Positions 1-64,000 are shown, counted from the first letter of the stretch. The stretch is DNA of 64,000 nucleotides from Acidimicrobiales bacterium (GCA_035530815.1 DATKTZ010000042.1:7810-71809); one strand, 5' to 3'. Notes: generated by a model not told the origin, from the letters alone. Program-made: numbers and translations.

Positions 1-2686
1 TGACATGGGCTACAACGTCATGCTCGTGGAAAAGGAACCGAGCGTCGGCGGGCGAATGATCCTGCTCAGCAAGGTCTTTCCAACCCTCGACTGCGCGAGT
101 TGCATCTCGGGTCCCAAGATGTCCTCCACCATCAACCACCCCAATATCGCCACCTCGTCCTCCTCGGAGGTCCTGGGCATCAAGAGCAACGGTCACGGCG
201 GCTTCATCGCCACGGTGCGCCACAAGGCCACCTACGTGGACCCGAGCGCGTGCACGGGGTGCCAGGACTGTGAACCGGTGTGCACCGTGGCGGTGCCCGA
301 CCAGTTCAACGCCAATCTCGTGCCACGCCGGGCAGCCTTCCTCGCCTTTCCCCAGGCCGTGCCCAAGAAGATCGTCATCGAACGCGAGGGAACCTCACCG
401 TGCACCGACACCTGCCCGGCGGGCATCAAGGCGCACGGGTACGTAGCCCTCATCCGCAATGGACTCTACGAAGAAGCCTTCCAACTGGTGCTCGACGCGA
501 CACCGCTCGTGGGCACGCTCGGCAGGGCGTGCTACGCGCCGTGCGAATCCGAGTGCAGCCGGGGCGAACTCGAAGGAACGATCCCCATCCGCAAGCTCAA
601 GCGCTTCATCGCCGAGCGGCACTACGCCGAGCACGACGGTCCGGGCATCGCGGTCCCGGCACCCAACCACAAGAGCGTGGCCATCGTGGGCTCGGGCCCG
701 GCGGGCCTCACCGCGGCGTGGCAACTGGCGCGCGCGGGCTACGGCGTCAGGATCTTCGAGGCCGCCGCGCAGGCGGGTGGTTTCCTGCGCTACGCGATCC
801 CGCAGTACCGTCTGCCCCAAGAGGTGGTGGAACGTGACATCGCCAACGTGACGGCCCTGGGGGTCGAGATCGTCACCGACCATCCGGTCGCCGACCTGGA
901 ACTACTCAAGAGCGAGGGCTATGACGCCGTCCTGGTCGCCACCGGTACGCCGATCTCGACGGCCCTGGACATTCCGGGCGAGCAGCTACGCGGTGTGCGT
1001 AGTGGCCTGGATCTACTTCGTGCGGTGCGCAGTGGCGATTCTCCCTCATTCGAGGGCACGCGAGTGGTCATCGTGGGCGGCGGCAACGTCGCCATGGACG
1101 CCGCGCGCACCGCACGACGTCTCGGCGCGCTCGACACCGTGGTCGCCTACCGGCGTGGCCGTGAAGAGATGCCGGCCCACGCCAGCGAGGTCACCGACGC
1201 CGAGAGTGAGGGCGTGCAGTTCGAATTCCTCGTGGCCCCGATTGAGGTCGTGGCTGACGCCAACGGCGAGGTGACCGGCCTACGCTGTCAGCGCATGCAA
1301 CTGGGCGAAGCCGATTCGTCGGGCCGTCGCCGTCCCGAACCCGTGGCGCACAGCGAGTTCGTGATCGAGTGCGGCGCGGTGATCACCGCCATCGGGATGG
1401 CGCCGGATACGGCCCACTTCGCCACCTCAATGCCGGTGGACTCCAATCGCCATCTGCGCGTCGACCCGACCACCCTGCAAAGCGACGTCCCCTTCCTCTT
1501 CGCGGCCGGCGACGCCGTGAACGGCGCGAGTGACATCACCCAGGCCGTCGGGGCGGGGCGGAGGGCGGCCCACATGATCGACCGGTGGCTGAGCGGGCGC
1601 GAGCTCGACGGCTTCGAGGCCCTCGACGACCGCCTGGGCGTCGTCGACAGGGCCACGGTCCTCGCACGTCAAGAGCACTACACGCACCGCGACCCGGTGA
1701 CGGTTGCGAACGTGTACTCCTCGAGTCCGCGGGACTTCGAAGAGATCGAGCGCGTGCTGACCGAGGTGGAGGCGCTCGCCGGTGCCGGCAGTTGTCTCGA
1801 CTGCGGGGTGTGCTCGGAGTGTGGGCAATGCGTGAGTGCGTGTCCGGCCGACGCCATCAACTTGAACATGCACGAGCGCGTCGAGGACGTCGAGGTCGGC
1901 GCCGTGGTCGTGTCGACGGGCTACAAGCTCTTCGCCGCGGACCTCAAGCCCGAGTACGGCTGGGGCACGTACCCCAACGTCATCACCGGCATGCAAATGG
2001 ACCGCCTGCTGGCGCCCACGCGGCCCTTCAACACGGTGCTGCGACCGAGCGACGGGAAGATCCCCGAGCGGATCGCCTTCGTCTCGTGCACGGGTTCTCG
2101 CGACAAGACCGTCAACAACCCCCTCTGTTCAAAGCTCTGTTGCATGTACTCGATCAAACAGAACCAATTGATCATGGGCACGCTGCCACTGGCCGACGTG
2201 ACAATGCACTACATCGATATCCGCGCGGCGGGCAAGCGCTACGACGAGTTCTACGAGCAGTCCAAAGACATGGGCGCCGTCTACATCAAGGGACGGGTCG
2301 CCAAGATCACCGAGAAGGACAACGGCAACCTGCTCTTGCGCTACGAGGACATCGAGAACGGCGGTGGCCTGGTGGACGCGGAGTACGACCTCGTGGTGCT
2401 GGCGGTTGGCGTGCAGCCGAACCGCGACACCGAACGCCTCTTCACCGACGAGCACCTGGACCTGGACGAGTACTACTACGTCGCCGAACAGAACGACGAC
2501 CTCAACCCGGGGCGGACCAACATTCCCGGTGTCTTCGTGGCCGGCGCCGCCTCCGGGGCCAAGGACATCGTCGACTCGATCACCCACGCGGGTGCGGCGG
2601 TCTCCCAGGTCGCCGCCTACCTGCGAAGCGAACACCGTGACGCCGTGGCGGAACTGTCGCGCACGACAATGGAGGTCCCCGCATGA
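1..2686 (+). CDS. HdrL-type heterodisulfide reductase subunit A-like flavoprotein with inserted GltD-like NAD(P)H:flavin oxidoreductase module (5' end outside window)
   Basis: HdrA motifs (LVEKEPSVGGRM, KVFPTLDCASC, CTGSRD..CSKLCCMYSIK, PGVFVAG); ferredoxin motifs CTGCQDC and CSECGQC; GltD-like insert (SPC..TCPAG, GRACYAPCE, GSGPAG, GGGNVAMDAAR). The frame is open at the left edge (GAC ATG), so the true start is upstream. Confidence 0.88.
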   Translation, partial: DMGYNVMLVEKEPSVGGRMILLSKVFPTLDCASCISGPKMSSTINHPNIATSSSSEVLGIKSNGHGGFIATVRHKATYVDPSACTGCQDCEPVCTVAVPDQFNANLVPRRAAFLAFPQAVPKKIVIEREGTSPCTDTCPAGIKAHGYVALIRNGLYEEAFQLVLDATPLVGTLGRACYAPCESECSRGELEGTIPIRKLKRFIAERHYAEHDGPGIAVPAPNHKSVAIVGSGPAGLTAAWQLARAGYGVRIFEAAAQAGGFLRYAIPQYRLPQEVVERDIANVTALGVEIVTDHPVADLELLKSEGYDAVLVATGTPISTALDIPGEQLRGVRSGLDLLRAVRSGDSPSFEGTRVVIVGGGNVAMDAARTARRLGALDTVVAYRRGREEMPAHASEVTDAESEGVQFEFLVAPIEVVADANGEVTGLRCQRMQLGEADSSGRRRPEPVAHSEFVIECGAVITAIGMAPDTAHFATSMPVDSNRHLRVDPTTLQSDVPFLFAAGDAVNGASDITQAVGAGRRAAHMIDRWLSGRELDGFEALDDRLGVVDRATVLARQEHYTHRDPVTVANVYSSSPRDFEEIERVLTEVEALAGAGSCLDCGVCSECGQCVSACPADAINLNMHERVEDVEVGAVVVSTGYKLFAADLKPEYGWGTYPNVITGMQMDRLLAPTRPFNTVLRPSDGKIPERIAFVSCTGSRDKTVNNPLCSKLCCMYSIKQNQLIMGTLPLADVTMHYIDIRAAGKRYDEFYEQSKDMGAVYIKGRVAKITEKDNGNLLLRYEDIENGGGLVDAEYDLVVLAVGVQPNRDTERLFTDEHLDLDEYYYVAEQNDDLNPGRTNIPGVFVAGAASGAKDIVDSITHAGAAVSQVAAYLRSEHRDAVAELSRTTMEVPA

Positions 2687-4407
2687 GCGAACGTCGAATC
2701 GGTGTCTACATCTGCCACTGCGGCGGCAACATCTCGGACTATGTCGATGTCAACGAGGTACGCGAGGCGGTGAAGGACGTGCCCGGCGTGGTCCACGCCG
2801 CGACGTCCATGTTCGCGTGCTCCGACGGCACCCAGCAGGACATGATCCGTGACATCCAGGAGAAAGACCTGGACGGACTGGTTGTGGCCTCGTGCTCGCC
2901 CAAGTTGCACCTCTTCACCTTCCGAGGGGTCTCCAAGCGAGCCGGGCTCAACCAGTTCCAGTACACCCAGGCGAATATCCGCGAACAGTGCTCGTGGGCC
3001 CACACCGACGACCACGCCGGCGCGACCACCAAAGCCATCGGTCTCGTCAAGGGCGCGATCGCCAAGACCCGTGAATCGGTGGCCCTGGACCCGATGGCGG
3101 TCGAAACGACACCCACCACGTTGGTCGTGGGGGCGGGCATCGCCGGGCTGCGCGCCGCCCTCGGCCTCGCCGACCTCGGTCTCAGCGTCGTGATCGTCGA
3201 GCGCGAGAGCGAACTGGGCGGTTGGGTCGGCAGGTTCGCCGCCACGTTCCCCCACCAGAGTGACGGACGCGAACTCATCGCCGGTCTGGTCCAAGAGGTA
3301 CAGGGTCGCTCGAGCATCACGGTCTTCACCAACGCGCAGCTCACCGCCAAGTCCGGCAGTTTCGGCAACTACGACGCCGAGGTGACGATCCAGTCCGATC
3401 CGCCCCGGGTGATCCACCGCCAGGTCGGATCGATCGTGGTCACGACGGGTTTTGACGCCTACGAGCCCGAGGCCGGCGAGTTCGGCTACGGCATCGACGG
3501 GGTCCTCACCCTGGCGCAGTTCAAATCGCTCGTCGACAACAGCGAGGGTCCCCTCATCTACCACGACCGGCCCGTGCGCACGGTGGCGTACATCTACTGC
3601 GTGGGCAGTCGCCAGAGCGGCGCCAACGAGTACTGCTCCAAGTACTGCTGCACGGCGACGGTGCACGCGTCGCTGCAGGTCAACGCGCTCGATTCGAGCG
3701 TGCACCAGTACCACCTCTATCGCGATATCCGCACGTACGGAAAATACGAACTGCTCTACGAGCAGTCGCGCAAGCAGGGATCGGTGTTCATGAAGTTCCC
3801 CGACGATACGCCACCGGCGGTGGCCCGAAACGACGACGGGACGCTCTCGGTCACGACCCGCGACACCCTCACGACGGGAGCCGAGCTCACCATTCCCGCC
3901 GATCTCGTGGTGCTCGTCACCGCGATGGTGCCCGCCGACAACGCCGAACTGACCAAGATGCTGCACCTCCCGGTGGGCAGTGACGGATTCTTCAGTGAGA
4001 TCCACCCGAAGCTTCGTCCAGTCGAGACTGTCGTCGATGGCGTGATGATCGCCGGCGCATGCCAGGGGCCCAAGACCTCGGGCGAGAGTGTCGCCTCCGC
4101 GCTCGCGGCCGTGGCCCAGAGCGGCGCGATGTTGATGAAGGGCGTCGCCGAGCTCGATCCCCTCGTGTGCAGCGTGCACGAAGAGACCTGCACGGGGTGC
4201 GCCGAATGCATCGCGGTCTGCCCCTACGCCGCCATCTCGATGGTCGAGGTCGACGGGCGAAGCGTCGCGACGATTGACGCCGCGGGCTGCAAGGGCTGCG
4301 GGGGTTGCACATCGTACTGCCGCGAGAACGCCATTGACCTGTTCGGAGCCACCGACGCCCAGATGCACGCCATGATCGAGAACCTGCTGGAGGAGACACC
4401 CGTATGA
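2683..4407 (+). CDS. HdrA/QmoB-like flavoprotein with C-terminal 2x[4Fe-4S]
   Basis: N-terminal RIGVYICHCGGNI, VVASCSP, NIREQCSW; GAGIAG FAD motif; CVGSR..YCSKYCC; HPKLRPVET; CTGCAEC and CKGCGGC; ATGA overlap with upstream gene. Confidence 0.88.
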   Translation: MSERRIGVYICHCGGNISDYVDVNEVREAVKDVPGVVHAATSMFACSDGTQQDMIRDIQEKDLDGLVVASCSPKLHLFTFRGVSKRAGLNQFQYTQANIREQCSWAHTDDHAGATTKAIGLVKGAIAKTRESVALDPMAVETTPTTLVVGAGIAGLRAALGLADLGLSVVIVERESELGGWVGRFAATFPHQSDGRELIAGLVQEVQGRSSITVFTNAQLTAKSGSFGNYDAEVTIQSDPPRVIHRQVGSIVVTTGFDAYEPEAGEFGYGIDGVLTLAQFKSLVDNSEGPLIYHDRPVRTVAYIYCVGSRQSGANEYCSKYCCTATVHASLQVNALDSSVHQYHLYRDIRTYGKYELLYEQSRKQGSVFMKFPDDTPPAVARNDDGTLSVTTRDTLTTGAELTIPADLVVLVTAMVPADNAELTKMLHLPVGSDGFFSEIHPKLRPVETVVDGVMIAGACQGPKTSGESVASALAAVAQSGAMLMKGVAELDPLVCSVHEETCTGCAECIAVCPYAAISMVEVDGRSVATIDAAGCKGCGGCTSYCRENAIDLFGATDAQMHAMIENLLEETPV

Positions 4408-4658
4408 GTACGAGTCTGAACCGCGACGTCCGCGAGATCATCCGCGAAGAGCCGCTGATGCATCGACAGATCCTCTCGGCGCTCGTCGACGGGCCACTCA
4501 CGGTGCCCGAGATCGCCCGAGCCATCAACCAGCCCGCCGACGAGGTCGTGTTCTGGGTGATGGGGATGCGCCGCTACGCCAAACTCGTCGAGTTGCCCGA
4601 AGCCGATGACGATGGCTACTTCCAGTACGAGATCAAACAGCAAGGATCGCGAGCATGA
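4404..4658 (+). CDS. small winged-helix protein in Hdr-like operon
   Basis: 84 aa; ILSALVDGPLTVPEIARAI resembles an HTH; ATGA overlaps with both neighbours. Confidence 0.7.
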   Translation: MSTSLNRDVREIIREEPLMHRQILSALVDGPLTVPEIARAINQPADEVVFWVMGMRRYAKLVELPEADDDGYFQYEIKQQGSRA

Positions 4659-5848
4659 CCACCCAGACGATTCACGGACCCCTCACGATCGATGCCAATC
4701 TGCTCACGGACATCCAGCGCTACGGCGCACCGGAGGTGTCGGCCTGTTTCAGTTGCGGCAACTGCACCGCCATCTGTCCCATGGCGTCAAACGACGGGAC
4801 CTTCCCGCGACGGATGATCCGTTACGGGCAGGTCGGCATGAAAGACGCCCTCCTCTCGAGCAAGGAGTTGTGGTCGTGCTACCACTGCGGCCTGTGCTCA
4901 CAGAGTTGCCCCCAGGAGGCGGACCCCGGCGCCTATATGGCGGCGGCGCGGCGCTACGCCATCGCCAACTACGACAAGACGGGCATCGCGCGCACGCTCT
5001 ACACGAGACCGGTGCTCGGCTCCTTCCTCGAGGTCGCTGTGGCGGGGCTCATCGCATCTCTGCTCTACAGCGCCCACGGCGCGCGCAGCACCTCGTCGCT
5101 CGCTCTGTTCAAGTTCATACCCGAACCCGTGATCCACTGGAGCGGCATTGCGATGATTGCGGCGGCGGCACTCGTCGTTCTCGTAGGCGTCACCACGATG
5201 GTGCGAGGCATCGCACGAAACGAGGGTGTGGGGCGCTCCGCGCTCTTTGGCGGTCGCGACGCGCTCGCGTCATCGCGACGGGCCCTGTGGGAGGCGGTAG
5301 GCGTGGAGTCGCTCGGTCAGCGTCGGTTCCGAGATGACTGTGCGAACGAAAAAGAGCCCGAGCCCTGGTACCGGCGTCGCTGGCTCATTCACGCGGCGAC
5401 CATGTGGGGATTCCTCGGACTCTTGACGGCGTCGGGGCTCGACTACGGCCTCGCGTTGGCGGGGATCAGAAAGACCGGCGCGCCGGTGCCGATCTGGTAT
5501 CCGGCCCGGTTGTTGGGCACCGTAGCCGGGGTGCTCATGGTCTACGGCGTCGCCATGCTCATGCGCAATCGCCTCGCGCGTTCGGGTGAGGCCGCCAAAC
5601 ACTCGGACCAGTCGGACTGGGTGCTGCTCATCATGCTCATGGTCATCGGCGCGAGTGGGTTTCTCACCGAATCCGCCCTCTACCTGACGCACGCTCCCGC
5701 CTGGGGATACTGGATGTTCCTCTTCCACGTGAGCGTGGCACTCGAGTTGTTGGTGCTGTTGCCCTTCATGAAGTTCGCCCACGTGATCTACCGACCGGTG
5801 GCGCTGTTCTTTCAATCCCTGGCGTCGAGCACCACCAAACAGGGCTAA
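4655..5848 (+). CDS. QmoC-like protein: HdrC-type 4Fe-4S dicluster plus cytochrome-b-like membrane domain
   Basis: CFSCGNCTAICP and CYHCGLCSQSCP; about 6 hydrophobic helices with His residues (WLIHAATMWGF, FLFHV, PFMKFAHVIYRP). Confidence 0.82.
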   Translation: MTTQTIHGPLTIDANLLTDIQRYGAPEVSACFSCGNCTAICPMASNDGTFPRRMIRYGQVGMKDALLSSKELWSCYHCGLCSQSCPQEADPGAYMAAARRYAIANYDKTGIARTLYTRPVLGSFLEVAVAGLIASLLYSAHGARSTSSLALFKFIPEPVIHWSGIAMIAAAALVVLVGVTTMVRGIARNEGVGRSALFGGRDALASSRRALWEAVGVESLGQRRFRDDCANEKEPEPWYRRRWLIHAATMWGFLGLLTASGLDYGLALAGIRKTGAPVPIWYPARLLGTVAGVLMVYGVAMLMRNRLARSGEAAKHSDQSDWVLLIMLMVIGASGFLTESALYLTHAPAWGYWMFLFHVSVALELLVLLPFMKFAHVIYRPVALFFQSLASSTTKQG

Positions 5849-5966
5849 CACCGCGCTCCACTGCCACGGCGTGGTCAGCACAGACTCGCCACGTCGGTTC
5901 ACGGCGTTGCGAACTAGTCCGACCGGCGGTCGATCCTAGGCGGACCCGGCCGATGGCGCGTTACAA

Positions 5967-6344
5967 CTAGGACGCGGTCTGCTTGTCGTTGCGCTCGGCG
6001 ATGCGGCGGTGGATGTCCTCCATGTCGAGTTCGCGGACCTTGCCGATGAGCTCCTCGAGGGACTTGGCCGGCAGCGCGCCCGCCTCCATGTAGACAATGA
6101 CGTTGTCGCGCATCACCATGAGCGTCGGGATAGACATGATCGAGAACGCCGCGCCGAGCTCCTGCTGGGCCTCGGTGTCGACCTTGGCGAAGGTAATGTC
6201 GGGGTGAGTGACGGACGCCTTCTCGAAGACCGGGGCGAAGGCCCGGCACGGTCCGCACCATTCCGCCCAGAAGTCCACGAGCACGATGTCCGTGCTGGTC
6301 ATCAACTCGTCGAAGTTTTCCTTGGTGGCGGTCACGGTGGCCAT
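5967..6344 (-). CDS. trxA: thioredoxin
   Basis: DFWAEWCGPC active site, SIPTL; AGGAGA RBS upstream of ATG 6344. Confidence 0.93.
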   Translation of the reverse strand: MATVTATKENFDELMTSTDIVLVDFWAEWCGPCRAFAPVFEKASVTHPDITFAKVDTEAQQELGAAFSIMSIPTLMVMRDNVIVYMEAGALPAKSLEELIGKVRELDMEDIHRRIAERNDKQTAS

Positions 6345-6359
6345 AGGCTCTCCTTGCAA

Positions 6360-6377
6360 TATACCCTAGGGGGTATA
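6360..6377. promoter_or_regulatory. CsoR/CstR/RicR-family operator-like palindrome upstream of trxA
   Basis: TATACCC-TAGG-GGGTATA; perfect 7-bp arms with C/G tracts typical of CsoR-family operators. Confidence 0.7.
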
Positions 6378-6452
6378 GTACACGCTACTCCTCGCAGCGT
6401 GACACCCTCTGAAACCAACCTAGCCCGTGGGTCCCGCGCCCACCAGCCGGCC

Positions 6453-7133
6453 CTAGATCGAGAAGTCTTCCCTGGTCCAGTCGGTGCGCCGCGAGTGCTC
6501 CTCGTGGTGCACCTTGGTGACGCTCTCGAGGCGGTGCAAACGATTCGATAGCGACTCGATGTTGAGTCCCATGAGCTCGTGCTCGAGGCTCTCCTCGGGC
6601 GCCGGGGCCTGGGGGCGACGGTTGCGGGTCGTGATGCGCCCGGGAACTCCCACGACGACCGACTCGGCCGGCACCGACTTGAGCACCACCGCGTTGGCGC
6701 CGATGCGGCTGTCGTCGCCGATGGTGATCGGGCCGAGCACCTTGGCGCCCGCGCCGATGGTGACCCGGTTGCCAATGGTCGGGTGGCGCTTGCCGTGGCT
6801 CAGGCTGGTGCCGCCGAGGGTCACCCCCTGGTAGATCGTCACGTCGTGACCCACCTCGGCGGTCTCGCCGATTACCACACCCATGGCGTGGTCGATGAAG
6901 ACGCCCGCGCCGAGTTGGGCACCCGGATGGATCTCCACCCCGGTGAGCACGCGCGCGAGCGACGAACCCACGCGCGCCGCCAGCTTGGCGTGGTGATGCC
7001 AGAGCCAGTGGGTCAGCCGGTACGCCCAGATCGCGTGCACGCCCGGGTAGGTCAGCGCCACCTCCAGGGCGGAGCGGGCCGCGGGGTCGCGCGTGCGGGC
7101 CGCGTCGAGGTCGCGTCGAAGCGTCGCCAGCAT
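6453..7133 (-). CDS. cysE: serine O-acetyltransferase
   Basis: [41 protein letters not shown] hexapeptide repeats; directly follows cysK. Confidence 0.93.
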
Positions 7134-7135
7134 GC

Positions 7136-8071
<936 letters not shown>

Positions 8072-8128
8072 TGATCGGGCCATCCTTCGTCGTCGTCGAG
8101 TTCAATGCTAACGGGATCCTAAGTATAT

Positions 8129-8153
8129 ATTCCCGATGGAACAACTCAACATT
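8129..8153 (-). promoter_or_regulatory. putative Rrf2-family (CymR/IscR-like) binding box upstream of cysK
   Basis: Minus-strand 25-mer AATGTTGAGTTGTTCCATCGGGAAT resembles IscR type-1 sites; AT-rich patch upstream of cysK. Confidence 0.5.
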
Positions 8154-8228
8154 CGTGACACCATGCGGCGCCGTGTGGCGAAGCAGGGGCGCGACGTAGG
8201 TTCCGCTCACGAGCGAAGACGGCATCGT

Positions 8229-8542
8229 ATGAATGCGGTTCCGTCCATCACGAACTTCGCACTCACGGTCAGTAACCTCGAGCGCAGCGTCGCCTGGTAC
8301 GAGCGCCCGTTCGACGCGACGCTGTTGCCCGACGGGGATGCCGGTGCGTTCCACCTCGTCGTGAGCACTCGAGAGCCAGACGCTGGTCGGGCTCCACCAG
8401 TCTCGCGACCGAGCCGACGACGCGGCCTTCGCTGGGCACCCCATTGGCTTGGGCCATCTATCCTTCGGGTGCGCGAACCGCTCGGGGCTCTTGTTTCGTG
8501 ATCCCGACCACATCACGCTGGAGTTCTGCTTCCCCGTCCTGA
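8229..8542 (+). pseudogene. degraded VOC/glyoxalase-family gene
   Basis: ITNFALTVSNLERSVAWYE, then a frameshift near 8370 to QTLVGLHQ..GLGHLSFGCANR|SGLLFRDPDHITLEF; the central helix appears deleted. Confidence 0.7.
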
Positions 8543-8602
8543 TGCGTCGAGCGTGGCGCGAGGCGCGAACGCTCGTCGTGGCGGGCTCGCGCAGCGGCAC
8601 TG

Positions 8603-9325
8603 CTAGGCGAGCGCGCCCGCCAGTGAGCTCTCGACGCTGCGCCACTCGTTCAACTTGCGCAGGCAACCCCCGAGCAATCGGTCGTTGAAGCCCGCCAGGT
8701 CATTGACCCGCGGGAACTCGACCTCGGGTACCGCGACACCGAGGAAGGCGCACAGCGGCTCCCAGCCGTCGGTGAAGGACCACACGAGCAAGCGCTCGGC
8801 GGGCACGGTATCGATCACCTCCTGGTTGTAGGCGCGCATCCTCTCGGCCAGTTCGCCCGAATCGAGGTCGATCGCCTCGGCGGAGAAGAGTCCGCTCCTC
8901 TCGAGCATTCGGTGCACCAACTGAGTGAATCCCATCCACTCGGGATCGATGTGTCCGCGCGCCCTCGACAGGTCCCGCATGATCGAGTCGCCGTAGAGGA
9001 AGTCCCAGATCGTGTTCTTGATGCTCTTCGCCCACGCGTCGCCGTCGCGCACACTGAGCAGCACCTTGGCGTCGGGGTACGCCTCAAGCAGTTCGCGCCA
9101 GTAGAACGAGCCCGGCCAGTCCACGCTGGAGCCGAAGCCCGCGAGGACTTCGTTCCAATCCACCCGGCCCTCGAAGGCGTCGGTCCAGGTTGCCACGAGT
9201 TTCGTGTTCCCCAAGACCTCGTCCATGTGGTAGCAGGGCCCAAAGCCCAACAGTTCCAAGGCCACCTTCTGGGAGAGCGTTCCCGTTCGCGGCAGGCCCG
9301 CGCCGATGATCTGAAATTGCGTCAC
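8603..9325 (-). CDS. P-loop sulfotransferase (Sulfotransfer_4-like, PAPS-dependent type), paralogue 1
   Basis: IIGAGLPRTGT, PCYHM, VDWP, YPDAKVLLSVRD, GWEPLCAFL..FPRVN; GTG start with AAAGGGGA RBS. Confidence 0.85.
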   Translation of the reverse strand: MTQFQIIGAGLPRTGTLSQKVALELLGFGPCYHMDEVLGNTKLVATWTDAFEGRVDWNEVLAGFGSSVDWPGSFYWRELLEAYPDAKVLLSVRDGDAWAKSIKNTIWDFLYGDSIMRDLSRARGHIDPEWMGFTQLVHRMLERSGLFSAEAIDLDSGELAERMRAYNQEVIDTVPAERLLVWSFTDGWEPLCAFLGVAVPEVEFPRVNDLAGFNDRLLGGCLRKLNEWRSVESSLAGALA

Positions 9326-9383
9326 TCGTTCCCCTTTGAGAGTCCAATGTCGCCCAGTCTCGGGCACGCAGCTTCCAGGACTC

Positions 9384-9410
9384 TGTGACGATCCTGTGCG
9401 AAGCCTGTGA
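9384..9410 (-). promoter_or_regulatory. 11-bp periodic (T/G)CACAG direct repeats upstream of sulfotransferase 1
   Basis: Plus strand TGTG(A/C) at 9384, 9395 and 9406. Confidence 0.6.
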
Positions 9411-9439
9411 GACGTCGGCCGGCGCGATGCCTCGACGCA

Positions 9440-10375
9440 TCAGTGCGCGAAGAGTCGAGCGAAGGTGGTCGCGCCACGGGACCGGCCCAAGCGCGCCAGC
9501 CCGAGGGCGTCATCAATCGTCGCCAGCAGCGAGTAGTGATTCAGGGGCACCGCCGTGCTCGCGCCGCGCGCGAGGCCCGGCGCCACCACGAGCGTCAACA
9601 CGTGGCCTCCCCCACCGCTCGTCACAACCCTGCCGGTGCGCACGCCCGAGGCGTCGCCGTCACCCTCGTCCCACGTGACAAAGAGCACACCGCCGTCGCG
9701 CCACGCGGCGCTCGCGGTCACCTCGCGCACGAACGAGCTGAGCCACGCGGCCGCGGTGCTCGGCGCGCAGTCGTGGCCGTCGTGACACAGGTTGGGCGTC
9801 ACCCAGACGAAGCGGGGCACCGCGGACGAGCCACGGCCCAGCACGCCGGCGAGCTCGCTCATCGGTCGCAGGTGCGAGCACAACTGGTGCGAGGAGCGCA
9901 CGTTGACGAAGTAGCGAAACGGGTTGTGCTTGCTCGCGTAGTCGTTCCCGCCCCATGGATCCAAGTAGCACGAGGACGGCGCGCCCTCCAGGTAGGCGTC
10001 GAAGCTCACGTGGCGCCGCGCCAGTTGACTGAACAGATTGGGCGCGCGCACGTAGCAGGTCACGCAGTCCGAGTTGACCGCGAAGGTGCTTCCCGCGCTA
10101 AGCGCCAGGTAGTTCGGCAGACTCGGATGCGAGACGCCGTAGTAGTTCGACGCGTAGGCCCAGCGGTGCGCGAGCGCGGCCAGCGCCGGCGTCTGCATCG
10201 CCTGTTGGTAGCCGAGGTTCTCCATCACCACCTCGAACACGTGCGAGAAATGGGGCACGCCCGTCGTCGAGGCGCTCGCCGGGGCGCGGGTCCCCGGAAC
10301 CCACCACGAGAACGCCATCAGCAACGCCAGCGACCAAGCAATCCAGTGACGCCGGCGGCGAGTCAGTGAGCCCAT
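9440..10375 (-). CDS. secreted phosphoesterase (acid phosphatase/phospholipase C-like family)
   Basis: Signal peptide; HVFEVVMEN, HPSLPNYLAL, YASKHNPF, TPNLCHDGHDC, VTWDE, NHYSLLATI. Confidence 0.85.
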   Translation of the reverse strand: MGSLTRRRRHWIAWSLALLMAFSWWVPGTRAPASASTTGVPHFSHVFEVVMENLGYQQAMQTPALAALAHRWAYASNYYGVSHPSLPNYLALSAGSTFAVNSDCVTCYVRAPNLFSQLARRHVSFDAYLEGAPSSCYLDPWGGNDYASKHNPFRYFVNVRSSHQLCSHLRPMSELAGVLGRGSSAVPRFVWVTPNLCHDGHDCAPSTAAAWLSSFVREVTASAAWRDGGVLFVTWDEGDGDASGVRTGRVVTSGGGGHVLTLVVAPGLARGASTAVPLNHYSLLATIDDALGLARLGRSRGATTFARLFAH

Positions 10376-10427
10376 CTCGAGAGTCTGGAGCACGCGAGAG
10401 TCCGGGGCAAGTCGGCCCCGCGTAGGG

Positions 10428-11012
10428 CTAGGGCGTGGATAGGGCGGCAATCACCGCCGCGCGCAAGACCGCGACCGACTGCTCGAGCGCCATCTCGCCG
10501 GTAGCGAGGACGAGTTCGGGCGCGAGCGGCGCCTCGTAGGGGTTGTCCACGCCGGTCATGTTGTCGATCTCGCCGTCGCGAGTACGCCGGTAGAGGCTCT
10601 TAGGATCACGCTGCTCGCAAATCTCGAGCGACGCATCCAGGTACACCTCGAAAAAGCCCACACCTTCGTCAGCGTGGCGTGCGCGCACCGCGTCGCGCGC
10701 ACCGCGTCGCGGTGATACCAGGCTCACCACCGTGATGGCTCCCTGGTTCGAGAGCAGCAGGGCGATCTCGCCGGCGCGCCGGACGCTCTCGTCACGGTCC
10801 TCGTTGGTAAAGCCCAGATCGCGGCTGAGACCCCGGCGCAGATGGTCGCCGTCGAGGACCACCACGAACTGGGCGAGGTGATCGAATTCACGTCGCAGCG
10901 CCATCGCCGAGGTGGTCTTGCCCGCCCCGGGCAGCCCGGTCAGCCACACCGTAAGACCCGGTGGCGTCGCGTCGGCGAGCGCAGCCGTGCTCGCGGCGGT
11001 CGCCGCGAGCAC
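10428..11012 (-). CDS. cysC: adenylyl-sulfate (APS) kinase
   Basis: TVWLTGLPGAGKTT, LDGDHLRRGLSRDLGF, RDPKSLY, MTGVDNPYEAP; start codon uncertain. Confidence 0.92.
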   Translation of the reverse strand: MLAATAASTAALADATPPGLTVWLTGLPGAGKTTSAMALRREFDHLAQFVVVLDGDHLRRGLSRDLGFTNEDRDESVRRAGEIALLLSNQGAITVVSLVSPRRGARDAVRARHADEGVGFFEVYLDASLEICEQRDPKSLYRRTRDGEIDNMTGVDNPYEAPLAPELVLATGEMALEQSVAVLRAAVIAALSTP

Positions 11013-11055
11013 CTGATTGGTGCCCTCGGCGACCTCAGACCAGCGTTGCGCAGAG

Positions 11056-12555
11056 TTAGAGATGGTGCACCCCCGAGATTCCCAGCAGGTTACCCTGCGC
11101 GTCGAGCGCCTCGACCACGACGTAGGGGGGCTGTTTGGGGGCGATGATCCGGGTCTCGAAACCCTTCTTTCGCACGGTCTTGATCGCCGCGAGCTGATCC
11201 GAGGAGGCTCCGGCGAGCACCCGCCACCGGGCGACCCCGGTCGCCCCGTTCCAGCTGACGTAGATGAGGGTGTTGGCCCCCGAGCGCGCGAGCGTCACCG
11301 AGGGCGGATCGCTCGGCGTCGCGCTCCAGGGCTGCAAGAAAGCCCGGTACGAGATGAGCCCGGCCCCCACCAGGTTGCCGTCGAGGATGAGGTGCCCGTT
11401 GGCGTCGTACTCGGAGAAATACGGCTTGGCGCCCCAACCCACGAAGGTGCCCCCGTCACCCAGCACCTGCACGGTGCCCGAACTGCCCGCGACGAGCGGC
11501 GGCACGTGGATGAACGCGCGCACGAAGGTAGCGGTGCGCTTGGTCTCATCCACCTGAAGAAACAGCGCGCGTGACGGCGGGTGCACGAGGGGCGCCGACT
11601 CGTTGTCGAAGATCGAGTACGCACCCTGGCCGTTGGGGATGACGTGGTGCTGGAAGGCGAAGTGCGTGTCGGGACCCATGGAGAAGTCGCTCTTCTTGCC
11701 GCCCAGTCGCCACAGGAGCTGGCCGGTGGTGCGATGCACTTTGTAGAAGGCCCAACAGTTGCGCGACGAGATGACCAGGTTGCCGTCATCGGGGTCGATG
11801 GCGACCGAGTTGAGGTGGAAGTAGTCCCAGCGGACCGAACCGTTCCTCGAAGGCGCGACGTGAGACTCGTCGAGGTGGATGTAGCGGTCGGTACGCCACG
11901 AGAAGAGCAATTTGCCGGTCGCGACGTCCACCTCTTGGACCTCGCCGTAGAGGTAGTTGCCCTGGGTGGAGCCGCCGTAGGCCGAGAGGTTCGCGTACTG
12001 GATGCCGTAGGTCGAGAAGATTGCGGTGCCCTGGTCGGTCAGGAAGAACTCGTGCAGGTCGCCCATGAGCCCGTTGCCCGCGTGCACCGTGGCGATCGTG
12101 CGATACGAGGTGTCGGCAATGATGTAAACGCCCTCGCCGTGTCCGCCCACGACCGGGCCCTGGTACCAGGTCAGCACGGGTTGACCCTTGTAGGTTTGGA
12201 CGCGCAGATTCATCGCACGCAACGTCGGGGTGCCATTGTCCGACACGGGCCGGAACCAGACGAGGTCGCCGTTGGGGTCGATGATCATCGGGCCCTGCTG
12301 GCCCGAGCCGTCGTGGACGTCAGTCATGATGAGCCCGGGCACCGTGCCCGGGCGCTCGACGGTGATCGCGATGGGCGGTGGGCGGAAGTTCGCGATCGAA
12401 TGGTAGGCGGTCACCGGCCGGTTCTTGGTGGAACCGGTGTTGGTGCTGGCCTGGGAGCAGCTGGCGAGTGTGCTCGCCGCGACCCCCACGCCCGCCACCC
12501 CGGCGGCACCGCGAAGCAGCGTGCGACGACTGATCGCGCGTTCCTGGTCTGTCAC
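11056..12555 (-). CDS. Tat-exported arylsulfotransferase (ASST)-family lipoprotein
   Basis: SRRTLL twin-arginine signal with LASC lipobox; DLHEF, WDYFHLNS, FAFQHH, IFDN, FVGWG, SYRA, YVSWNGAT..GFET. Confidence 0.82.
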   Translation of the reverse strand: MTDQERAISRRTLLRGAAGVAGVGVAASTLASCSQASTNTGSTKNRPVTAYHSIANFRPPPIAITVERPGTVPGLIMTDVHDGSGQQGPMIIDPNGDLVWFRPVSDNGTPTLRAMNLRVQTYKGQPVLTWYQGPVVGGHGEGVYIIADTSYRTIATVHAGNGLMGDLHEFFLTDQGTAIFSTYGIQYANLSAYGGSTQGNYLYGEVQEVDVATGKLLFSWRTDRYIHLDESHVAPSRNGSVRWDYFHLNSVAIDPDDGNLVISSRNCWAFYKVHRTTGQLLWRLGGKKSDFSMGPDTHFAFQHHVIPNGQGAYSIFDNESAPLVHPPSRALFLQVDETKRTATFVRAFIHVPPLVAGSSGTVQVLGDGGTFVGWGAKPYFSEYDANGHLILDGNLVGAGLISYRAFLQPWSATPSDPPSVTLARSGANTLIYVSWNGATGVARWRVLAGASSDQLAAIKTVRKKGFETRIIAPKQPPYVVVEALDAQGNLLGISGVHHL

Positions 12556-12694
12556 TGCTTCCTCCTCGCACCAGCGGGTTCGCCCCGGGTACCTTCGACC
12601 TAGCCCCTCGGCTGTGGTCCCTCGAACATCTCGATTCCGTGTCGTGGACCCGTCGAACCGTCGGCTCGACGCGCGACACCCGCTGACACGGACG

Positions 12695-15640
12695 TCAACC
12701 CTTCACGCGAAAAGATGCCGAAGTCCCCAACACCCGTCCCTGCGCGTCGAGGGCCTCGACCTTGAAGATTTTACTCCCTGGCGCCACCGCGATGGCCGTC
12801 TCGAAGCCGGTCATGGCGTGGGTGGCAATCGGGGTGAGTTGGTTCGCGTCGGCCCCGGCGAGCACGCGCCAGGCGCTGACCAGGGTCGCGCCGTTCCAAC
12901 TCGCGTAGACCGTGGTCGCGCCGTTGCGAGTCAGCGCCGCGGCGCTGGGTGGGTAACTCGGCGTGGCGACCCACGACGCGATCTTGGTGGCGCGGTAGCT
13001 CAGATCAGGATTGGGCAGCACCGCGTCGAGCAGGAGTTGGCCCGACTTGGAGAACTCCGAGAAGTAGGGTAGGTCACCCCAGCCAACGAAGACGTTGCCA
13101 TTGGCAAGGGTCTGGGCGCTGCCCATGTAGGCGGCCGACTCGCCCTGGTGCTGGTACTGGGCAACCACGTTGGCGGTGTGAGTCGCCGGATTCAACTGCA
13201 GCGTGAGCGCACGTGAGGCGCCGGTGGCCGCCAGGTAGGTGTTGGCGCCGGTGATCTCGCAGCAGTGGTCGTCGAAGAGCGTCAGGGTGTTGTTGGGGGC
13301 GAGCATGACGTCGTGCTGCCACTCGAACTCGGCGTGGGGTCCAAAGGTGTAGCTGGAGTTCTTGCCACCGATCTGCCAGGTAATCGCGCCGGTCGCTCGG
13401 TTGACCTCGTAGGCGGCCCAGGTGTTGCGCATCGAGGTGAGGAACGTGCCGTTGCTCGCGACGTCGATCGCGTTGATGTGGTACGCGTCCCAGGGGAAGC
13501 CGTTGGTCGGCGGCGGGATCTGGGAGTCGCTGAGCGGAATGTGCTTGAGCGCGTCCCAGGTGTAGAGCAGCTTGCCCGTGCGCAGGTCGTACTCCTGGAC
13601 CGCGGAGTCGTCAAGGGCCCCGTTGATCGCCCCGCCGTACTTGACGAGGTTCATCGGCACGTTCTTGTTCGCGCTGACCCAGATGTCGTGACCGATGATG
13701 TGGATCGAATGCAGCGTCAAGATCCAGCCGTCCTTGCCACGAATGGTCGCGACGGTGCGGTAGTGCTGGTCGACCACGACGTCGGTGCCCGACTCGGTCG
13801 CGCCGGTGTTGGAGATGACGCCCTGCCACCAGGCGAGCACGGGCTCACCCTCGTAGGACTGCAGCGTGGTGTTCGACGCCACCACGTCGGTGGGTAGCGG
13901 CTTGAACCACACTGGCTGGAGCGCGTTGTTCACGATCAGGGGCCCGCTCTGGCCGACCATGGGCGGGGTCGCCAGGTTGTAGAAGTTGGCGAGCAGGATG
14001 TAGCCCGGCGCCAACTGGCTGGTCTTGGTCGCCACGTCGGTGGTGATCTTGGGCGGATGCAGGTCCGGCGCCGACACGTAGCTGTAGGTGTTGCTAGTCA
14101 CGAAGCGCCCGATGGGTGGGCCGGGTGCGCCGGCCGCCACCAGGTCGACGCCGACGAACGCGGCCACGACGATCACCACGGCGAGGGGCGCGCGCAGGCG
14201 CACCAGCGCCGCCACGGGAGTGGCCGGGCGCTCGGGCGCGGGCAGGCGCACGTAGGTGAGCACCGCGGCGATTGCGGCGAAGGCCGCACCCAACAGGTAC
14301 GCCACGCGAAAGCCGTCGGTCAGGGCGATCGACACCGATCGGTTCTGACCGATCAGGTGGCTCGAGTACTGGCTCGCCACCGAGATCAACAGGGCGATGC
14401 CGACCGCACCGCCCACCTGGCGCGACGTGTTCACCAGGCCCGAGGAGAGTCCCTCGCGCCCGGCGCCGGCACCGTGGGTGGCCGCAATGGTCGACGGGAC
14501 GATCGACAGTCCGATGCCGATCGCCACCAGCATGCCCGGCAGGATCACGTAGCCGATCGCGCTGCCGCTCGAGTTGATTCGCGCGAACAACAGCAGACCG
14601 CTCGTCATCATGACGAGGCCGCCCCCGAGCACCGCGCGCACACCGAAGCGACTCACCAAGCGCCCGGCGCTGCGCGCGGCGATCATGATGACCAGCGACA
14701 TGGGCAGGAACGCCAGCCCGGCGTCGAGTGGCGAGAGACCCAGCACCTGTTGGAGATAGAGCGAGCTCACGTACCACATTGGAAAGAGCGCGGCGCTGAA
14801 CAACAAGACGATGAGGTTGGCGTCGCGCAGGGCCCTGGTAAGCGCCTTGGGCGGAACCAACGGCGCGCTGGCGCGCGACTCGATCCAGGGGAACAGACCA
14901 AGCAGCACCAGACCAAGCACGACCGGGACCACGGTGAGCGGCGCCGCCCAACCGAGTGCACCGGCGTTGACGATGCCGTAAACGAGCACCATGAGCCCGA
15001 GGGTCATCGAAAGCGCGCCCGCCAGGTCGAAGGTGCCGCGCGACTGGTCGCGGGGACGGTCCACGATTACGAAGGCGGCGACCACGGCGGCCGCCACGGC
15101 GATGGGGGGATTGATCAACAGCACCCAGCGCCAGCCGAACCACTGGGTGATGACACCACCAAACAGCGCGCCGGCCGCGCCGCCGGCGCCGTTCATCGCC
15201 CCCCAGAGACTGATGGCGCGGTGGCGGGCCGGGCCCGGTTCGAAGCTCGACGTGATCGCGGCCAACGAGGCCGCGGCCATGAGCGCACCGCTCAGGCCCT
15301 GGACGCTGCGCGCGACGATGAGCAGCAACTGGGTGGGTGCGCTGCCGCCCACGAGCGACGCGATCGCGAAGACCAACAAAGCCGCCACGAGCGTGCGCCG
15401 CTGGCCGAAGTGGTCCGCCGCGCGTCCGCCGAGCATGAGAAAGCCCGCGAAGGCGATGGCGTAGGCGTCCACGACCCACTGGAGGTTGATCGCGCTGAAC
15501 GAGAGGCTGACCTGGATCGAGGGCAGCGCGACGTTGACGATGCTGAGATCGAGGATCACCATGAACTGCGCGACGCAACTCACTACGAGCAGCCACGCCA
15601 GCCGTCGAGTCATCCTGTCAGCACCTGATGTTGACTCCAC
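12695..15640 (-). CDS. fusion of a DHA2 (EmrB/QacA-type) MFS transporter and a C-terminal arylsulfotransferase domain
   Basis: N-half: QFMVILDLSIVNVALPSI, GGRAADHFGQRR, WRWVLLINPP, SGLVNTSRQVGG. Then an extra TM segment. C-half: DAYHINAI, FEWQHD, LFDD, FVGWG, SYRA, YASWNGAT..GFET. One uninterrupted 981-aa ORF; alternative start at 15613. Confidence 0.85.
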   Translation of the reverse strand: MESTSGADRMTRRLAWLLVVSCVAQFMVILDLSIVNVALPSIQVSLSFSAINLQWVVDAYAIAFAGFLMLGGRAADHFGQRRTLVAALLVFAIASLVGGSAPTQLLLIVARSVQGLSGALMAAASLAAITSSFEPGPARHRAISLWGAMNGAGGAAGALFGGVITQWFGWRWVLLINPPIAVAAAVVAAFVIVDRPRDQSRGTFDLAGALSMTLGLMVLVYGIVNAGALGWAAPLTVVPVVLGLVLLGLFPWIESRASAPLVPPKALTRALRDANLIVLLFSAALFPMWYVSSLYLQQVLGLSPLDAGLAFLPMSLVIMIAARSAGRLVSRFGVRAVLGGGLVMMTSGLLLFARINSSGSAIGYVILPGMLVAIGIGLSIVPSTIAATHGAGAGREGLSSGLVNTSRQVGGAVGIALLISVASQYSSHLIGQNRSVSIALTDGFRVAYLLGAAFAAIAAVLTYVRLPAPERPATPVAALVRLRAPLAVVIVVAAFVGVDLVAAGAPGPPIGRFVTSNTYSYVSAPDLHPPKITTDVATKTSQLAPGYILLANFYNLATPPMVGQSGPLIVNNALQPVWFKPLPTDVVASNTTLQSYEGEPVLAWWQGVISNTGATESGTDVVVDQHYRTVATIRGKDGWILTLHSIHIIGHDIWVSANKNVPMNLVKYGGAINGALDDSAVQEYDLRTGKLLYTWDALKHIPLSDSQIPPPTNGFPWDAYHINAIDVASNGTFLTSMRNTWAAYEVNRATGAITWQIGGKNSSYTFGPHAEFEWQHDVMLAPNNTLTLFDDHCCEITGANTYLAATGASRALTLQLNPATHTANVVAQYQHQGESAAYMGSAQTLANGNVFVGWGDLPYFSEFSKSGQLLLDAVLPNPDLSYRATKIASWVATPSYPPSAAALTRNGATTVYASWNGATLVSAWRVLAGADANQLTPIATHAMTGFETAIAVAPGSKIFKVEALDAQGRVLGTSASFRVKG

Positions 15641-15650
15641 TGAGGACTGC

Positions 15651-16373
15651 TCAGTGCCCCGCGCTGGCGCCGGCGTCCTGGGCGGTGAGCCACTCGTTCA
15701 ACTTGGCCATGCACCCACCGATCATCAGGCCACTGAAGCCGGCCGAGTCGTTGACGCGCGGGAACTCGGCCTCAGGCACCGGTACGTCGAGGAACGCGCA
15801 GAGCGGACCCCAGCCCTCGGCGACCGACCACACGAGCAGGCGATCGGCGGGCACCGTGTCGATGACCTCCTGGTTGTAGCGCTCCATGGCGCGGGCCAGC
15901 TCGCCCGAGTCCAAGTCGATCGCGTCGCTCGTCAAGAAGCCACGCCGCTCCCACATTGAGCGCATCAGGTCCGTGTAGCCCTGCCACTCCGGATCGATGC
16001 GCCCGCGCGCGCGCGAGACGTCTTCCATCAAGGAGTCGCCGTAGAGCACGTCCCAGATGGTGGTCTTCATGCTCTTGGCCCACGCGTCACCGTCGCGCAC
16101 GCTGAGCACGACCTTGGCGTCGGGGTAGGCCCCCACTAGTTCCTTGTAGTAGTACGAACCCGGCCAGTCGACGCTGGCGCCGAAGCCGTCGAAGATCTCG
16201 TGCCAGTTGGCGCGGCCCTCGAGGGCGTCGGCCCAGGTGGCCACCAACTTCGTGTTCTGCAGTACCTCGACCATGTGGTAGCAGGGATTAAAGCCCAGCA
16301 TTTCGAGGGCAATTTTCTGCGAAAGTGTGCCCGTTCGCGGCAGACCCGCACCAATTACCTTGAATTCCGTCAT
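15651..16373 (-). CDS. P-loop sulfotransferase (Sulfotransfer_4-like), paralogue 2
   Basis: VIGAGLPRTGT, PCYHM; aligns without gaps to 8603-9325; GAGAGG RBS; ends 10 bp before the MFS-ASST ORF. Confidence 0.87.
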   Translation of the reverse strand: MTEFKVIGAGLPRTGTLSQKIALEMLGFNPCYHMVEVLQNTKLVATWADALEGRANWHEIFDGFGASVDWPGSYYYKELVGAYPDAKVVLSVRDGDAWAKSMKTTIWDVLYGDSLMEDVSRARGRIDPEWQGYTDLMRSMWERRGFLTSDAIDLDSGELARAMERYNQEVIDTVPADRLLVWSVAEGWGPLCAFLDVPVPEAEFPRVNDSAGFSGLMIGGCMAKLNEWLTAQDAGASAGH

Positions 16374-16425
16374 TCACCTCTCGCTTTCGCTGAGCACCAA
16401 CGGACCCCAGTCTTCGACGACAAAC

Positions 16426-16463
16426 TGTGAGACTCCTGTGAGGCACTTGTGATTCGCTTGTGT
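16426..16463 (-). promoter_or_regulatory. 11-bp periodic TCACA direct repeats upstream of sulfotransferase 2
   Basis: Plus strand TGTGA at 16426, 16437 and 16448, TGTGT at 16459. Confidence 0.62.
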
Positions 16464-16733
16464 CGGCCATCCTAGGTCACCACCGACCGGACGATCAACG
16501 GCCGAGGCCCCAGCGGTGGCGCACGTGCACGAGTGCACATTCACGAAATCACAAATGAAGCGCGCAGTGCTGCACGAATTTCGTGAGGTGTTGTGGCCAC
16601 GTTGGGTCGAGATCCGCGACGAAGCACCGCAATGCCACCCAACTAAAGTGAACCAAGACAATCAGTCACGAGTGCTGAATGTCCGAGACGGACGGCGCGA
16701 CGACGACGCCCAGAGAGTGGTGAGCGACGCACG

Positions 16734-18317
16734 ATGGATTCTGAAGACCGCACACCGCTGCTGGGCGAGCCCGCCGACGAGCAGGCCCCCGCAACGATCA
16801 GTCGACGCCGGTTCGTGCTACGCACCCTCGGATGGTTCGCGAGCGTGGGCGTGGCCAGTGCGGTCGGCTACGAGTGGCCCCGGCCCCAGGTCGCGGCCAG
16901 TCCCGCCTCCAACGGCGCGCTCGAAGCGGTGCGCGACTTCGTCAGCCGACCCGACCTGCACCCGCCGCGCATCCGCTTCACCATCACCACCGCGGGGCTC
17001 GAGGTGCTCGGGCGCGAGGCGCTCCAGGGCGGCGACCAGCCGCGCTACATCTTCGTGTCACCGCGCACGACGGGCGAAGACCCCAGCCAGCCCGGGCTCA
17101 TGGTGCTCGACCGTCAGGGGCGGCTCATCTGGTTCGAGCCCAAGCTGACCTCATCACCCTTCGACATGAACGTCCAGACCTACCAGGGCCAGCCCCACCT
17201 CACCTGGTGGGAGGGCGACGTAGTCCACGGTCACGGTGAGGGCGTCGCCAAGATCGCCAACGAGTCCTACCGCGAGGTGAACACGATTCGTGCGGGCCAC
17301 GGCCTGCAGGTCGACCTGCACGAGTTGCGCCTCACCAACGCCGGCACGGCGCTGATCACCGCCTACGAGAACACGACCGCCGATCTCACCAGCGTCGGTG
17401 GCGCCAAGGGCGGGGCGTTGCTCGCGGGCCACGTCCAAGAGATCGACCTCGCGACGGGCGAGGTGCTGTTCGACTGGAACAGCATCGAGCACGTCGGCGT
17501 GGACGAGAGCTACCAGAAGGCACCAACCAAGGCGACCATCGCCTACGACTACTTCCACATCAACTCGATCGCCGAGGACTTCGACGGCAACCTGCTCGTG
17601 GGCGCACGCAACACCTGGGCCGTCTACAAGATCCACCGCCAGACCGGCGAGGTGATGTGGCGCATGAATGGCAAGCGCTCGGACTTCTCTATGGGGCCGG
17701 GCGCCGCGTTCTACTGGCAACACGACACCACGATGCCCGAGCCCTCACTCATGTCGGTCTTCGACGACGGCGGCTATCCCAATGAGGAGAAGCAGTCGCG
17801 CGCCCTGCTCCTGCACGTCGACACCCAGGCGATGACGGTCACCTTGAAGAAGGCCTTCGAGCACCCGGCCGGCTTCGTCGCCGCCAACCAGGGCAACGTC
17901 GAGCTCCTGGCCGACGGTCGCGTCTTCGTGGGCTGGGGCAACCAGCCCTACTTCACCGAGTTCGCCGCCGACGGCACCCTGCTCTTCGACGGCGAGTTCC
18001 CCTCGCCCGTACGTTCCTACCGTGCCTACACCCACCAGTGGGAGGGCACGCCACTCGAGGCGCCGAGCGTGGCCGCACGATCGAACAACGCCGGTGGATC
18101 GATCGTCTACGCGAGCTGGAACGGGTCGACCGAGGTGCGCCACTGGATGGTGCGCGCGGGCAAGGAGCGCAGCGCCCTCGCGCCGGTGGGATCTCAGGAG
18201 TGGACCGGTTTCGAGACCGCCATCGCGGTCAACACTCCGGGCCGCTACTTCTCAGTCACCGCACTGGACAAGGACCAAAAGGAACTCGCCACCTCGGCGA
18301 TCGTCGAGATCGCCTGA
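16734..18317 (+). CDS. Tat-exported/anchored arylsulfotransferase (ASST)-family protein
   Basis: ISRRRFVL followed by a hydrophobic segment; FVSRPDLHPP, DLHEL, YDYFHINSI, FYWQHD, VFDD, FVGWG, YASWNGST..GFET. Confidence 0.82.
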   Translation: MDSEDRTPLLGEPADEQAPATISRRRFVLRTLGWFASVGVASAVGYEWPRPQVAASPASNGALEAVRDFVSRPDLHPPRIRFTITTAGLEVLGREALQGGDQPRYIFVSPRTTGEDPSQPGLMVLDRQGRLIWFEPKLTSSPFDMNVQTYQGQPHLTWWEGDVVHGHGEGVAKIANESYREVNTIRAGHGLQVDLHELRLTNAGTALITAYENTTADLTSVGGAKGGALLAGHVQEIDLATGEVLFDWNSIEHVGVDESYQKAPTKATIAYDYFHINSIAEDFDGNLLVGARNTWAVYKIHRQTGEVMWRMNGKRSDFSMGPGAAFYWQHDTTMPEPSLMSVFDDGGYPNEEKQSRALLLHVDTQAMTVTLKKAFEHPAGFVAANQGNVELLADGRVFVGWGNQPYFTEFAADGTLLFDGEFPSPVRSYRAYTHQWEGTPLEAPSVAARSNNAGGSIVYASWNGSTEVRHWMVRAGKERSALAPVGSQEWTGFETAIAVNTPGRYFSVTALDKDQKELATSAIVEIA

Positions 18318-18336
18318 GCCGTCGCGCGCGACGTTC

Positions 18337-18489
18337 CTAGTAGCCCGGGACGTGGGTCGTGGTGGTGTTCGAGTTACCCGAGCCCGAACCACAGGCCGAC
18401 AGCACCAGCGGGCTGACCGCCAGGGCCAGCGCCGCGACGACCCTGCGCGTGCGCCGCGTCCTCGATACCGAGTTGTTCTTGCCAGGCAT
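18337..18489 (-). CDS. small lipoprotein (50 aa), not in the supplied ORF track
   Basis: Hand translation: MPGKNNSVSRTRRTRRVVAALALAVSPLVLSACGSGSGNSNTTTTHVPGY*. Basic n-region, hydrophobic h-region, LSAC lipobox. Confidence 0.68.
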   Translation of the reverse strand: MPGKNNSVSRTRRTRRVVAALALAVSPLVLSACGSGSGNSNTTTTHVPGY

Positions 18490-18607
18490 GATCACGCTCT
18501 CAATCAGGCTGCGCTTGCGGAGTGCGCGCCCGACACACTCTACCGCGCCCGATTTTCATCTCCGCGAGGCTGTTCGCGGCGAGAACCCCGGTCATAGACT
18601 CACGCCT

Positions 18608-19048
18608 ATGGCGGAACTCTTCTGGGTGGTGGTCGTACTCGTGGGTGTCGCCCTCGAGGTGCACACCAACCAGTTCGTCACCCTCTTTCTTGCCCTGAGC
18701 GGCGTGCTTGCGTTCCTGCTGGCTCTGCTCGGTGTGCCCTTCGACGTGCAGGCCCTCGTGTGGCTCGCCGCGTCGGGAGCGATGATCGCCCTCCTGCGAC
18801 CCTTCGCCGTGCGATCGTTCTCGCGTCGCTCGCGCGCGCATTCCCTGTCGCGACCGGCTGACAACGCCATGACCGGACTGCGCGGCGTGGTGGAGCTCGC
18901 GGTCGGCGACGAGGGCCACCCGGGGCGAGTGCGCATCCAGGGCGAGACCTGGCGGGCCGTCACCGAATGGCCCGACGCGCTGCCCGACGGCACCGCGATC
19001 GTGGTGCGCAAGGCCTACGGCACGACGCTCTGGGTCGAACCCGCCTGA
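18608..19048 (+). CDS. NfeD-family membrane protein (short form)
   Basis: N-terminal TM helices; C-terminal OB-fold GRVRIQGETWRA..TLWVEP. Confidence 0.85.
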   Translation: MAELFWVVVVLVGVALEVHTNQFVTLFLALSGVLAFLLALLGVPFDVQALVWLAASGAMIALLRPFAVRSFSRRSRAHSLSRPADNAMTGLRGVVELAVGDEGHPGRVRIQGETWRAVTEWPDALPDGTAIVVRKAYGTTLWVEPA

Positions 19049-19052
19049 CCGG

Positions 19053-19979
19053 CTAGCCGGGCGAGCCGGGCACGCTCTCCATCACGCTCCTGATCGCCTG
19101 GGCCGCACCGAGCAGCGCCGAGCTCTCGGCCGGGATGATGAGCTTGGTGTTCGCGCTCTCGGCGAACTTCGCCAGCGTGTCGAGTTGCAGGATCGCGACC
19201 AGCGTGGGATCGGGTGCCTGCTCCTTGATCGCGGCGTAGACCGACGCGATCGCCTGGGCGCGACCCTCGGCCTCGAGGATCAGCGCCTGGCGCCGTCCCT
19301 GGGCGCGCAGGACCGCGGCCTGCTGGGCGCCCTCGGCCTCTTTGATCGAGGCCTGCTTCTGGCCGTCGGCCACGTTCACCGCCGACTGCTGTTGACCCTC
19401 GGACTCGAGGATGCGCGCGCGCTTCTCCTGGTCCGCCTGCTTCTGGAGGGCCATGGCCTGGAGGATCTGCTCGGGGGGCGTGATCTCGAGAACCTCGACG
19501 CGGTTGATGCGCACGCCCCACTTGTCGGTGGCCTCCTCCATCTGGGTCTGCAACATGGTGCCGATGCGCTCGCGCTGGGAGAAGGCCTCGTCGAGGGTGA
19601 TGCTGCCAAAGACGGCGCGCACCGAGGTGCGCGCCAGGTTGTCCACGCTCACCAGGTAGTCCGAGTTGGTGAACAGGGCGAGTCGCACGTCGACCACCTG
19701 GGAGAAGATGGTCGCGTTGACGATCACGGCGACGTTGTCGCGCGTGATCACCTGCTGGCGATCGCCCGTGCGCGGCGTCTCGCGCACGTCGACGATCTTC
19801 ATGACCTCGATGAAGGGGACGATGAAGGTGAGTCCGGGGTTCTTCACGTCCTTGAACTCGCCGAAGCGTGTGACCACCCCCACGAAGCCCTGCTGGACGA
19901 TGCGCACCGCCTTCACGAGCCCCGCGACGACCACGAGCACGACGACCCCCGCCACAATTGCCAGAACAAGACCCATCAT
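19053..19979 (-). CDS. SPFH/band-7 (stomatin/QmcA-like) protein
   Basis: N-terminal TM; PGLTFIVPFIE, QQVITRDNV, TDKWGVRINRVE, AEG coiled-coil repeats. Confidence 0.9.
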   Translation of the reverse strand: MMGLVLAIVAGVVVLVVVAGLVKAVRIVQQGFVGVVTRFGEFKDVKNPGLTFIVPFIEVMKIVDVRETPRTGDRQQVITRDNVAVIVNATIFSQVVDVRLALFTNSDYLVSVDNLARTSVRAVFGSITLDEAFSQRERIGTMLQTQMEEATDKWGVRINRVEVLEITPPEQILQAMALQKQADQEKRARILESEGQQQSAVNVADGQKQASIKEAEGAQQAAVLRAQGRRQALILEAEGRAQAIASVYAAIKEQAPDPTLVAILQLDTLAKFAESANTKLIIPAESSALLGAAQAIRSVMESVPGSPG

Positions 19980-20124
19980 CCGCCCCCTTCACAAGAGCAA
20001 CGCGCGTTTCCGCGACCAGACAATTGCCTGTGATCGCGAGTGTAGTTGCCCTCATTTGCGGCGACCCCTTGCGGCCAATTCCCCGTTGCCTCTATGTTCG
20101 GATGCAAGGGTTGAAAGGAGTGAC

Positions 20125-21447
20125 GTGGACATCGCCACCTTTGTCGCCTCCGTCTTCGGCGGCGAGCTGCCATTTCGGGTCGAGGCCTACGACGGGAGCG
20201 TCGCCGAGGCCAGCGCCGACTCGCCCGCGCGCGAGGTCACCCTCAAGATCCTGCGCCGCGAGGCGATCACGCGCGTGCTGACCCACCCGGGCGAGCTGGG
20301 CCTCGCGCGCGCCTACGTCGCGGGCGACATTGACGTCGACGGCGACCTCGACGCCGTATTTCAACTGACGGTTCCCCCGGCGCGCCAGCTGCTGAAGGCC
20401 GCCAACGTGCGCTCGTTGCTGTCCGTGGTGGGCGCCGACGCCCTGCGCCCCCTGCCGCCACCGCCCATCGAGGCTCGCCAACGCGGCGTGCTGCACAGCC
20501 GCGGACGCGACCGCCAGGCGATCTCGCACCACTACGACGTCTCGAACCGCTTCTACGAGTTGGTGCTCGGTCCCTCGATGACCTACTCGTGCGCCGTATT
20601 CCGATCGCCCGAGGAGACCCTCGAGGCCGCCCAGACGCGCAAGGTCGACCTGGTAGCGAGAAAACTCGACCTGAAGCCGGGTATGCGACTGCTCGACGTG
20701 GGCTGCGGGTGGGGCGCGATGGGCATCCACGCGGCCACCCACTACGGTGCGTCGGTGGTGGGCGTCACGCTGTCCGAGCCCCAGCGGCGCTACGCCACCG
20801 AGCGGGCCAAACTCGCCGGGGTGAGCGACCTGGTCGAGTTCCGGGTCCAGGACTACCGCGACGTGAGCGACGGGCCCTTCGACGCCATCAGCTCGATCGG
20901 CATGTCCGAGCACGTGGGCCGACGCTCCCTGGGCGCCTACACCCAGAACCTCTTCGACCTGCTCGTGCCCGGCGGGCGCTTCCTCAACCACGCGATCGGC
21001 CGGCCGGTCTCGTTCGACGAGGACCCCCAGCCCTCGCGCGGCTCCGAGCTGAACCGCCAGATCCAGATCGCCCTGGGTATGCGCGGCCCCTCCAAGACCG
21101 GCAGCCAGTTCATCGATCGCTACGTCTTTCCCGACGGCGAGTTGCACGAGGTGGGCACGCTCGTCTCGATGTTCCAGGCCCACGGCTTCGAGGTGCGCCA
21201 CCTGGAGAGCCTGCGCGAGCACTACGCGCTGACCCTGCGCCGGTGGGTCGACAACTTGGTGAAGCGCTTCGATGAAGCGGTCGAGGAGGTCGGCGAGCAG
21301 CGGGCACGGGTGTGGCGGCTGTACATGGCGGGCTCGGCGGTGGCCTTCGAGCGTCACCACCTCGAGATCCACCAGATCCTGAGCGTGCGACCCCACGAGG
21401 GGGCGAGCACCATGGCCCTGCGCAACGACTTCGAGCCCACCTCCTAG
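20125..21447 (+). CDS. cfa: cyclopropane-fatty-acyl-phospholipid synthase family SAM methyltransferase
   Basis: ISHHYDVSNRFY, MTYSCA, LLDVGCGWG, SIGMSEHVG, YVFPDGEL, HYALTL; GAAAGGAG RBS before GTG. Confidence 0.88.
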   Translation: MDIATFVASVFGGELPFRVEAYDGSVAEASADSPAREVTLKILRREAITRVLTHPGELGLARAYVAGDIDVDGDLDAVFQLTVPPARQLLKAANVRSLLSVVGADALRPLPPPPIEARQRGVLHSRGRDRQAISHHYDVSNRFYELVLGPSMTYSCAVFRSPEETLEAAQTRKVDLVARKLDLKPGMRLLDVGCGWGAMGIHAATHYGASVVGVTLSEPQRRYATERAKLAGVSDLVEFRVQDYRDVSDGPFDAISSIGMSEHVGRRSLGAYTQNLFDLLVPGGRFLNHAIGRPVSFDEDPQPSRGSELNRQIQIALGMRGPSKTGSQFIDRYVFPDGELHEVGTLVSMFQAHGFEVRHLESLREHYALTLRRWVDNLVKRFDEAVEEVGEQRARVWRLYMAGSAVAFERHHLEIHQILSVRPHEGASTMALRNDFEPTS

Positions 21448-21557
21448 GGCGCGACTGCGCGCCGCAGCCGCGACGCGAAACTGAAGTGATTCTCAATCGT
21501 CAGAACTTCACACCCGATTCTTTCGCGCTTCTTACCTTGTTTCGTTACGGTGCTCGC

Positions 21558-22946
21558 ATGGCTTCGACCGATCAACTGACCACGGGTGAGTATCCCTGGA
21601 CCAGGGCCGCCGCCCCCTCGCGTCCCGCGCCCGCACCGATCCCCTGGGTCGCCGACGCGCTCGGCGTGGCGGCCGGGCTGGGTCTGGGCGTCATCGTCGC
21701 CATCCTGGTCGCCAACGAGTCGCGCGCCACACTCGCCGCACCCGGCGGGGTGCTCACCGCCCTCGGCCGGCTCACCGGGTTCACCGGCACCTACCTGATG
21801 CTGATCATGATCGTGCTCATCTCGCGCCTCCACTGGCTCGAGCGCGTCGCGGGCCAGGACCGGCTGGTGCGCTGGCACCGGACCATCGGCGGCTGGCCCA
21901 TCGTGCTCATCGCGGCGCACATCGTGTTCATCACACTCGGCTACGCCCAGACCACCAACGTGGGACCGCTGCACCAGTTCTGGACCATCCTCGCGCACTA
22001 CCCCGACATCCTCGCCTCGTTGGTGGGCTTCGCCCTACTCGTGCTGGCCGGGGTCAGCTCGGCCAAGATCGCGCGGCGCCGCCTCAAGTACGAGACCTGG
22101 TGGGCAGTGCACCTGTACATGTACCTCGCCCTGGCGCTGGCCTTCGCGCACCAGATCAAGATCGGCGTGCCCTTCCTCGGACACCCCCTCACCCGCGACT
22201 TCTGGATCGCGCTGTGGGTTGTCGTCGGCCTGGTCGCGCTCTCGTACCGCGTCATCACCCCGCTCGTGAAGAACCTGCGCTACCAGTTGCGCGTGGCCAG
22301 CGTCACCGAGGAGGTACCCGGGGTCTACTCGCTCACCTTCACCGGCAGGAACCTCTCACGCCTGGCCGTCGCGGGCGGTCAGTTCTTCCAGTGGCGCTTC
22401 TTCGCGAAGGACCTCTGGTGGCACTCGCACCCGTTCTCGCTCTCGGCGATGCCCCAACCCCCCTACCTACGCATCACCGTCAAGGCCGTCGGTGACCAGT
22501 CCTCGGCCCTCGCGCGGGTCCGGCCGGGCACCCGGGTATTCGTCGAGGGACCCTACGGCACCTTCACCAAACACGCCCGTTCGAGCGACCACGTCACCCT
22601 CATCGGCGCGGGCGTCGGCATCACCCCGCTGCGCGCCATCCTGGAGGACCTGCCGGCTCAGGTCAACGTCTCGGTCATCATCCGCGCCTCGAGTGTCAAC
22701 GGCGTTATCCACCGCGACGAGATCCAGGCTCTGGTGGAGGCGCGCAACGGCGACTACCACGAGGTCATCGGCCCACGCGCGCGCGTGCGCCTCGACGCGC
22801 GCGCACTGCGCAAGATCGTCACGAACCTGCACCACGGCGACGTCTACATCTGTGGCCCCCACGACTTCGCCAACGACATCGAGACGGCCGTGATCAAGGC
22901 CGGTGTCGGCACCGAACGAATCCACCGCGAGCAATTCGCCTTCTAG
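21558..22946 (+). CDS. ferric reductase-like transmembrane protein with FNR-type FAD/NAD domain
   Basis: TM His motifs (RWHR, AHI, WAVHLY, FAHQ); HPFSLS, EGPYG, GAGVGITP, YICGP, HREQFAF. Confidence 0.88.
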   Translation: MASTDQLTTGEYPWTRAAAPSRPAPAPIPWVADALGVAAGLGLGVIVAILVANESRATLAAPGGVLTALGRLTGFTGTYLMLIMIVLISRLHWLERVAGQDRLVRWHRTIGGWPIVLIAAHIVFITLGYAQTTNVGPLHQFWTILAHYPDILASLVGFALLVLAGVSSAKIARRRLKYETWWAVHLYMYLALALAFAHQIKIGVPFLGHPLTRDFWIALWVVVGLVALSYRVITPLVKNLRYQLRVASVTEEVPGVYSLTFTGRNLSRLAVAGGQFFQWRFFAKDLWWHSHPFSLSAMPQPPYLRITVKAVGDQSSALARVRPGTRVFVEGPYGTFTKHARSSDHVTLIGAGVGITPLRAILEDLPAQVNVSVIIRASSVNGVIHRDEIQALVEARNGDYHEVIGPRARVRLDARALRKIVTNLHHGDVYICGPHDFANDIETAVIKAGVGTERIHREQFAF

Positions 22947-22987
22947 AACTACGAGGTAACCATGACCCCACGAACCGCGAGCGCGAC

Positions 22988-23578
22988 GTGAAGAGGGCCC
23001 CGTTCATCATCACCGGCACCATCGTCGGCCTCGCGGGTGTGCTCAGCTTTCGCTCCACCCCGGCCAAGATCAGCCTGGGGGCGCTCCCGACGAGCGCGGT
23101 GGTGAAGAACGCCACGACCAGTCAGTCCACCACCACCGCTACTGGTTCGCCAGGGTCTTCGACGACGAGCCCGCCGAGCACGACGCGCGCCACGACGTCA
23201 CCCCCCACGACGGTGCCCACCAGACGTGCGAGCACCACCACGACACCCACCACGACGACACCCACCACGACGGTGCCGGTCACCACGGCGCCCACCACCC
23301 GCACCGCGGTGGGACCGAGTGTCAACTACTACTTCGGCATCCTGTCGGTCTCGGTGACCGCCACCGGGACCCGCGTCCAGAAGGTGACCATCCACTCGAT
23401 CAACGACGGCGGCAATCCGCGATCGCAGTACATCGACCAGGCGTCGATCCCGATGCTCGAACAGCAGGCGCTCGCGGCCCAGAACGCGAACATCCAGGGC
23501 GTCTCGGGCGCGAGCTACACGAGCGCGGGCTTCAAGATGTCGCTCCAGGGGGCTCTCAAGCAGCTGGGCATCAAGTAG
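22988..23578 (+). CDS. extracytoplasmic FMN-binding (flavinylation substrate) protein
   Basis: N-terminal signal, Thr/Pro-rich linker, IQGVSGASYTS flavinylation motif. Confidence 0.85.
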   Translation: MKRAPFIITGTIVGLAGVLSFRSTPAKISLGALPTSAVVKNATTSQSTTTATGSPGSSTTSPPSTTRATTSPPTTVPTRRASTTTTPTTTTPTTTVPVTTAPTTRTAVGPSVNYYFGILSVSVTATGTRVQKVTIHSINDGGNPRSQYIDQASIPMLEQQALAAQNANIQGVSGASYTSAGFKMSLQGALKQLGIK

Positions 23579-24367
23579 ATGTCGCGCACGCGACCCCAGA
23601 CGACGCACGCGACCCTGCACTTCGAGCACGAGGTGATGGGCACGGTGGTGACCTTCGACCTCTACCGCGCCGCGGGTCTGTCGCGCGAGGACCTCGAGAC
23701 CCGGCTCGTTCGAAGCGTCGCGACACTGGACGAGGCGGACACCGTATTCAGCACGTGGAAGCCCGACAGCGCGCTGAGTCGGCTGCGCCACGGCACCATT
23801 AGCCTCGGTGAAGCGCCACCCGACGTGGCCGAAGTGCTCGCTGAGTGCAAGGACACCAAGCATCTCTCGGGCGGCTGGTTCGACCCGTGGGCCGTGCCCG
23901 GCGGTGTGGACCCCACCGGTTACGTGAAGGGGTGGGCGACCCAGCGCGCGCTCGGCCACCTCGTCGACGCGGGACTCGACGGCGCGATGATCAACGCCGC
24001 GGGCGACATCGCCAGCTTCGGCGGGCCCGGCCGCGACACGAGCTTTCGCGTGGGCATCGTCAATCCCGCCTCACCACTGCAGTTGGCGTGCGCGGTCGAG
24101 CTTCGCGGCGCGTTGGCGACGTCGGGCACCTACGAGCGCGGGTCGCACCTCGTCAACCCCTTCACCGGTGTGCACGAGACTCGCGTAGCCTCGGCCAGCG
24201 TGACGGGCCCCGACCTTGGCGTCGCCGACGCGCTGGCCACCGCCTTGTGCGTGGGCGGCGATGAGGTGCTCGCCATCATCGAGCACCTCGCACACTACGA
24301 GGCGTTCATCATCGGCCACGACGGCCACCGCCAGTGGACGAGCGACTTCGCCTTCGCCCCGCTGTAG
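23579..24367 (+). CDS. apbE: FAD:protein FMN transferase
   Basis: VMGT, FSTWKPDS, DPTGYVKGWA, NAAGDI, ATSGTYERGSH, ADALATA. Confidence 0.9.
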   Translation: MSRTRPQTTHATLHFEHEVMGTVVTFDLYRAAGLSREDLETRLVRSVATLDEADTVFSTWKPDSALSRLRHGTISLGEAPPDVAEVLAECKDTKHLSGGWFDPWAVPGGVDPTGYVKGWATQRALGHLVDAGLDGAMINAAGDIASFGGPGRDTSFRVGIVNPASPLQLACAVELRGALATSGTYERGSHLVNPFTGVHETRVASASVTGPDLGVADALATALCVGGDEVLAIIEHLAHYEAFIIGHDGHRQWTSDFAFAPL

Positions 24368-24370
24368 TCG

Positions 24371-26074
24371 CTACTCGCCGCTCCACGCTTCGAGCTCGCT
24401 TTCGAAGTCGTCTAGACCCATCGGCCCCAGGTTGAGCGCGAACGCGTGGAAGGCCTTCAGCGAGAACGCGGCGCCCAGGCGCTCGTTCGCGCGCTCGCGC
24501 GCTCGCAGCCACGCGCGCTCGCCCACCTTGTACGAGATGGCCTGGCCCGGAAGGCCGAGGTACCGGTCAACCTCGGAGACCGCGAAGTCGTGGTGCTCGA
24601 GCGCGTAGGTCTCGAGCAGCGCGACCGCCATCTCGGGGTCCCAGGTCCGGCCCGAGCAGTCGCCCAGCGCGCCGAGCTCGCCCAAACCTACGGGTGCGCG
24701 CAACCCCAGGTGCAGCCCGATGTCGACCACGACGCGCGCAGCGCGCAGCGCCTGACCGGCGAGGAAGCCCAGTTCCTCGCCGGGGTCGGCGAAGAACCCC
24801 AGTTCGTCCATCAACCGCTCGGCGTACAGGGCCCAACCCTCGCCGTAGGCGCTGTACCACGCGTCCAGTCGCTGGAAGCGACTCTGGCGCTCGGCCGCGA
24901 GCAGCGAGATTGCGTTTTGGAGGTGGTGACCCGGCACGCCTTCGTGGTACCAGGTGGACGCGTGCTGCCACCACGAGAACGTGGTGGCGCCCAGGGTCGG
25001 AAACCAGGTCGTGCCGGGCCGCGACAAGTCCTCACTGGGACCGATGTAGTACGGGGCCGCGGCCGAACCCTCGGGCGCGAGACGCGCGTCACAGAAGCGC
25101 ACGCGCGGGTCGATGTCGAAGTAGGTGCCCTCCAGTGCCTCGACGGCGCGCTCGGTGAACCCGCGCAGGCGAGTCAGCAGCTCCTCGGTGCCGTGGATCT
25201 GGCGCGACGGATCGTGCTCGAAGTACTCGGCCGCCTGGGTGAGGCGGGTCGCGCCCGGCACCACCACCCTCGCAATCTCCCACATGCGCGCGCTGATACG
25301 ACCCAGGTCCTCGGCGCCCCACGCGTAGAGCTCCTCGAGGTCCAGCTCGGCGCCGGTGTGATAGCGGGCCCAGAGCGCGTAGCGCTCCCTCCCGCAGGCG
25401 TCGCGCTCGTCGGCCGCGGGCACCAGCGCGTCGCGGATCCACGCGGCGAGTTCGATGAAGGCGAGCTGCGCGTCGAGCGCGTGGGTGACCAGCGCGCTCG
25501 CGTCGTCGGCGTCGGGGGCGATGCGGCCCACGAAGTCGACGAACGCGCCCTCGCCGTAGAGCTGGGCCTGGTCCGCGACGCCCACGAGGTGGCGTCGCGA
25601 CGGCAACGTACGGGTGTGCGCGAGTTCCTCGAGCGTCTCTCGCCAACTCGCCAACGAACGGCGAACGCGCGCGAGGCGCTGGGCCAGCACGTCGTGCTGC
25701 TTGGGCGTGTCCACGCTCATGAGCTCGAAGACCTGGCGGATGTCGGCGACCGGGGACGCGATGACCGAGAACGTGCGCTCCCACTCTCCCGATTCGATCA
25801 GGAGCAGTCGGGCGCGCAGTCGATCTTCCAACACCAGGGCCGCGACGCGGTCGACGTCGTCGAGCACGGTCATCTGGGCGAGCGTCGCCAGCTGCACGCG
25901 CAGCCGGTCGATGTCCGCGTCGCGCTTGGCGGGCGAGAAGTCGGTGAGGAGGTGATCGAAGCCGCCAACGCCCGCCATGGTCGCGAAGATCGGATCGGCG
26001 GCGGCGTCCGCGTCGACCACGTCGCTCGCGAACTCGAACATCGGTGAGCGGTGCTGTGCTGAGCCCATGGCCAT
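24371..26074 (-). CDS. DUF885-family protein (metallopeptidase-like)
   Basis: YHEGVPGHHLQ, GEGWALYAE, RAARVVVDIGLH, EVDRY..PGQAISYKVG. Confidence 0.88.
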   Translation of the reverse strand: MAMGSAQHRSPMFEFASDVVDADAAADPIFATMAGVGGFDHLLTDFSPAKRDADIDRLRVQLATLAQMTVLDDVDRVAALVLEDRLRARLLLIESGEWERTFSVIASPVADIRQVFELMSVDTPKQHDVLAQRLARVRRSLASWRETLEELAHTRTLPSRRHLVGVADQAQLYGEGAFVDFVGRIAPDADDASALVTHALDAQLAFIELAAWIRDALVPAADERDACGRERYALWARYHTGAELDLEELYAWGAEDLGRISARMWEIARVVVPGATRLTQAAEYFEHDPSRQIHGTEELLTRLRGFTERAVEALEGTYFDIDPRVRFCDARLAPEGSAAAPYYIGPSEDLSRPGTTWFPTLGATTFSWWQHASTWYHEGVPGHHLQNAISLLAAERQSRFQRLDAWYSAYGEGWALYAERLMDELGFFADPGEELGFLAGQALRAARVVVDIGLHLGLRAPVGLGELGALGDCSGRTWDPEMAVALLETYALEHHDFAVSEVDRYLGLPGQAISYKVGERAWLRARERANERLGAAFSLKAFHAFALNLGPMGLDDFESELEAWSGE

Positions 26075-26147
26075 TCCCTTCGACGCGTGCGGCGCCTCTT
26101 GTGGAGTGTAGAACGCGTCGGGGGCCGCGTCACGAGACGCCGGGACT

Positions 26148-26462
26148 TCACTCGGCGTCGTCGAAGTGGAGCTCGCCCAGCACCGCGCGCAGTTGGCGAC
26201 CCATCTCGCGCGGATTTCCCGACACGGTGGCGATCACCTCGCCCTCGATCTCGGTGTTGTCGCCGGGCTGAAAGAGCTCGACGCGAAGGCCCCGGCCGGC
26301 CTTGGTGGCCTGGACCACCCACGGCAGCCCGATCTGGCCCGAGTCGCGCGTCGCCATGATCTGGCCGCGCCGACCCAGACCGAAGCTCCACTGGGGCGAT
26401 CGGGCGGCGTCCATGATCCGCTCGAACTCACCATTGCTCGAAAGTCCCGATGTTCTGGCCAC
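26148..26462 (-). CDS. hypothetical protein
   Basis: Fills the gap co-directionally between SRPBCC and DUF885; globular-looking composition. Confidence 0.6.
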   Translation of the reverse strand: MARTSGLSSNGEFERIMDAARSPQWSFGLGRRGQIMATRDSGQIGLPWVVQATKAGRGLRVELFQPGDNTEIEGEVIATVSGNPREMGRQLRAVLGELHFDDAE

Positions 26463-26485
26463 GGCGACACTCTAGGGTGACGCTG

Positions 26486-26938
26486 TCACCCTGGCGGCGG
26501 CGCTGACTCGAGTTCGTCCTTCAGTCGTTCGAGCGTGGTGCGAATCGACTGCTTCGTGAACTCGGCGCGATCGAAGCTGGAGTCGGATCCTCGCCGCATC
26601 ATCGCGTTGCGCCGGTCCAGCCAACGCTCCTCGACCCGGCAGCCCGTGGGCGTGGGTGTGATCTCGAATTCCCAGCGCGAGATGCGAAAGGCCTTGAATT
26701 TGACCTCGAAGGCGAAGCGTCGCGGTGCCTCGAAGTCGGTCACCGTCGCCACGGTCGACCACGAGGACTCACCGTGGGTGTTCGTACCCCGGAACTTGGC
26801 GCCGGGCGCTGGGCCCCCGCCCAGCCACTGGCCGCCAGTGTTCTCGGGGGAACGACGCCCCATCGACGCCAGGTCGCTGACCGCCGCGAAGGCCCGCTCG
26901 GGCGCGACGGCTATCTCTATTGAGTCGCTGTGGTCCAT
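26486..26938 (-). CDS. SRPBCC (polyketide cyclase/START-like) family protein
   Basis: SIEIAVAPERAFAAVSDL..SPE, GAKFRGTN, C-terminal helix IRTTLERLK. Confidence 0.85.
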   Translation of the reverse strand: MDHSDSIEIAVAPERAFAAVSDLASMGRRSPENTGGQWLGGGPAPGAKFRGTNTHGESSWSTVATVTDFEAPRRFAFEVKFKAFRISRWEFEITPTPTGCRVEERWLDRRNAMMRRGSDSSFDRAEFTKQSIRTTLERLKDELESAPPPG

Positions 26939-27186
26939 CGCGAAACCATAGACGACCGCGTTGGCCGCCGCTTGGCGAGCGGCCAGCACGCGAACAGTCT
27001 GTTACCGGGGTCGATAGCGTGCGCCACTTCAAAGAATGCACCACACGATTTGCGTCCAACTGATCGCCGAACGTCACCTGCGAGAGCGGACACGCCAGTG
27101 AGATTTGACCAACTCGGCCGCCGGTACCAGCCAGGTAGTTCAAGCGAGCACACTCGCTTGAACTACCTGGCTACTGCGGCAACTAT

Positions 27187-27927
27187 TCAAACATTGGACG
27201 GGTCGTTGCCGTGACTCACCACGTAGGAGACGCAGTCGCCCTGATTCTTGAACGGATTCCCATTGGCGTCGGCCCAGTTCTGCCACCCGCCGTGCTTGCA
27301 CGACGCCGTGCTCGTCAGCGAGGACGTCACCGTAAGGCTCGCCAGGACTCCCGCCGGATTGCAAGTATCACCCGAGCACGGCCAAGCGGGGTTGGTTCCC
27401 GTGATTGCGATCGTGTTGCTGCCCGGCAAAAGCGCGCTCGTGACGTCAATGGTGACCGCATTCTCGAAGTTGGCGGCATCGACACTCGACGTATTCGTCC
27501 CACCAACGAGAGTCCCATTCACCGTGACGCTGGCCCAGTTGTCCGCTGCAAGAAGCAGGGTTCCACCCTGGGGCATTCCAGTGACATCAAACGTCTTGGT
27601 GAAGGTGACCGACTCCGCAGGCGCGTTGCCCGGCGTGCCGGGAGAAGTGCCCACACACGACGTCACGTCCGGCGCCCAAATCCACGACGCGCCAGAGATG
27701 TTTGCCGTCCAGGCAGAGTTCGGGCACTCCACCACCGCGGGGCTCGTCCCGGATCCGTTGGTTGCCATCCACGTGGCATCGGTAACGTAGGTGTTGGTCA
27801 ATGTAGCCGTTGCCGCGACGGGCGGTTGCCCCGCTGCAGCGGTCCCGACGGCGATGGGGCTCAAGAGTGTCGTTACACCCATGCCCAACGTCACGACGAG
27901 CACTCCTACACTCCGGAATTTCCTCAT
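27187..27927 (-). CDS. secreted protein with lectin/galactose-binding-like beta-sandwich and C-terminal Cys-pair motif
   Basis: Signal peptide; ISGASWIW, FTKTF, AADNWASVTVNG, LLPGSNTIAI, NPAGV; tail CKHGGWQNW..FKNQGDCVSYV; GGAGG RBS. Confidence 0.72.
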   Translation of the reverse strand: MRKFRSVGVLVVTLGMGVTTLLSPIAVGTAAAGQPPVAATATLTNTYVTDATWMATNGSGTSPAVVECPNSAWTANISGASWIWAPDVTSCVGTSPGTPGNAPAESVTFTKTFDVTGMPQGGTLLLAADNWASVTVNGTLVGGTNTSSVDAANFENAVTIDVTSALLPGSNTIAITGTNPAWPCSGDTCNPAGVLASLTVTSSLTSTASCKHGGWQNWADANGNPFKNQGDCVSYVVSHGNDPSNV

Positions 27928-28354
27928 ACCAGCCCTCCATGTCAGTCACGCGAGGAGCCGGTTTCGCCACTCAGCTCGTCGCGGACGTCATGGCGACCAT
28001 TCAGGTCCGCAAGTCAAAGCATCTTCCCCACAATCAGGAATTCTTCCTGTCAGAGGGAAACTACAGGCACCGTCGACGAGCCGCAAGTTCGAATCTCTAC
28101 CCAACTGCCGACTGACAACCCAATGGACAAAGGAACACCACGTGTCCGCTGACACCTCCTGCGGACGATGGCGACTCGTTCAATTGCGAAATCACAACTG
28201 CCCCAATTGCGATACATCGTGCAACGCGCTGCGAATTGCTGGAGTGTGATGCTCCTTTAAATTCGCCACTCGGCCACGTCATCTCAAGGAGCATCACCAC
28301 GGGTCACGGTCTCGCAATGCCCAAGTGCCGCTGGACAAGCGCCCAGCGCCAGCG

Positions 28355-29332
28355 CTAGGAGTTCATCGTCTTCTCGATGGTCGCGACGATGCGCTCGATC
28401 GAGGGGATCGCCAGGTCCTCGAGCGAGTCGGCCGCGGGCAGGGGGATGTGCGGGGTCGTGATGCGCACGACCGGGCCGTCGAGGTCGTAGAAGATCTCCT
28501 CAGCGACGATCGAGGCGAGCTCGCCGCCCCACCCGCACAGGCGCGGGTTCTCCTCGACGGTGAACAGGCGTCCGGTGGCCGCCACCTCACGCAGGATCGT
28601 CGTGGTGTCGAGGGGCACCAGCGAGCGCACGTCCACCACCGTGCAGTCGATGCCCGTGTTCGCCAACTCCTCGGCCGCGGCGAGCGCGCGCGGCACCATG
28701 AAGCCGAGCGCGACGATGGTCGCGTCACTTCCCTGGCGCAGCACCTTGGCCGAACCCAGGGTGTCGACGATCTCACCGTCGGGCACCTCCATCTTGCTCG
28801 GATACAGCGCTTTGGCCTCGAGGAAAATCACCGGGTCCTGGTCGCGCACCGCCGCGGCCATGAGTCCAATGACGTCGAGGGCGTTCGAGGGCGCGACGAC
28901 CTTGAGGCCGGGGATCATCATCGCCCAGTTCTCGACGCTCTGAGAATGCTGGGCGCCGAAACGCAGCCCCCCGCCATTACCCGAGCGGATCACCAGCGGG
29001 AAGGTCATCTGCCCGTTGGTCATGTAGCGGCTCTTGGCGATCTCGTTGACCACGATGTCCCAGCACACGGCGAAGAAGTCCGCGAACATGATCTCGGCGA
29101 TCGGGCGCATGCCGGTCATCGCCGCGCCCATCGCCGCGCCCAGGATGGCCTGCTCGCTAATGGGGGTGTCGCGCACGCGCACGGGCCCGAACTCGTCCAG
29201 CACGCCGACCGTTCCCTTGAAGACGCCGCCGGCGGCCCCGATGTCCTCGCCCAGCATCACCACCGATTCGTCACGTCGCATCTCTTGCGCGATGCCGCGA
29301 GCGATCGCTTCTCGATACGTCAGTTGCGCCAT
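28355..29332 (-). CDS. 2-oxoacid/acetoin dehydrogenase E1 beta subunit
   Basis: GEDIGAAGGVF, DTPISEQ, EIMFADF, GAQHSQS, DVRSLVPLD. Confidence 0.92.
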   Translation of the reverse strand: MAQLTYREAIARGIAQEMRRDESVVMLGEDIGAAGGVFKGTVGVLDEFGPVRVRDTPISEQAILGAAMGAAMTGMRPIAEIMFADFFAVCWDIVVNEIAKSRYMTNGQMTFPLVIRSGNGGGLRFGAQHSQSVENWAMMIPGLKVVAPSNALDVIGLMAAAVRDQDPVIFLEAKALYPSKMEVPDGEIVDTLGSAKVLRQGSDATIVALGFMVPRALAAAEELANTGIDCTVVDVRSLVPLDTTTILREVAATGRLFTVEENPRLCGWGGELASIVAEEIFYDLDGPVVRITTPHIPLPAADSLEDLAIPSIERIVATIEKTMNS

Positions 29333-30321
29333 GAGGATCCTCCGTCTGCCCATACGTCCTTCATCAAGAGGTCTGCGCCCGGGATCGCGCCGGCCTTGGC
29401 CTCTTCGGTCGCCTGCTCCACCTGGGCGGCGACCTCGACTTCAATGGCGCCGAGTTGCTCTTCGCTCGCGCCGAGTTCCACCATGCGTGCGCGGTAACGC
29501 GGGATCGGATCCTTGGCGAGCCACGCCTCCACCTCCGCGCTGGGGCGGTACTTGCCCGGGTCGGCCCGCGAGTGGCCGCCGTGGCGGTAGGTCTCGGCCT
29601 CGATGAGACTCGGTCCCTCCCCGGCGCGCGCTCGCGCGATCGCGGTCGCCGCCACCTCGTACACGGCGTCGGCGTCGTTGCCGTCGACGATGATGCTCTC
29701 GAGTCCGTAGGCACTCGCCCGATCGGCGGCGGGATGCGCCACCGCGGTCACCTCGCTGGTGCGGGTGTACTCCATCCAGAGGTTGTTCTCGCACACGAAC
29801 ACCACTGGCAGTTTCCAGATCGCGGCGAAGTTCAACGCCTCGTGAAAAGCACCGATGTTGGTCGAACCGTCGCCGAAGAAGCACACCGCCACCTGATCGG
29901 TGCCGCGGTACTGCGCGCTCCACGCGGCCCCGCAGGCGATTGGCAGGTGCGCGCCGATGATGGCGTACGAGCCCATCACGCCGTGCTCGACGCTCGTGAG
30001 GTGCATCGAGCCGCCCTTGCCGGCCATGAGGCCGTTCGCGCGCCCGAGCAACTCGGCGAGCACCGGCGTCATCGGCACGCCGCGCGCCAGGGTGTGCGCG
30101 TGGCCACGATAGGTCGCAAACGTCCAGTCCGTGGGCTGCATGGCGAACGCGAAGCCGGTGGCGATCGCCTCTTGACCCAGCGAGAGGTGACTCGTCCCCT
30201 TCACCAGGTTCTCGAGGAACATGTCGTAGGCGCGCTGTTCGAACAGACGCAGTGCCAACTGGCCGCGGTACATGTCGAGTCGGGTGTCGAGATCCATCGG
30301 GGCAGCAGAGGTGGTCGTCAT
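29320..30321 (-). CDS. 2-oxoacid/acetoin dehydrogenase E1 alpha subunit
   Basis: HLSLGQEA, TYRGH, GKGGSMH, TPP motif GDGSTNIGAFHEALN..ENN, YRHGGHSRAD. Confidence 0.92.
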   Translation of the reverse strand: MTTTSAAPMDLDTRLDMYRGQLALRLFEQRAYDMFLENLVKGTSHLSLGQEAIATGFAFAMQPTDWTFATYRGHAHTLARGVPMTPVLAELLGRANGLMAGKGGSMHLTSVEHGVMGSYAIIGAHLPIACGAAWSAQYRGTDQVAVCFFGDGSTNIGAFHEALNFAAIWKLPVVFVCENNLWMEYTRTSEVTAVAHPAADRASAYGLESIIVDGNDADAVYEVAATAIARARAGEGPSLIEAETYRHGGHSRADPGKYRPSAEVEAWLAKDPIPRYRARMVELGASEEQLGAIEVEVAAQVEQATEEAKAGAIPGADLLMKDVWADGGSSWRN

Positions 30322-30331
30322 GTGCTCTCTC

Positions 30332-31582
30332 CTAGTACTTGTTGGCGATCATGAGATCTTGGGCGGGGAACTTGGTGAGGATCGCGGGGCCGTCGTCGGT
30401 CACCACGACCTCCTCCTCGATGCGCGCGGCCGAGACGCCGTCGCTCGCCGGACAGTACGTCTCGAGCGCGAAGACCATGCCGGCCTTCAACTCAATGGGA
30501 TCCTTCAGACTGTTGAGCCGGCTGATGACCGGGCGCTCGTGCAGCCCGAGACCGAGGCCGTGGCCGAACTGCAGGCCAAAGGCCGCCATCTCGTCGGCGA
30601 AGCCGAACTCGGTCGCCGCGGGCCAGGCCCGGGCGATCTCGTCGGTGCCCACGCCCGGCTTGACGAGGTCGATCGCCTTGTCCATCCACTCGCGCGCCTG
30701 GGTGTAGGCCGCGTGCTGGGGCGCGGTGGCGCTACCGACCGACAACGTGCGGTAGTAGCACGTGCGGTAGCCGTTGTAGGAGTGGATGATGTCGAAGAAG
30801 GCCTGGTCCCCGGGGCGGATGATGCGGTCAGTGAAGTTGTGCGGGTGCGGGTTACAACGCTCTCCCGAGACGGCATTGACGGCCTCTACCTGGTCCGAGC
30901 CCATCTCGTAGAGGCGCTTGTTAGCCAACGCCACGATCTCGTTTTCGCGCACGCCCGGCTTGAGCGCCTCGAAGATGTCCTGGTAGACGCCGTCGACCAT
31001 CGCGGCGGCCTGGGAGAGCAGCATCAACTCGTCCTGGTTCTTGATGACCCGCGCGTCGAGCATGGTCTGCTGGGCGTCTCGCACCTCGATGCCCGCGGCC
31101 TGCATCTCGAACAGGAAGGGCAGCTCAATGAGGTCGATGCCAATGGGCTGGTCGGCCACGCCGTGGTCGCGCAGCAGCCCCACGATCTCCTTGACGGCCG
31201 ACTCGAACAATCCGGCGCGCGGCGCAATGGCCCCGCGCAGGCCGAGCATGCCCGCGCGACAGTTGTCCGGCTCGAGCCAGGGTGCGAACAGCTTGTGGTG
31301 ACGCGCGGCGGAGCCGAAGTCCCACACGATTGGCTCGCCGCCACGGGTCAACAGGCAGTACCGCGTCATCTTGTCACCGAGCGCGCCCGCGACCCAGGTG
31401 CCCGACACGTAGCGGATGTTGTAGAAGTCGAAGAGCAGCAGCGCGCCGAACTCGCTCGCCTCGAGGGCCTCGCGCGCCCGGGCTAGGCGGTAGTTGCGCA
31501 GCCGCTCGAAGTCCACCCTCGTCTCGAAGTCCACGCCCATGTGTCCAGGCGTGTTCATCGTCGGTCCAAAGCCCTCTCTCAT
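30332..31582 (-). CDS. M24 (Xaa-Pro peptidase/creatinase fold) family enzyme
   Basis: AR.IKNQDE, GYRTCYYRT, GHGLGLGLHERP, GMVFALET, RIEEEVVVT; alternative start at 31558. Confidence 0.85.
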   Translation of the reverse strand: MREGFGPTMNTPGHMGVDFETRVDFERLRNYRLARAREALEASEFGALLLFDFYNIRYVSGTWVAGALGDKMTRYCLLTRGGEPIVWDFGSAARHHKLFAPWLEPDNCRAGMLGLRGAIAPRAGLFESAVKEIVGLLRDHGVADQPIGIDLIELPFLFEMQAAGIEVRDAQQTMLDARVIKNQDELMLLSQAAAMVDGVYQDIFEALKPGVRENEIVALANKRLYEMGSDQVEAVNAVSGERCNPHPHNFTDRIIRPGDQAFFDIIHSYNGYRTCYYRTLSVGSATAPQHAAYTQAREWMDKAIDLVKPGVGTDEIARAWPAATEFGFADEMAAFGLQFGHGLGLGLHERPVISRLNSLKDPIELKAGMVFALETYCPASDGVSAARIEEEVVVTDDGPAILTKFPAQDLMIANKY

Positions 31583-32517
31583 GATGCCCCACCTAACCCG
31601 TCGTCCACTTCAATGTGCTCGGGCTCCATGACGAGGCCCGAGTTTCGAGCTTGCTCCAGCAGTAACACGGCGAAGTCCTCGCTCACGTGGCCCGCGCCGA
31701 TGGCGGCGGCGACCAGCTCACTCGACAACGAGGAGACGGGCATCGACACGCCCAACTGCTTGGCTGCGGCCATGCCCAGGTCGAAGTCCTTGCGCAACAG
31801 GACCGGAGTGAAGGTAGGCGTGAAGTCGAGGTTGACGATCGCCGGTGTCTTGTAGCGCGAGAAGGTCGATCCCATGACCGAGCCGTTCAGGAACTCCAGC
31901 CACGCGCTGCGCTTGATGCCGCCCTTTTCAGCGAGCACCGTGATCTCGGCCATGGCCTGGATCACGACGCCCAGCATCATGTTGTGACAGATCTTCACCA
32001 GTCGCGCTACCTCGTCGTCGCCGACGTAGGTGGCGCCCTTGCCCAGCGCGGCGAAGTAGGGCTGCACGCGTTCGAAGGCGTCCTGGGATCCCGAGATCGC
32101 CATCGTCAGATTGCCCGAGGCCACCACCTTCGGATTACCACTCACCGGCGCGGCCAGGAACTGTGCGCCGCGCGCCGCGCAAGCCGCGCGCACCGTCGCC
32201 GAGGTTTCGCTCGACACGGTCGAGCAGTCCACAACCACCGAAGGCGCCTGCGTTGGGTCGCTCAGCACACCGCGCTCACCCGTCACCACCTCCACCAAGT
32301 CGGCGTTGGCCGAGACCATCACGAACACGATGTCGCACGAGGCGAGGTCCCTCGGATCGTCGACGACCATCGCGCCCAGTTCGCCAAGCACCTCGGCCTT
32401 GGCGCGGGTGCGGTTGGTCACGGTGACGTCATGGCCAGCGAGCACCAGTCGGCGCGCCATGGCGGCGCCCATCCGGCCGCAGCCAATCCATCCGATGCGA
32501 ACGCCCTCTTCAGTCAT
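31579..32517 (-). CDS. NAD(P)-dependent beta-hydroxyacid dehydrogenase family protein
   Basis: IGWIGCGRMG, DCSTVS, APVSGN, VKICHN, LRKDFDLG. Confidence 0.88.
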   Translation of the reverse strand: MTEEGVRIGWIGCGRMGAAMARRLVLAGHDVTVTNRTRAKAEVLGELGAMVVDDPRDLASCDIVFVMVSANADLVEVVTGERGVLSDPTQAPSVVVDCSTVSSETSATVRAACAARGAQFLAAPVSGNPKVVASGNLTMAISGSQDAFERVQPYFAALGKGATYVGDDEVARLVKICHNMMLGVVIQAMAEITVLAEKGGIKRSAWLEFLNGSVMGSTFSRYKTPAIVNLDFTPTFTPVLLRKDFDLGMAAAKQLGVSMPVSSLSSELVAAAIGAGHVSEDFAVLLLEQARNSGLVMEPEHIEVDDGLGGAS

Positions 32518-32542
32518 CCATTATTCCTCTACTCATCGCGGA

Positions 32543-33292
32543 CTAAACGGCGCGGGTCGTCTCTTCGATCGAACCGCCCAGGTACAGGGCGCCGATCTCG
32601 GGGTTGTTGAGCACGTCGGCGCCAGTGCCCTTGAGCCGGACCTTACCGTTCTCCAGCACGACTCCGTCGTGGCTCATCTTGAGCGCCTGGCGAGCGTTCT
32701 GCTCGACTAGCAGCACCGTACGGCCGACGGAGTTCATCATCCTGATCGTCGCGAACATGGACTTGAGTGTCTTGGGGTCTAGGCCCATCGAGGGCTCGTC
32801 GAGCACCACGAGTTCGGGCTCGAGCATGAGACAGCGCGCAAACTCCACGAGACGCTGCTGGCCCCCTGAGAGGCTGCCCGCCTTGTCACGGGCCCGCTCG
32901 GCCACAATGGGGAACAACGCGCAGATGGCCTCCTTGCGCTGAGCGATGATCTTCTTATCCTTTATCAGGTACGCACCGAGTTCGATGTTCTCGTCAACGC
33001 TCATCTCGCGAAAGAGGCTGTGGTTCTGTGGCACCTGGACGATCCCGAGGTGCAGTATCTGCTTGGGGCTGAGCCCAACCAGCTGGGTGCCCTTGAACCA
33101 GATGTTGCCCAGACGCGGGCGCACCAGTCCGCTGACGGTCTTGAGCAACGTCGACTTTCCCGAACCGTTAGGGCCGACGATGCAGGTGACCCCACCCTCG
33201 TTGACCTCGAAGTCAACGCCCTTCAAAACGTCGCCACCGCCGTAGCCCGCGACCACGCCCTCGAATCGCAAGAACGGAATCGATTCAGCCAT
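32543..33292 (-). CDS. HAAT/Liv-type ABC ATPase (LivF-like)
   Basis: GPNGSGKST, LSGGQQ, LDEPSMGL, VEQN. Confidence 0.9.
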   Translation of the reverse strand: MAESIPFLRFEGVVAGYGGGDVLKGVDFEVNEGGVTCIVGPNGSGKSTLLKTVSGLVRPRLGNIWFKGTQLVGLSPKQILHLGIVQVPQNHSLFREMSVDENIELGAYLIKDKKIIAQRKEAICALFPIVAERARDKAGSLSGGQQRLVEFARCLMLEPELVVLDEPSMGLDPKTLKSMFATIRMMNSVGRTVLLVEQNARQALKMSHDGVVLENGKVRLKGTGADVLNNPEIGALYLGGSIEETTRAV

Positions 33293-34067
33293 GGTGCACC
33301 TCCTGGGAAAGTTCGTCCTCGTCGTCGGCGCCACCGAGGTACGCGTCAAGGACCAGGGGATTATTACGCACCTCGGCTGGGGTGCCCGAGACGAGATTGG
33401 ACCCCTGGTGCATCACAGTCACCGCGCCGCAGAGGTTCATGACGAACTCCATGTTGTGCTCCACGATGAGAAAGGTCTTGCCCGACTGGTTGAGCGTGCG
33501 GATCTTCTCGCTGATCTCATTGATCAGGGTGAGGTTCACGCCGCCCGCCGGCTCGTCGAGCAGAATGACGTCGGGATTGGCCACCAGCACGTAGGCGAGT
33601 TCGAGCAGTTTGCGCTGACCGAACGACAGGGCATCCGCCTGTAGATTCGCCAGACGCGCAATACCCACGAAGTCCAACCACTCCATGGCGGCCTTCACTT
33701 CACCCGTCGAGGACATCGAGCGCGTGAGACCTCGCAGCCAACTCTCCTCACGCTGGGTGGCGACGAGCATGTTCTCCAACACGCTGATGCGCCCGAAGAT
33801 TCTCGTCAACTGGAAGGTTCGACCCACACCCAGGGCGAAGACCTTATCGGGACGAGCGTTGGTGATGTCTTTACCGTCGAAGCTCACGGTGCCGGCGTCG
33901 GGCCTGACGTAGCCGGTCATCACGTTGAACAGCGTGGTCTTGCCCGAGCCGTTGGGTCCGATGAGCCCGGTAATGGAGCCCTTTTCGACCTCCAGTGAGC
34001 AGTTGTCGAGCGCCTGCACGCCACCGAAGGCGCGCGAGATGCCCGAAGCTTTCAACAGGGTCGTCAC
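33285..34067 (-). CDS. HAAT/Liv-type ABC ATPase (LivG-like)
   Basis: GPNGSGKTT, RTFQ, LSFGQ, LDEPAGG, VEHNM, AYLG. Confidence 0.9.
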   Translation of the reverse strand: MTTLLKASGISRAFGGVQALDNCSLEVEKGSITGLIGPNGSGKTTLFNVMTGYVRPDAGTVSFDGKDITNARPDKVFALGVGRTFQLTRIFGRISVLENMLVATQREESWLRGLTRSMSSTGEVKAAMEWLDFVGIARLANLQADALSFGQRKLLELAYVLVANPDVILLDEPAGGVNLTLINEISEKIRTLNQSGKTFLIVEHNMEFVMNLCGAVTVMHQGSNLVSGTPAEVRNNPLVLDAYLGGADDEDELSQEVHHG

Positions 34068-35071
34068 TGGTTCACCCCTCCGAGTAGCGCGGCCTCGTTG
34101 CTGGTGACGGCCTCACGCTCGCGCTCGGCCTTCTTCGTCACCCGGTCTCGGATCGCCACCACGACGCCCTGGGGCATGAAGAGGATGACGATGAGAAACA
34201 GCGCACCAAACAGGATCAGGTAGAGCGAGCCATTGGAGTACGACACGGTCAGGTACTGCTGAAGTGACTCGAGCACCAGCGCTCCGAGCAGTGGGCCCAC
34301 CAATGTGCCGAGGCCGCCCAGAAAGGCCATCAGCGCGATGGAGATGTCGAAGAGCGGGTCGAAGACGAACTGCGGGTAGATCTGGCCAATGAACATGGCG
34401 TAGAGCGCGCCCATCATCCCCACCGTGAAGGCCGACATTGCGAAACCAGTCAACTTCACGGCCGAGACCTTGACACCCAGACCGAGTGCACGGTCCTCGT
34501 CATCACGAATCGCCAGAAGTTGAAGTCCGAACCTCGTGCGTCGCACCGCGGCCGACAGCACCGTGATGAAAATGACGATGACCAGCGCCACATAGTAGAA
34601 GGGCACGTTGTAGTAGCTCGCGCCCCAGGTGATGAATGGCAGGTTCAATCCGGCCGTGCCACCGGTAAAGCCGGCGTTAATGGCCGACAGCTGCGCCACG
34701 AAGAACACCGCAATGGTGATGACGACGAAAGTGTGTCGACGCACGCGTAGCACGACCACCCCGACAGGTATCGCCACGATCATGGCGAAGAGCCCTCCGA
34801 GCGGCACCAACCAGAACATCGCGGCGCCCGCCGCCATGTTCATGTGAATCGAGAACAGGGCCATGGTGTAGGCACCCACGCCGTACCAGACACCCGAGCC
34901 CAGGGCGATGTACCCGGAGTAGCCCGAGAACATGTTCCACGACGTCGTGCAGCCCATGAAGATGAGGGTGAACACGCCGATAGTCGTGTAGGTGGGGTTC
35001 GACACGATCAGTGGGAACACTACGAACGCCGCGAGGGCGAGCGGCCACCAGAGATTCTTTCGCTGCAACAT
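34064..35071 (-). CDS. HAAT/Liv-type ABC permease (LivM-like)
   Basis: WNMFSGYSGYIALG, FGLQLLAIRDDEDRA, LGGLGTLVGP; the track ORF is over-extended at its 5' end. Confidence 0.88.
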   Translation of the reverse strand: MLQRKNLWWPLALAAFVVFPLIVSNPTYTTIGVFTLIFMGCTTSWNMFSGYSGYIALGSGVWYGVGAYTMALFSIHMNMAAGAAMFWLVPLGGLFAMIVAIPVGVVVLRVRRHTFVVITIAVFFVAQLSAINAGFTGGTAGLNLPFITWGASYYNVPFYYVALVIVIFITVLSAAVRRTRFGLQLLAIRDDEDRALGLGVKVSAVKLTGFAMSAFTVGMMGALYAMFIGQIYPQFVFDPLFDISIALMAFLGGLGTLVGPLLGALVLESLQQYLTVSYSNGSLYLILFGALFLIVILFMPQGVVVAIRDRVTKKAEREREAVTSNEAALLGGVNQ

Positions 35072-35955
35072 CACGCGGTCCTCGCTGACTGCTTGCCGAA
35101 GAGGCCCTGCGGACGCACCAGCAGCACAAGGACCAGAACCAAGAAGAACGACATCGTTGACCACACGGGCGACCACGCCACCGCGACGATGTCCTCGATG
35201 GTGACCATCGCCATACCCGCCACGAGGGCTCCGCCGAGGCTGCCCATACCGCCGAGGACAATGATGATCAAGAGACGCGAGATGAGGTCGTAACTCGAAC
35301 TCGCATTGAAGGCGTTGGTGGCACCGTAGATCATGCCGCCAGCGGCCGTCACGGCCACGCCAATGCCGAAGCAGATCGTTGAAACTCGACGAACGTCGAT
35401 GCCGACCAGTGCCGCAGCAGTCTGGTCGGCAAGCGACGCTCGCACACTCGCACCAAAGCGAGTTCGATACAAGATGTAATACAGCGCACTCAAGAGCACC
35501 GCCGCCAGAATGAATCCGAAGACGTAGATGTAAGGAATCCAGATTCCGAAGATCTCGAACGAACGGTTCACGTACCACGTCTGGATCTGCACGTTGTTAA
35601 CCGTGAAGATCATGTTGAGTGCGCCCTCGATGAGCAGGGAGACCGCGTAGGTAACCAGAATCGACATCGCTGTCTTCTCGGGCCCCTTCAGTCGCCGAAT
35701 GAAGGCCCACTCGATTACGATCCCGACGACGAACAGCGTCGGGATCGTAATCAAGAGACCGACAAAGGGGTCAATCCCCCAGTGCACGGAGAGCGCGTAA
35801 CTCAAGTAGGCGCCGAGAATCACCAGGATTCCCTGAGCGATGTTGATGATGTCCATCACTCCGAAAATGAGGGTGAGACCCGTTGCCATCAAGGCGTAGA
35901 CCGAACCGGTCAGGACGCCATCTATCAGAGCGTGGATGAGTGCGCTGCTATTCAA
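35071..35955 (-). CDS. HAAT/Liv-type ABC permease (LivH-like)
   Basis: YALMATGLTLIFGVMDIINIAQG, VLGGMGSLGG, RPQGLFG. Confidence 0.9.
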   Translation of the reverse strand: MNSSALIHALIDGVLTGSVYALMATGLTLIFGVMDIINIAQGILVILGAYLSYALSVHWGIDPFVGLLITIPTLFVVGIVIEWAFIRRLKGPEKTAMSILVTYAVSLLIEGALNMIFTVNNVQIQTWYVNRSFEIFGIWIPYIYVFGFILAAVLLSALYYILYRTRFGASVRASLADQTAAALVGIDVRRVSTICFGIGVAVTAAGGMIYGATNAFNASSSYDLISRLLIIIVLGGMGSLGGALVAGMAMVTIEDIVAVAWSPVWSTMSFFLVLVLVLLVRPQGLFGKQSARTA

Positions 35956-35959
35956 GGGT

Positions 35960-37213
35960 CTACTTCCCCCAGACTGGCTTCGGGTAGAGCACCTTGACTG
36001 AGTTCGGGTCAGACGTCGGGTTCACCTGGAGGAACTTCCCATTTTGCCACTGGAAGGTGAACGCGGTCGCACTGAAGCTTTCGCCCAGTTTGTTGAACTT
36101 CTCGGTGCCGAGGACGGACTTGATCGTCACGCCCGAGTGGAGGTACTTGATGATCTTCGAGTTGTCGAAGCCCTTCGTTGCCTTCACCGCGTTGGCCATG
36201 ACCTGACCGACCGCGTACGCCTCAGCGACGTCCGCACTCACGCCTGATGGCGTGCCACCGTACTGCTTGACGTACTCGGCGACCATCTTCTTGCTCTGCG
36301 GGTTGGAGGAGAGGCCGTACCAGGTGTCGGGAACCATGATGCCATTGGCGTTCTTCACACCAACCGCCTTGATGAACTGGCTGCCCTGGTCGGGACCACC
36401 GGTCGCCACGATGTTCTTCGGGTTGTAGTGCGCCTGTTCAAACGCCTGCATGAAGCCCGAGATGATCGGGATGCCGTTGGATCCGATGATGACCGCCTGG
36501 GCCTTCGAGGCCGCGACGGCGTCGGCGATCGCGGTGAAGTCGGTGACCTCAGCCGGGAACACGGAGTTGTACACGGTCTTGATGCCGGCCTTCTTCAGAA
36601 TCTTCTCCACCACCGGAATCTGCGGCTGGGTGAACGGGTCGTTCGATGTCACGTACGCCGCGGTCTTGGGTCGCTGCGACTTGGGCAGGGACGCCATCCA
36701 GTGGGCGTAGGGCAACATCCAGCCGATGACCGGCAACTCCACGTCAAAGACGTTGGTGAGTCCTGCTTGGAACACCGAGGGTGCCCCACCGGCTCCTTCA
36801 ACCATGGCGTAGCCGTAGCGTGACACCGCCTTGGCGGCGGGCAACGTCAGCAGTGACGAGAAGGGCCCGAACGTCAGGTTCACGTGGTCGCTTGAGATCA
36901 ACTTCTGATAGTTGGTAACCACCTGGGTCGGGCTGGACGCGTCCGAGACGATGTCCAACTTCACCTTGTGGCCCAAGAGTCCGCCCTGCTTGTTGACGTC
37001 GGCCGCCCACAATTCGTAGCCTTGCTTGAACGCCAAGCCGTCGCCCGAAAAGTCTCCGGAGAGCGAGAGCGAGACGCCGATCGTGACTGGCTTACCCTTG
37101 GCAATCGTTCCGCTCGACGCGCCACTCGTCGTCGCCGTCGCCATCATCAGCATCGACGACGCAGCGACCGAAGTCACTCCGAGCGCGCGAAAAAACTTCC
37201 CTCGTTTAATCAT
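35960..37213 (-). CDS. HAAT/Liv-type ABC substrate-binding protein
   Basis: Signal peptide; IGVSLSLSG, NKQGGLLG, GPFSS, QWQNG. Confidence 0.88.
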   Translation of the reverse strand: MIKRGKFFRALGVTSVAASSMLMMATATTSGASSGTIAKGKPVTIGVSLSLSGDFSGDGLAFKQGYELWAADVNKQGGLLGHKVKLDIVSDASSPTQVVTNYQKLISSDHVNLTFGPFSSLLTLPAAKAVSRYGYAMVEGAGGAPSVFQAGLTNVFDVELPVIGWMLPYAHWMASLPKSQRPKTAAYVTSNDPFTQPQIPVVEKILKKAGIKTVYNSVFPAEVTDFTAIADAVAASKAQAVIIGSNGIPIISGFMQAFEQAHYNPKNIVATGGPDQGSQFIKAVGVKNANGIMVPDTWYGLSSNPQSKKMVAEYVKQYGGTPSGVSADVAEAYAVGQVMANAVKATKGFDNSKIIKYLHSGVTIKSVLGTEKFNKLGESFSATAFTFQWQNGKFLQVNPTSDPNSVKVLYPKPVWGK

Positions 37214-37446
37214 GAATTCCCCCCTGCAATTGTGCGGCCCGACGCTTCCCCCAACTCCGTGGCGCTCGGTCCGATCACTCGGTGAGTGATTGGGCAACGA
37301 TAACGATGCTCAGGTGCCTCGTCAACCGCATAGGGGCTGAAATTTCTTCTAAGACCGTGAAAAGAATTAAAGCGACGCGCCCTGCTCACTGGTGCACATT
37401 GTCAGTTACCATCAGCACCTATTCGATGTAACTGGGGGGGGGAACG

Positions 37447-38523
37447 ATGGCCGATGCGCTGCTGGAGACGGCTATCGCGAATTGGGAACCACGCTTCTGC
37501 GTCAACGGGGTCGAGACCAGCGACTACGCACGTATCACGAGCGGCCTGGAGCACTGGGACGACTGGTGCGACGCCTGGTGCGCTGGAGCCGAGGTACACC
37601 TGGAACTCGCTGTGCAGGCCCTCAGTGAGGGCCGCACGCGCAGTGCCGGCGAGTCATTCGCGCGCGCCGCGACATACTTTCACTTCGGCAAGTTCCTCTT
37701 CGTGCACGACCTCGATCAGGCCCGCGCGGCCCATATGCGCGCCGTTGACGCCCTCAACCAGGCACTTCCCAACTTCATACCGCCGGCCAGTCGCGAGGAG
37801 ATCGTCTTTGAGGGGTCGCGCCTGGTGGGCATCTTGCGCGTGCCCGGCAACCAGGGCCCCCACCCGACGGTCATCCTGATCCCCGGCCTGGATTCAACCA
37901 AGGAGGAGTTTCGCGAGGTCGAACGCACGTTCCTCGACCGGGGCATGGCGACCTTCGCCCTGGACGGCCCCGGGCAGGGCGAGGCCGAGTGGGACCTCGC
38001 GATTCGCCCCGAGTGGGAACGGGTCGGCGAAGCCGTGCTCGCCCACCTGCACACGCTGGCTCAGGTGGACGCGACCCGTGTGGGAGTATGGGGCGTGAGC
38101 CTCGGTGGCTACTACGCCGCGCGCCTCGCGAGCGCGGGACTGCCGATCAAGGCCACCATCGCCCTCGCCGGCCCCTATGACTTCGCCGCCGCGTGGGACA
38201 ACCTCAACCCCCTCACTCGTCTTGCCTTTCAGGTTCGCGCACACACCGCTTCGCCTGACGAGGCCCGGCGCCGGACGATGGACTTCACGATGCAAGGCTA
38301 CGCTGCCAAGATCACGACACCCCTTATGGTGATCATGGGAAAGCGCGACCGGCTCTTCTCGTGGCACGATGGCGAACGACTCGCCAGCGAGGCGAGCGGT
38401 GCCACGCAACTGGTGCTGCTCGATGAGGGCAACCACGGCTGCGCCAACGTCGTCTATCGACACCGCCCGCTCAGCGCGGACTGGATGGCCCAACAACTCA
38501 ACGTGCCCGTCGAACGTCGATGA
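37447..38523 (+). CDS. alpha/beta hydrolase (2,6-dihydroxypseudooxynicotine hydrolase/FrsA-like)
   Basis: PGLDSTKEE, DGPGQGE, nucleophile elbow GVSLGGY, GNHG. Confidence 0.82.
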   Translation: MADALLETAIANWEPRFCVNGVETSDYARITSGLEHWDDWCDAWCAGAEVHLELAVQALSEGRTRSAGESFARAATYFHFGKFLFVHDLDQARAAHMRAVDALNQALPNFIPPASREEIVFEGSRLVGILRVPGNQGPHPTVILIPGLDSTKEEFREVERTFLDRGMATFALDGPGQGEAEWDLAIRPEWERVGEAVLAHLHTLAQVDATRVGVWGVSLGGYYAARLASAGLPIKATIALAGPYDFAAAWDNLNPLTRLAFQVRAHTASPDEARRRTMDFTMQGYAAKITTPLMVIMGKRDRLFSWHDGERLASEASGATQLVLLDEGNHGCANVVYRHRPLSADWMAQQLNVPVERR

Positions 38524-38551
38524 GTACTCGCGATCACAAGGATTACCACTG

Positions 38552-39889
38552 ATGCCCAATGTCACAATGCCCCAACTCGGAGAGACCGTCGCCGAGGGCA
38601 CGGTCACCAAATGGATGAAGCAGGTCGGTGAGCAGGTCGTGCGTGGCGAGGTGCTGTTCGAAGTGTCAACCGACAAGGTAGACACCGAGATCCCCGCCCA
38701 ACACGACGGTGTGCTGACCCAGATCCTCGTGCCCGAAGGCACGACGGTCGACGTAGGCACCGTGCTAGCGGTCATCGGCGACGCCGACGGGCCCATAGCT
38801 GCAGCGCCAGTCGCGGCTGCCGCCACCGGCGCTGCGCCGAGCACCGCGTCGTCGACGCCCGCCCCGCGCCCGGCCGCCAGGGGTGACGACGCACAACTCT
38901 CGCCCGTGGTGCGACGCCTGCTCAGCGAACACCACCTCGACGCCGGCGACGTCGTCGGCACCGGCCCCAAGGGGCGAATCACCCGCGACGACGTGCTCGC
39001 CCACGTCGCCGCATCCGCGCCATCCACTCCCGGTGTCGAGGCGCCGCTGTCGCCGGTCGTGCGCCGACTGCTACGCGAGCACAACCTCGACGCTGCGTCG
39101 ATCAAAGGCACGGGCAGTGACGGACGCGTCACCCGGCGCGACGTCGAGGCGGCCATCGCCACGCAACCGAGCGCCCCCGAGGGAGACGAGGTCATCGCCT
39201 TCTCCAAGATCCGTCGGCTCACCGCCGAGCACATGGTGCGCTCCAAGGCCACCTCGGCGCACACCCTGATGGTCAAGGAGGTCGACTACGAACGGATCGA
39301 CCGGCTGCGTCGCGCCCAGGGCGCGCAGTTCAAGGAGCGCGAGGGCTTCTCGCTCACCTACCTCGCCTTCAACGCACTCGCCGCGCTGAGCGCGCTGCGC
39401 GAGTTCCCGCACCTGAACGCGTCGGTGGGCGAGGACGCGCTCATCGTGCACCACGACCTCAACCTGGGCATCGCGGTCGACATCGAGGGAACGGGCCTAG
39501 TGGTGCCGGTCATCCGTCACGCCGACACGCTCTCTTTGGTGGCGATGGCCCGGGCCATTCGCGACATGGCCACGCGCGCGCGCACCAAGCGGCTCACGAT
39601 TGACGAGACCACCAAGGGTACGTTCACGATCACCAACCCGGGACCCTTCGGTACCCTGATCACCGGCGCAATCATCAACCAGCCGCAAGTAGCCATTCTC
39701 TCCACTGACGGGGTGCAACGAAAGCCAGTGGTCGTGACGGGCCCCGACGGCGAATCGATCGCGATCCACTCGGTGGGAATGCTGGCGCTGAACTTCGACC
39801 ATCGCGTGATCGACGGCGCCTACGCCGCTCGATTCCTCGCGCGCACGGCGGAAATCCTCCAAACGCGTGACTGGGCCACCGAACTCTAG
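38552..39889 (+). CDS. dihydrolipoamide acyltransferase (E2) with two E3/E1-binding domains
   Basis: Lipoyl domain EVSTDKVDTE; two copies of LSPVVRRLL..GTG..GR.T..DV; catalytic DHRVIDG. Confidence 0.92.
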   Translation: MPNVTMPQLGETVAEGTVTKWMKQVGEQVVRGEVLFEVSTDKVDTEIPAQHDGVLTQILVPEGTTVDVGTVLAVIGDADGPIAAAPVAAAATGAAPSTASSTPAPRPAARGDDAQLSPVVRRLLSEHHLDAGDVVGTGPKGRITRDDVLAHVAASAPSTPGVEAPLSPVVRRLLREHNLDAASIKGTGSDGRVTRRDVEAAIATQPSAPEGDEVIAFSKIRRLTAEHMVRSKATSAHTLMVKEVDYERIDRLRRAQGAQFKEREGFSLTYLAFNALAALSALREFPHLNASVGEDALIVHHDLNLGIAVDIEGTGLVVPVIRHADTLSLVAMARAIRDMATRARTKRLTIDETTKGTFTITNPGPFGTLITGAIINQPQVAILSTDGVQRKPVVVTGPDGESIAIHSVGMLALNFDHRVIDGAYAARFLARTAEILQTRDWATEL

Positions 39890-39924
39890 CGAGGCCGCAA
39901 TTGTTAGCGAGGTAGTCTCTCGTC

Positions 39925-40518
39925 GTGACGCGAGACAAGATTCTTGAAGCCGCCGCCCACGAGATCGAACGTAATGGCCTCACCCAGTTCCGCGTCAAGC
40001 GGGTCGCCCTGGGGGCGGGCATTTCGGTCGCCCTGCTCTACAGCTACTTCGAGGACCGCGAGGATCTCATCGCGGCGACCATGGTGCACCGCTACCGTCA
40101 AGTCCTGCTCGGCAACGCCGAGACCTTCACCACGCCGCTGCGCGGCGTCGAGACCACCGACGACCTGCGCCGTGCGATCATCACGATCATCGCCGACGCC
40201 CAGACCCCCGAGCGCACCGAGGCGCGCGAGCTGCGCATCGAGGGGATGTCCTTCGCCCAGCACAACGTGACCGCGTCCAAGGGCATCGCCGCCGCCAAGG
40301 AGGAGGCCGGCGAACTCATCGTCAAGCACGTGCAACCCCTGGTCGACAAGAACCTGCTCGCCGAGGGAATGAGCGGCGTCGCCTTCGCACGAATCTGGTA
40401 CGCGCTCTTCTTCGGCCAAATCGCCCTCGAGGGCGAGAAGAACCTCGCCATCACCACCGAGGACTGGCTGCGGGCGCTGCACGTGATCGCCTACTCGATG
40501 GTGCGCTCGGAGTCGTAA
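39925..40518 (+). CDS. TetR/AcrR-family regulator
   Basis: N-terminal HTH ILEAA..VKRVA..AGISVALLYSYFEDREDL. Confidence 0.88.
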   Translation: MTRDKILEAAAHEIERNGLTQFRVKRVALGAGISVALLYSYFEDREDLIAATMVHRYRQVLLGNAETFTTPLRGVETTDDLRRAIITIIADAQTPERTEARELRIEGMSFAQHNVTASKGIAAAKEEAGELIVKHVQPLVDKNLLAEGMSGVAFARIWYALFFGQIALEGEKNLAITTEDWLRALHVIAYSMVRSES

Positions 40519-41123
40519 GACGCACGGATCGGCTCACCCGCGCGCGCGAGCGAGCCGATCCACACGAACAAGATGATGCCGAAGCCAACCTCGTAGATCA
40601 TCTCGCCCAACAACAGGTACGGGAAGTGCCAACTCGGCAGCGACGCCGCGGCGAGCAGCCCCCCGCCGAACTGCACCGCGAAGGCCACCAGCGCGAGCGC
40701 CGTGCGCTGGCGCGCGACGAGGGCGATCGCGATCGCGAGTTGCACCAGCGCCATGACCACTCCCGCGATCATGTGAGTCCAGTTCAGAAAAGTGCCCTGA
40801 TTGTAGGGGGTCGCGAGCAGGGCGAAGAGGCCGAGCCCCACCGCCCGGGTACCGCCCACCATCGGGGCCGGCGCACCCGCGTCGGCGTAGTACGAGGACA
40901 CCCGCCACAGCCCCAGCGCCGCGATCGAGTACCCGACGAGCAGGATCAGGATCGTGCGGTGATAGACGCCGTAGAACGAGATACCGTCGGTCTCGGCGAT
41001 GGCGGAGTGATCGATGGTGATGCACCAGACGAGCGCGAGAAAGAAGGACAGCTGGGTCAGCGCCAGCACGCGACGGGCACTGCGCGCCGCGTGCTCGGAC
41101 TGCGCGAGGTGCTCGATGGTCAC
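40491..41123 (-). CDS. hypothetical multi-pass membrane protein
   Basis: About 6 hydrophobic segments; GISFYG; follows ppa co-directionally. Confidence 0.65.
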   Translation of the reverse strand: MTIEHLAQSEHAARSARRVLALTQLSFFLALVWCITIDHSAIAETDGISFYGVYHRTILILLVGYSIAALGLWRVSSYYADAGAPAPMVGGTRAVGLGLFALLATPYNQGTFLNWTHMIAGVVMALVQLAIAIALVARQRTALALVAFAVQFGGGLLAAASLPSWHFPYLLLGEMIYEVGFGIILFVWIGSLARAGEPIRASYDSERTIE

Positions 41124-41142
41124 TCGCTCTCGCCGCCGGGGC

Positions 41143-41625
41143 CTAGGCCTGGTATCGGACCCGCGCCGCCTCCAGCTCCCGCAAGGCCTCGTCGCGCCCG
41201 ACCCAGTTCTCGACCTTCATCCACTTGCCCTCGTCCAGGTCCTTGTAGACGGTGAAGAAGTGGCTGATCCGGTCTAGATCGGCCTTGGGCACGTCACCGA
41301 TGTCGGTAGCCGACTTCCAGCGAGGGTCGTAGTCGGGCACGCCGATGAGCTTCTCGTCGGGACCGTGCTCGTCGGTCATGATGCACATGCCCAGGACCTT
41401 CACCTCGATCTGACAGCCGGGAAACGTCGGGAACTCGGTGAGCACCAGTATGTCGAGCGGGTCACCGTCGCCACCCAGGGTGTCGGGGATGAAGCCGTAC
41501 TCGGCGGGGTAACCCATCGAGACCAGCAGGTGACGATCCAGCTTGATCGCGTGGGTCTCGTGGTCGTACTCGTACTTGTTCTGGCTTCCTCGCGGAATCT
41601 CCACAATCGCGTTCACCGTCTCCAT
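41143..41625 (-). CDS. ppa: inorganic pyrophosphatase (family I)
   Basis: VEIPRGSQNKYE, YPAEYGFIPDTLGGDGDPLD, DEK, HFFTVYKDL. Confidence 0.95.
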   Translation of the reverse strand: METVNAIVEIPRGSQNKYEYDHETHAIKLDRHLLVSMGYPAEYGFIPDTLGGDGDPLDILVLTEFPTFPGCQIEVKVLGMCIMTDEHGPDEKLIGVPDYDPRWKSATDIGDVPKADLDRISHFFTVYKDLDEGKWMKVENWVGRDEALRELEAARVRYQA

Positions 41626-41785
41626 GTGCGTCGCTCCTTCTGGGAATGGCTGGCGCACCCTGACGCCTCGCGTGCCCATCGTAGCGAGACTGGCCGGGAC
41701 GAGGCGGCGGCCACGAGGAGCGTCCGACAACCCAGTTAGACTTTCAACGCGCGACAGGCAGTCGACATCGGACGAGGAGGTCCTG

Positions 41786-42640
41786 GTGGAACGTATTGGA
41801 GTAGTTGGCTGTGGTCTGATGGGCTCAGGCATCGCGGAGATCGCGGCGCGTTCGGGGGCTGACGTGATCGTGATCGAGCGCAACCCCGAGGCACTGGCCG
41901 CGGGCGTGGAGCGCATCGAACGTTCCTTGAACCGCGCCGTGAGTGCGGGCAAGGTGCCCGAGGAGGAGGCGAACAAGGCTCGGGGGAACCTGAGTTTCAC
42001 CGAGGACTTCACCCGTCTGGCCGACCGCCAGCTCGTCATCGAGGCCGTGGCCGAGGACGAGGCCACCAAGGTCCAGGTATTCAAGAAGCTCGACGCCGTG
42101 GTCAGCGACCCCGAAGCGATCCTCGCCACCAACACCTCGTCGATACCGATCATCAAGCTCGCCATGTCCACCCGCCGTCCCGAGCAGGTCATCGGCATGC
42201 ACTTCTTCAACCCGGTGCCGGTGCTGCGCCTGGTCGAAGTGATCTCCTCACTGCTGACCAGCCACGAGACCACCGCGCGGGTCCGCGAGTACGCGAGCGG
42301 ACCGCTGAACAAGCAGGTCATCACCTCACCCGACCGTGCCGGCTTCGTCGTGAACGCCCTGCTCATCCCCTATCTCCTGTCGGCGGTGCGGATGCTCGAG
42401 TCGGGCTTCGCCAGCGCCGAGGACATCGACACCGGCATGGTCGTGGGCTGCGCACACCCGCTCGGGCCACTGGCGCTGACCGACCTCATCGGGCTCGACA
42501 CCACCCTCGCGGTTGCCGAGTCACTGTACGAGGAGTTCAAGGAGTCGCACCTCGCGACACCACCGCTGCTCTCGCGCATGGTTCAGGCCGGTCTGCTGGG
42601 CCGCAAGAGCGGCCAGGGCTTCTACTCCTACAAGAAGTAG
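41786..42640 (+). CDS. 3-hydroxybutyryl-CoA dehydrogenase
   Basis: GVVGCGLMGSGIA, NTSSIPI, GMHFFNP, GFVVNALL, LGRKSGQGFY; GAGGAGG RBS. Confidence 0.92.
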   Translation: MERIGVVGCGLMGSGIAEIAARSGADVIVIERNPEALAAGVERIERSLNRAVSAGKVPEEEANKARGNLSFTEDFTRLADRQLVIEAVAEDEATKVQVFKKLDAVVSDPEAILATNTSSIPIIKLAMSTRRPEQVIGMHFFNPVPVLRLVEVISSLLTSHETTARVREYASGPLNKQVITSPDRAGFVVNALLIPYLLSAVRMLESGFASAEDIDTGMVVGCAHPLGPLALTDLIGLDTTLAVAESLYEEFKESHLATPPLLSRMVQAGLLGRKSGQGFYSYKK

Positions 42641-42704
42641 GCCCGCGCTGCGGTCCCGGTCGCCCCTCGAGAACTCCTAGCCTTATCCGAAAAGAGAGGT
42701 TCGC

Positions 42705-43553
42705 GTGTCCACCTACGTCGTGACGCTGCAGTGCGCCGATGCCCCGGGCATCGTGCGCGCCGCCAGCAACGCCATCTTCGCGGTGGGGGGCAACATCCTC
42801 GAGAATGACCAGTTCACCGATCCGGTGACCGGTCAGTTCTGCATGCGCACGCGCTTCGAGAGCGAACTCACCGACGAGGACGCGGTGCGCGAGCAGCTCG
42901 AGCGCGACCTGGCGGGCTTCTCGCCGACCCTCGGCATTCGCTTCGAGCAAGAGCGCCGCCGCGCGCTCGTGATGGTGTCCACCTTCGACCACTGCCTGTC
43001 GGACCTGCTGTACCGCCGCGAACAGGGCGACCTGCCCCTGGACATCGTGGCGGTGGTGAGCAACCACCCCGACTGCGCCCCGCTCGCCGAGCGCTACGGC
43101 GTGCCCTTCTTCGAAATTCCGGTGACCCCCAGGACCAAGTCAGCCGCCGAGGACGATCTGCGCTCACTGCTCGAGCAGTTCGACGTCGACTTCGTGGTGC
43201 TGGCGCGCTACATGCAGATCCTCTCGCGCGAACTCTGCGAGGAGTTGAGCGGACGCGTCATCAACATCCACCACTCGTTCCTACCCGGCTTCAAGGGCGC
43301 GCGCCCGTACCACCAGGCCTACGAGCGCGGCGTCAAGCTCATCGGCGCCACCGCGCACTTCGTGACCGCGAACCTCGACGAAGGACCGATCATCGAACAG
43401 GACGTCGTACGTGTCACCCACGCCCGCCGTCCCGCCGACCTGGTCGCATTGGGGCGCGACATCGAGCGCACCGTGCTGGCGCGCGCCGTGCGCCTGGTGG
43501 CCGAGGACCGCGTCACGATCGTGGGCAGTCGAACGGTGATCTTCTCGCAGTGA
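42705..43553 (+). CDS. purU: formyltetrahydrofolate deformylase
   Basis: N-terminal ACT domain; HCLSDLL, LARYMQIL, INIHHSFLPGFKGARPYHQA, LDEGPIIEQ. Confidence 0.95.
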   Translation: MSTYVVTLQCADAPGIVRAASNAIFAVGGNILENDQFTDPVTGQFCMRTRFESELTDEDAVREQLERDLAGFSPTLGIRFEQERRRALVMVSTFDHCLSDLLYRREQGDLPLDIVAVVSNHPDCAPLAERYGVPFFEIPVTPRTKSAAEDDLRSLLEQFDVDFVVLARYMQILSRELCEELSGRVINIHHSFLPGFKGARPYHQAYERGVKLIGATAHFVTANLDEGPIIEQDVVRVTHARRPADLVALGRDIERTVLARAVRLVAEDRVTIVGSRTVIFSQ

Positions 43554-44789
43554 TCAGGTGACCGGGTTGCGCAGCGCGAAGCGCGCGGCCAGGTAGGCCT
43601 CGGACTCCATCACCTCGACCAGGTGGTCGACGGCGTCATAGACGTCCACGTAGCGCAGAAACAGCGGCGCGAAGCCGAAACGCGCGATAGCGGGGTCACG
43701 AAAGTCGCCGATCACACCGCGCTCGATGAGCGCCTGAACGACGCCGTAGGCGTGGGTGTGGCGCAGCGAGACCTGGCTGGCGCGCTTGGCGTGTTCGCGG
43801 GGGGTGACGAGCTCGAAGACCCCCGCCAGACGATGCTCGACCAGGTCGATGAACAGGTCGGTCATTGCCAAACTCTTGGCGCGGGCCTTCTCGATGCTCG
43901 TGCGGTTCCAGACCTCGAGCGCCCCGTCCAGCGCGGCGAGCGCGATCATCGACGGCGACGACGTGACGAAGGCCTGCATGCCGGATGCGGGAACGTACTC
44001 GAGCTCGAAGTCGAAGGGCCGCGCGTGACCCAGCCAGCCCGGCAGCGGGTTCTCGAGCACCCCCTGCCACGACGAGCGCACGTACATGAAGCCCGGCGCG
44101 CCCGGTCCGCCGTTGAGGTACTTGTAGGTGCAGCCCGCGGCGAAGTCCACGTTGGCGTCACTCACGTCAAGTGGCACCGCGCCCGTGGAATGGGCGAAGT
44201 CCCAGAGCATGAGGGCCCCGTGGGCGTGGACCCGCTCGGTGATGCCCTTCATGTCCAGCATCTCGCCGGTGCGAAAGTCAACGTGGGTCAACATCACCAG
44301 GGCGACGTCAGCGCTGAGCTCGGCGTCGAGCGAAGAGCGCTCGATGGTCTTGACCACGACGTCGCGCCCGGCGCGCGCGGCCATCGCGCGCACGATGTAG
44401 AGGTCGGAGTGGAAGTTCGCCACGTCGGTCAGCACCACGTGGCGCTCGGGTAGTAGGGCCAGCGCGCCACCGATGAGCTTGGCCAACGCCAAGGTCAGGG
44501 TGTCGGCGACCACCACTTCCCCGGCACGGGCGCCAATCAGGGGGGCCAGGTGATCGCCGATGCGCGTGGGTGCGGCCATCCAGCCCGCCGCGTTCCAACT
44601 GCCCACCAGCCCGTGGGCCCACTCGGTGTCGATGACCTCCAGCACGCGTCGGCGCGCCGACGCCGACACCGGACCTAGTGAGTTGCCGTCGAGGTACACA
44701 ATGTCATCAGGCATGATGAACTCCTCGCGCAGTGCGCGAAGTTCATCGACCCCGTCGAGGGCCACACAGTCTTCACGAGTAGTCACCAC
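43554..44789 (-). CDS. kynU: kynureninase
   Basis: YLDGNSLG, WDFAHSTGAVP, GCTYKYLNGGPG, GVIGDFR. Confidence 0.93.
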   Translation of the reverse strand: MVTTREDCVALDGVDELRALREEFIMPDDIVYLDGNSLGPVSASARRRVLEVIDTEWAHGLVGSWNAAGWMAAPTRIGDHLAPLIGARAGEVVVADTLTLALAKLIGGALALLPERHVVLTDVANFHSDLYIVRAMAARAGRDVVVKTIERSSLDAELSADVALVMLTHVDFRTGEMLDMKGITERVHAHGALMLWDFAHSTGAVPLDVSDANVDFAAGCTYKYLNGGPGAPGFMYVRSSWQGVLENPLPGWLGHARPFDFELEYVPASGMQAFVTSSPSMIALAALDGALEVWNRTSIEKARAKSLAMTDLFIDLVEHRLAGVFELVTPREHAKRASQVSLRHTHAYGVVQALIERGVIGDFRDPAIARFGFAPLFLRYVDVYDAVDHLVEVMESEAYLAARFALRNPVT

Positions 44790-44866
44790 GCCGACCTCAC
44801 CTTCATCGCCGCGCCCGCGCGGGCACGATTCCCAAGATACGCCACAGGTGGCGGGTCGGCGCCGCG

Positions 44867-46546
44867 CTAGGGGCGAGTCAGTGGCTTGTAGTGCATACGG
44901 TGTGGTTGGTCGGCGTCGGTGCCGAGACGCTTGTGACGCTCGACCTCGTAGTCCGAGAAGTTGCCCTCAAACCAGCGGACCTCCGCATCGCCCTCGAAGG
45001 CCAGGACGTGGGTCGAGATCCGGTCGAGGAACCATCGGTCGTGGCTGATGACGACTACGCAGCCCGGGAAGTCCAAGAGGGCGTCTTCGAGCGCGCGCAG
45101 GGTGTCGACGTCCAGGTCGTTAGTGGGCTCGTCGAGCAGGAGCACGTTGCCCCCGCTGCGCAGCACCTTGGCGAGTTGAACCCGGTTGCGCTCGCCGCCC
45201 GAGAGCTCACCCACCTTCTTCTGCTGGTCGCTGCCCTTGAAACCGAAGCTGGCCACGTAGGCACGCGCCAGCAGCTCACGGTTGCCCACCACAATCCGAT
45301 CCTGGCCCGCGGCGATCTCGTCGAACACCGTCGCGTCGGCGTCGAGGCCGTCGCGCGACTGGTCGACGTAGGCGAAGACCACGGTGCTGCCGACTTCGAT
45401 GGCTCCCGAATCGGCCTTCTCCTCGCCAATGAGCATCTTGAACAGGGTGGTCTTACCGGCCCCGTTGGCCCCGATGACCCCCACGATGCCGCCGGGGGGC
45501 AGCAGGAACGATAGGTCCTCCATCAAGAGTCGATCGTCGAAGCTCTTGACCAACTCCGACGCGTTAACCACGACGTCGCCCAGGCGTGGACCCGGCGGGA
45601 TCGCAATCTCGAGCCTGTCAGCACGTCGATCGGCCGCCTCGGACTGCGCGACGAGCTCCTTGAAGGCGCTCAGACGCGCCTTACCCTTGCTCTGGCGCGC
45701 GCGCGGCGACATCCGGATCCACTCGAGTTCGCGCTCCAGCGCGGCCTGACGCGCCTTGTCGGCCTTCTCCTCGGCCGCCAGCCGGGCCTGCTTCTGCTCG
45801 AGCCACGACGAGTAGTTACCCTCCCACGGAATGCCCCGGCCGCGATCGAGCTCGAGGATCCACGACGCCGCGTTGTCCAAGAAGTAACGGTCGTGAGTGA
45901 TCGCTACCACGGTGCCGCTGTAGTCCTGCAGGGCGCGCTCCAGCCAGGCCACCGATTCAGCGTCGAGATGGTTCGTGGGCTCGTCGAGCAGCAAGAGGTC
46001 GGGCTTGGACAGCAGGAGCCGGCACAGCGCGACACGGCGACGCTCACCACCCGACAGTTTGGTCACATCGGCGTCGGCCGGGGGCAGGCGCAGGGCGTCC
46101 ATCGCGATCTCCAGAGTGCGCTCAAGGTCCCACGCGCCCAGTGCGTCGATCCTAGTCTGCAGGTCCGCCTGTTCGCCGAGTAGCGCGTCGAAGTCGGCGT
46201 CGGGGTCCGCGAACCCGGCGCAGACCTCGTTGTAGCGCGCGAGCAGGTCACGCTGCTCGGCGACACCGTCGGCCACGTTGCCCACGACGTCCTTGGCGGG
46301 ATCGAGCTGGGGCTCCTGGGGCAAGTAGCCGACGCTGAAGCCGGACGTCAGGCGGGCCTCGCCGGTGAAGCCGTCGTCGAGGCCCGCCATGATGCGAAGC
46401 AGCGATGACTTGCCCGATCCGTTCGAGCCGATGACGCCGATCTTGGCCCCAGGATAGAAGGAGAGGTTGATGCCCTTGAGCACCTCGCGGTCGGGCGGAT
46501 AAAAACGGCGAAGGTCTCGCATCGTGTAAATGAACTGGGCAACCAT
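44867..46546 (-). CDS. ettA: ABC-F translational throttle ATPase
   Basis: AQFIYTM, LSFYPGAKIG, two NBDs, ELEWIRMSPRARQSKGKARL linker. Confidence 0.93.
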   Translation of the reverse strand: MVAQFIYTMRDLRRFYPPDREVLKGINLSFYPGAKIGVIGSNGSGKSSLLRIMAGLDDGFTGEARLTSGFSVGYLPQEPQLDPAKDVVGNVADGVAEQRDLLARYNEVCAGFADPDADFDALLGEQADLQTRIDALGAWDLERTLEIAMDALRLPPADADVTKLSGGERRRVALCRLLLSKPDLLLLDEPTNHLDAESVAWLERALQDYSGTVVAITHDRYFLDNAASWILELDRGRGIPWEGNYSSWLEQKQARLAAEEKADKARQAALERELEWIRMSPRARQSKGKARLSAFKELVAQSEAADRRADRLEIAIPPGPRLGDVVVNASELVKSFDDRLLMEDLSFLLPPGGIVGVIGANGAGKTTLFKMLIGEEKADSGAIEVGSTVVFAYVDQSRDGLDADATVFDEIAAGQDRIVVGNRELLARAYVASFGFKGSDQQKKVGELSGGERNRVQLAKVLRSGGNVLLLDEPTNDLDVDTLRALEDALLDFPGCVVVISHDRWFLDRISTHVLAFEGDAEVRWFEGNFSDYEVERHKRLGTDADQPHRMHYKPLTRP

Positions 46547-46630
46547 GCCCTCCAGTGTGGCGCAAAACCCGCGTGACGATGACACAGCCAGACGCTTGAA
46601 CGATCAAACCGCACCGATACGCTCACCCCC

Positions 46631-48055
46631 ATGCCCTCAAGCACCACCCACGCGCACCGTCACGCCCCCGATTGGATCATCCTGTCGATCGCGTGCCTCG
46701 CGCAGTTCATGGTCGTGCTCGACGTCTCGATCGTGAACGTGGCCCTGCCCTCGATGCAGCGTGACCTGCACTTCACGATGGCCAACGCCCAGTGGGTGGT
46801 GAACGCGTACGTCTTGACCTTCGCCGGGTTCCTGCTGTTGGGGGGACGCGCGGCGGACATCTTCGGGCGCCGGCGCGTCTACCTGGTCGGCCTCGGTCTG
46901 TTCACCCTGGCGAGTGTCGGCGCCGGATTCGCCACCAACGGTACCGAGATCGTGAGCGTGCGCGCGCTCCAGGGTATTGGCGGGGCGATCCTGTCGCCCG
47001 CCACCCTGACCATCATCGTGACGACTTTCCACGGAGCCCGACTGCCCAAGGCTCTCGGCGTGTGGAGCGCCGTGGCCGGCGCCGGCGGCGCGGTGGGTGG
47101 TCTGCTGGGTGGGATTCTCACGGGCTGGGTGTCGTGGCGATGGGTCTTTTTCATCAACGTGCCCATCGGCGTGATGGCCACCGTGGTGGCGCTCATGTAT
47201 CTGCGTGAGATGCGCAACCGCGACGCCACCGTCAAACTGGACCTCACCGGCGCCGCCCTCGTCACCGCCTCGCTGGCGGCGCTGATCTACGGCGTCGTGA
47301 ACACCACCACCCAGGGCTGGTCCTCATCGCCGACCCTGACCTGGTTCGTCGGCGGCGGTGCCGGGCTCATCGCCTTCGCGATCTGGGAGACCCAGGTCGC
47401 TTCGCACCCGCTGGTGCCCTTTCGGATCTTCCAGTCGCGTGGTCTGGCCACCGCCAACGTGGTCATGTTCCTCATCGGGGGGGCCTTCTTCGCGATGTGG
47501 TACTTCTTGACTTTCTATTACCAGTACATCCTCGGCTACGGCGCCGTGAAGGCGGGCTTTGCCTTCTTGCCGATGTCGGTCGCGGTCATCGCGGGCGCCC
47601 AGATCAGCTCGCGGCTGCTCGCGCGCGTACACGCCAGACCGCTGTTGATCGTGGGCACCACGTTGGGCACCGTGGGCTTCGTGTGGATGTCGCTCATCGA
47701 ACCGCACAGTTCGTACTGGGCGGCCGTGCTCGCGCCGTCGATGCTCTGCGCCTTCGCGATGGGGTTGCTCTTCACGCCACTCGCCAGTGCCGCCACCACG
47801 GGCGTGGACCGGGCCGACGCGGGGCTTGCTTCGGGCGTGCTCAACACCGCGCGTCAGCTCGGTGGCTCGCTGTCGCTCGCCATCCTGGGTACGATCGCCG
47901 CGGATCAGAGCGCGCGGTTCCTGCACCGCACCTCGAGCGCGGCACTCGTGAGCGGTTACCAGCGAGCGTTTCAGGTCTCAGCCCTGATCACCCTCGTCGC
48001 CCTCGCGGCGAGTCTGGCTGTGCCGCGGCTCATCGAGCCCCACCCCAACCACTGA
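46631..48055 (+). CDS. DHA2 (EmrB/QacA-type) MFS transporter
   Basis: QFMVVLDVSIVNVALPSM, GGRAADIFGRRR, WRWVFFINVPIG, ASGVLNTARQLGG. Confidence 0.9.
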   Translation: MPSSTTHAHRHAPDWIILSIACLAQFMVVLDVSIVNVALPSMQRDLHFTMANAQWVVNAYVLTFAGFLLLGGRAADIFGRRRVYLVGLGLFTLASVGAGFATNGTEIVSVRALQGIGGAILSPATLTIIVTTFHGARLPKALGVWSAVAGAGGAVGGLLGGILTGWVSWRWVFFINVPIGVMATVVALMYLREMRNRDATVKLDLTGAALVTASLAALIYGVVNTTTQGWSSSPTLTWFVGGGAGLIAFAIWETQVASHPLVPFRIFQSRGLATANVVMFLIGGAFFAMWYFLTFYYQYILGYGAVKAGFAFLPMSVAVIAGAQISSRLLARVHARPLLIVGTTLGTVGFVWMSLIEPHSSYWAAVLAPSMLCAFAMGLLFTPLASAATTGVDRADAGLASGVLNTARQLGGSLSLAILGTIAADQSARFLHRTSSAALVSGYQRAFQVSALITLVALAASLAVPRLIEPHPNH

Positions 48056-48201
48056 ATTCTTGGTCGCGCGGACCCTCTCTCGCCCCTCCAATCAGGGCTA
48101 GTGTCGCCTTGACAAGAAACCAACCGTGTGGACTACCAAGTCGGGGCGAGCACACGGCCCAACCAATCCTGTGGAGGAACTGCATGCAAAAGGAAGAAGC
48201 A

Positions 48202-49296
48202 ATGGCGAGCGTTCGACGCATCGGCTCGTGGCTGGGAACCGTGACACTGGTTCTCGGGACACTCACGATGGGTGTCGCATCGACGGCCGTGACGGCATCG
48301 GGCGCCACCAAGTTCAAGGCCTGCGTGGTCACCGACACCGGCGGCATCAACGACAAGTCGTTCAACGCCTCAGCGTGGAAGGGCATGGAGGACGCCAAGG
48401 CCAAGAACAAGAACATCGAGATCTCGTACCTCTCGTCGACCTCGTCATCGGACTACGCGCCCAACATCAACAGCTTCATCCACAAGGGCTGCGGCATCAT
48501 CGTCACGGTGGGCTTCTTGATGGACAAGGCCACGAAGAATGCCTCCAACGCGAACCGCAAGCAGAAGTTTGCGATCGTTGACGACGCGCCCCAGACCAAG
48601 TCCAAGAACGTGCTCGCCCTGCAGTACCAGACCGACCAGGGCGCCTTCCTCGGCGGTTACCTGGCGGCGGCCTCGACCAAGACCGGCACCGTGGCCACCT
48701 ACGGCGGTATGCAGTTCCCCAGCGTCACCATGTACATGAACGGCTTCGTGGCCGGCGTGCGCTACTACAACAAGACCAAGGGCGCGTCGGTGAAGGTGCT
48801 CGGCTGGACGCCCGCCAAGGGAAAGTGCACCCTCGCCAAGTGTGACGGCTCGGGTCAGTTCGTCGGCAACTTCACGGACCAGACCGCGGGCCAGACCATC
48901 ACCGCGAACGACTTCGCCGGTGGCGCCGACATCGTGTTCCCGGTCGCCGGCTCGGTCGGCCTCGGTTCGGTCGCCGCGGCTCAGAAAGCCGGTACGGGTC
49001 ACAGCGTGATGTGGGTCGACACCAACGGTTGCGTCAGCGACAAGCAGTACTGCTCGTCGTTCATCGGGAGCGTGGTCAAGGGCGTCGAGCCCTCAGTGCG
49101 CGACGCCGTGCTGTTGGCCGCGTCGGGCAAGTTCAAGGGCGGCACCTACTTGGGCACGCTCAAGAACCAGGGCACCGGCTTCACCTACGGCGGCATCAAG
49201 GTGCCCGGCTCACTGAAGAAGATGATCACGAAGATCACCAAGGGCATCATCGCCGGGAAGATCTCGGTGAACCCGAACTCCTATCCCGCGAGCTGA
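48202..49296 (+). CDS. BMP-family nucleoside ABC substrate-binding protein
   Basis: DTGGINDKSFN, VGF, GAFLGGYLAA, GADIVFPVAG, WVD; AAAGGAAG RBS. Confidence 0.88.
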   Translation: MASVRRIGSWLGTVTLVLGTLTMGVASTAVTASGATKFKACVVTDTGGINDKSFNASAWKGMEDAKAKNKNIEISYLSSTSSSDYAPNINSFIHKGCGIIVTVGFLMDKATKNASNANRKQKFAIVDDAPQTKSKNVLALQYQTDQGAFLGGYLAAASTKTGTVATYGGMQFPSVTMYMNGFVAGVRYYNKTKGASVKVLGWTPAKGKCTLAKCDGSGQFVGNFTDQTAGQTITANDFAGGADIVFPVAGSVGLGSVAAAQKAGTGHSVMWVDTNGCVSDKQYCSSFIGSVVKGVEPSVRDAVLLAASGKFKGGTYLGTLKNQGTGFTYGGIKVPGSLKKMITKITKGIIAGKISVNPNSYPAS

Positions 49297-49313
49297 CCCT
49301 CGCCCACGAGCAC

Positions 49314-49364
49314 TAGCCACGACAACAGCCCGGGTCTCAAGGACCCGGGCTGTTGTCGTGGCTA
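49314..49364 (+). terminator. 23-bp perfect hairpin after the binding-protein gene (terminator or mRNA-stabilising stem)
   Basis: TAGCCACGACAACAGCCCGGGTC-TCAAG-GACCCGGGCTGTTGTCGTGGCTA. Confidence 0.75.
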
Positions 49365-49375
49365 CGATAACCCTG

Positions 49376-50890
49376 ATGCGATTGGAACTGCGCGGTATCA
49401 CCAAACGATTCGGATCGTTCACCGCCAACAACAAGATCGATCTCACCGTCGAGCCCGGCCAGATCCACTGCCTGCTCGGCGAGAACGGCGCCGGCAAGTC
49501 CACCCTTATGAACGTGCTCTTCGGACTCCTGCACGCCGACGAGGGTGAGATCCTCATCGACGGCGAACCGGTCAGGTTCGCCAACTCCGGTGACGCGGTG
49601 CGCCGCGGCATCGGCATGGTGCACCAGCACTTCATGCTGGTGCCCGTATTCACCGTTGCCGAGAACGTGGTGCTCGGCTTCGAGCCGACCAAGTCGTTCA
49701 ACCGGCTCGACTACCGACGCGCGAGCGAGGAGATTCGCGAAGTCTCGCGCACCTTCAACTTGGAGGTCGATCCCGACGCCGTGATCGAAGGGTTGCCGGT
49801 GGGTCTCCAGCAGCGTGTGGAGATCCTCAAGGCGCTCACCCACGACGCGGAACTGCTGATTCTGGATGAGCCCACGGCCGTGCTCACCCCCCAAGAGATT
49901 GACGCGCTGATGGCCATCATGCGATCGCTCGCCGCGGCCGGCAAGTCGATCCTGTTCATCACCCACAAGCTCAAAGAGGTCCGTGCGGTCGCCGACGTCA
50001 TCACCATCATCCGCCAGGGCCAGGTGGTGGGCAGCGCAGAGCCCACGGCCACCGAGGCCGAGCTCGCCTCGCTCATGGTGGGCCGCGACGTCAACCTCGT
50101 CGTGCACAAAGAAGAGCGAACCCCAGGCGAGAACGTCATCGAGATACGCGATCTCGTGGTGCGCGACGATCGCGGTCTCGCCGCGGTCAACGGCGTTTCG
50201 CTCGACGTGCGAGCGGGCGAGATCGTAGCGCTCGCGGGTGTCCAGGGCAACGGCCAGACCGAGCTCGTCGAAGCGCTGGCGGGCATGCGGCCCATCGAGT
50301 CGGGGACCGTGACCCTGCGCGGCCGCGACGTCACGAACGCGTCGCCGCGCCACATCCTCGACGCGGGTCTCGGCCACATCCCCGAGGACCGCCAGCGCAA
50401 CGGACTCGTGCTCTCAATGTCGGTGGCCGACAACCTCATTCTCAATACCCCGCGCCGCACACCCTTCGCACGCCGGGGCACGCGCAATCTCGCGGCGGTC
50501 GAGACCAACGCCGCCGAACAGGTCAAGAACTTCGACATCCGTACGGGCTCAATCGACGATCCGGTCGCCTCGCTCTCGGGCGGCAACCAGCAGAAGGTCA
50601 TCGTCGCGCGAGAGCTCTCACGCCCGCTGTCGGCGCTCGTGGCGTCCCAACCCACCCGCGGCCTCGACGTCGGTTCGATCGAATACGTGCACCGCCAAAT
50701 CGTCAAGGAGCGCAACGAGGGGCTGGGCGTGCTTATCGTGTCGTCGGAGCTCGACGAGGTGCTCGCGCTGGGCGACCGCATCGCAGTGATGCACGCGGGC
50801 AAGATCAGCGGGGTCGTCGATCCGTCCACCAGCCGCGAGAACATTGGACTGTTGATGGCCGGGGCCAGCGAGGTCGGCGCGGGTGCCTAG
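49376..50890 (+). CDS. nucleoside ABC transporter ATPase (double NBD)
   Basis: GENGAGKST, GMVHQHFMLV, LSGGNQQK, QPTRGLDVG. Confidence 0.92.
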   Translation: MRLELRGITKRFGSFTANNKIDLTVEPGQIHCLLGENGAGKSTLMNVLFGLLHADEGEILIDGEPVRFANSGDAVRRGIGMVHQHFMLVPVFTVAENVVLGFEPTKSFNRLDYRRASEEIREVSRTFNLEVDPDAVIEGLPVGLQQRVEILKALTHDAELLILDEPTAVLTPQEIDALMAIMRSLAAAGKSILFITHKLKEVRAVADVITIIRQGQVVGSAEPTATEAELASLMVGRDVNLVVHKEERTPGENVIEIRDLVVRDDRGLAAVNGVSLDVRAGEIVALAGVQGNGQTELVEALAGMRPIESGTVTLRGRDVTNASPRHILDAGLGHIPEDRQRNGLVLSMSVADNLILNTPRRTPFARRGTRNLAAVETNAAEQVKNFDIRTGSIDDPVASLSGGNQQKVIVARELSRPLSALVASQPTRGLDVGSIEYVHRQIVKERNEGLGVLIVSSELDEVLALGDRIAVMHAGKISGVVDPSTSRENIGLLMAGASEVGAGA

Positions 50891-52139
50891 TTCACCGTTC
50901 AAGTCCATCGGCGCGTTGTGGAGGCGACTCACCTCGCGCGGCCCCGTCGTAGTCGCAATCTTCGCGCTGGTGCTGGGTCTGGTGGTAGGGGCGATCGTCA
51001 TCATCACCACCAGCCCGGTCATCCTGAGCGCCTGGCGAGGGATCTTTCATGGCTGGACAGCACCCGGCCACGCCCTCAAGGTCACCTTCGACAACGTGGG
51101 CGCCGCCTACCGCACGATGTTCACCGGCTCGGTGATCGACCCCCAGGGGTTCTGGCACTCGCTCACCACCGGAAAGAGTTGGTCCACCACGCTCACCCCG
51201 ATCTCCGAGACGCTCACCTACGCGACGCCGCTGGTCATTGCCAGCATCGGCGTCGGTATTGCCTTTCAGACCGGCATCTTCAATATTGGCGCCAACGGGC
51301 AGGCGATCCTGGGCGGCGTGCTCGGCGCGGCGGTCGGCTCCTTGTTGCACATGCCCACCGTCGCCCACATCCCGCTCACGCTGGTAGCCGGCGTCGCGGG
51401 CGGCATGCTCGTCGGGCTGGTGCCCGGGGTGCTGAAGGCCTATACCGGCGCCCACGAGGTCATCGTCACGCTGATGCTGAACTACGTCATCAACGGCGTT
51501 CTCTACCTCTCGCTGTTCTCGACCGCCCTGCAACTGCCCAACCAGAGCAACGACGTGTCGCGCACAATGGATCCGTCGGCCCAGCTCGCCCCGATCTTCG
51601 GCACGGCGTCGGGCCTGCGGGTGAACTACGGCCTGTTCGTCGCGATAGCGGTCGTCGCCTTCGCGTGGTGGTTTCTCGAACGCTCGTCGCTCGGCTTCGA
51701 CTTTCGAGTGACCGGCGCGAACCCGCACGCCGCACGCGCCTCGGGTATCAACGCGCGCACCGTGATCATCGTCGTCTTCGTGATCTCGGGCGGTCTGGCC
51801 GGGCTCGCCGGCATCGTCCAGGCCGCGGGCACTACCCACTTCATCGACGGGGGCTTTCTCATCGGCAACGCGGGCATCGGCTTCACGGCGATCACGGTGG
51901 CGCTGCTCGGGCGCAACCGACCGATGGGCATCGTGTGGGCCTCACTCTTGTTCGCGGCGCTCGGAGTGGGGGGTCGTGCGATGCAGGCGGCCACCGGCAT
52001 CCCCCTGGATCTGGCGACGATCATCCAGTCGGCCGTGGTGCTCTTCGTGGCGACGCCGGTGCTGGTCACCGAGATCTTTCGACTCCGCACCACCTCCACC
52101 AGCGCGGTGCAACTCGCGACCCAGGGGTGGGGATCGTGA
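50883..52139 (+). CDS. nucleoside ABC permease 1
   Basis: FNIGANGQ, HEVIVTLMLNY, ISGGLAGLAG, ITVALLGRN. Confidence 0.9.
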   Translation: MPSSPFKSIGALWRRLTSRGPVVVAIFALVLGLVVGAIVIITTSPVILSAWRGIFHGWTAPGHALKVTFDNVGAAYRTMFTGSVIDPQGFWHSLTTGKSWSTTLTPISETLTYATPLVIASIGVGIAFQTGIFNIGANGQAILGGVLGAAVGSLLHMPTVAHIPLTLVAGVAGGMLVGLVPGVLKAYTGAHEVIVTLMLNYVINGVLYLSLFSTALQLPNQSNDVSRTMDPSAQLAPIFGTASGLRVNYGLFVAIAVVAFAWWFLERSSLGFDFRVTGANPHAARASGINARTVIIVVFVISGGLAGLAGIVQAAGTTHFIDGGFLIGNAGIGFTAITVALLGRNRPMGIVWASLLFAALGVGGRAMQAATGIPLDLATIIQSAVVLFVATPVLVTEIFRLRTTSTSAVQLATQGWGS

Positions 52140-53449
52140 GCGAGGTCGCGCTCACCACGCCGCTAGCCCCGAGCACGCGGGGCACGCCGCTCATCTCGAG
52201 CACGCGCACCCGTGTCATCGGCGCAATCATGGCCGTGATCGGCGTGTTTACGTGCCTCGCCTTCGCCCTGGGTTCGGCCGCCAACGCGCACTCCGCGCTC
52301 ACGTTCAATCCGGTGGACCTGAGCGCCAACGCGCCCTGGCACGTGGGTACCCTGACGGTGCTGACCCGCTGGACAAACCTGGCCCTCGGGCTCGTGATGG
52401 TGGCCCTGGGCGTCGAGGTCATCCTGCGCCAGCCACGCCGGGGCGTCATGGTGCGCTTCGGGGCGATCGCCGTGCTGTTCTTCTTCGCCCTGATGCTCTG
52501 GGCGGTGCGCACCCCCGGACCTTCCCAGATCAACTTCTTGAATCTCACCTCGGTACTCATCGGTAGCTCCTCGGTGGCGATGGTGCTGGTCTTCGGCTCG
52601 CTCTCGGGGGTGATGTGCGAACGCGCGGGGGTGGTCAACATCGCCATCGAGGGCCAGTTCGTCGGCGGTGCATTCATTGGCGCCATGATCGCCTCGACCA
52701 CGCACAACTACATCTACGCGGGTCTCGCCGGCGCGGTCGTGGGCGCGCTGCTCGGACTGATCCTGGCCTTCCTCTCGCTGCGCTACCTGTCGGACCAAAT
52801 CATCGTGGGCGTCGTGCTCGCCACCATGCTGGCCAGCCTCTCGTCGTACCTGAACCTTCAGGTCTTCACCCCGTTTCCCCAGTTCAACATCGGCTCTCTG
52901 GCGCCGAACTTGCCGATCCCCTTACTCTCGAAGATCCCGCTGCTGGGTCCGGTGCTGTTCAACCAGACCGGCTTCTTCTACCTGATGATCGTGCTGGTGG
53001 CGCTGGTGAGCTTCGGACTGTTCAAGACCCGGTGGGGTCTTCGAGTGCGAGCAGTCGGCGAACACCCCGAGGCCGCCGCGTCGGTCGGCATTGACGTCGT
53101 GCGCACGCGTTATCGCAACGTGGTTCTAGGCGGCGCGATTGCGGGCGTGGGGGGTGTGGCGCTCATCGCGGGCCAGGGCCAGTTCCAGCCCGGCATCACC
53201 TCGGGCTACGGCTACATCGCACTGGCGGCGCTCATCTTCGGCCGCTGGCGCCCCTCGGGCGCGGTGGTGGCCTCAGTGCTGTTCGGCGTCTCGCTCTACG
53301 TCTCGTACATCTTGAAGGCCTATCAGGTCGCGGTGTCGATCTACGTCTTGGGGATGTTCCCCTACCTGATCACCATCGCGGTGGTCTCAGGGCTCATCGG
53401 ACGGGTCCGCCCACCAGCCGCCGACGGGCTCCCCTACCACCACGACTAA
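52136..53449 (+). CDS. nucleoside ABC permease 2
   Basis: ERAGVVNIAIEG, WGLRVRAVGEHPEAA, GYIALAALIFGRW, PYLITI..PAADGLPY; GTGA overlap. Confidence 0.9.
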   Translation: MSEVALTTPLAPSTRGTPLISSTRTRVIGAIMAVIGVFTCLAFALGSAANAHSALTFNPVDLSANAPWHVGTLTVLTRWTNLALGLVMVALGVEVILRQPRRGVMVRFGAIAVLFFFALMLWAVRTPGPSQINFLNLTSVLIGSSSVAMVLVFGSLSGVMCERAGVVNIAIEGQFVGGAFIGAMIASTTHNYIYAGLAGAVVGALLGLILAFLSLRYLSDQIIVGVVLATMLASLSSYLNLQVFTPFPQFNIGSLAPNLPIPLLSKIPLLGPVLFNQTGFFYLMIVLVALVSFGLFKTRWGLRVRAVGEHPEAAASVGIDVVRTRYRNVVLGGAIAGVGGVALIAGQGQFQPGITSGYGYIALAALIFGRWRPSGAVVASVLFGVSLYVSYILKAYQVAVSIYVLGMFPYLITIAVVSGLIGRVRPPAADGLPYHHD

Positions 53450-54324
53450 CCCCGAGCACCCAACTCGCCCACCACGGCACTGGCGCGGTGCATCGCGCGA
53501 CCGAGCGACTCGAGCACGTCGTGGCCGCTGAGTCGTGCCGCGAGGTACGCGCCGGTGGCCGCGTCGCCCGCGCCGGTGGTGTCGAGTACCTCGACCCCGC
53601 GCGCGGCAATGCTCGTCGTCGCCCCGTCGCACACCGCGCTCGCACCGAGCGCACCACGGGTCACCACCGCCTCGAGGAAGCGCCGTCCCAGCCACTCGAT
53701 CGCGGCCTCAACGTCGCGCGCACGCGTCAGCGTCAGCGCCTCCTCCTCGTTCGCGAAGAGCATGTCCGACGCCGCCGCGACCTCGAGGAAGACCTCCGGG
53801 GTCACCTCGGCCAGCGGGCCCGCCGAGCAGACGTCGAGCGACGTGGCCACGCCGCTCGAGTTTGCGAGCGCGAGGATCGCGCGCGCGACCTCGCGGGTGC
53901 GCTCGTCCAACACCGTGTACCCGGACACGTGCACGTGGCGAGCGTGCGCCACCAGCGCGGCGACGTCCTCGTTCATCTCGAGCAGGGCGTTGGCACCGCG
54001 GTCGGTCATCATGGCCCGCTCGCCGTCGGGCGCTACCACCGCGACGACCACGCCGGTGGAGCGATCAACAACCTGCAGGTGCGCGACAACCCTGGCGCGA
54101 GCCAACTCGGCCCGAAAGAGCTCGCCCAACGGATCATCACCCACCGCACCGATGTAGGTGACCCGATGGCCCCGGGAGGCGAGCGCTACGGCGATGTTCG
54201 CTCCCGAGCCGCCGCGGCCCACGCGCACTCGCGAGGGGGTGTCACTGGTGGGGGCCACGGGGGCCGTGGGCTTCACCACGACGTCAACCATGACGTCGCC
54301 GACCACGAGCACGTGCTCGCTCAC
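53446..54324 (-). CDS. PfkB-family kinase, probable pseudouridine kinase
   Basis: GGSGANIA, NEEEA, DTTGAGD; GTGA-coupled to psuG. Confidence 0.8.
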   Translation of the reverse strand: MSEHVLVVGDVMVDVVVKPTAPVAPTSDTPSRVRVGRGGSGANIAVALASRGHRVTYIGAVGDDPLGELFRAELARARVVAHLQVVDRSTGVVVAVVAPDGERAMMTDRGANALLEMNEDVAALVAHARHVHVSGYTVLDERTREVARAILALANSSGVATSLDVCSAGPLAEVTPEVFLEVAAASDMLFANEEEALTLTRARDVEAAIEWLGRRFLEAVVTRGALGASAVCDGATTSIAARGVEVLDTTGAGDAATGAYLAARLSGHDVLESLGRAMHRASAVVGELGARG

Positions 54325-55250
54325 CGGTGTAGGGCCGCCATTTCGGACGCGACCCGACCGGCCAGCGCGGCGTTGGCCACGACGAGGTCGCGGTTCACCC
54401 GCACGCTCTCGCCCGCGGTGTGCCGCGCGAACTCCGCGAGCATCACGGGTGTGACGTCCTTGCCGCTCACGTCGGCGCCGTTCGCCGCGTCGAGCGCCGC
54501 GGTGAGGGCCGTCTCGTGCAGCACCGCGTCAAGCTGGCACTCCGGGGTGACCGGATTGGCCAGCAGAAAGCCCGTCGCGGAGAACTCACGGTGCGCCAGG
54601 AACGTCGTGGCGGCCTCGAGCTCGCTGTGCACGGTCCAGTCGATCGCGAGTCCGCTGTCGCTGCGGTAGAAGCCCGGAAATCGGGTGGTCCGGTAGCCCA
54701 CCACGGGTACGCCCAGACTGTCGAGACGCTCCAGGGTGGCCGCGATGTCGAGGATGGACTTGACGCCCGAGGCGACCACCAGCACCGGAGTGCGTGACAA
54801 CGTCGTGAGGTCCGCCGACTCGTCGAAGCTCGCCGCGGCGCCGCGGTGCACGCCGCCGAGTCCTCCAGTCGCCATCGCGTCGATGCCGACCCGGTGCGCG
54901 ATGGCGATCGTGCCCGCGACCGTGGTGGCCCCGTCGCGGTGCAACGCTGCGGCAACGCCCACGTCGCGAGCCGAGAGCTTCGCCGCGTCGCGCGAGGGAT
55001 CAGCCAGCCGTTCGAGTTCCTCGTCGGTGAGTCCCACCACCACGGTCCCGCCGGACAGGCCGATCGTGGCGGGCACCGCGCCACCCGCGCGCACGGCCGC
55101 CTCACAGTCGGCCGCGACCTCGAGGTTCACCGGCGAAGGCAGTCCCTGGACGACGATCGTGCTCTCGAGGGCGACGACACCGCGATGCTCGTCGAGTGCG
55201 GTGGCGACTTCGTCGCTGATAACGACCGAGGTATGTCGAAAGTTGTTCAC
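54321..55250 (-). CDS. psuG: pseudouridine-5'-phosphate glycosidase
   Basis: VVALESTI, GATTVAGT, ATGGLGGVHRG, DESADL, GVKSILDI, GKDVTP. Confidence 0.92.
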   Translation of the reverse strand: MNNFRHTSVVISDEVATALDEHRGVVALESTIVVQGLPSPVNLEVAADCEAAVRAGGAVPATIGLSGGTVVVGLTDEELERLADPSRDAAKLSARDVGVAAALHRDGATTVAGTIAIAHRVGIDAMATGGLGGVHRGAAASFDESADLTTLSRTPVLVVASGVKSILDIAATLERLDSLGVPVVGYRTTRFPGFYRSDSGLAIDWTVHSELEAATTFLAHREFSATGFLLANPVTPECQLDAVLHETALTAALDAANGADVSGKDVTPVMLAEFARHTAGESVRVNRDLVVANAALAGRVASEMAALHR

Positions 55251-55275
55251 GCAACGCGAAGTGTACTGTTTAGCC

Positions 55276-55691
55276 GTGAGCACCCCCGCCGAGATCCCCT
55301 GGGATGATCTGCGCGCGCGCGCCCTCGCCGCCACCGTGCGCTCGTACGCTCCGTACTCGAAGGTCACCGTCGGCGCGGCGGGGTTCACCACCGAAGGCCA
55401 CCTCCTCGAGGGGTCCAATGTCGAGAACGCTAGCTACGGACTGACCCTGTGCGCGGAGTGCTCGCTCGTGAGCGATCTCGTGCGCTCGGGCGGTGGACGA
55501 CTCATCGCGGTGTCGATCGTGGCCGGCGACGGCGAGCCGTTGGCGCCGTGCGGGCGGTGTCGTCAGGTCCTCTACGAGCACGGGGGCGCGGACCTGCTCG
55601 TCGACGCGGGCCCCGAGCGGGCGCCCACGACGCTTGGCGCCCTGCTGCCCGAGGCCTTCGGTCCCGGCGACGTCGCCGCACGGAGCAATCA

Positions 55692-55695
<4 letters not shown>
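55276..55695 (+). CDS. cdd: cytidine deaminase
   Basis: YAPYS, NVENASYGLTLCAE, PCGRCRQ, LLPEAF. Confidence 0.93.
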
Positions 55696-56969
<1,274 letters not shown>

Positions 56970-57061
56970 GGGGCTCACGTCGATTAGCCCCTACCGCTCA
57001 CGGCAATTCGGGTGCTCCCGGTGAGCCGGCCAGCAGCACGGTTTGGAGGCGGTTATCGGCC

Positions 57062-57127
57062 CGAAAAACTACAGTTCGTGGTTCGAAAAACTACAGTTCG
57101 GGGTTCGAAAAACTACAGTTCGTGGTA
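57062..57127 (+). repeat. three tandem 22-bp direct repeats (iteron-like) overlapping a putative promoter
   Basis: CGAAAAACTACAGTTCG(T/G)GGT(T/A) at 57062, 57084 and 57106; followed by TGG-TAGCAT and ATG 6 nt later. Confidence 0.92.
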
Positions 57128-57137
57128 GCATCAACTC

Positions 57138-58433
57138 ATGGCCGGACAGTACTCACCCATGAGAGAACGAAGGGCGCTAAGCCGCGCCGAACTCCTGATG
57201 CAGGATTCCCCCGTCGTGCTCTTGGAGGGGCCTCGCTCAGTTGGGAAGTCGACGCTACTCAGACAAATAGCGCGTTCCAGAGACGGAGACGTTGTTGACC
57301 TGGACGACCCTTCGATCCAGGACGCTGTGCGGGCAGATCCATCCCGCGCGGTGGCTGGCCGCAAACTTGTCTGCATCGACGAGTACCAGAAGGCGCCGAT
57401 CGTCCTTGAAGCCATAAAGACTGAACTGAACAAAGGAGCGATGCCGGGAAGTTTCGTACTCACTGGATCGGCCAGGCACGATTCCCTGCCGCCCGCGGCT
57501 CAAGCACTGACTGGGCGCCTCACAACCTTTTCGGTGTACCCACTTTCGCAAGGAGAACAGGGAGGAGTGTACGAAAACTTCCTCGAAGTTGCCCTCGCAG
57601 AGCCCAACGCCGTCGTCACCACGGATCTCTCATCCACAACATTGGATGACTACGTCGGCCGGATCTGCCGGGGTGGGTTCCCCCTGGCACTGGGTTCGGC
57701 ATCGGACGCTGCGCGCCGCCGGTGGATTCGCGACTACATCAATCTCACACTCGAGCGTGACGTGCGTGAGCTCAGCAACCTACGACAAGGAGCCAAACTC
57801 TCGAGCCTGCTGGGGCGTCTCGCCGGACAGACCGCGCAGGTCCTGAACGTCGACAATGCCGCCACCGCCGTAAGACTGCACCCGGTCACTGCCGAGAGTT
57901 ATCTGAGTCTCCTCGAGAAGGTCTTCCTGCTCTACCGGCTCGAGTCCTGGGGCAAAACTCTCATCGCGCGATCAGTGGCCAAGCCAAAACTTCACGTTCT
58001 CGACTCGGGAGTCGCCGCCGTGCTGCTCAGGCTCACTCCAGAGAAGCTCGCATCCCTCAACGCAACCGCCAGCAGCGAGTTTGGACATCTCGTCGAGACG
58101 TTCGCCGTTGGCGAACTGCGCAAACAGGCATCGTGGGTGGATGGCATCGCGGGATTCGGGCACTGGCGAACCTACGAAGGAGCGGAAGTGGACCTGGTGG
58201 TTGAGCGTGATGATGGTGGCATCGTGGGGTTCGAGATAAAGAAGGGCTCTCGTGTCCCCGGGGACGAGCTCAAGGGCTTGCGTGCCTTGCGAGACGCTGT
58301 TGGCGACAACTTTGTTGGAGGATTCGCCATGTACCTTGGTGAGCGGTCCTATACCTATGAGGATCGCATCCACGTGGTACCGCTCGACATGCTCTGGAAG
58401 CCCCTGTCTGGACTCACCACTGGTCAGCGGTGA
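57138..58433 (+). CDS. AAA+ ATPase with DUF4143 / C-terminal PD-(D/E)xK nuclease-like domain (COG1373-like)
   Basis: Walker A GPRSVGKST, Walker B CIDEYQ, LTGS, LTGR..YPLSQGE, GGFP, PKLHVLDSG, EVDLVVE..GFEIK; visibly more A/T-ending codons than flanking genes. Confidence 0.85.
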   Translation: MAGQYSPMRERRALSRAELLMQDSPVVLLEGPRSVGKSTLLRQIARSRDGDVVDLDDPSIQDAVRADPSRAVAGRKLVCIDEYQKAPIVLEAIKTELNKGAMPGSFVLTGSARHDSLPPAAQALTGRLTTFSVYPLSQGEQGGVYENFLEVALAEPNAVVTTDLSSTTLDDYVGRICRGGFPLALGSASDAARRRWIRDYINLTLERDVRELSNLRQGAKLSSLLGRLAGQTAQVLNVDNAATAVRLHPVTAESYLSLLEKVFLLYRLESWGKTLIARSVAKPKLHVLDSGVAAVLLRLTPEKLASLNATASSEFGHLVETFAVGELRKQASWVDGIAGFGHWRTYEGAEVDLVVERDDGGIVGFEIKKGSRVPGDELKGLRALRDAVGDNFVGGFAMYLGERSYTYEDRIHVVPLDMLWKPLSGLTTGQR

Positions 58434-58984
58434 GTTGCTGGCCCAAAGGAATCGCGCCTAGGAAGAGGCCGATCCATTCAGACGGTGCTTACGGTGGTGT
58501 CTGTTCATGGGCACCAATGCAGGGTGTGCTCCTGTGAAGACTCGTGGCTTGAAGTGCGAAGACCTACGACACGAGCGAACGATCCTCGGTCGGCGCTGGG
58601 CATTTGGAATTCCCGTACGTCCCTGCCAACTCAAACCGAGCCTCCAGTTTGCGGGTGCGGCGAAGCAGGGTGTGCGACTGTCGCCCCACCCTGATCACCA
58701 TGGCCGCACCGCTCAATGATGAATCCTTCGTGAGTCGACTCCCTCACGGATACGCGAAGCGCACCCGACACATCGAATTGGGAGTTGAGAGAAGTTCCGA
58801 AGGGTCGGATCCGCAAACTCGGGCGCGGCAAGAGTTCCAGTGTCTCTCCGAACCGCAGGGACGACTTCGCATCCCAAGATTCATTGAGTTTGAAGAATCC
58901 GTCCCCAGTCGTCGGTCAAGACATTGGCTACGGAACTTCCATGAGCCCCCAAGTAGCGCCGGAGGCGGTGAGTAGCCTTGATGC

Positions 58985-60076
58985 ATGTCAGGCCCGCCGC
59001 TCACCCCTGAACTCATACGACGGGCTCCCAAGGTTCTTCTCCACGACCACCTCGACGGCGGGTTGCGTCCCGCCACCGTGCTCGAGCTGGCCAGCGACAT
59101 CGGCTACGAGGGCCTGCCGACCCGGGACCCCGACGAGTTGCGCGACTGGTTCGTCGCCGACGCGCCGGGCAGCGATCTGGTCCGCTACCTCGAAGGCTTT
59201 GCCCACACCACCGCGGTCATGCAGACCCGAGAGCAGCTCGAACGCGTGGCCGCCGAGTGCGCGATCGACCTCGCGCGCGACGGCGTCGTCTACGCCGAGG
59301 TTCGCTTCGCCCCCGAGTTGCACACGCGCGCTGGTCTGGCGCTGGACGATGTCGTGACCTCGGTGCTCGCGGGTTTCGAGCGCGGTACGCGCGACGCCGC
59401 GCTCGAGGGTCACGTCATCGTCGTGCGCGCCGTCCTCTCGGCCATGCGCCAAGCCAAGCTCAGCGAGTCAATCGCGGCGCTGGCGGTAAGTTTCCGCGAC
59501 GACGGGGTCTGCGGCTTCGACATCGCGGGACCCGAAGACGGCTTCCCGCCGACCCAGCATCTGAGCGCGTTCCACCTGGTGCAACGCGAGAACTTCCACA
59601 TGACCATTCACGCCGGCGAGGCCTTCGGCCTCCCCTCGATCTGGGAGGCCGTCCAGTTCTGCGACGCCGAGCGCCTGGGCCACGGCGTGCGAATCGCCGA
59701 TGACATCAAGCGGGTGGGTGACGACTTCGAGCTGGGCCAGCTGGCCAACTACGTGCGCGACCGTCGCATTCCGCTCGAGGTGTGCCCGACTTCCAACGTG
59801 CACACCGGCGCCGCAGTGTCCATCGCCCAGCACCCCATCGAGCTGCTGCGCACACTGCGCTTTCGCGTCACGCTCAACACGGACAACCGGCTTATGAGCG
59901 GCATCACGCTCTCGAGCGAGTTCGAGGCGTGCGCTCGGGCCTTCGACTGGACGCTCGACGATATGGAGTGGTTGACGCTCAACGCCGCCAAGAGCGCTTT
60001 CTACCGCTTCGACCACCGACTCGAGATGATCAACGCCGTGATCAAGCCCGGCTACGCTGCGCTGCGCGAACTCTAG
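58985..60076 (+). CDS. add: adenosine deaminase
   Basis: PKVLLHDHLDGG, GFDIAGPE, TIHAGE, RLGHG, EVCPTSN, NTDN. Confidence 0.93.
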   Translation: MSGPPLTPELIRRAPKVLLHDHLDGGLRPATVLELASDIGYEGLPTRDPDELRDWFVADAPGSDLVRYLEGFAHTTAVMQTREQLERVAAECAIDLARDGVVYAEVRFAPELHTRAGLALDDVVTSVLAGFERGTRDAALEGHVIVVRAVLSAMRQAKLSESIAALAVSFRDDGVCGFDIAGPEDGFPPTQHLSAFHLVQRENFHMTIHAGEAFGLPSIWEAVQFCDAERLGHGVRIADDIKRVGDDFELGQLANYVRDRRIPLEVCPTSNVHTGAAVSIAQHPIELLRTLRFRVTLNTDNRLMSGITLSSEFEACARAFDWTLDDMEWLTLNAAKSAFYRFDHRLEMINAVIKPGYAALREL

Positions 60077-61728
60077 AACGCGAGCAGGCGCGCGAGGTCT
60101 TCGCGCACGGCATCGATCACCGCGCCAGCTCGTTGGCGCTCGAGAACAACCTCGCCGAGATCGATGGGTGCGCCGCGCACCTCGAGATACGCCTTCAACT
60201 TGGCCTCGGTGCCCGAGGGGCGCACGACGACCCGCGCATTCTCGCCCAGCGCGATGAGGACACCCTCGGTCGACTCGAGCCCGTTCCATCCGCGAGCCAG
60301 ATCGACCACCCCGGTGACCGCGAGCGGGCCGAGCCGCGACGGCGGAGTGCCGCGCAGCCGCTCAAGTACCCTGGCGATGTCGTCGTGGGCCGTCGGCCCC
60401 TGGGCGCGCAGAGCCAACTGCGCGCCGGCGTGCACGCCGAAGTGTGCCTCGATCTCGTCGAGCCGGTCGGCCAGACTCTGGCCCGCGCTCTCGAGTTCGT
60501 GGGCCAACCGACACAGCGCGAGCGCGGCGGACAGTCCGTCCTTGTCGGCCACCGCCGGATCCACGGCGTAGCCGAGGGCCTCTTCGTAGGCGAAGCGCAG
60601 CGTGCCCGCGCCGGCCGCGCGCGACAGCCACTTGAAGCCCGTGAGCGTGGTCACGTAGCGCACGTGGCGCTCGCGCGCCATCGCCTCGAGCATCGTCGAG
60701 GACACGAGCGTGGTCGCCACCGTATCGTCGCTCGCCACCACGCTGTCCCACAGCGCCGACGCGAGCAACCAGCCGATCTCGTCTCCGCGCAAGACCCGCC
60801 ATCCACGAGGGCCGCGCACCGCGGCGCCGAGCCGGTCGGCGTCGGGGTCGTTGGCGATCACCAGCGACGAGGACGTCTGCTCGGCCACCTGCATCGCAAG
60901 ATCGAGCGCCCCCGGCTCTTCGGGGTTGGGAAACGCCAGCGTCGGAAAGCGCGGGTCGGGCTCGAACTGCGCGGCCACCGGCGTTACCCGCTCAAAGCCC
61001 GCAGCCGCGAACAGCGACATCATCGACGCGCCACCCACGCCGTGCAGGGGCGTGTACGTGATCGCCAGGTCGCTCGCGCCCACGCCGAAGCGGCCGACGA
61101 AGTGGTCGCGGTACGCCTCGAACAGTTCTGGGCCGACCACCCGGTGCAGCGCGCTCGACCGGTCGCCCAGCGCCGGCGCCGGCGCGCTCGCCGCGTAGCG
61201 CTCGACGACCGCGTCGTGGGGCGCGATGATCTGCGCCCCGTCGCCGGCGTAGAGCTTGTACCCGTTGTCGCCGGGCGGGTTGTGGCTGGCGGTGATCATG
61301 ATGCCGGCCACCGCGCCCAGCGCCTTGACGGCGTAGGCGACGTAGGGGGTCGGCAGCGGACCCGGCATCTCGTGCACGCGTACGCCCGCGCCAAGCAGCA
61401 CCGCCACCACTTCGTCGTTGAAGGCCTCTGATCCGTGGCGCGCGTCGCGGCCCACCACCACGCCTCGTTCGAGGTCCACGCCCAGCTCGGAGAGCCAGGC
61501 GACCACGCCCTGAGTGGCACGCCGGACCGTGTAGCGGTTCATCCCCGCCGGGCCCGCCATCACGGGGCCACGCAGTCCCGCGGTGCCGAAGCGCAGCGGT
61601 GCCGCGAAGCGCCGCTCGAGCTCGGCCTCGGCCCCGTCGCGCACGAGCAGTTCCAAGGTCTCGCGGTCCTCGATGTCGGGATCACCGGCGATCCACTCGG
61701 TCACCCGGTCGATGAACTCCTGGTTCAC
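60073..61728 (-). CDS. phospho-sugar mutase (alpha-D-phosphohexomutase family; possibly phosphopentomutase role)
   Basis: FGTAGLRG, ITASHNP, NDPDADR, YEEALGY, RPSGTEAKLK. Confidence 0.9.
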   Translation of the reverse strand: MNQEFIDRVTEWIAGDPDIEDRETLELLVRDGAEAELERRFAAPLRFGTAGLRGPVMAGPAGMNRYTVRRATQGVVAWLSELGVDLERGVVVGRDARHGSEAFNDEVVAVLLGAGVRVHEMPGPLPTPYVAYAVKALGAVAGIMITASHNPPGDNGYKLYAGDGAQIIAPHDAVVERYAASAPAPALGDRSSALHRVVGPELFEAYRDHFVGRFGVGASDLAITYTPLHGVGGASMMSLFAAAGFERVTPVAAQFEPDPRFPTLAFPNPEEPGALDLAMQVAEQTSSSLVIANDPDADRLGAAVRGPRGWRVLRGDEIGWLLASALWDSVVASDDTVATTLVSSTMLEAMARERHVRYVTTLTGFKWLSRAAGAGTLRFAYEEALGYAVDPAVADKDGLSAALALCRLAHELESAGQSLADRLDEIEAHFGVHAGAQLALRAQGPTAHDDIARVLERLRGTPPSRLGPLAVTGVVDLARGWNGLESTEGVLIALGENARVVVRPSGTEAKLKAYLEVRGAPIDLGEVVLERQRAGAVIDAVREDLARLLAF

Positions 61729-62540
61729 AGCACCGCGACGAGCTTGACCAGTAGTTCGCCCAACGACTTGGCGGCCCGCTGGCCCGCTTCGAGGACCTCG
61801 AGGTGGTTGAGCGGCGCCGCAGCGACACCCGCGGCCGCGTTGGACACCAGGCTGAGACCAAGCACCTCGCAGCCCAGGTGGCGCGCCGCGATGGCTTCGA
61901 GCACGGTCGACATTCCCACGAGGTCCGCGCCCACGGTGGCGAGCATGGCGATCTCGGCGGGGGTCTCGTAGTGCGGGCCGCGAAGACCCGCGTACACCCC
62001 CTCAGCCAGGCGTGCGTTCTCGCGAACGATGGCGCGCAGGCGTGCGCTGTAGAGATCGGTGAGATCTACGAAGCGTGACGCGAAACCCTCGGGTGGAGCG
62101 GCGCCCTCGAGCGGCGAGGTGGCCGTCAGGTTCAGGTGGTCGCGAATCACCACGACCGAACCCGGCGAAAAGGAAGGGTCGATGCCGCCGCTCGCGTTGG
62201 TGAGGATCACCCGACTCGCGCCCGCGGCGATCATCGTGCGCACGGGGTGGACCACCTGGGCGGGCGTGTTGCCCTCGTAGAGATGCACCCGGCCCGACAC
62301 CAGGGCCACCGTGCGGCCCGCGACCTCGAGAGTGAGAATCTGACCGCCGTGGCCCGCGACGGTGGGGGTGACGAAGCCACTGAGCGAAGCCGTGTCGATG
62401 ACGCTGGTGGGCGCACCGAGTGCGAGCGCCCCCTCACGCCAGCCCGAGCCCAGCACGATGGCGATGTCGTAGGCGTTCACGCCGCTGCGCTCGCGCACCT
62501 CATCGGCGGCGCGCTGGGCGAGATCGAAGGGCGACTCCAT
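61725..62540 (-). CDS. punA: purine-nucleoside phosphorylase
   Basis: VLGSGW, GRVHLYEG, TNASGG, GPHYETPAE, VGMSTV, SNAAAG..HLEV. Confidence 0.92.
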   Translation of the reverse strand: MESPFDLAQRAADEVRERSGVNAYDIAIVLGSGWREGALALGAPTSVIDTASLSGFVTPTVAGHGGQILTLEVAGRTVALVSGRVHLYEGNTPAQVVHPVRTMIAAGASRVILTNASGGIDPSFSPGSVVVIRDHLNLTATSPLEGAAPPEGFASRFVDLTDLYSARLRAIVRENARLAEGVYAGLRGPHYETPAEIAMLATVGADLVGMSTVLEAIAARHLGCEVLGLSLVSNAAAGVAAAPLNHLEVLEAGQRAAKSLGELLVKLVAVL

Positions 62541-63397
62541 CACTGTCCGATCGTGTGCCACACCGTGGCGGTCTCGACGAAGGCGCGCAGGCGCCGGGTG
62601 GTGGAGGCGTCGTAGACCTCGTCGACCGGGCGCAGCACGCGCTTGATCGAACCGGCGGCGCTGGTCGCGAGCTCGCCCGTCAGCCCTCCCGCACCCTGCA
62701 GGTCCAGTCCATCGATATCCTCGTGCGACGCCAGCGTGGGTGCCAGCTCGCTCGTGATGCCCGCAATGACGTTGAGCACCCCGGCGGGCAGGTCAGAAGT
62801 GGCTGACATCTCGGCCAGCAGCAGCGCGGGCGTGGGCCGGCGCTCGCTCGCCACGACGACCACGGTGTTGCCGACTGCGAGTGGGGCCAGCACGGTGTCG
62901 ACGAACCCCTCGAGCGACGACGCCTGGGGCGCCACGACGGCCACGACGCCGCTCGGCACGGGTAGCGAGAAGTTGAAGAAGGGCCCCGCCACCGGGTTCG
63001 CCCCGCCCAACACCTGGGTGACCTTGTCGGTCCACCCGGCGTACCAGACGATGCGATCAATCGATCGCGCAACGCTCGCCGCCGCCTCGGGCGCGCTGGC
63101 GTCCTCGGCCGCGGCGACGTGCTCGGCCAACTCGTCGCGACGGGCCTCGGCCATCTCGGCCAGTCGGTAGAGCACCTGACCCCGGTTGTAGGCGCTAGCC
63201 CCCCACCACGGGGCCTGGGCCGCTCGCGCGGCCCTGACGGCGTCGCGCAGATCCTTGCGCGAACCCTGAGCCACGTTCGCCCAGAACCGACCCGAGGCGG
63301 TGGTGACCTCGTAACTGCGACCCGACTCCGAGCGCACGAACGCGCCGTTGATGAGCAGCTTGTAGGTCTTTCGAATCTCCAGACGATGCTCAGACAT
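62540..63397 (-). CDS. short aldehyde-dehydrogenase-family protein (partner subunit)
   Basis: RKTYKLLINGAFVRSESGR, YNRGQVLYR, WYAGWTDK, PAGVLN; about 285 aa, lacking the catalytic-Cys domain. Confidence 0.82.
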   Translation of the reverse strand: MSEHRLEIRKTYKLLINGAFVRSESGRSYEVTTASGRFWANVAQGSRKDLRDAVRAARAAQAPWWGASAYNRGQVLYRLAEMAEARRDELAEHVAAAEDASAPEAAASVARSIDRIVWYAGWTDKVTQVLGGANPVAGPFFNFSLPVPSGVVAVVAPQASSLEGFVDTVLAPLAVGNTVVVVASERRPTPALLLAEMSATSDLPAGVLNVIAGITSELAPTLASHEDIDGLDLQGAGGLTGELATSAAGSIKRVLRPVDEVYDASTTRRLRAFVETATVWHTIGQ

Positions 63398-64000
63398 CGA
63401 GGTACCCCTCCAGGCCGTGTCGGCCGCCCTCACGGCCGAAACCCGACTCGCGCACCCCGCCGAAGGGGCTGGTGGGGTCGAACCGGTTGTAAGTGTTGGA
63501 CCAGATGACTCCGGCGCGCAACCGCTCGGCCACCCACAACGTGCGACTGCCCTTCTCGCTCCACACACCGCACGCCAGGCCGTACTTCGTGTTGTTCGCC
63601 TTGGCGACCGCCTCCTCGGGGGTGCGAAACGTCAGCACCGACAGCACCGGACCGAAGATCTCCTCCTGGGCGATGCGGTGCGACTGGGCGACGTCGGCGA
63701 AGACCGTCGGCGCGAACCAGTAGCCGTGCTCGGGCAACGCGCACGAGCTGGTGTAGCGCGTGGCGCCCTCCCGCTCGCCCACGTCGCTCAACTCTCGAAT
63801 CTTTTCCAGCTGCGCGAGCGAGTTGATGGCGCCGACGTCGGTGTTCTTGTCGAGAGGATCGCCGACGCGCAACTGCTCCACACGGCGCACGAGTCGGCGC
63901 AGCACCTCGTCGGCGATGTTCTCTTGGACGAGCAGCCGCGAACCCGCGCAGCACACGTGACCCTGGTTGAAGAAGATGCCGTCGATGATGCCCTCGATCA
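63390..64000 (-). CDS. aldehyde dehydrogenase (5' part outside window)
   Basis: FFNQGHVCCAGSR, EEIFGPV, YGLA, PFGGVRESGFGREGG. Confidence 0.92.
   Translation of the reverse strand, partial: IEGIIDGIFFNQGHVCCAGSRLLVQENIADEVLRRLVRRVEQLRVGDPLDKNTDVGAINSLAQLEKIRELSDVGEREGATRYTSSCALPEHGYWFAPTVFADVAQSHRIAQEEIFGPVLSVLTFRTPEEAVAKANNTKYGLACGVWSEKGSRTLWVAERLRAGVIWSNTYNRFDPTSPFGGVRESGFGREGGRHGLEGYLDV

Follow-up and report, generated by a model that had tools for sequence, protein, structure and literature searches.

In a 64,000-nucleotide stretch of DNA from an Acidimicrobiales bacterium (the window), a block of about 10 kb, positions 8603-18489, was found to contain all eight genes (8/8) that a first-pass annotation had placed there. 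Pfam matches, gene coordinates and coding frames all agreed with that inventory, and the third-position GC content was high (0.83-0.90) in the frames of all eight genes. The block contains two sulfotransferases (STs), an APS kinase, two arylsulfotransferases (ASSTs), a third ASST domain fused to an MFS transporter, a phosphoesterase-family protein and a tiny prolipoprotein. A leftward operon begins with ST_B and ends with ST_A. ST_B and the rightward ASST_B gene are separated by a divergent intergenic region (16374-16733), which probably includes both promoters: two 11-nt direct repeats containing CTGTGAG are located at 16425-16446 and a GTGCAC palindrome at 16519-16536. An Rfam search of this region gave no match.

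ST_A (8603-9367, minus strand) and ST_B (15651-16373, minus strand) matched the Sulfotransfer_4 family (PF17784) with E values of 4e-60 and 2e-62, and the bit scores of the two proteins were 203.8 and 211.3 against a cut-off of 22.8. They are close paralogues with an identical 5'-phosphosulfate loop (GAGLPRTGTLS) and are the only Sulfotransfer_4 genes in this genome; no signal peptide could be read in either. The best PDB matches of ST_B were 9KF1 (E 3e-40), SgdX2 (8Y9P) and a schistosome SULT (4MUA), to all of which the ST aligns over its full length. The earlier description of both as cytoplasmic sulfotransferases is supported, and they are predicted to use PAPS as donor. The cysC product (10428-11012, minus strand) is a predicted PAPS-making APS kinase (APS_kinase, E 4e-54; TIGR00455, 192.1 bits against a cut-off of 138.7). 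ATP sulfurylase had been expected outside the block, and a CysN-CysD-CysH group was found on contig C2 of the same genome. This CysN has no kinase domain, and within the block and this group CysC was the only APS kinase seen.

The two separate ASSTs, ASST_A (11056-12555, minus strand) and ASST_B (16734-18317, plus strand), matched Arylsulfotran_2 (PF14269) with E values of 3e-46 and 7e-57. Against a cut-off of 27 bits, ASST_A scored 158.6, ASST_B 193.6 and the fused domain 121.6. The N-terminus of ASST_A has SRRTLLRG and then LASC, which together read as the Tat signal of a lipoprotein, and a weak TIGR02811 match was obtained in the Tat region; the twin-arginine signal of ASST_B is SRRRFVL. 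ASST_B matched PDB entries 9KF6 and 9KF4 with an E value of 1e-95. ST_B and ASST_B are both homologous to members of a Streptomyces pair of known structure, 9KF1 and 9KF6, which are unpublished entries whose accession codes lie close together. A profile of 13 ASSTs, among them the C52 copy and all three from the window, was aligned to 3ELQ to locate the catalytic residues. The His of FHINS corresponded to E. coli AssT H356, the Arg of ARN to R374 and the His of WQHD to the nucleophile H436, and these three residues were invariant in 13/13 sequences, all three window copies included. Domain scores above cut-off and intact catalytic residues agree with the first-pass assignment of these proteins as ASSTs, with predicted transferase activity.

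The gene between ASST_A and ST_B (12695-15640, minus strand) lies 10 bp beyond the ST_B stop codon and codes for a fusion protein of 981 aa, with MFS_1 at residues 22-414 (E 2e-47, 162 bits) and Arylsulfotran_2 at residues 594-873 (E 6e-35). Its score against the TIGR00711 EmrB subfamily was 213.8 bits, just below the cut-off of 230.2, and the transporter is predicted to be of the DHA2 type, acting in efflux. Fifteen hydrophobic peaks with positive-inside loops were observed, corresponding to the 14 transmembrane helices of the MFS and one extra helix (about 14126-14209); because of this 15th helix, the C-terminal ASST domain (about 12695-14082) is predicted to lie outside the membrane. Together with the Tat signals of ASST_A and ASST_B, this topology supports the earlier claim that all ASST domains of the block are extracytoplasmic.

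The phosphoesterase-family gene (9440-10450, also delimited as 9440-10375, minus strand; PF04185, E 2e-26) encodes a protein with an N-terminal RRRRHW followed by a hydrophobic stretch, read as an export signal. The match covers only profile positions 97-355: the stretch after VVMEN, RSFD included, is missing from the window protein and kept in the L096 homologue, a full-length lipoprotein of 521 aa adjoining the module. The only other match in 160 loci was a weak one in L091 (24% identity). The annotated secreted phosphoesterase is present and carries an export signal, but in a shortened form, whose catalytic activity is uncertain, and no more than one or two further loci have it.

The tiny prolipoprotein gene (18337-18489, minus strand) encodes 50 aa, with a codon pattern that supports coding, and its stop codon is 19 bp from that of ASST_B. 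A signal sequence and an LSAC lipobox precede a mature part of 18 residues, composed of a Gly/Ser/Asn/Thr linker, TTTT and then HVPGY. No Pfam or NCBIfam family scored above cut-off. The family comprises 97 distinct sequences, from 103/161 loci, and all of them (97/97) end in Tyr, as do 118/120 independent database matches; a basic-Pro-x-Tyr tail is conserved. The lipobox Cys is invariant in the family alignment, with a lipobox in 118 of the 120 database matches, and lipidation is predicted. A standalone ASST lies beside the tiny lipoprotein in 81/87 loci, and presence of the one tracks the other (counts 81/6/8/37, Fisher p 1e-18). The lipoprotein gene is convergent on the ASST in 91 of 102 cases, at a median distance of 87 bp from the aligned 3' end of the ASST, and travels with one particular ASST clade; in the tree, ASST_B groups with the lipoprotein-adjacent ASST of an Acidimicrobiales locus, L057.

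Relatives of the fusion protein are widespread: at least 1992 homologues of 60-72% identity were found across classes, and species-representative genomes contain at least 592 relatives. The fused ASST domains group together as a single clade (SH-aLRT 100), and the ASST paralogues each hold the same position across loci. Soil and peat metagenomes are the source of the relatives, which have up to six ASST paralogues. Gene neighbourhoods of 6-10 kb around the fusion were counted in 80 well-flanked loci. Further ASSTs were found in 65/80, an ST in 12/80, CysC in 8/80 and Tat-exported Cys-type sulfatases in 36/80; a type III PKS occurred in about one in eight relatives' loci. The recurrent core is a standalone ASST, the tiny Tyr-ended lipoprotein and the MFS-ASST fusion. 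This core differs from the set stressed in the first-pass annotation: ST and CysC lie with the fusion in a minority of loci, and the tiny lipoprotein, which had been treated as a side item, is present as described but belongs to the core.

ST-CysC pairs and ST-ASST adjacency recur among relatives, and in Acidimicrobiales- and Gaiellales-type loci an ST lies immediately upstream of the fusion. Loci carrying a type III PKS include L012, L050, L055, L075, L091, L095, L179, L182 and others. The order in L012, L050 and L075 is CysC, type III PKS, ST, ASST, MFS-ASST, ASST, and L055 has the same string with no CysC detected; L091 and L095 show MFS-ASST, CysC, ST, ST, type III PKS, and in eight further loci a type III PKS is followed by ASST and MFS-ASST. 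All five Solirubrobacterales genomes with an ST-less fusion locus (5/5) carry one to three Sulfotransfer_4 genes elsewhere, and 8/9 of these genes adjoin CysC, a type III PKS or an ASST. Sulfotransfer_4 was found in 20/101 Solirubrobacterales genomes, and its genome-level association with ASSTs in general was weak (7 genomes with both, 13 with ST only, 15 with ASST only and 66 with neither; odds ratio 2.4, p 0.10).

The whole gene set was absent from the same-genus genomes and from most of the same-order genomes searched; the block is an accessory island, missing from the nearest genomes searched. L086, which at 70% identity has the closest synteny, shows the order tiny lipoprotein, ASST, ST, MFS-ASST, ASST, flanked by housekeeping genes. 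As the first-pass annotation had noted, the 10-kb block itself includes no PKS, NRPS or glycosyltransferase by Pfam search, and in this genome (86% complete) neither a type III PKS match (PF02797) nor any carrier-making gene was found. Directly downstream of the block, on the same strand, are cysK and cysE, with a thioredoxin gene close by.

We consider that there is about an even chance that these genes specify a pathway that sulfates in two steps, one on each side of the cytoplasmic membrane. In the cytoplasm, CysDN would form APS and CysC would convert it to PAPS, with which ST_A and ST_B, identified as STs by homology, would sulfate a small phenolic carrier; in the relatives this carrier would most likely come from the type III PKS, for example as a pyrone or an alkylresorcinol. 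The predicted DHA2 transporter may then export the aryl sulfate straight to its own C-terminal ASST domain. Outside, the fused ASST, ASST_A and ASST_B would load the sulfuryl group on the catalytic His, as in the ping-pong mechanism of AssT, and pass it on to acceptors beyond the membrane. Foremost among the candidates is the C-terminal Tyr of the tiny lipoprotein encoded next to ASST_B, the product of which would be a lipid-anchored peptide ending in sulfotyrosine; sulfation might extend to the Thr-rich linker or to glycans attached to it. Tyrosine peptides are known ASST substrates (PMC13426309).

The trans-membrane relay suggested in the first-pass annotation is supported in part, by the predicted compartments, the catalytic residues, the homology to the Streptomyces pair and the PKS, ST, CysC and ASST strings of the relatives. 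The gene order kept in L086, the Sulfotransfer_4 genes elsewhere in the Solirubrobacterales genomes and the constant terminal Tyr and ASST linkage of the lipoprotein also speak for it; export, carrier and acceptor are our inferences. Against it, ST and CysC are co-localised with the fusion in a minority of loci, this genome yielded no type III PKS or other carrier-making gene, Sulfotransfer_4 is only weakly associated with ASSTs at genome level, and the exported sulfatases of relatives and the nearby cysK-cysE would also suit sulfate scavenging. The phosphoesterase is left without a role, which also counts against this reading. A bolder version, which we regard as improbable, makes the tiny lipoprotein a lipid-anchored "swinging-arm" aryl carrier: its Tyr, borne on a flexible Ser/Thr linker, would be charged with the sulfuryl group by the exporter-fused ASST and would pass it to the paralogous surface ASSTs, which would sulfate different envelope or environmental targets. 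Such an arm would be a ribosomally made, protein-tethered cosubstrate for extracellular group transfer, for which we know of no described counterpart. The lipoprotein could alternatively serve as an anchor, a regulator or a plug.

Other explanations give the same genes a different purpose. In an ordinary natural-product tailoring and export cassette, a diffusible metabolite made elsewhere would be sulfated by the STs and ASSTs and the MFS would be an exporter or self-resistance pump, with no dedicated surface target. The Cpz6/Cpz8/Cpz4 precedent, the sulfated adipostatins made by a type III PKS, ST and PAPS cassette (PMC12135136) and the type III PKS genes of the relatives all fit such a cassette. 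We nevertheless find it unlikely, given that scaffold genes are lacking from both the block and L086, that the fusion is 60-70% identical across classes with paralogue positions kept, unlike variable biosynthetic clusters, that all ASSTs are predicted to be extracytoplasmic, and that the tiny lipoprotein is so closely tied to an ASST. The exported donor might instead let the surface ASSTs sulfate toxic phenolics or antibiotics in the environment, the tiny lipoprotein merely tethering or regulating ASST_B. ASSTs accept phenols of many kinds, and which acceptors they use in nature is not known (PMC13426309); the soil and peat origin and numerous ASST paralogues of the relatives would suit detoxification; the invariant C-terminal Tyr with its basic-Pro-x-Tyr tail, and the link of the lipoprotein to one ASST clade, would be left unexplained, and we judge this account unlikely too.

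Quite unlikely, in our judgement, is a relay running in reverse for organosulfate scavenging. Surface ASSTs would take sulfuryl groups from aryl sulfates in the environment and load them on a small phenol or on the tethered Tyr; the MFS would import this carrier, or a sulfatase would free the sulfate, and the sulfur would enter cysteine synthesis. The cysK, cysE and thioredoxin genes and the exported sulfatases of the relatives point in this direction, and several ASST paralogues could broaden the donor range. However, the MFS is predicted to belong to the DHA2 efflux type, L086 lacks the cysKE neighbourhood, and CysC and type III PKS, which scavenging does not require, recur with the STs.

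The literature search found no paper describing this arrangement, in keeping with its first designation as a candidate undescribed system. The nearest precedent is the two-step sulfation of caprazamycin by Cpz8 and then Cpz4 (PMC4257720, PMC6731281). The caprazamycin and A-90289 pathways (Cpz6, type III PKS; Cpz8 or LipE, PAPS-dependent ST; Cpz4 or LipB, ASST) share with the block the pairing of an ST with a PAPS-independent ASST, and relatives with a type III PKS beside ST, CysC and ASST follow the whole Cpz6/Cpz8/Cpz4 logic. In contrast to caprazamycin, the block has no liponucleoside or other scaffold cluster and the genome no type III PKS match; every ASST of the block is predicted to be exported, one being joined by an additional transmembrane helix to the DHA2-type MFS; and the conserved partner is the tiny Tyr-ended lipoprotein. 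The adipostatin "sulfation cassette" of Streptomyces davaonensis, composed of a type III PKS, AdpST and PAPS genes (PMC12135136), likewise places a PAPS-making gene next to a PAPS-dependent ST and, as in the relatives of the block, a type III PKS. Unlike the block, it has no ASST, fused exporter or lipoprotein, and its sulfated phenolic lipid is an end product and not a donor.

The ASSTs of the block share with E. coli AssT (3ELQ) a beta-propeller domain and a predicted extracytoplasmic location, and they keep residues corresponding to its H356, R374 and H436, the last of which forms sulfohistidine. The similarity is distant (profile E 0.002), PF14269 fits the block proteins better than PF05935, and these ASSTs are exported by Tat or through the fusion and clustered with a PAPS-dependent ST, CysC and a transporter. 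RaxX of Xanthomonas is a ribosomal peptide, secreted by a type I system, in which a Tyr is sulfated by RaxST, a cytoplasmic PAPS-dependent tyrosyl-protein ST. The tiny lipoprotein is likewise a ribosomal peptide with a Tyr, here the proposed sulfation site; in contrast to RaxX, it would be lipid-anchored and would be sulfated extracellularly by an ASST.

The gene layout, read from frames with high third-position GC and from Pfam and NCBIfam scans, consisted of a leftward operon of six genes and a divergent pair, ASST_B and a tiny ORF. The operon (minus strand) starts with the sulfotransferase ST_B (16373-15651), which is separated by a 10-bp gap from the MFS-ASST fusion (15640-12695). It continues with ASST_A (12555-11056; a Tat-type SRRTLLRG followed by LASC), CysC (11012-10428), a PF04185 phosphoesterase (10375-9440; RRRRHW and a hydrophobic stretch) and, as last gene, the second sulfotransferase, ST_A (9367-8603). 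ASST_B (16734-18317, plus strand; SRRRFVL) diverges from the operon, and the 50-aa ORF of the tiny lipoprotein (18489-18337, minus strand) converges on it, the two stops lying 19 bp apart. All elements named for the block in the first-pass annotation were found by these methods. Both sulfotransferases are signal-free and carry a GAGLPRTGTLS loop. Codon statistics led to the rejection of an antisense ORF of 80 aa in the ASST/MFS gap as the real gene.

The region between ST_B and ASST_B contains two CTGTGAG-containing direct repeats (16425-16446, 11-nt spacing) and a GTGCAC-type palindrome (16519-16536), which may represent operator sites. No riboswitch or other RNA was detected by Rfam at positions 8000-19500. 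ST_A is directly followed, on its own strand, by cysK, cysE and a thioredoxin gene, which adjoin an Hdr/Qmo-like flavoprotein/Fe-S set (5967-8083 and 1-5848). On the other side, the tiny lipoprotein gene is overlapped from the opposite strand by a long NfeD ORF (18359-19048), whose NfeD domain occupies residues 169-228 and whose hydrophobic part begins at MAELFW (~18608), so the true NfeD start is probably downstream. Similarly, an SPFH/HflK-like gene (19053-19979, minus strand) overlaps by ~300 bp a 593-aa CMAS-family methyltransferase ORF (19666-21447, plus strand), whose start codon is probably later since the methyltransferase domain begins only at residue 278.

The window corresponds to C42:7810-71809 of a MAG of 2.46 Mb (67% GC, 66 contigs, 86% complete), in which ST_A and ST_B are the only Sulfotransfer_4 genes. 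Contig C2 of this genome carries CysD, CysH (an APS or PAPS reductase) and a CysN without the kinase domain; hence the CysC of the block is the only APS kinase seen. Searches of the same 86% complete genome gave no match for the ATP sulfurylase Sat (PF01747) or for a type III PKS (PF02797). A fourth ASST paralogue of 567 aa, 62% identical to ASST_B, was located on another contig (C52:22908-24611; L171:8909-10612) where it stands alone with housekeeping neighbours (genes for DNA polymerase III delta', topoisomerase I and a Mur-ligase-like protein). The tiny lipoprotein gene, of which the genome has a single copy, is absent from the vicinity of this paralogue.

At least 1992 homologues of the fusion were found, with identities of 60-72%. 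Relatives of the fusion occur in at least 592 species-representative genomes from soil Actinomycetota, the majority of them Solirubrobacterales and a smaller number Acidimicrobiales or Gaiellales; metagenome contigs gave 557 matches. The protein from the window clusters with fusions from Acidimicrobiales MAGs. Both PF14269, the ASST family, and PF17784, the Sulfotransfer_4 family, were absent from a genome of the same genus (G173, 99% complete) and from three of four genomes of the same order, identifying the block as an accessory island here. A comparison of DNA synteny with G173 was uninformative, yielding only short matches of 70-74% identity. Among 300 genomes sampled from the phylum, unpublished ones included, all matches were MFS-only or ASST-only; as two candidates were scored per genome, this points to the lack of a close full-length homologue and does not demonstrate absence. 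The ASST domains of the fusions formed one clade in a quick tree (SH-aLRT 100), in which the flanking ASST paralogues clustered by gene position.

Hydropathy computed over an alignment of 20 fusion proteins showed 15 peaks, with a Lys/Arg-rich N terminus and Lys/Arg-rich alternate loops. By these sequence rules the N terminus is predicted to be inside, followed by 14 MFS helices and one extra helix, which would place the ASST domain outside.

A profile of 13 ASST sequences matched the PDB entries 9KF4 and 9KF6 at E 1e-157, and E. coli AssT (3ELQ) at E 0.002. The alignment with 3ELQ equated the His of FHINS, the Arg of ARN and the His of WQHD with H356, R374 and H436, and these three residues were unvarying across all 13 sequences. 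The match ranked next, 4P04, was the same in the aligned stretch save for an Asn at the His436 position. Entry 9KF6 is an unpublished Streptomyces ASST in which the three histidines are conserved (preprint). ST_B matched 9KF1/9KF2 at E 3e-40 and also matched SgdX2 and a schistosome SULT; the ST (9KF1) and ASST (9KF6) entries have neighbouring accession codes, which suggests a common project.

To annotate the neighbourhood of the fusion, 160 loci were fetched, their ORFs were clustered and cluster representatives were compared with Pfam; neighbours were counted in the 80 loci whose flanks measure at least 6 kb on each side. Further ASSTs were present in 65 of the 80 loci (two or more in 46), a sulfatase in 36, a Sulfotransfer_4 ST in 12, a type III PKS, identified by Pfam, in 10 and CysC in 8. 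The recurrent co-occurrence of ST, CysC, ASST and MFS, raised in the first-pass annotation, therefore held for the ASST part, ST and CysC being found in a minority of loci. The relatives' sulfatases have a Tat signal (DRRTFLKG) together with the CxPxR formylglycine motif, the mark of Cys-type sulfatases. In the Solirubrobacterales clusters the sulfatase gene is flanked by ASST paralogues (e.g. L028:16638-18623 and L007:14824-16764).

The gene string CysC, type III PKS, ST, ASST, MFS-ASST, ASST was observed in loci L012, L050 and L075, and in L055 without a detected CysC; another string was type III PKS, ASST, MFS-ASST. Upstream of CysC, type III PKS and ST in these four Solirubrobacterales loci there is a conserved trio which, judged from the N termini, encodes ATP-grasp/succinyl-CoA-synthetase-beta-like (~405 aa), CoA-binding alpha-like (~350 aa) and ferredoxin-like (83 aa) proteins, and which might supply a starter CoA ester.

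All five examined Solirubrobacterales genomes with an ST-less fusion locus had one to three Sulfotransfer_4 genes elsewhere, and eight of these nine genes adjoin CysC, type III PKS or ASST. In a sample of 101 Solirubrobacterales genomes, Sulfotransfer_4 occurred in 20, ASSTs in 22 and both in 7 (odds ratio 2.4, p 0.10), showing that ASSTs in general are not tied to Sulfotransfer_4. The fusion-bearing genomes of this sample all had Sulfotransfer_4 (G301, G362 and probably G312), the G362 data point coming from an unpublished genome. In L086, the relative with the closest synteny (70% identity), only the tiny lipoprotein, ASST, ST, MFS-ASST and ASST are kept, amid housekeeping genes; CysC, the phosphoesterase and ST_A are not conserved there, and the cysK-cysE sulfur-metabolism neighbourhood is missing.

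Compared with a 521-aa lipoprotein homologue encoded after the module in another relative (L096:7461-9026), the phosphoesterase of the window (9440-10375) is about one third shorter and lacks the stretch after VVMEN, RSFD included; it may thus have lost its activity or taken on another role. A role as PAP remover was rejected because of the export signal and the truncation. PF04185 belongs to the alkaline-phosphatase superfamily, like the sulfatases at other relatives' loci.

Short ORFs with a lipobox, a Gly/Ser/Thr-rich tail and a terminal Tyr were sought in 161 sequences (the 160 loci and the window). The tiny lipoprotein was found in 103 of them, as 97 distinct proteins, each consisting of a signal, a lipobox (AGC or AAC), a Ser/Thr linker whose length varies and a Thr run. 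The tails are of a Solirubrobacterales type, HKHxSKPAY, and an Acidimicrobiales type, xPGY, to which the window copy belongs. A looser filter that accepted any last residue brought up no non-Tyr homologue save copies cut at contig ends. The share of synonymous codon differences was 0.29 in this frame versus 0.09-0.21 in the antisense frames, and the third-position GC was 0.815, both favouring the tiny lipoprotein frame.

Public gene calls, searched independently with a profile, yielded 177 matches, all unnamed or misnamed. Among the best 120 of these, 118 ended in Tyr (PAY 92, PGY 14, PSY 7) and 118 had a lipobox; of the two non-conforming matches, one seems to be cut short and the other to carry a frameshift. 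Neither Pfam nor NCBIfam gave a family above cut-off. Weak matches to NF058595 'invert_tail' (17-27 bits, cut-off 37) are probably due to composition and the lipoprotein signal, and the protein Atlas matches, at 0.82-0.85, were all to small actinobacterial clusters without names and are taken as a lead only. The gene is linked to the adjacent standalone ASST (both in 81 cases, ASST only in 6, lipoprotein only in 8, neither in 37; Fisher p 1e-18), on which it converges in 91 of 102 cases, at a median of 87 bp from the aligned 3' end.

Full-text literature searches found no description of the MFS-ASST fusion or of the tiny lipoprotein. According to a 2026 review (PMC13426309), there is little understanding of what bacterial ASSTs act on in nature and of their physiological roles. 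The module suggests a source of ASST donor, a cytoplasmic PAPS-dependent ST with a dedicated exporter, and an acceptor, the conserved peptide tyrosine of the tiny lipoprotein. If true, this would be a route to sulfation outside the membrane, where PAPS is unavailable, and would define a new class of sulfotyrosine lipopeptides at the surface of uncultured bacteria that are abundant in soil; PAPS-free biocatalytic sulfation would gain matched sets of donor, enzyme and acceptor.

Scavenging, metabolite tailoring and detoxification are rival explanations for the module. The best-supported mechanism is a two-step sulfation of the caprazamycin kind, divided between the two sides of the membrane, with the tyrosine of the tiny lipoprotein as the leading candidate acceptor. 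The analysis establishes the identities of the domains, their catalytic residues, the topology (by sequence rules), and the conservation and linkage of the genes, from which we infer PAPS use by the STs, a carrier, its export and sulfation of the tiny lipoprotein. The high pKa of its phenol makes tyrosine a thermodynamically favoured acceptor of sulfate from pyrone or nitrophenyl-type donors.

Tyrosine peptides are sulfated by ASSTs in vitro (PMC13426309). Together with the pKa of tyrosine, this makes the lipoprotein tyrosine a plausible acceptor, in line with two documented precedents: the two-step action of Cpz8, a PAPS-dependent ST, and Cpz4, an ASST, in caprazamycin sulfation (PMC4257720, PMC6731281), and a cassette of type III PKS, ST and PAPS genes (PMC12135136).

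Follow-up and report, generated by a model that had tools for sequence, protein, structure and literature searches.

Why should a membrane exporter carry an arylsulfotransferase (ASST) as part of the same polypeptide chain? ASSTs act outside the cytoplasm, where PAPS is absent. The natural donors and roles of the bacterial enzymes are an acknowledged open question (PMC13426309). In the window considered here, the whole stretch of 64,000 nucleotides of Acidimicrobiales DNA that was analysed, one gene joins an MFS transporter in frame to an ASST domain, and the surrounding locus supplies each step of a possible donor supply line for ASSTs outside the cell. We put at about even the chance that this fusion forms the point at which a sulfuryl relay crosses the membrane; the relay would run from aryl-sulfate export through the fused ASST and a tyrosine-ended arm to other surface ASSTs. 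The gene and its parts are:

12695-15640, minus strand: MFS-ASST fusion gene, 981 aa from a GTG; the ATG at 15613 is the probable true start, giving 972 aa
14246-15616, minus strand: 14-helix DHA2-type MFS domain, residues 9-465, with D31, R73/D76, R111 and R407 invariant
14135-14218, minus strand: 15th helix, residues 475-502, probably a captured signal peptide turned membrane anchor
12698-14107, minus strand: Cpz4-like ASST domain, residues 512-981, with H644, H721, N723, R738, H776, D791 and C793-C794 invariant

The fusion is confirmed. On the minus strand, 12695-15640 is open over 981 codons with no internal stop, and Pfam places MFS_1 at residues 22-414 (E 1.9e-47) and Arylsulfotran_2 at residues 594-873 (E 5.7e-35). 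The original prediction of a single 981-residue reading frame uniting the two domains therefore stands as to the fusion, and its length needs probable correction: the public call of the protein starts at the ATG at 15613 and gives 972 residues, as does that of a 94%-identical relative. Likewise, the 10-bp gap noted earlier between the gene and the upstream sulfotransferase holds only to the GTG at 15640, being 37 bp from the ATG at 15613. An assembly artefact is ruled out by the homologues, by spanning contigs from three studies, and by changes that are mostly synonymous. The junction at 14050-14260, where coverage had been singled out for checking, is crossed without a gap by a contig of run X1, a possible source sample (13574-14578), and by a contig of the independent study X2 (13824-14442). 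A contig from a related strain (X4) spans it too, covering 12674-16488 with two compensating 1-nt indels. Codon changes relative to the related strain are 178 synonymous and 58 non-synonymous, divided into 102 vs 17 in the MFS domain and 69 vs 36 in the ASST domain. The suspicion that homologues are always split is also ruled out: both domains occur together in at least 120 full-length homologues (62-94% identity), and many short matches are truncated or frameshifted fusions. The true unfused relatives lack helix 15. Literature searches found neither an MFS-ASST fusion nor a sulfo-tyrosine carrier, in keeping with the earlier remark that no characterized protein is known to have this architecture, and the combination of fusion and tyrosine arm is undescribed in the literature found.

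The distribution of the fusion is patchy. The 80 best genome loci belong to Solirubrobacterales, Acidimicrobiales, Streptosporangiales and other actinobacterial MAGs, largely from soil and peat. Among sampled genomes, the fusion occurs in 10 of 151 Solirubrobacterales and 3 of 151 Acidimicrobiales; three sampled members of the family are without it, and a phylum-wide sample of 400 other genomes contained none. Residue conservation, as given below, was counted over 121 fusion sequences.

The claim that the ASST domain is complete, with its HIN and QHD motifs, is borne out by fold and conservation alike. In the AlphaFold2 model, helix 15 is followed by a short hinge, a beta-propeller and a C-terminal beta-sandwich. 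The domain scores 121.6 bits with PF14269 against a cut-off of 27, and a fold search returns the Cpz4 structures 9KF6 (TM-score 0.92 of target) and 9KF4 (0.91), at 37% identity. Its histidines align with those of 9KF4, and HIN (H721, N723), QHD (H776), H644 and R738 are invariant in 121/121 fusions. By motif and spacing, H644, H721, N723, R738 and H776 match H252, H356, N358, R374 and the catalytic H436, the catalytic set of the E. coli ASST (PMC13426309). The periplasmic ASST of E. coli CFT073 (PDB 3ETS, 4P04) resembles the fused domain in its propeller, in its His triad with Asn and Arg, and in being exported; however, it is soluble, has no transporter, and shares only 12-13% identity with the fused ASST. 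Every fusion has a vicinal cysteine pair, C793-C794, which sets apart a clade (support 100) made up of the fused domains and a group of stand-alone sisters. Additional ASSTs accompany the fusion throughout: all 59 fusion genomes examined encode 2-14 ASST domains, and of the neighbouring stand-alone ASSTs 115/118 have an N-terminal hydrophobic stretch, a twin-arginine motif or a lipobox, as judged by a crude scan. Several sister ASSTs sit among envelope genes (DUF354, CapD-like, LytR, BacA, DedA). At the locus itself, the fusion is flanked by two stand-alone ASSTs and a small lipoprotein:

11056-12555, minus strand: stand-alone ASST with a twin-arginine-like motif and a lipobox-like Cys, downstream of the fusion
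16734-18317, plus strand: stand-alone ASST with a twin-arginine motif, divergent from the operon
18337-18489, minus strand: 50-aa lipoprotein with signal peptide, lipobox Cys, Gly/Ser/Thr tether and C-terminal Tyr; the proposed sulfuryl arm

No other partner of the fused ASST domain is as specific to it as the tyrosine-ended lipoprotein at 18337-18489, which the original prediction does not mention. We scanned the 80 fusion loci and the whole of the genome under study for hydrophobic stretches that lead into a polar tail of low complexity; the loci gave 84 such signal-plus-tether segments. Of these, 68 have a terminal Tyr, one at each of 68 loci; 66 of the 68 have a lipobox, and they usually lie divergently just upstream of the fusion. 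The whole genome under study has 27 such segments, and 18337-18489 alone among them has a terminal Tyr. Inspection added five loci, and two more (L043, L056) in which the tail is borne by an ordinary stand-alone ASST, so that a Tyr-ended tail is present in 75/80 fusion loci. Three of the five loci without an arm have short flanks; L013 and L052, with full flanks, have no detectable arm. Conservation is limited to the last residues, Pro/Gln-Gly/Ala-Tyr, and the tether varies from 20 to about 150 residues. The loci of unfused MFS genes have no Tyr-ended arm gene nearby. A terminal Tyr tail is found in 119/120 stand-alone sister ASSTs vs 1/120 fusions, and a terminal Tyr in 3/117 of the other ASSTs at fusion loci. 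By these counts, this ASST clade has its terminal Tyr in cis, or in trans when fused to the exporter. A genome-wide HMM for the lipopeptide was unspecific, matching in 151/151 genomes, with four of its five best matches beside fusions. In an AlphaFold2 model of a Tyr-tailed sister ASST, the tail is disordered (pLDDT under 50) and undocked.

For acyl groups, DltX and PatA provide known examples of a Tyr that shuttles between a membrane enzyme and an outer one (PMC12148441). There, as in the arm described here, an invariant Tyr stands at an extracytoplasmic C-terminus, whether of a small membrane protein or of an enzyme tail, and bridges two active sites. The DltB-DltX-DltD and PatA-PatB systems move a cytoplasmic activated group to the outside, as the proposed relay would, and OatA, an AT3-SGNH fusion, joins a membrane domain to an outer transferase in the manner of MFS-ASST (PMC12148441). 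There are differences: the group is sulfuryl rather than acyl, the parts are an MFS and a beta-propeller rather than MBOAT and SGNH, the FXYXXF motif is absent, and the group would here cross on a small carrier via a transporter. The likeness is at most one of analogy, not homology.

With the parts in hand, namely the architecture, the conserved catalytic residues, the gene associations and the invariant Tyr, a relay of four steps can be proposed. In the first, cytoplasmic CysDN and CysC would make PAPS, from which a Cpz8-like sulfotransferase would sulfate a small phenol- or pyrone-type carrier, possibly the product of a type III PKS in about half of the genomes. In the second, the MFS domain would export the sulfated carrier. 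In the third, the fused ASST, placed outside by helix 15, would take the sulfuryl group onto H776 as sulfo-His and hand it on to the lipopeptide's C-terminal Tyr, so that a donor free to diffuse would become bound to the membrane. In the fourth, other exported ASSTs would draw on the sulfo-Tyr arm and sulfate extracytoplasmic acceptors, most likely cell-envelope glycans. Such a fusion would trap sulfate at the membrane rather than lose a diffusible donor. The topology and the chemistry of the first and third steps are supported by homology. We infer sulfation of the Tyr, the hand-over in the fourth step and the nature of the final acceptor. As a sulfuryl donor, tyrosyl sulfate is less activated than nitrophenyl sulfate, which makes the fourth step the weakest. 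It also speaks against the relay that no acceptor pathway was found conserved beside the fusion. ASSTs do accept Tyr peptides (PMC13426309). Export by the fusion protein of a sulfuryl donor that feeds ASSTs outside the cell is, in our view, likely. In that case the Tyr is very probably sulfated, and given sulfation, sulfo-Tyr would probably be a carrier and not a product.

In its widest form, the proposal is of a general extracytoplasmic sulfation machine made up of PAPS, a small carrier, a dedicated exporter, a loading ASST, a lipid-anchored sulfo-Tyr swinging arm and polymer-sulfating surface ASSTs. This remains tentative, with a chance somewhat short of even; the locus has a fair chance of representing a new general mechanism. 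If the proposal is true, sulfotyrosine would gain a new role, as a carrier instead of an end modification, in a sulfuryl counterpart of the DltX/PatA acyl shuttle, and there would be a rule for surface sulfation by abundant soil actinobacteria. An ASST clade specialized for C-terminal Tyr peptides might also be useful for PAPS-free peptide sulfation. The supply line is testable with small reagents: a synthetic Tyr peptide, the soluble ASST domain and one point mutant.

The same relay could, in principle, stop at the Tyr, with the sulfo-Tyr lipopeptide or Tyr-tailed ASST as an end product (a tag or signal) and the other ASSTs using the carrier directly. This is possible, though unlikely. The terminal Tyr is invariant and only Pro/Gln-Gly/Ala is kept before it, and unfused systems run several ASSTs without an arm, which implies that those ASSTs can be fed without one. 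However, the tail shifts among free lipopeptide, sister ASST and ordinary ASST (L043, L056), and a mobile tail with a tether of such varied length fits a swinging arm better than a recognized signal.

A loading role for the fused ASST places this domain outside, and it was the extra helix that led to this placement in the original prediction. Both termini of DHA2 proteins are cytoplasmic. In the stand-alone sister ASSTs, the segment that aligns with helix 15 is the Sec signal peptide, which indicates that the fusion arose through capture of a whole secreted ASST. The helix is hydrophobic in 121/121 fusions, and in every one of them Lys and Arg are more numerous before it than after it (mean 3.45 vs 0.74). 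Together with the positive-inside rule, the signal-peptide alignment puts the ASST outside. The fused domain is thus extracytoplasmic by prediction, as had been proposed, with the count of 15 helices resting on the AlphaFold2 model; Kyte-Doolittle alone gives 13 peaks, missing two Gly-rich helices. Channelling of substrate at the transporter exit, a further suggestion of the original prediction, is a possibility.

That helix 15 is a captured signal peptide could also suit another account, in which the fusion only co-locates or co-translates exporter and ASST, the donor diffuses freely, the ASST is perhaps clipped by signal peptidase after helix 15, and the Tyr peptide serves as plug or regulator rather than carrier. 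Split operons do exist, the strict A-x-A cleavage motif is present in 49/120 fusions, and residues 508-511 form a low-confidence hinge in the AlphaFold2 model. Nevertheless, we consider this account decidedly unlikely: the motif, found in 110/111 stand-alone sisters, has eroded in the fusions while helix 15 residues F495 (119/121) and D499 (101/121) became conserved, and the fusion persists as a single clade in three or more actinobacterial orders. Judged from these sequence patterns, an uncleaved anchor seems the more likely reading of helix 15, with cleavage the less likely alternative.

As for what the transporter moves, the AlphaFold2 model of the fusion (mean pLDDT 89, pTM 0.85) has 14 MFS helices at residues 9-465 in an MFS fold, and the fold search returns EfpA with a TM-score of 0.83 of target. 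The acidic D31 of TM1, R73/D76 of motif A and R111 of motif B are present in 121/121 fusions. These results agree with the earlier description of a complete DHA2-type MFS, with the qualification that the best NCBIfam matches, although DHA2 exporters, all fall under their cut-offs (TIGR00711: 213.8 vs 230.2 bits). The 14 helices, the TM1 Asp and the residues of motifs A and B are common to the DHA2 pumps EfpA, QacA and EmrB, from which the fusion MFS differs in falling under all NCBIfam cut-offs, in forming its own clade tied to sulfation genes, and in adding a 15th helix and an enzyme domain. This clade (support 100) is nested among unfused MFS genes of 56-65% identity. In all five unfused relatives checked, an ASST gene immediately precedes the MFS gene, its stop codon overlapping the MFS start or lying at most 15 bp from it; four of the five have a sulfotransferase nearby, three of them with cysC as well. 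The link to sulfation is thus older than the fusion. More distant MFS relatives have cysC only, or no sulfur genes. A search of the MFS for added, clade-specific membrane charges that could mark an anion site yielded nothing beyond R445, where helix 14 ends on the outer side; this speaks against the proposed relay. We infer the substrate and the outward direction of transport, and the evidence favours export of the donor over that of the acceptor, a choice that the original prediction had left open.

In the converse arrangement, the MFS would move out a metabolite, or a phenolic from the soil, that is still unsulfated, and sulfation by the ASST at the exit would block its return or mature a natural product. 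DHA2 pumps usually move out hydrophobic or cationic compounds, and TM1 D31 is kept here; Cpz4 works on an antibiotic; and many source genomes come from peat and soil. This arrangement is nonetheless improbable, in that an enzyme outside the cell would still have to be supplied with a donor, a second exporter is not conserved, no biosynthetic cluster was found conserved nearby, and the Tyr arm is left unexplained.

The preferred reading, donor export, finds its cytoplasmic half among the genes upstream and downstream of the fusion:

8603-9367, minus strand: second Sulfotransfer_4 gene, sharing 70% identity with the first; its probable start is near 9325
9440-10450, minus strand: secreted-type phosphoesterase; the gene order is kept in the related strain
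10428-11012, minus strand: APS kinase (cysC), which makes PAPS; the only copy found in the genome (86% complete)
15651-16373, minus strand: PAPS-dependent sulfotransferase (Sulfotransfer_4) directly upstream of the fusion; best PDB matches 9KF1 and SgdX2
16426-16463, minus strand: TCACA direct repeats (11-bp spacing) in front of the first sulfotransferase gene, with a comparable set at 9384-9410 in front of the second

The upstream sulfotransferase noted at the outset proves to be a regular companion. Sulfotransfer_4 is encoded in 49/50 fusion genomes and lies inside the examined flanks of 20/81 fusion loci, directly upstream in 12. In the Solirubrobacterales sample it is present in 11/11 genomes with a fusion-clade MFS vs 15/140 without, and in the Acidimicrobiales sample in 3/3 vs 0/148; kin are not independent, and these counts are to be read as patterns, not p-values. 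One Acidimicrobiales genome has two copies of the fusion, each with its own sulfotransferase upstream. The structure matched by the upstream sulfotransferase, 9KF1, shares its PDB number series with the Cpz4 structures.

Two-step chemistry of this kind is already known from caprazamycin. A relay from Cpz8 via a pyrone to Cpz4 is described in PMC6731281, and the two-step sulfation also in PMC13426309. The Cpz6/Cpz8/Cpz4 system of Streptomyces sp. MK730-62F2 (PDB 9KF4, 9KF6) has, as here, a Cpz4-fold ASST with a His triad and a PAPS-dependent Sulfotransfer_4 partner. A type III PKS was found in 29/60 genomes, and in 21 of the 29 no more than 2.5 kb separates it from the sulfotransferase, as in the pairing of Cpz6 with Cpz8 (PMC6731281). 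In contrast to the caprazamycin system, the fusion ASST is joined to a dedicated exporter and has the vicinal Cys pair and a Tyr-ended arm, in genomes with 2-14 ASSTs, no antibiotic cluster and, in about half, no PKS found. The present locus is not a caprazamycin-type cluster, and no liponucleoside-cluster genes were found conserved in 81 neighbourhoods. A type III PKS as universal carrier source was rejected, not being found in 31/60 genomes, the genome under study (86% complete) included; no other carrier-making gene was found conserved near the sulfotransferase.

In the genome under study, cysDN and cysH are on another contig. The encoded CysH is without one cluster Cys and may use PAPS, so that cysC possibly does not serve sulfation alone. 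CysQ-like and PHP nucleoside-bisphosphate phosphatase-like enzymes, which remove PAP, and cysDNC adjoin the module, which fits the forward direction. Inward scavenging of sulfur, in which surface ASSTs and a sulfatase strip sulfate esters, the fused ASST loads the carrier, the MFS imports it and a reversed sulfotransferase yields PAPS for cysteine, could draw on the cysK and cysE just downstream at the locus, on a sulfatase in 22/81 loci and on the unusual CysH, but is highly improbable, given neighbours that are cysC, cysDN and PAP phosphatases (PAP removal blocks the reverse reaction), a genome with its own CysDN, and the fact that DHA2 proteins are exporters.

The TCACA repeats upstream of both sulfotransferases are probably a candidate regulator site at this locus. 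As a general regulator site they were rejected, since of the regions upstream of 21 other sulfotransferases only 2 had a match. At one further locus, L012, a single case, the sulfotransferase is itself in frame with the MFS.

The Tyr-ended tail is also carried by stand-alone ASSTs (arylsulfotransferases), at the following fetched loci:

L058:1561-3126; L114, L115:7001-8578, secreted ASSTs that contain two vicinal Cys residues and end in a Tyr tail of their own
L043:14607-16208; L056:14461-15996, ordinary ASSTs bearing a Tyr tail and a small Cys loop

The former constitute a conserved family, with DUF354, CapD-like, LytR, BacA and DedA genes as frequent neighbours. L043 and L056 lack the free lipopeptide, and it is the ordinary ASST that bears the tail there. 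A fourth ASST of the window's genome (L082:7909-9612, contig C52) is directly preceded by a Mur-ligase-family gene. In Solirubrobacterales, a conserved sulfatase is convergent with the ASST array (L014:14827-16764 and 21 other loci), and may reverse the modification; a homologue of it was not detected in the genome to which the window belongs.

The sulfation cluster is followed immediately downstream, on the same strand, by cysK, cysE and a thioredoxin-like gene (window 5967-8083). CysH, on another contig of this genome (C2; L081:8081-8752), retains the Cys-Cys pair, while its CxxC motif lacks the second Cys; it may act on either APS or PAPS. At two loci, unfused ASST-MFS operons begin with a gene that probably encodes a PAP phosphatase:

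L084:5197-6087; L087:5231-6124, PHP-family nucleoside-bisphosphate phosphatase-like gene

Both window sulfotransferases are preceded by repeats, also kept in L001 and a related strain, that look like an OmpR/PhoB-type site:

Window 16426-16463 and 9384-9410, TCACA repeats with 11-bp spacing

At L012:9278-12889, one reading frame of about 1200 aa comprises sulfotransferase, MFS and ASST, with a linker of 10 residues and GC3 that stays high over the join. Since this single frame comes from one long-read MAG and did not turn up in 30 relatives, it is possibly an assembly error. Elsewhere, adjoining the fusion, one ORF combines a Sulfotransfer_4 domain with a type III PKS (L010:8895-10583).

Window 21312-24367 holds consecutive genes, assigned from translations only, for a ferric-reductase-like membrane protein, an FMN-binding protein and an ApbE-like flavin transferase.
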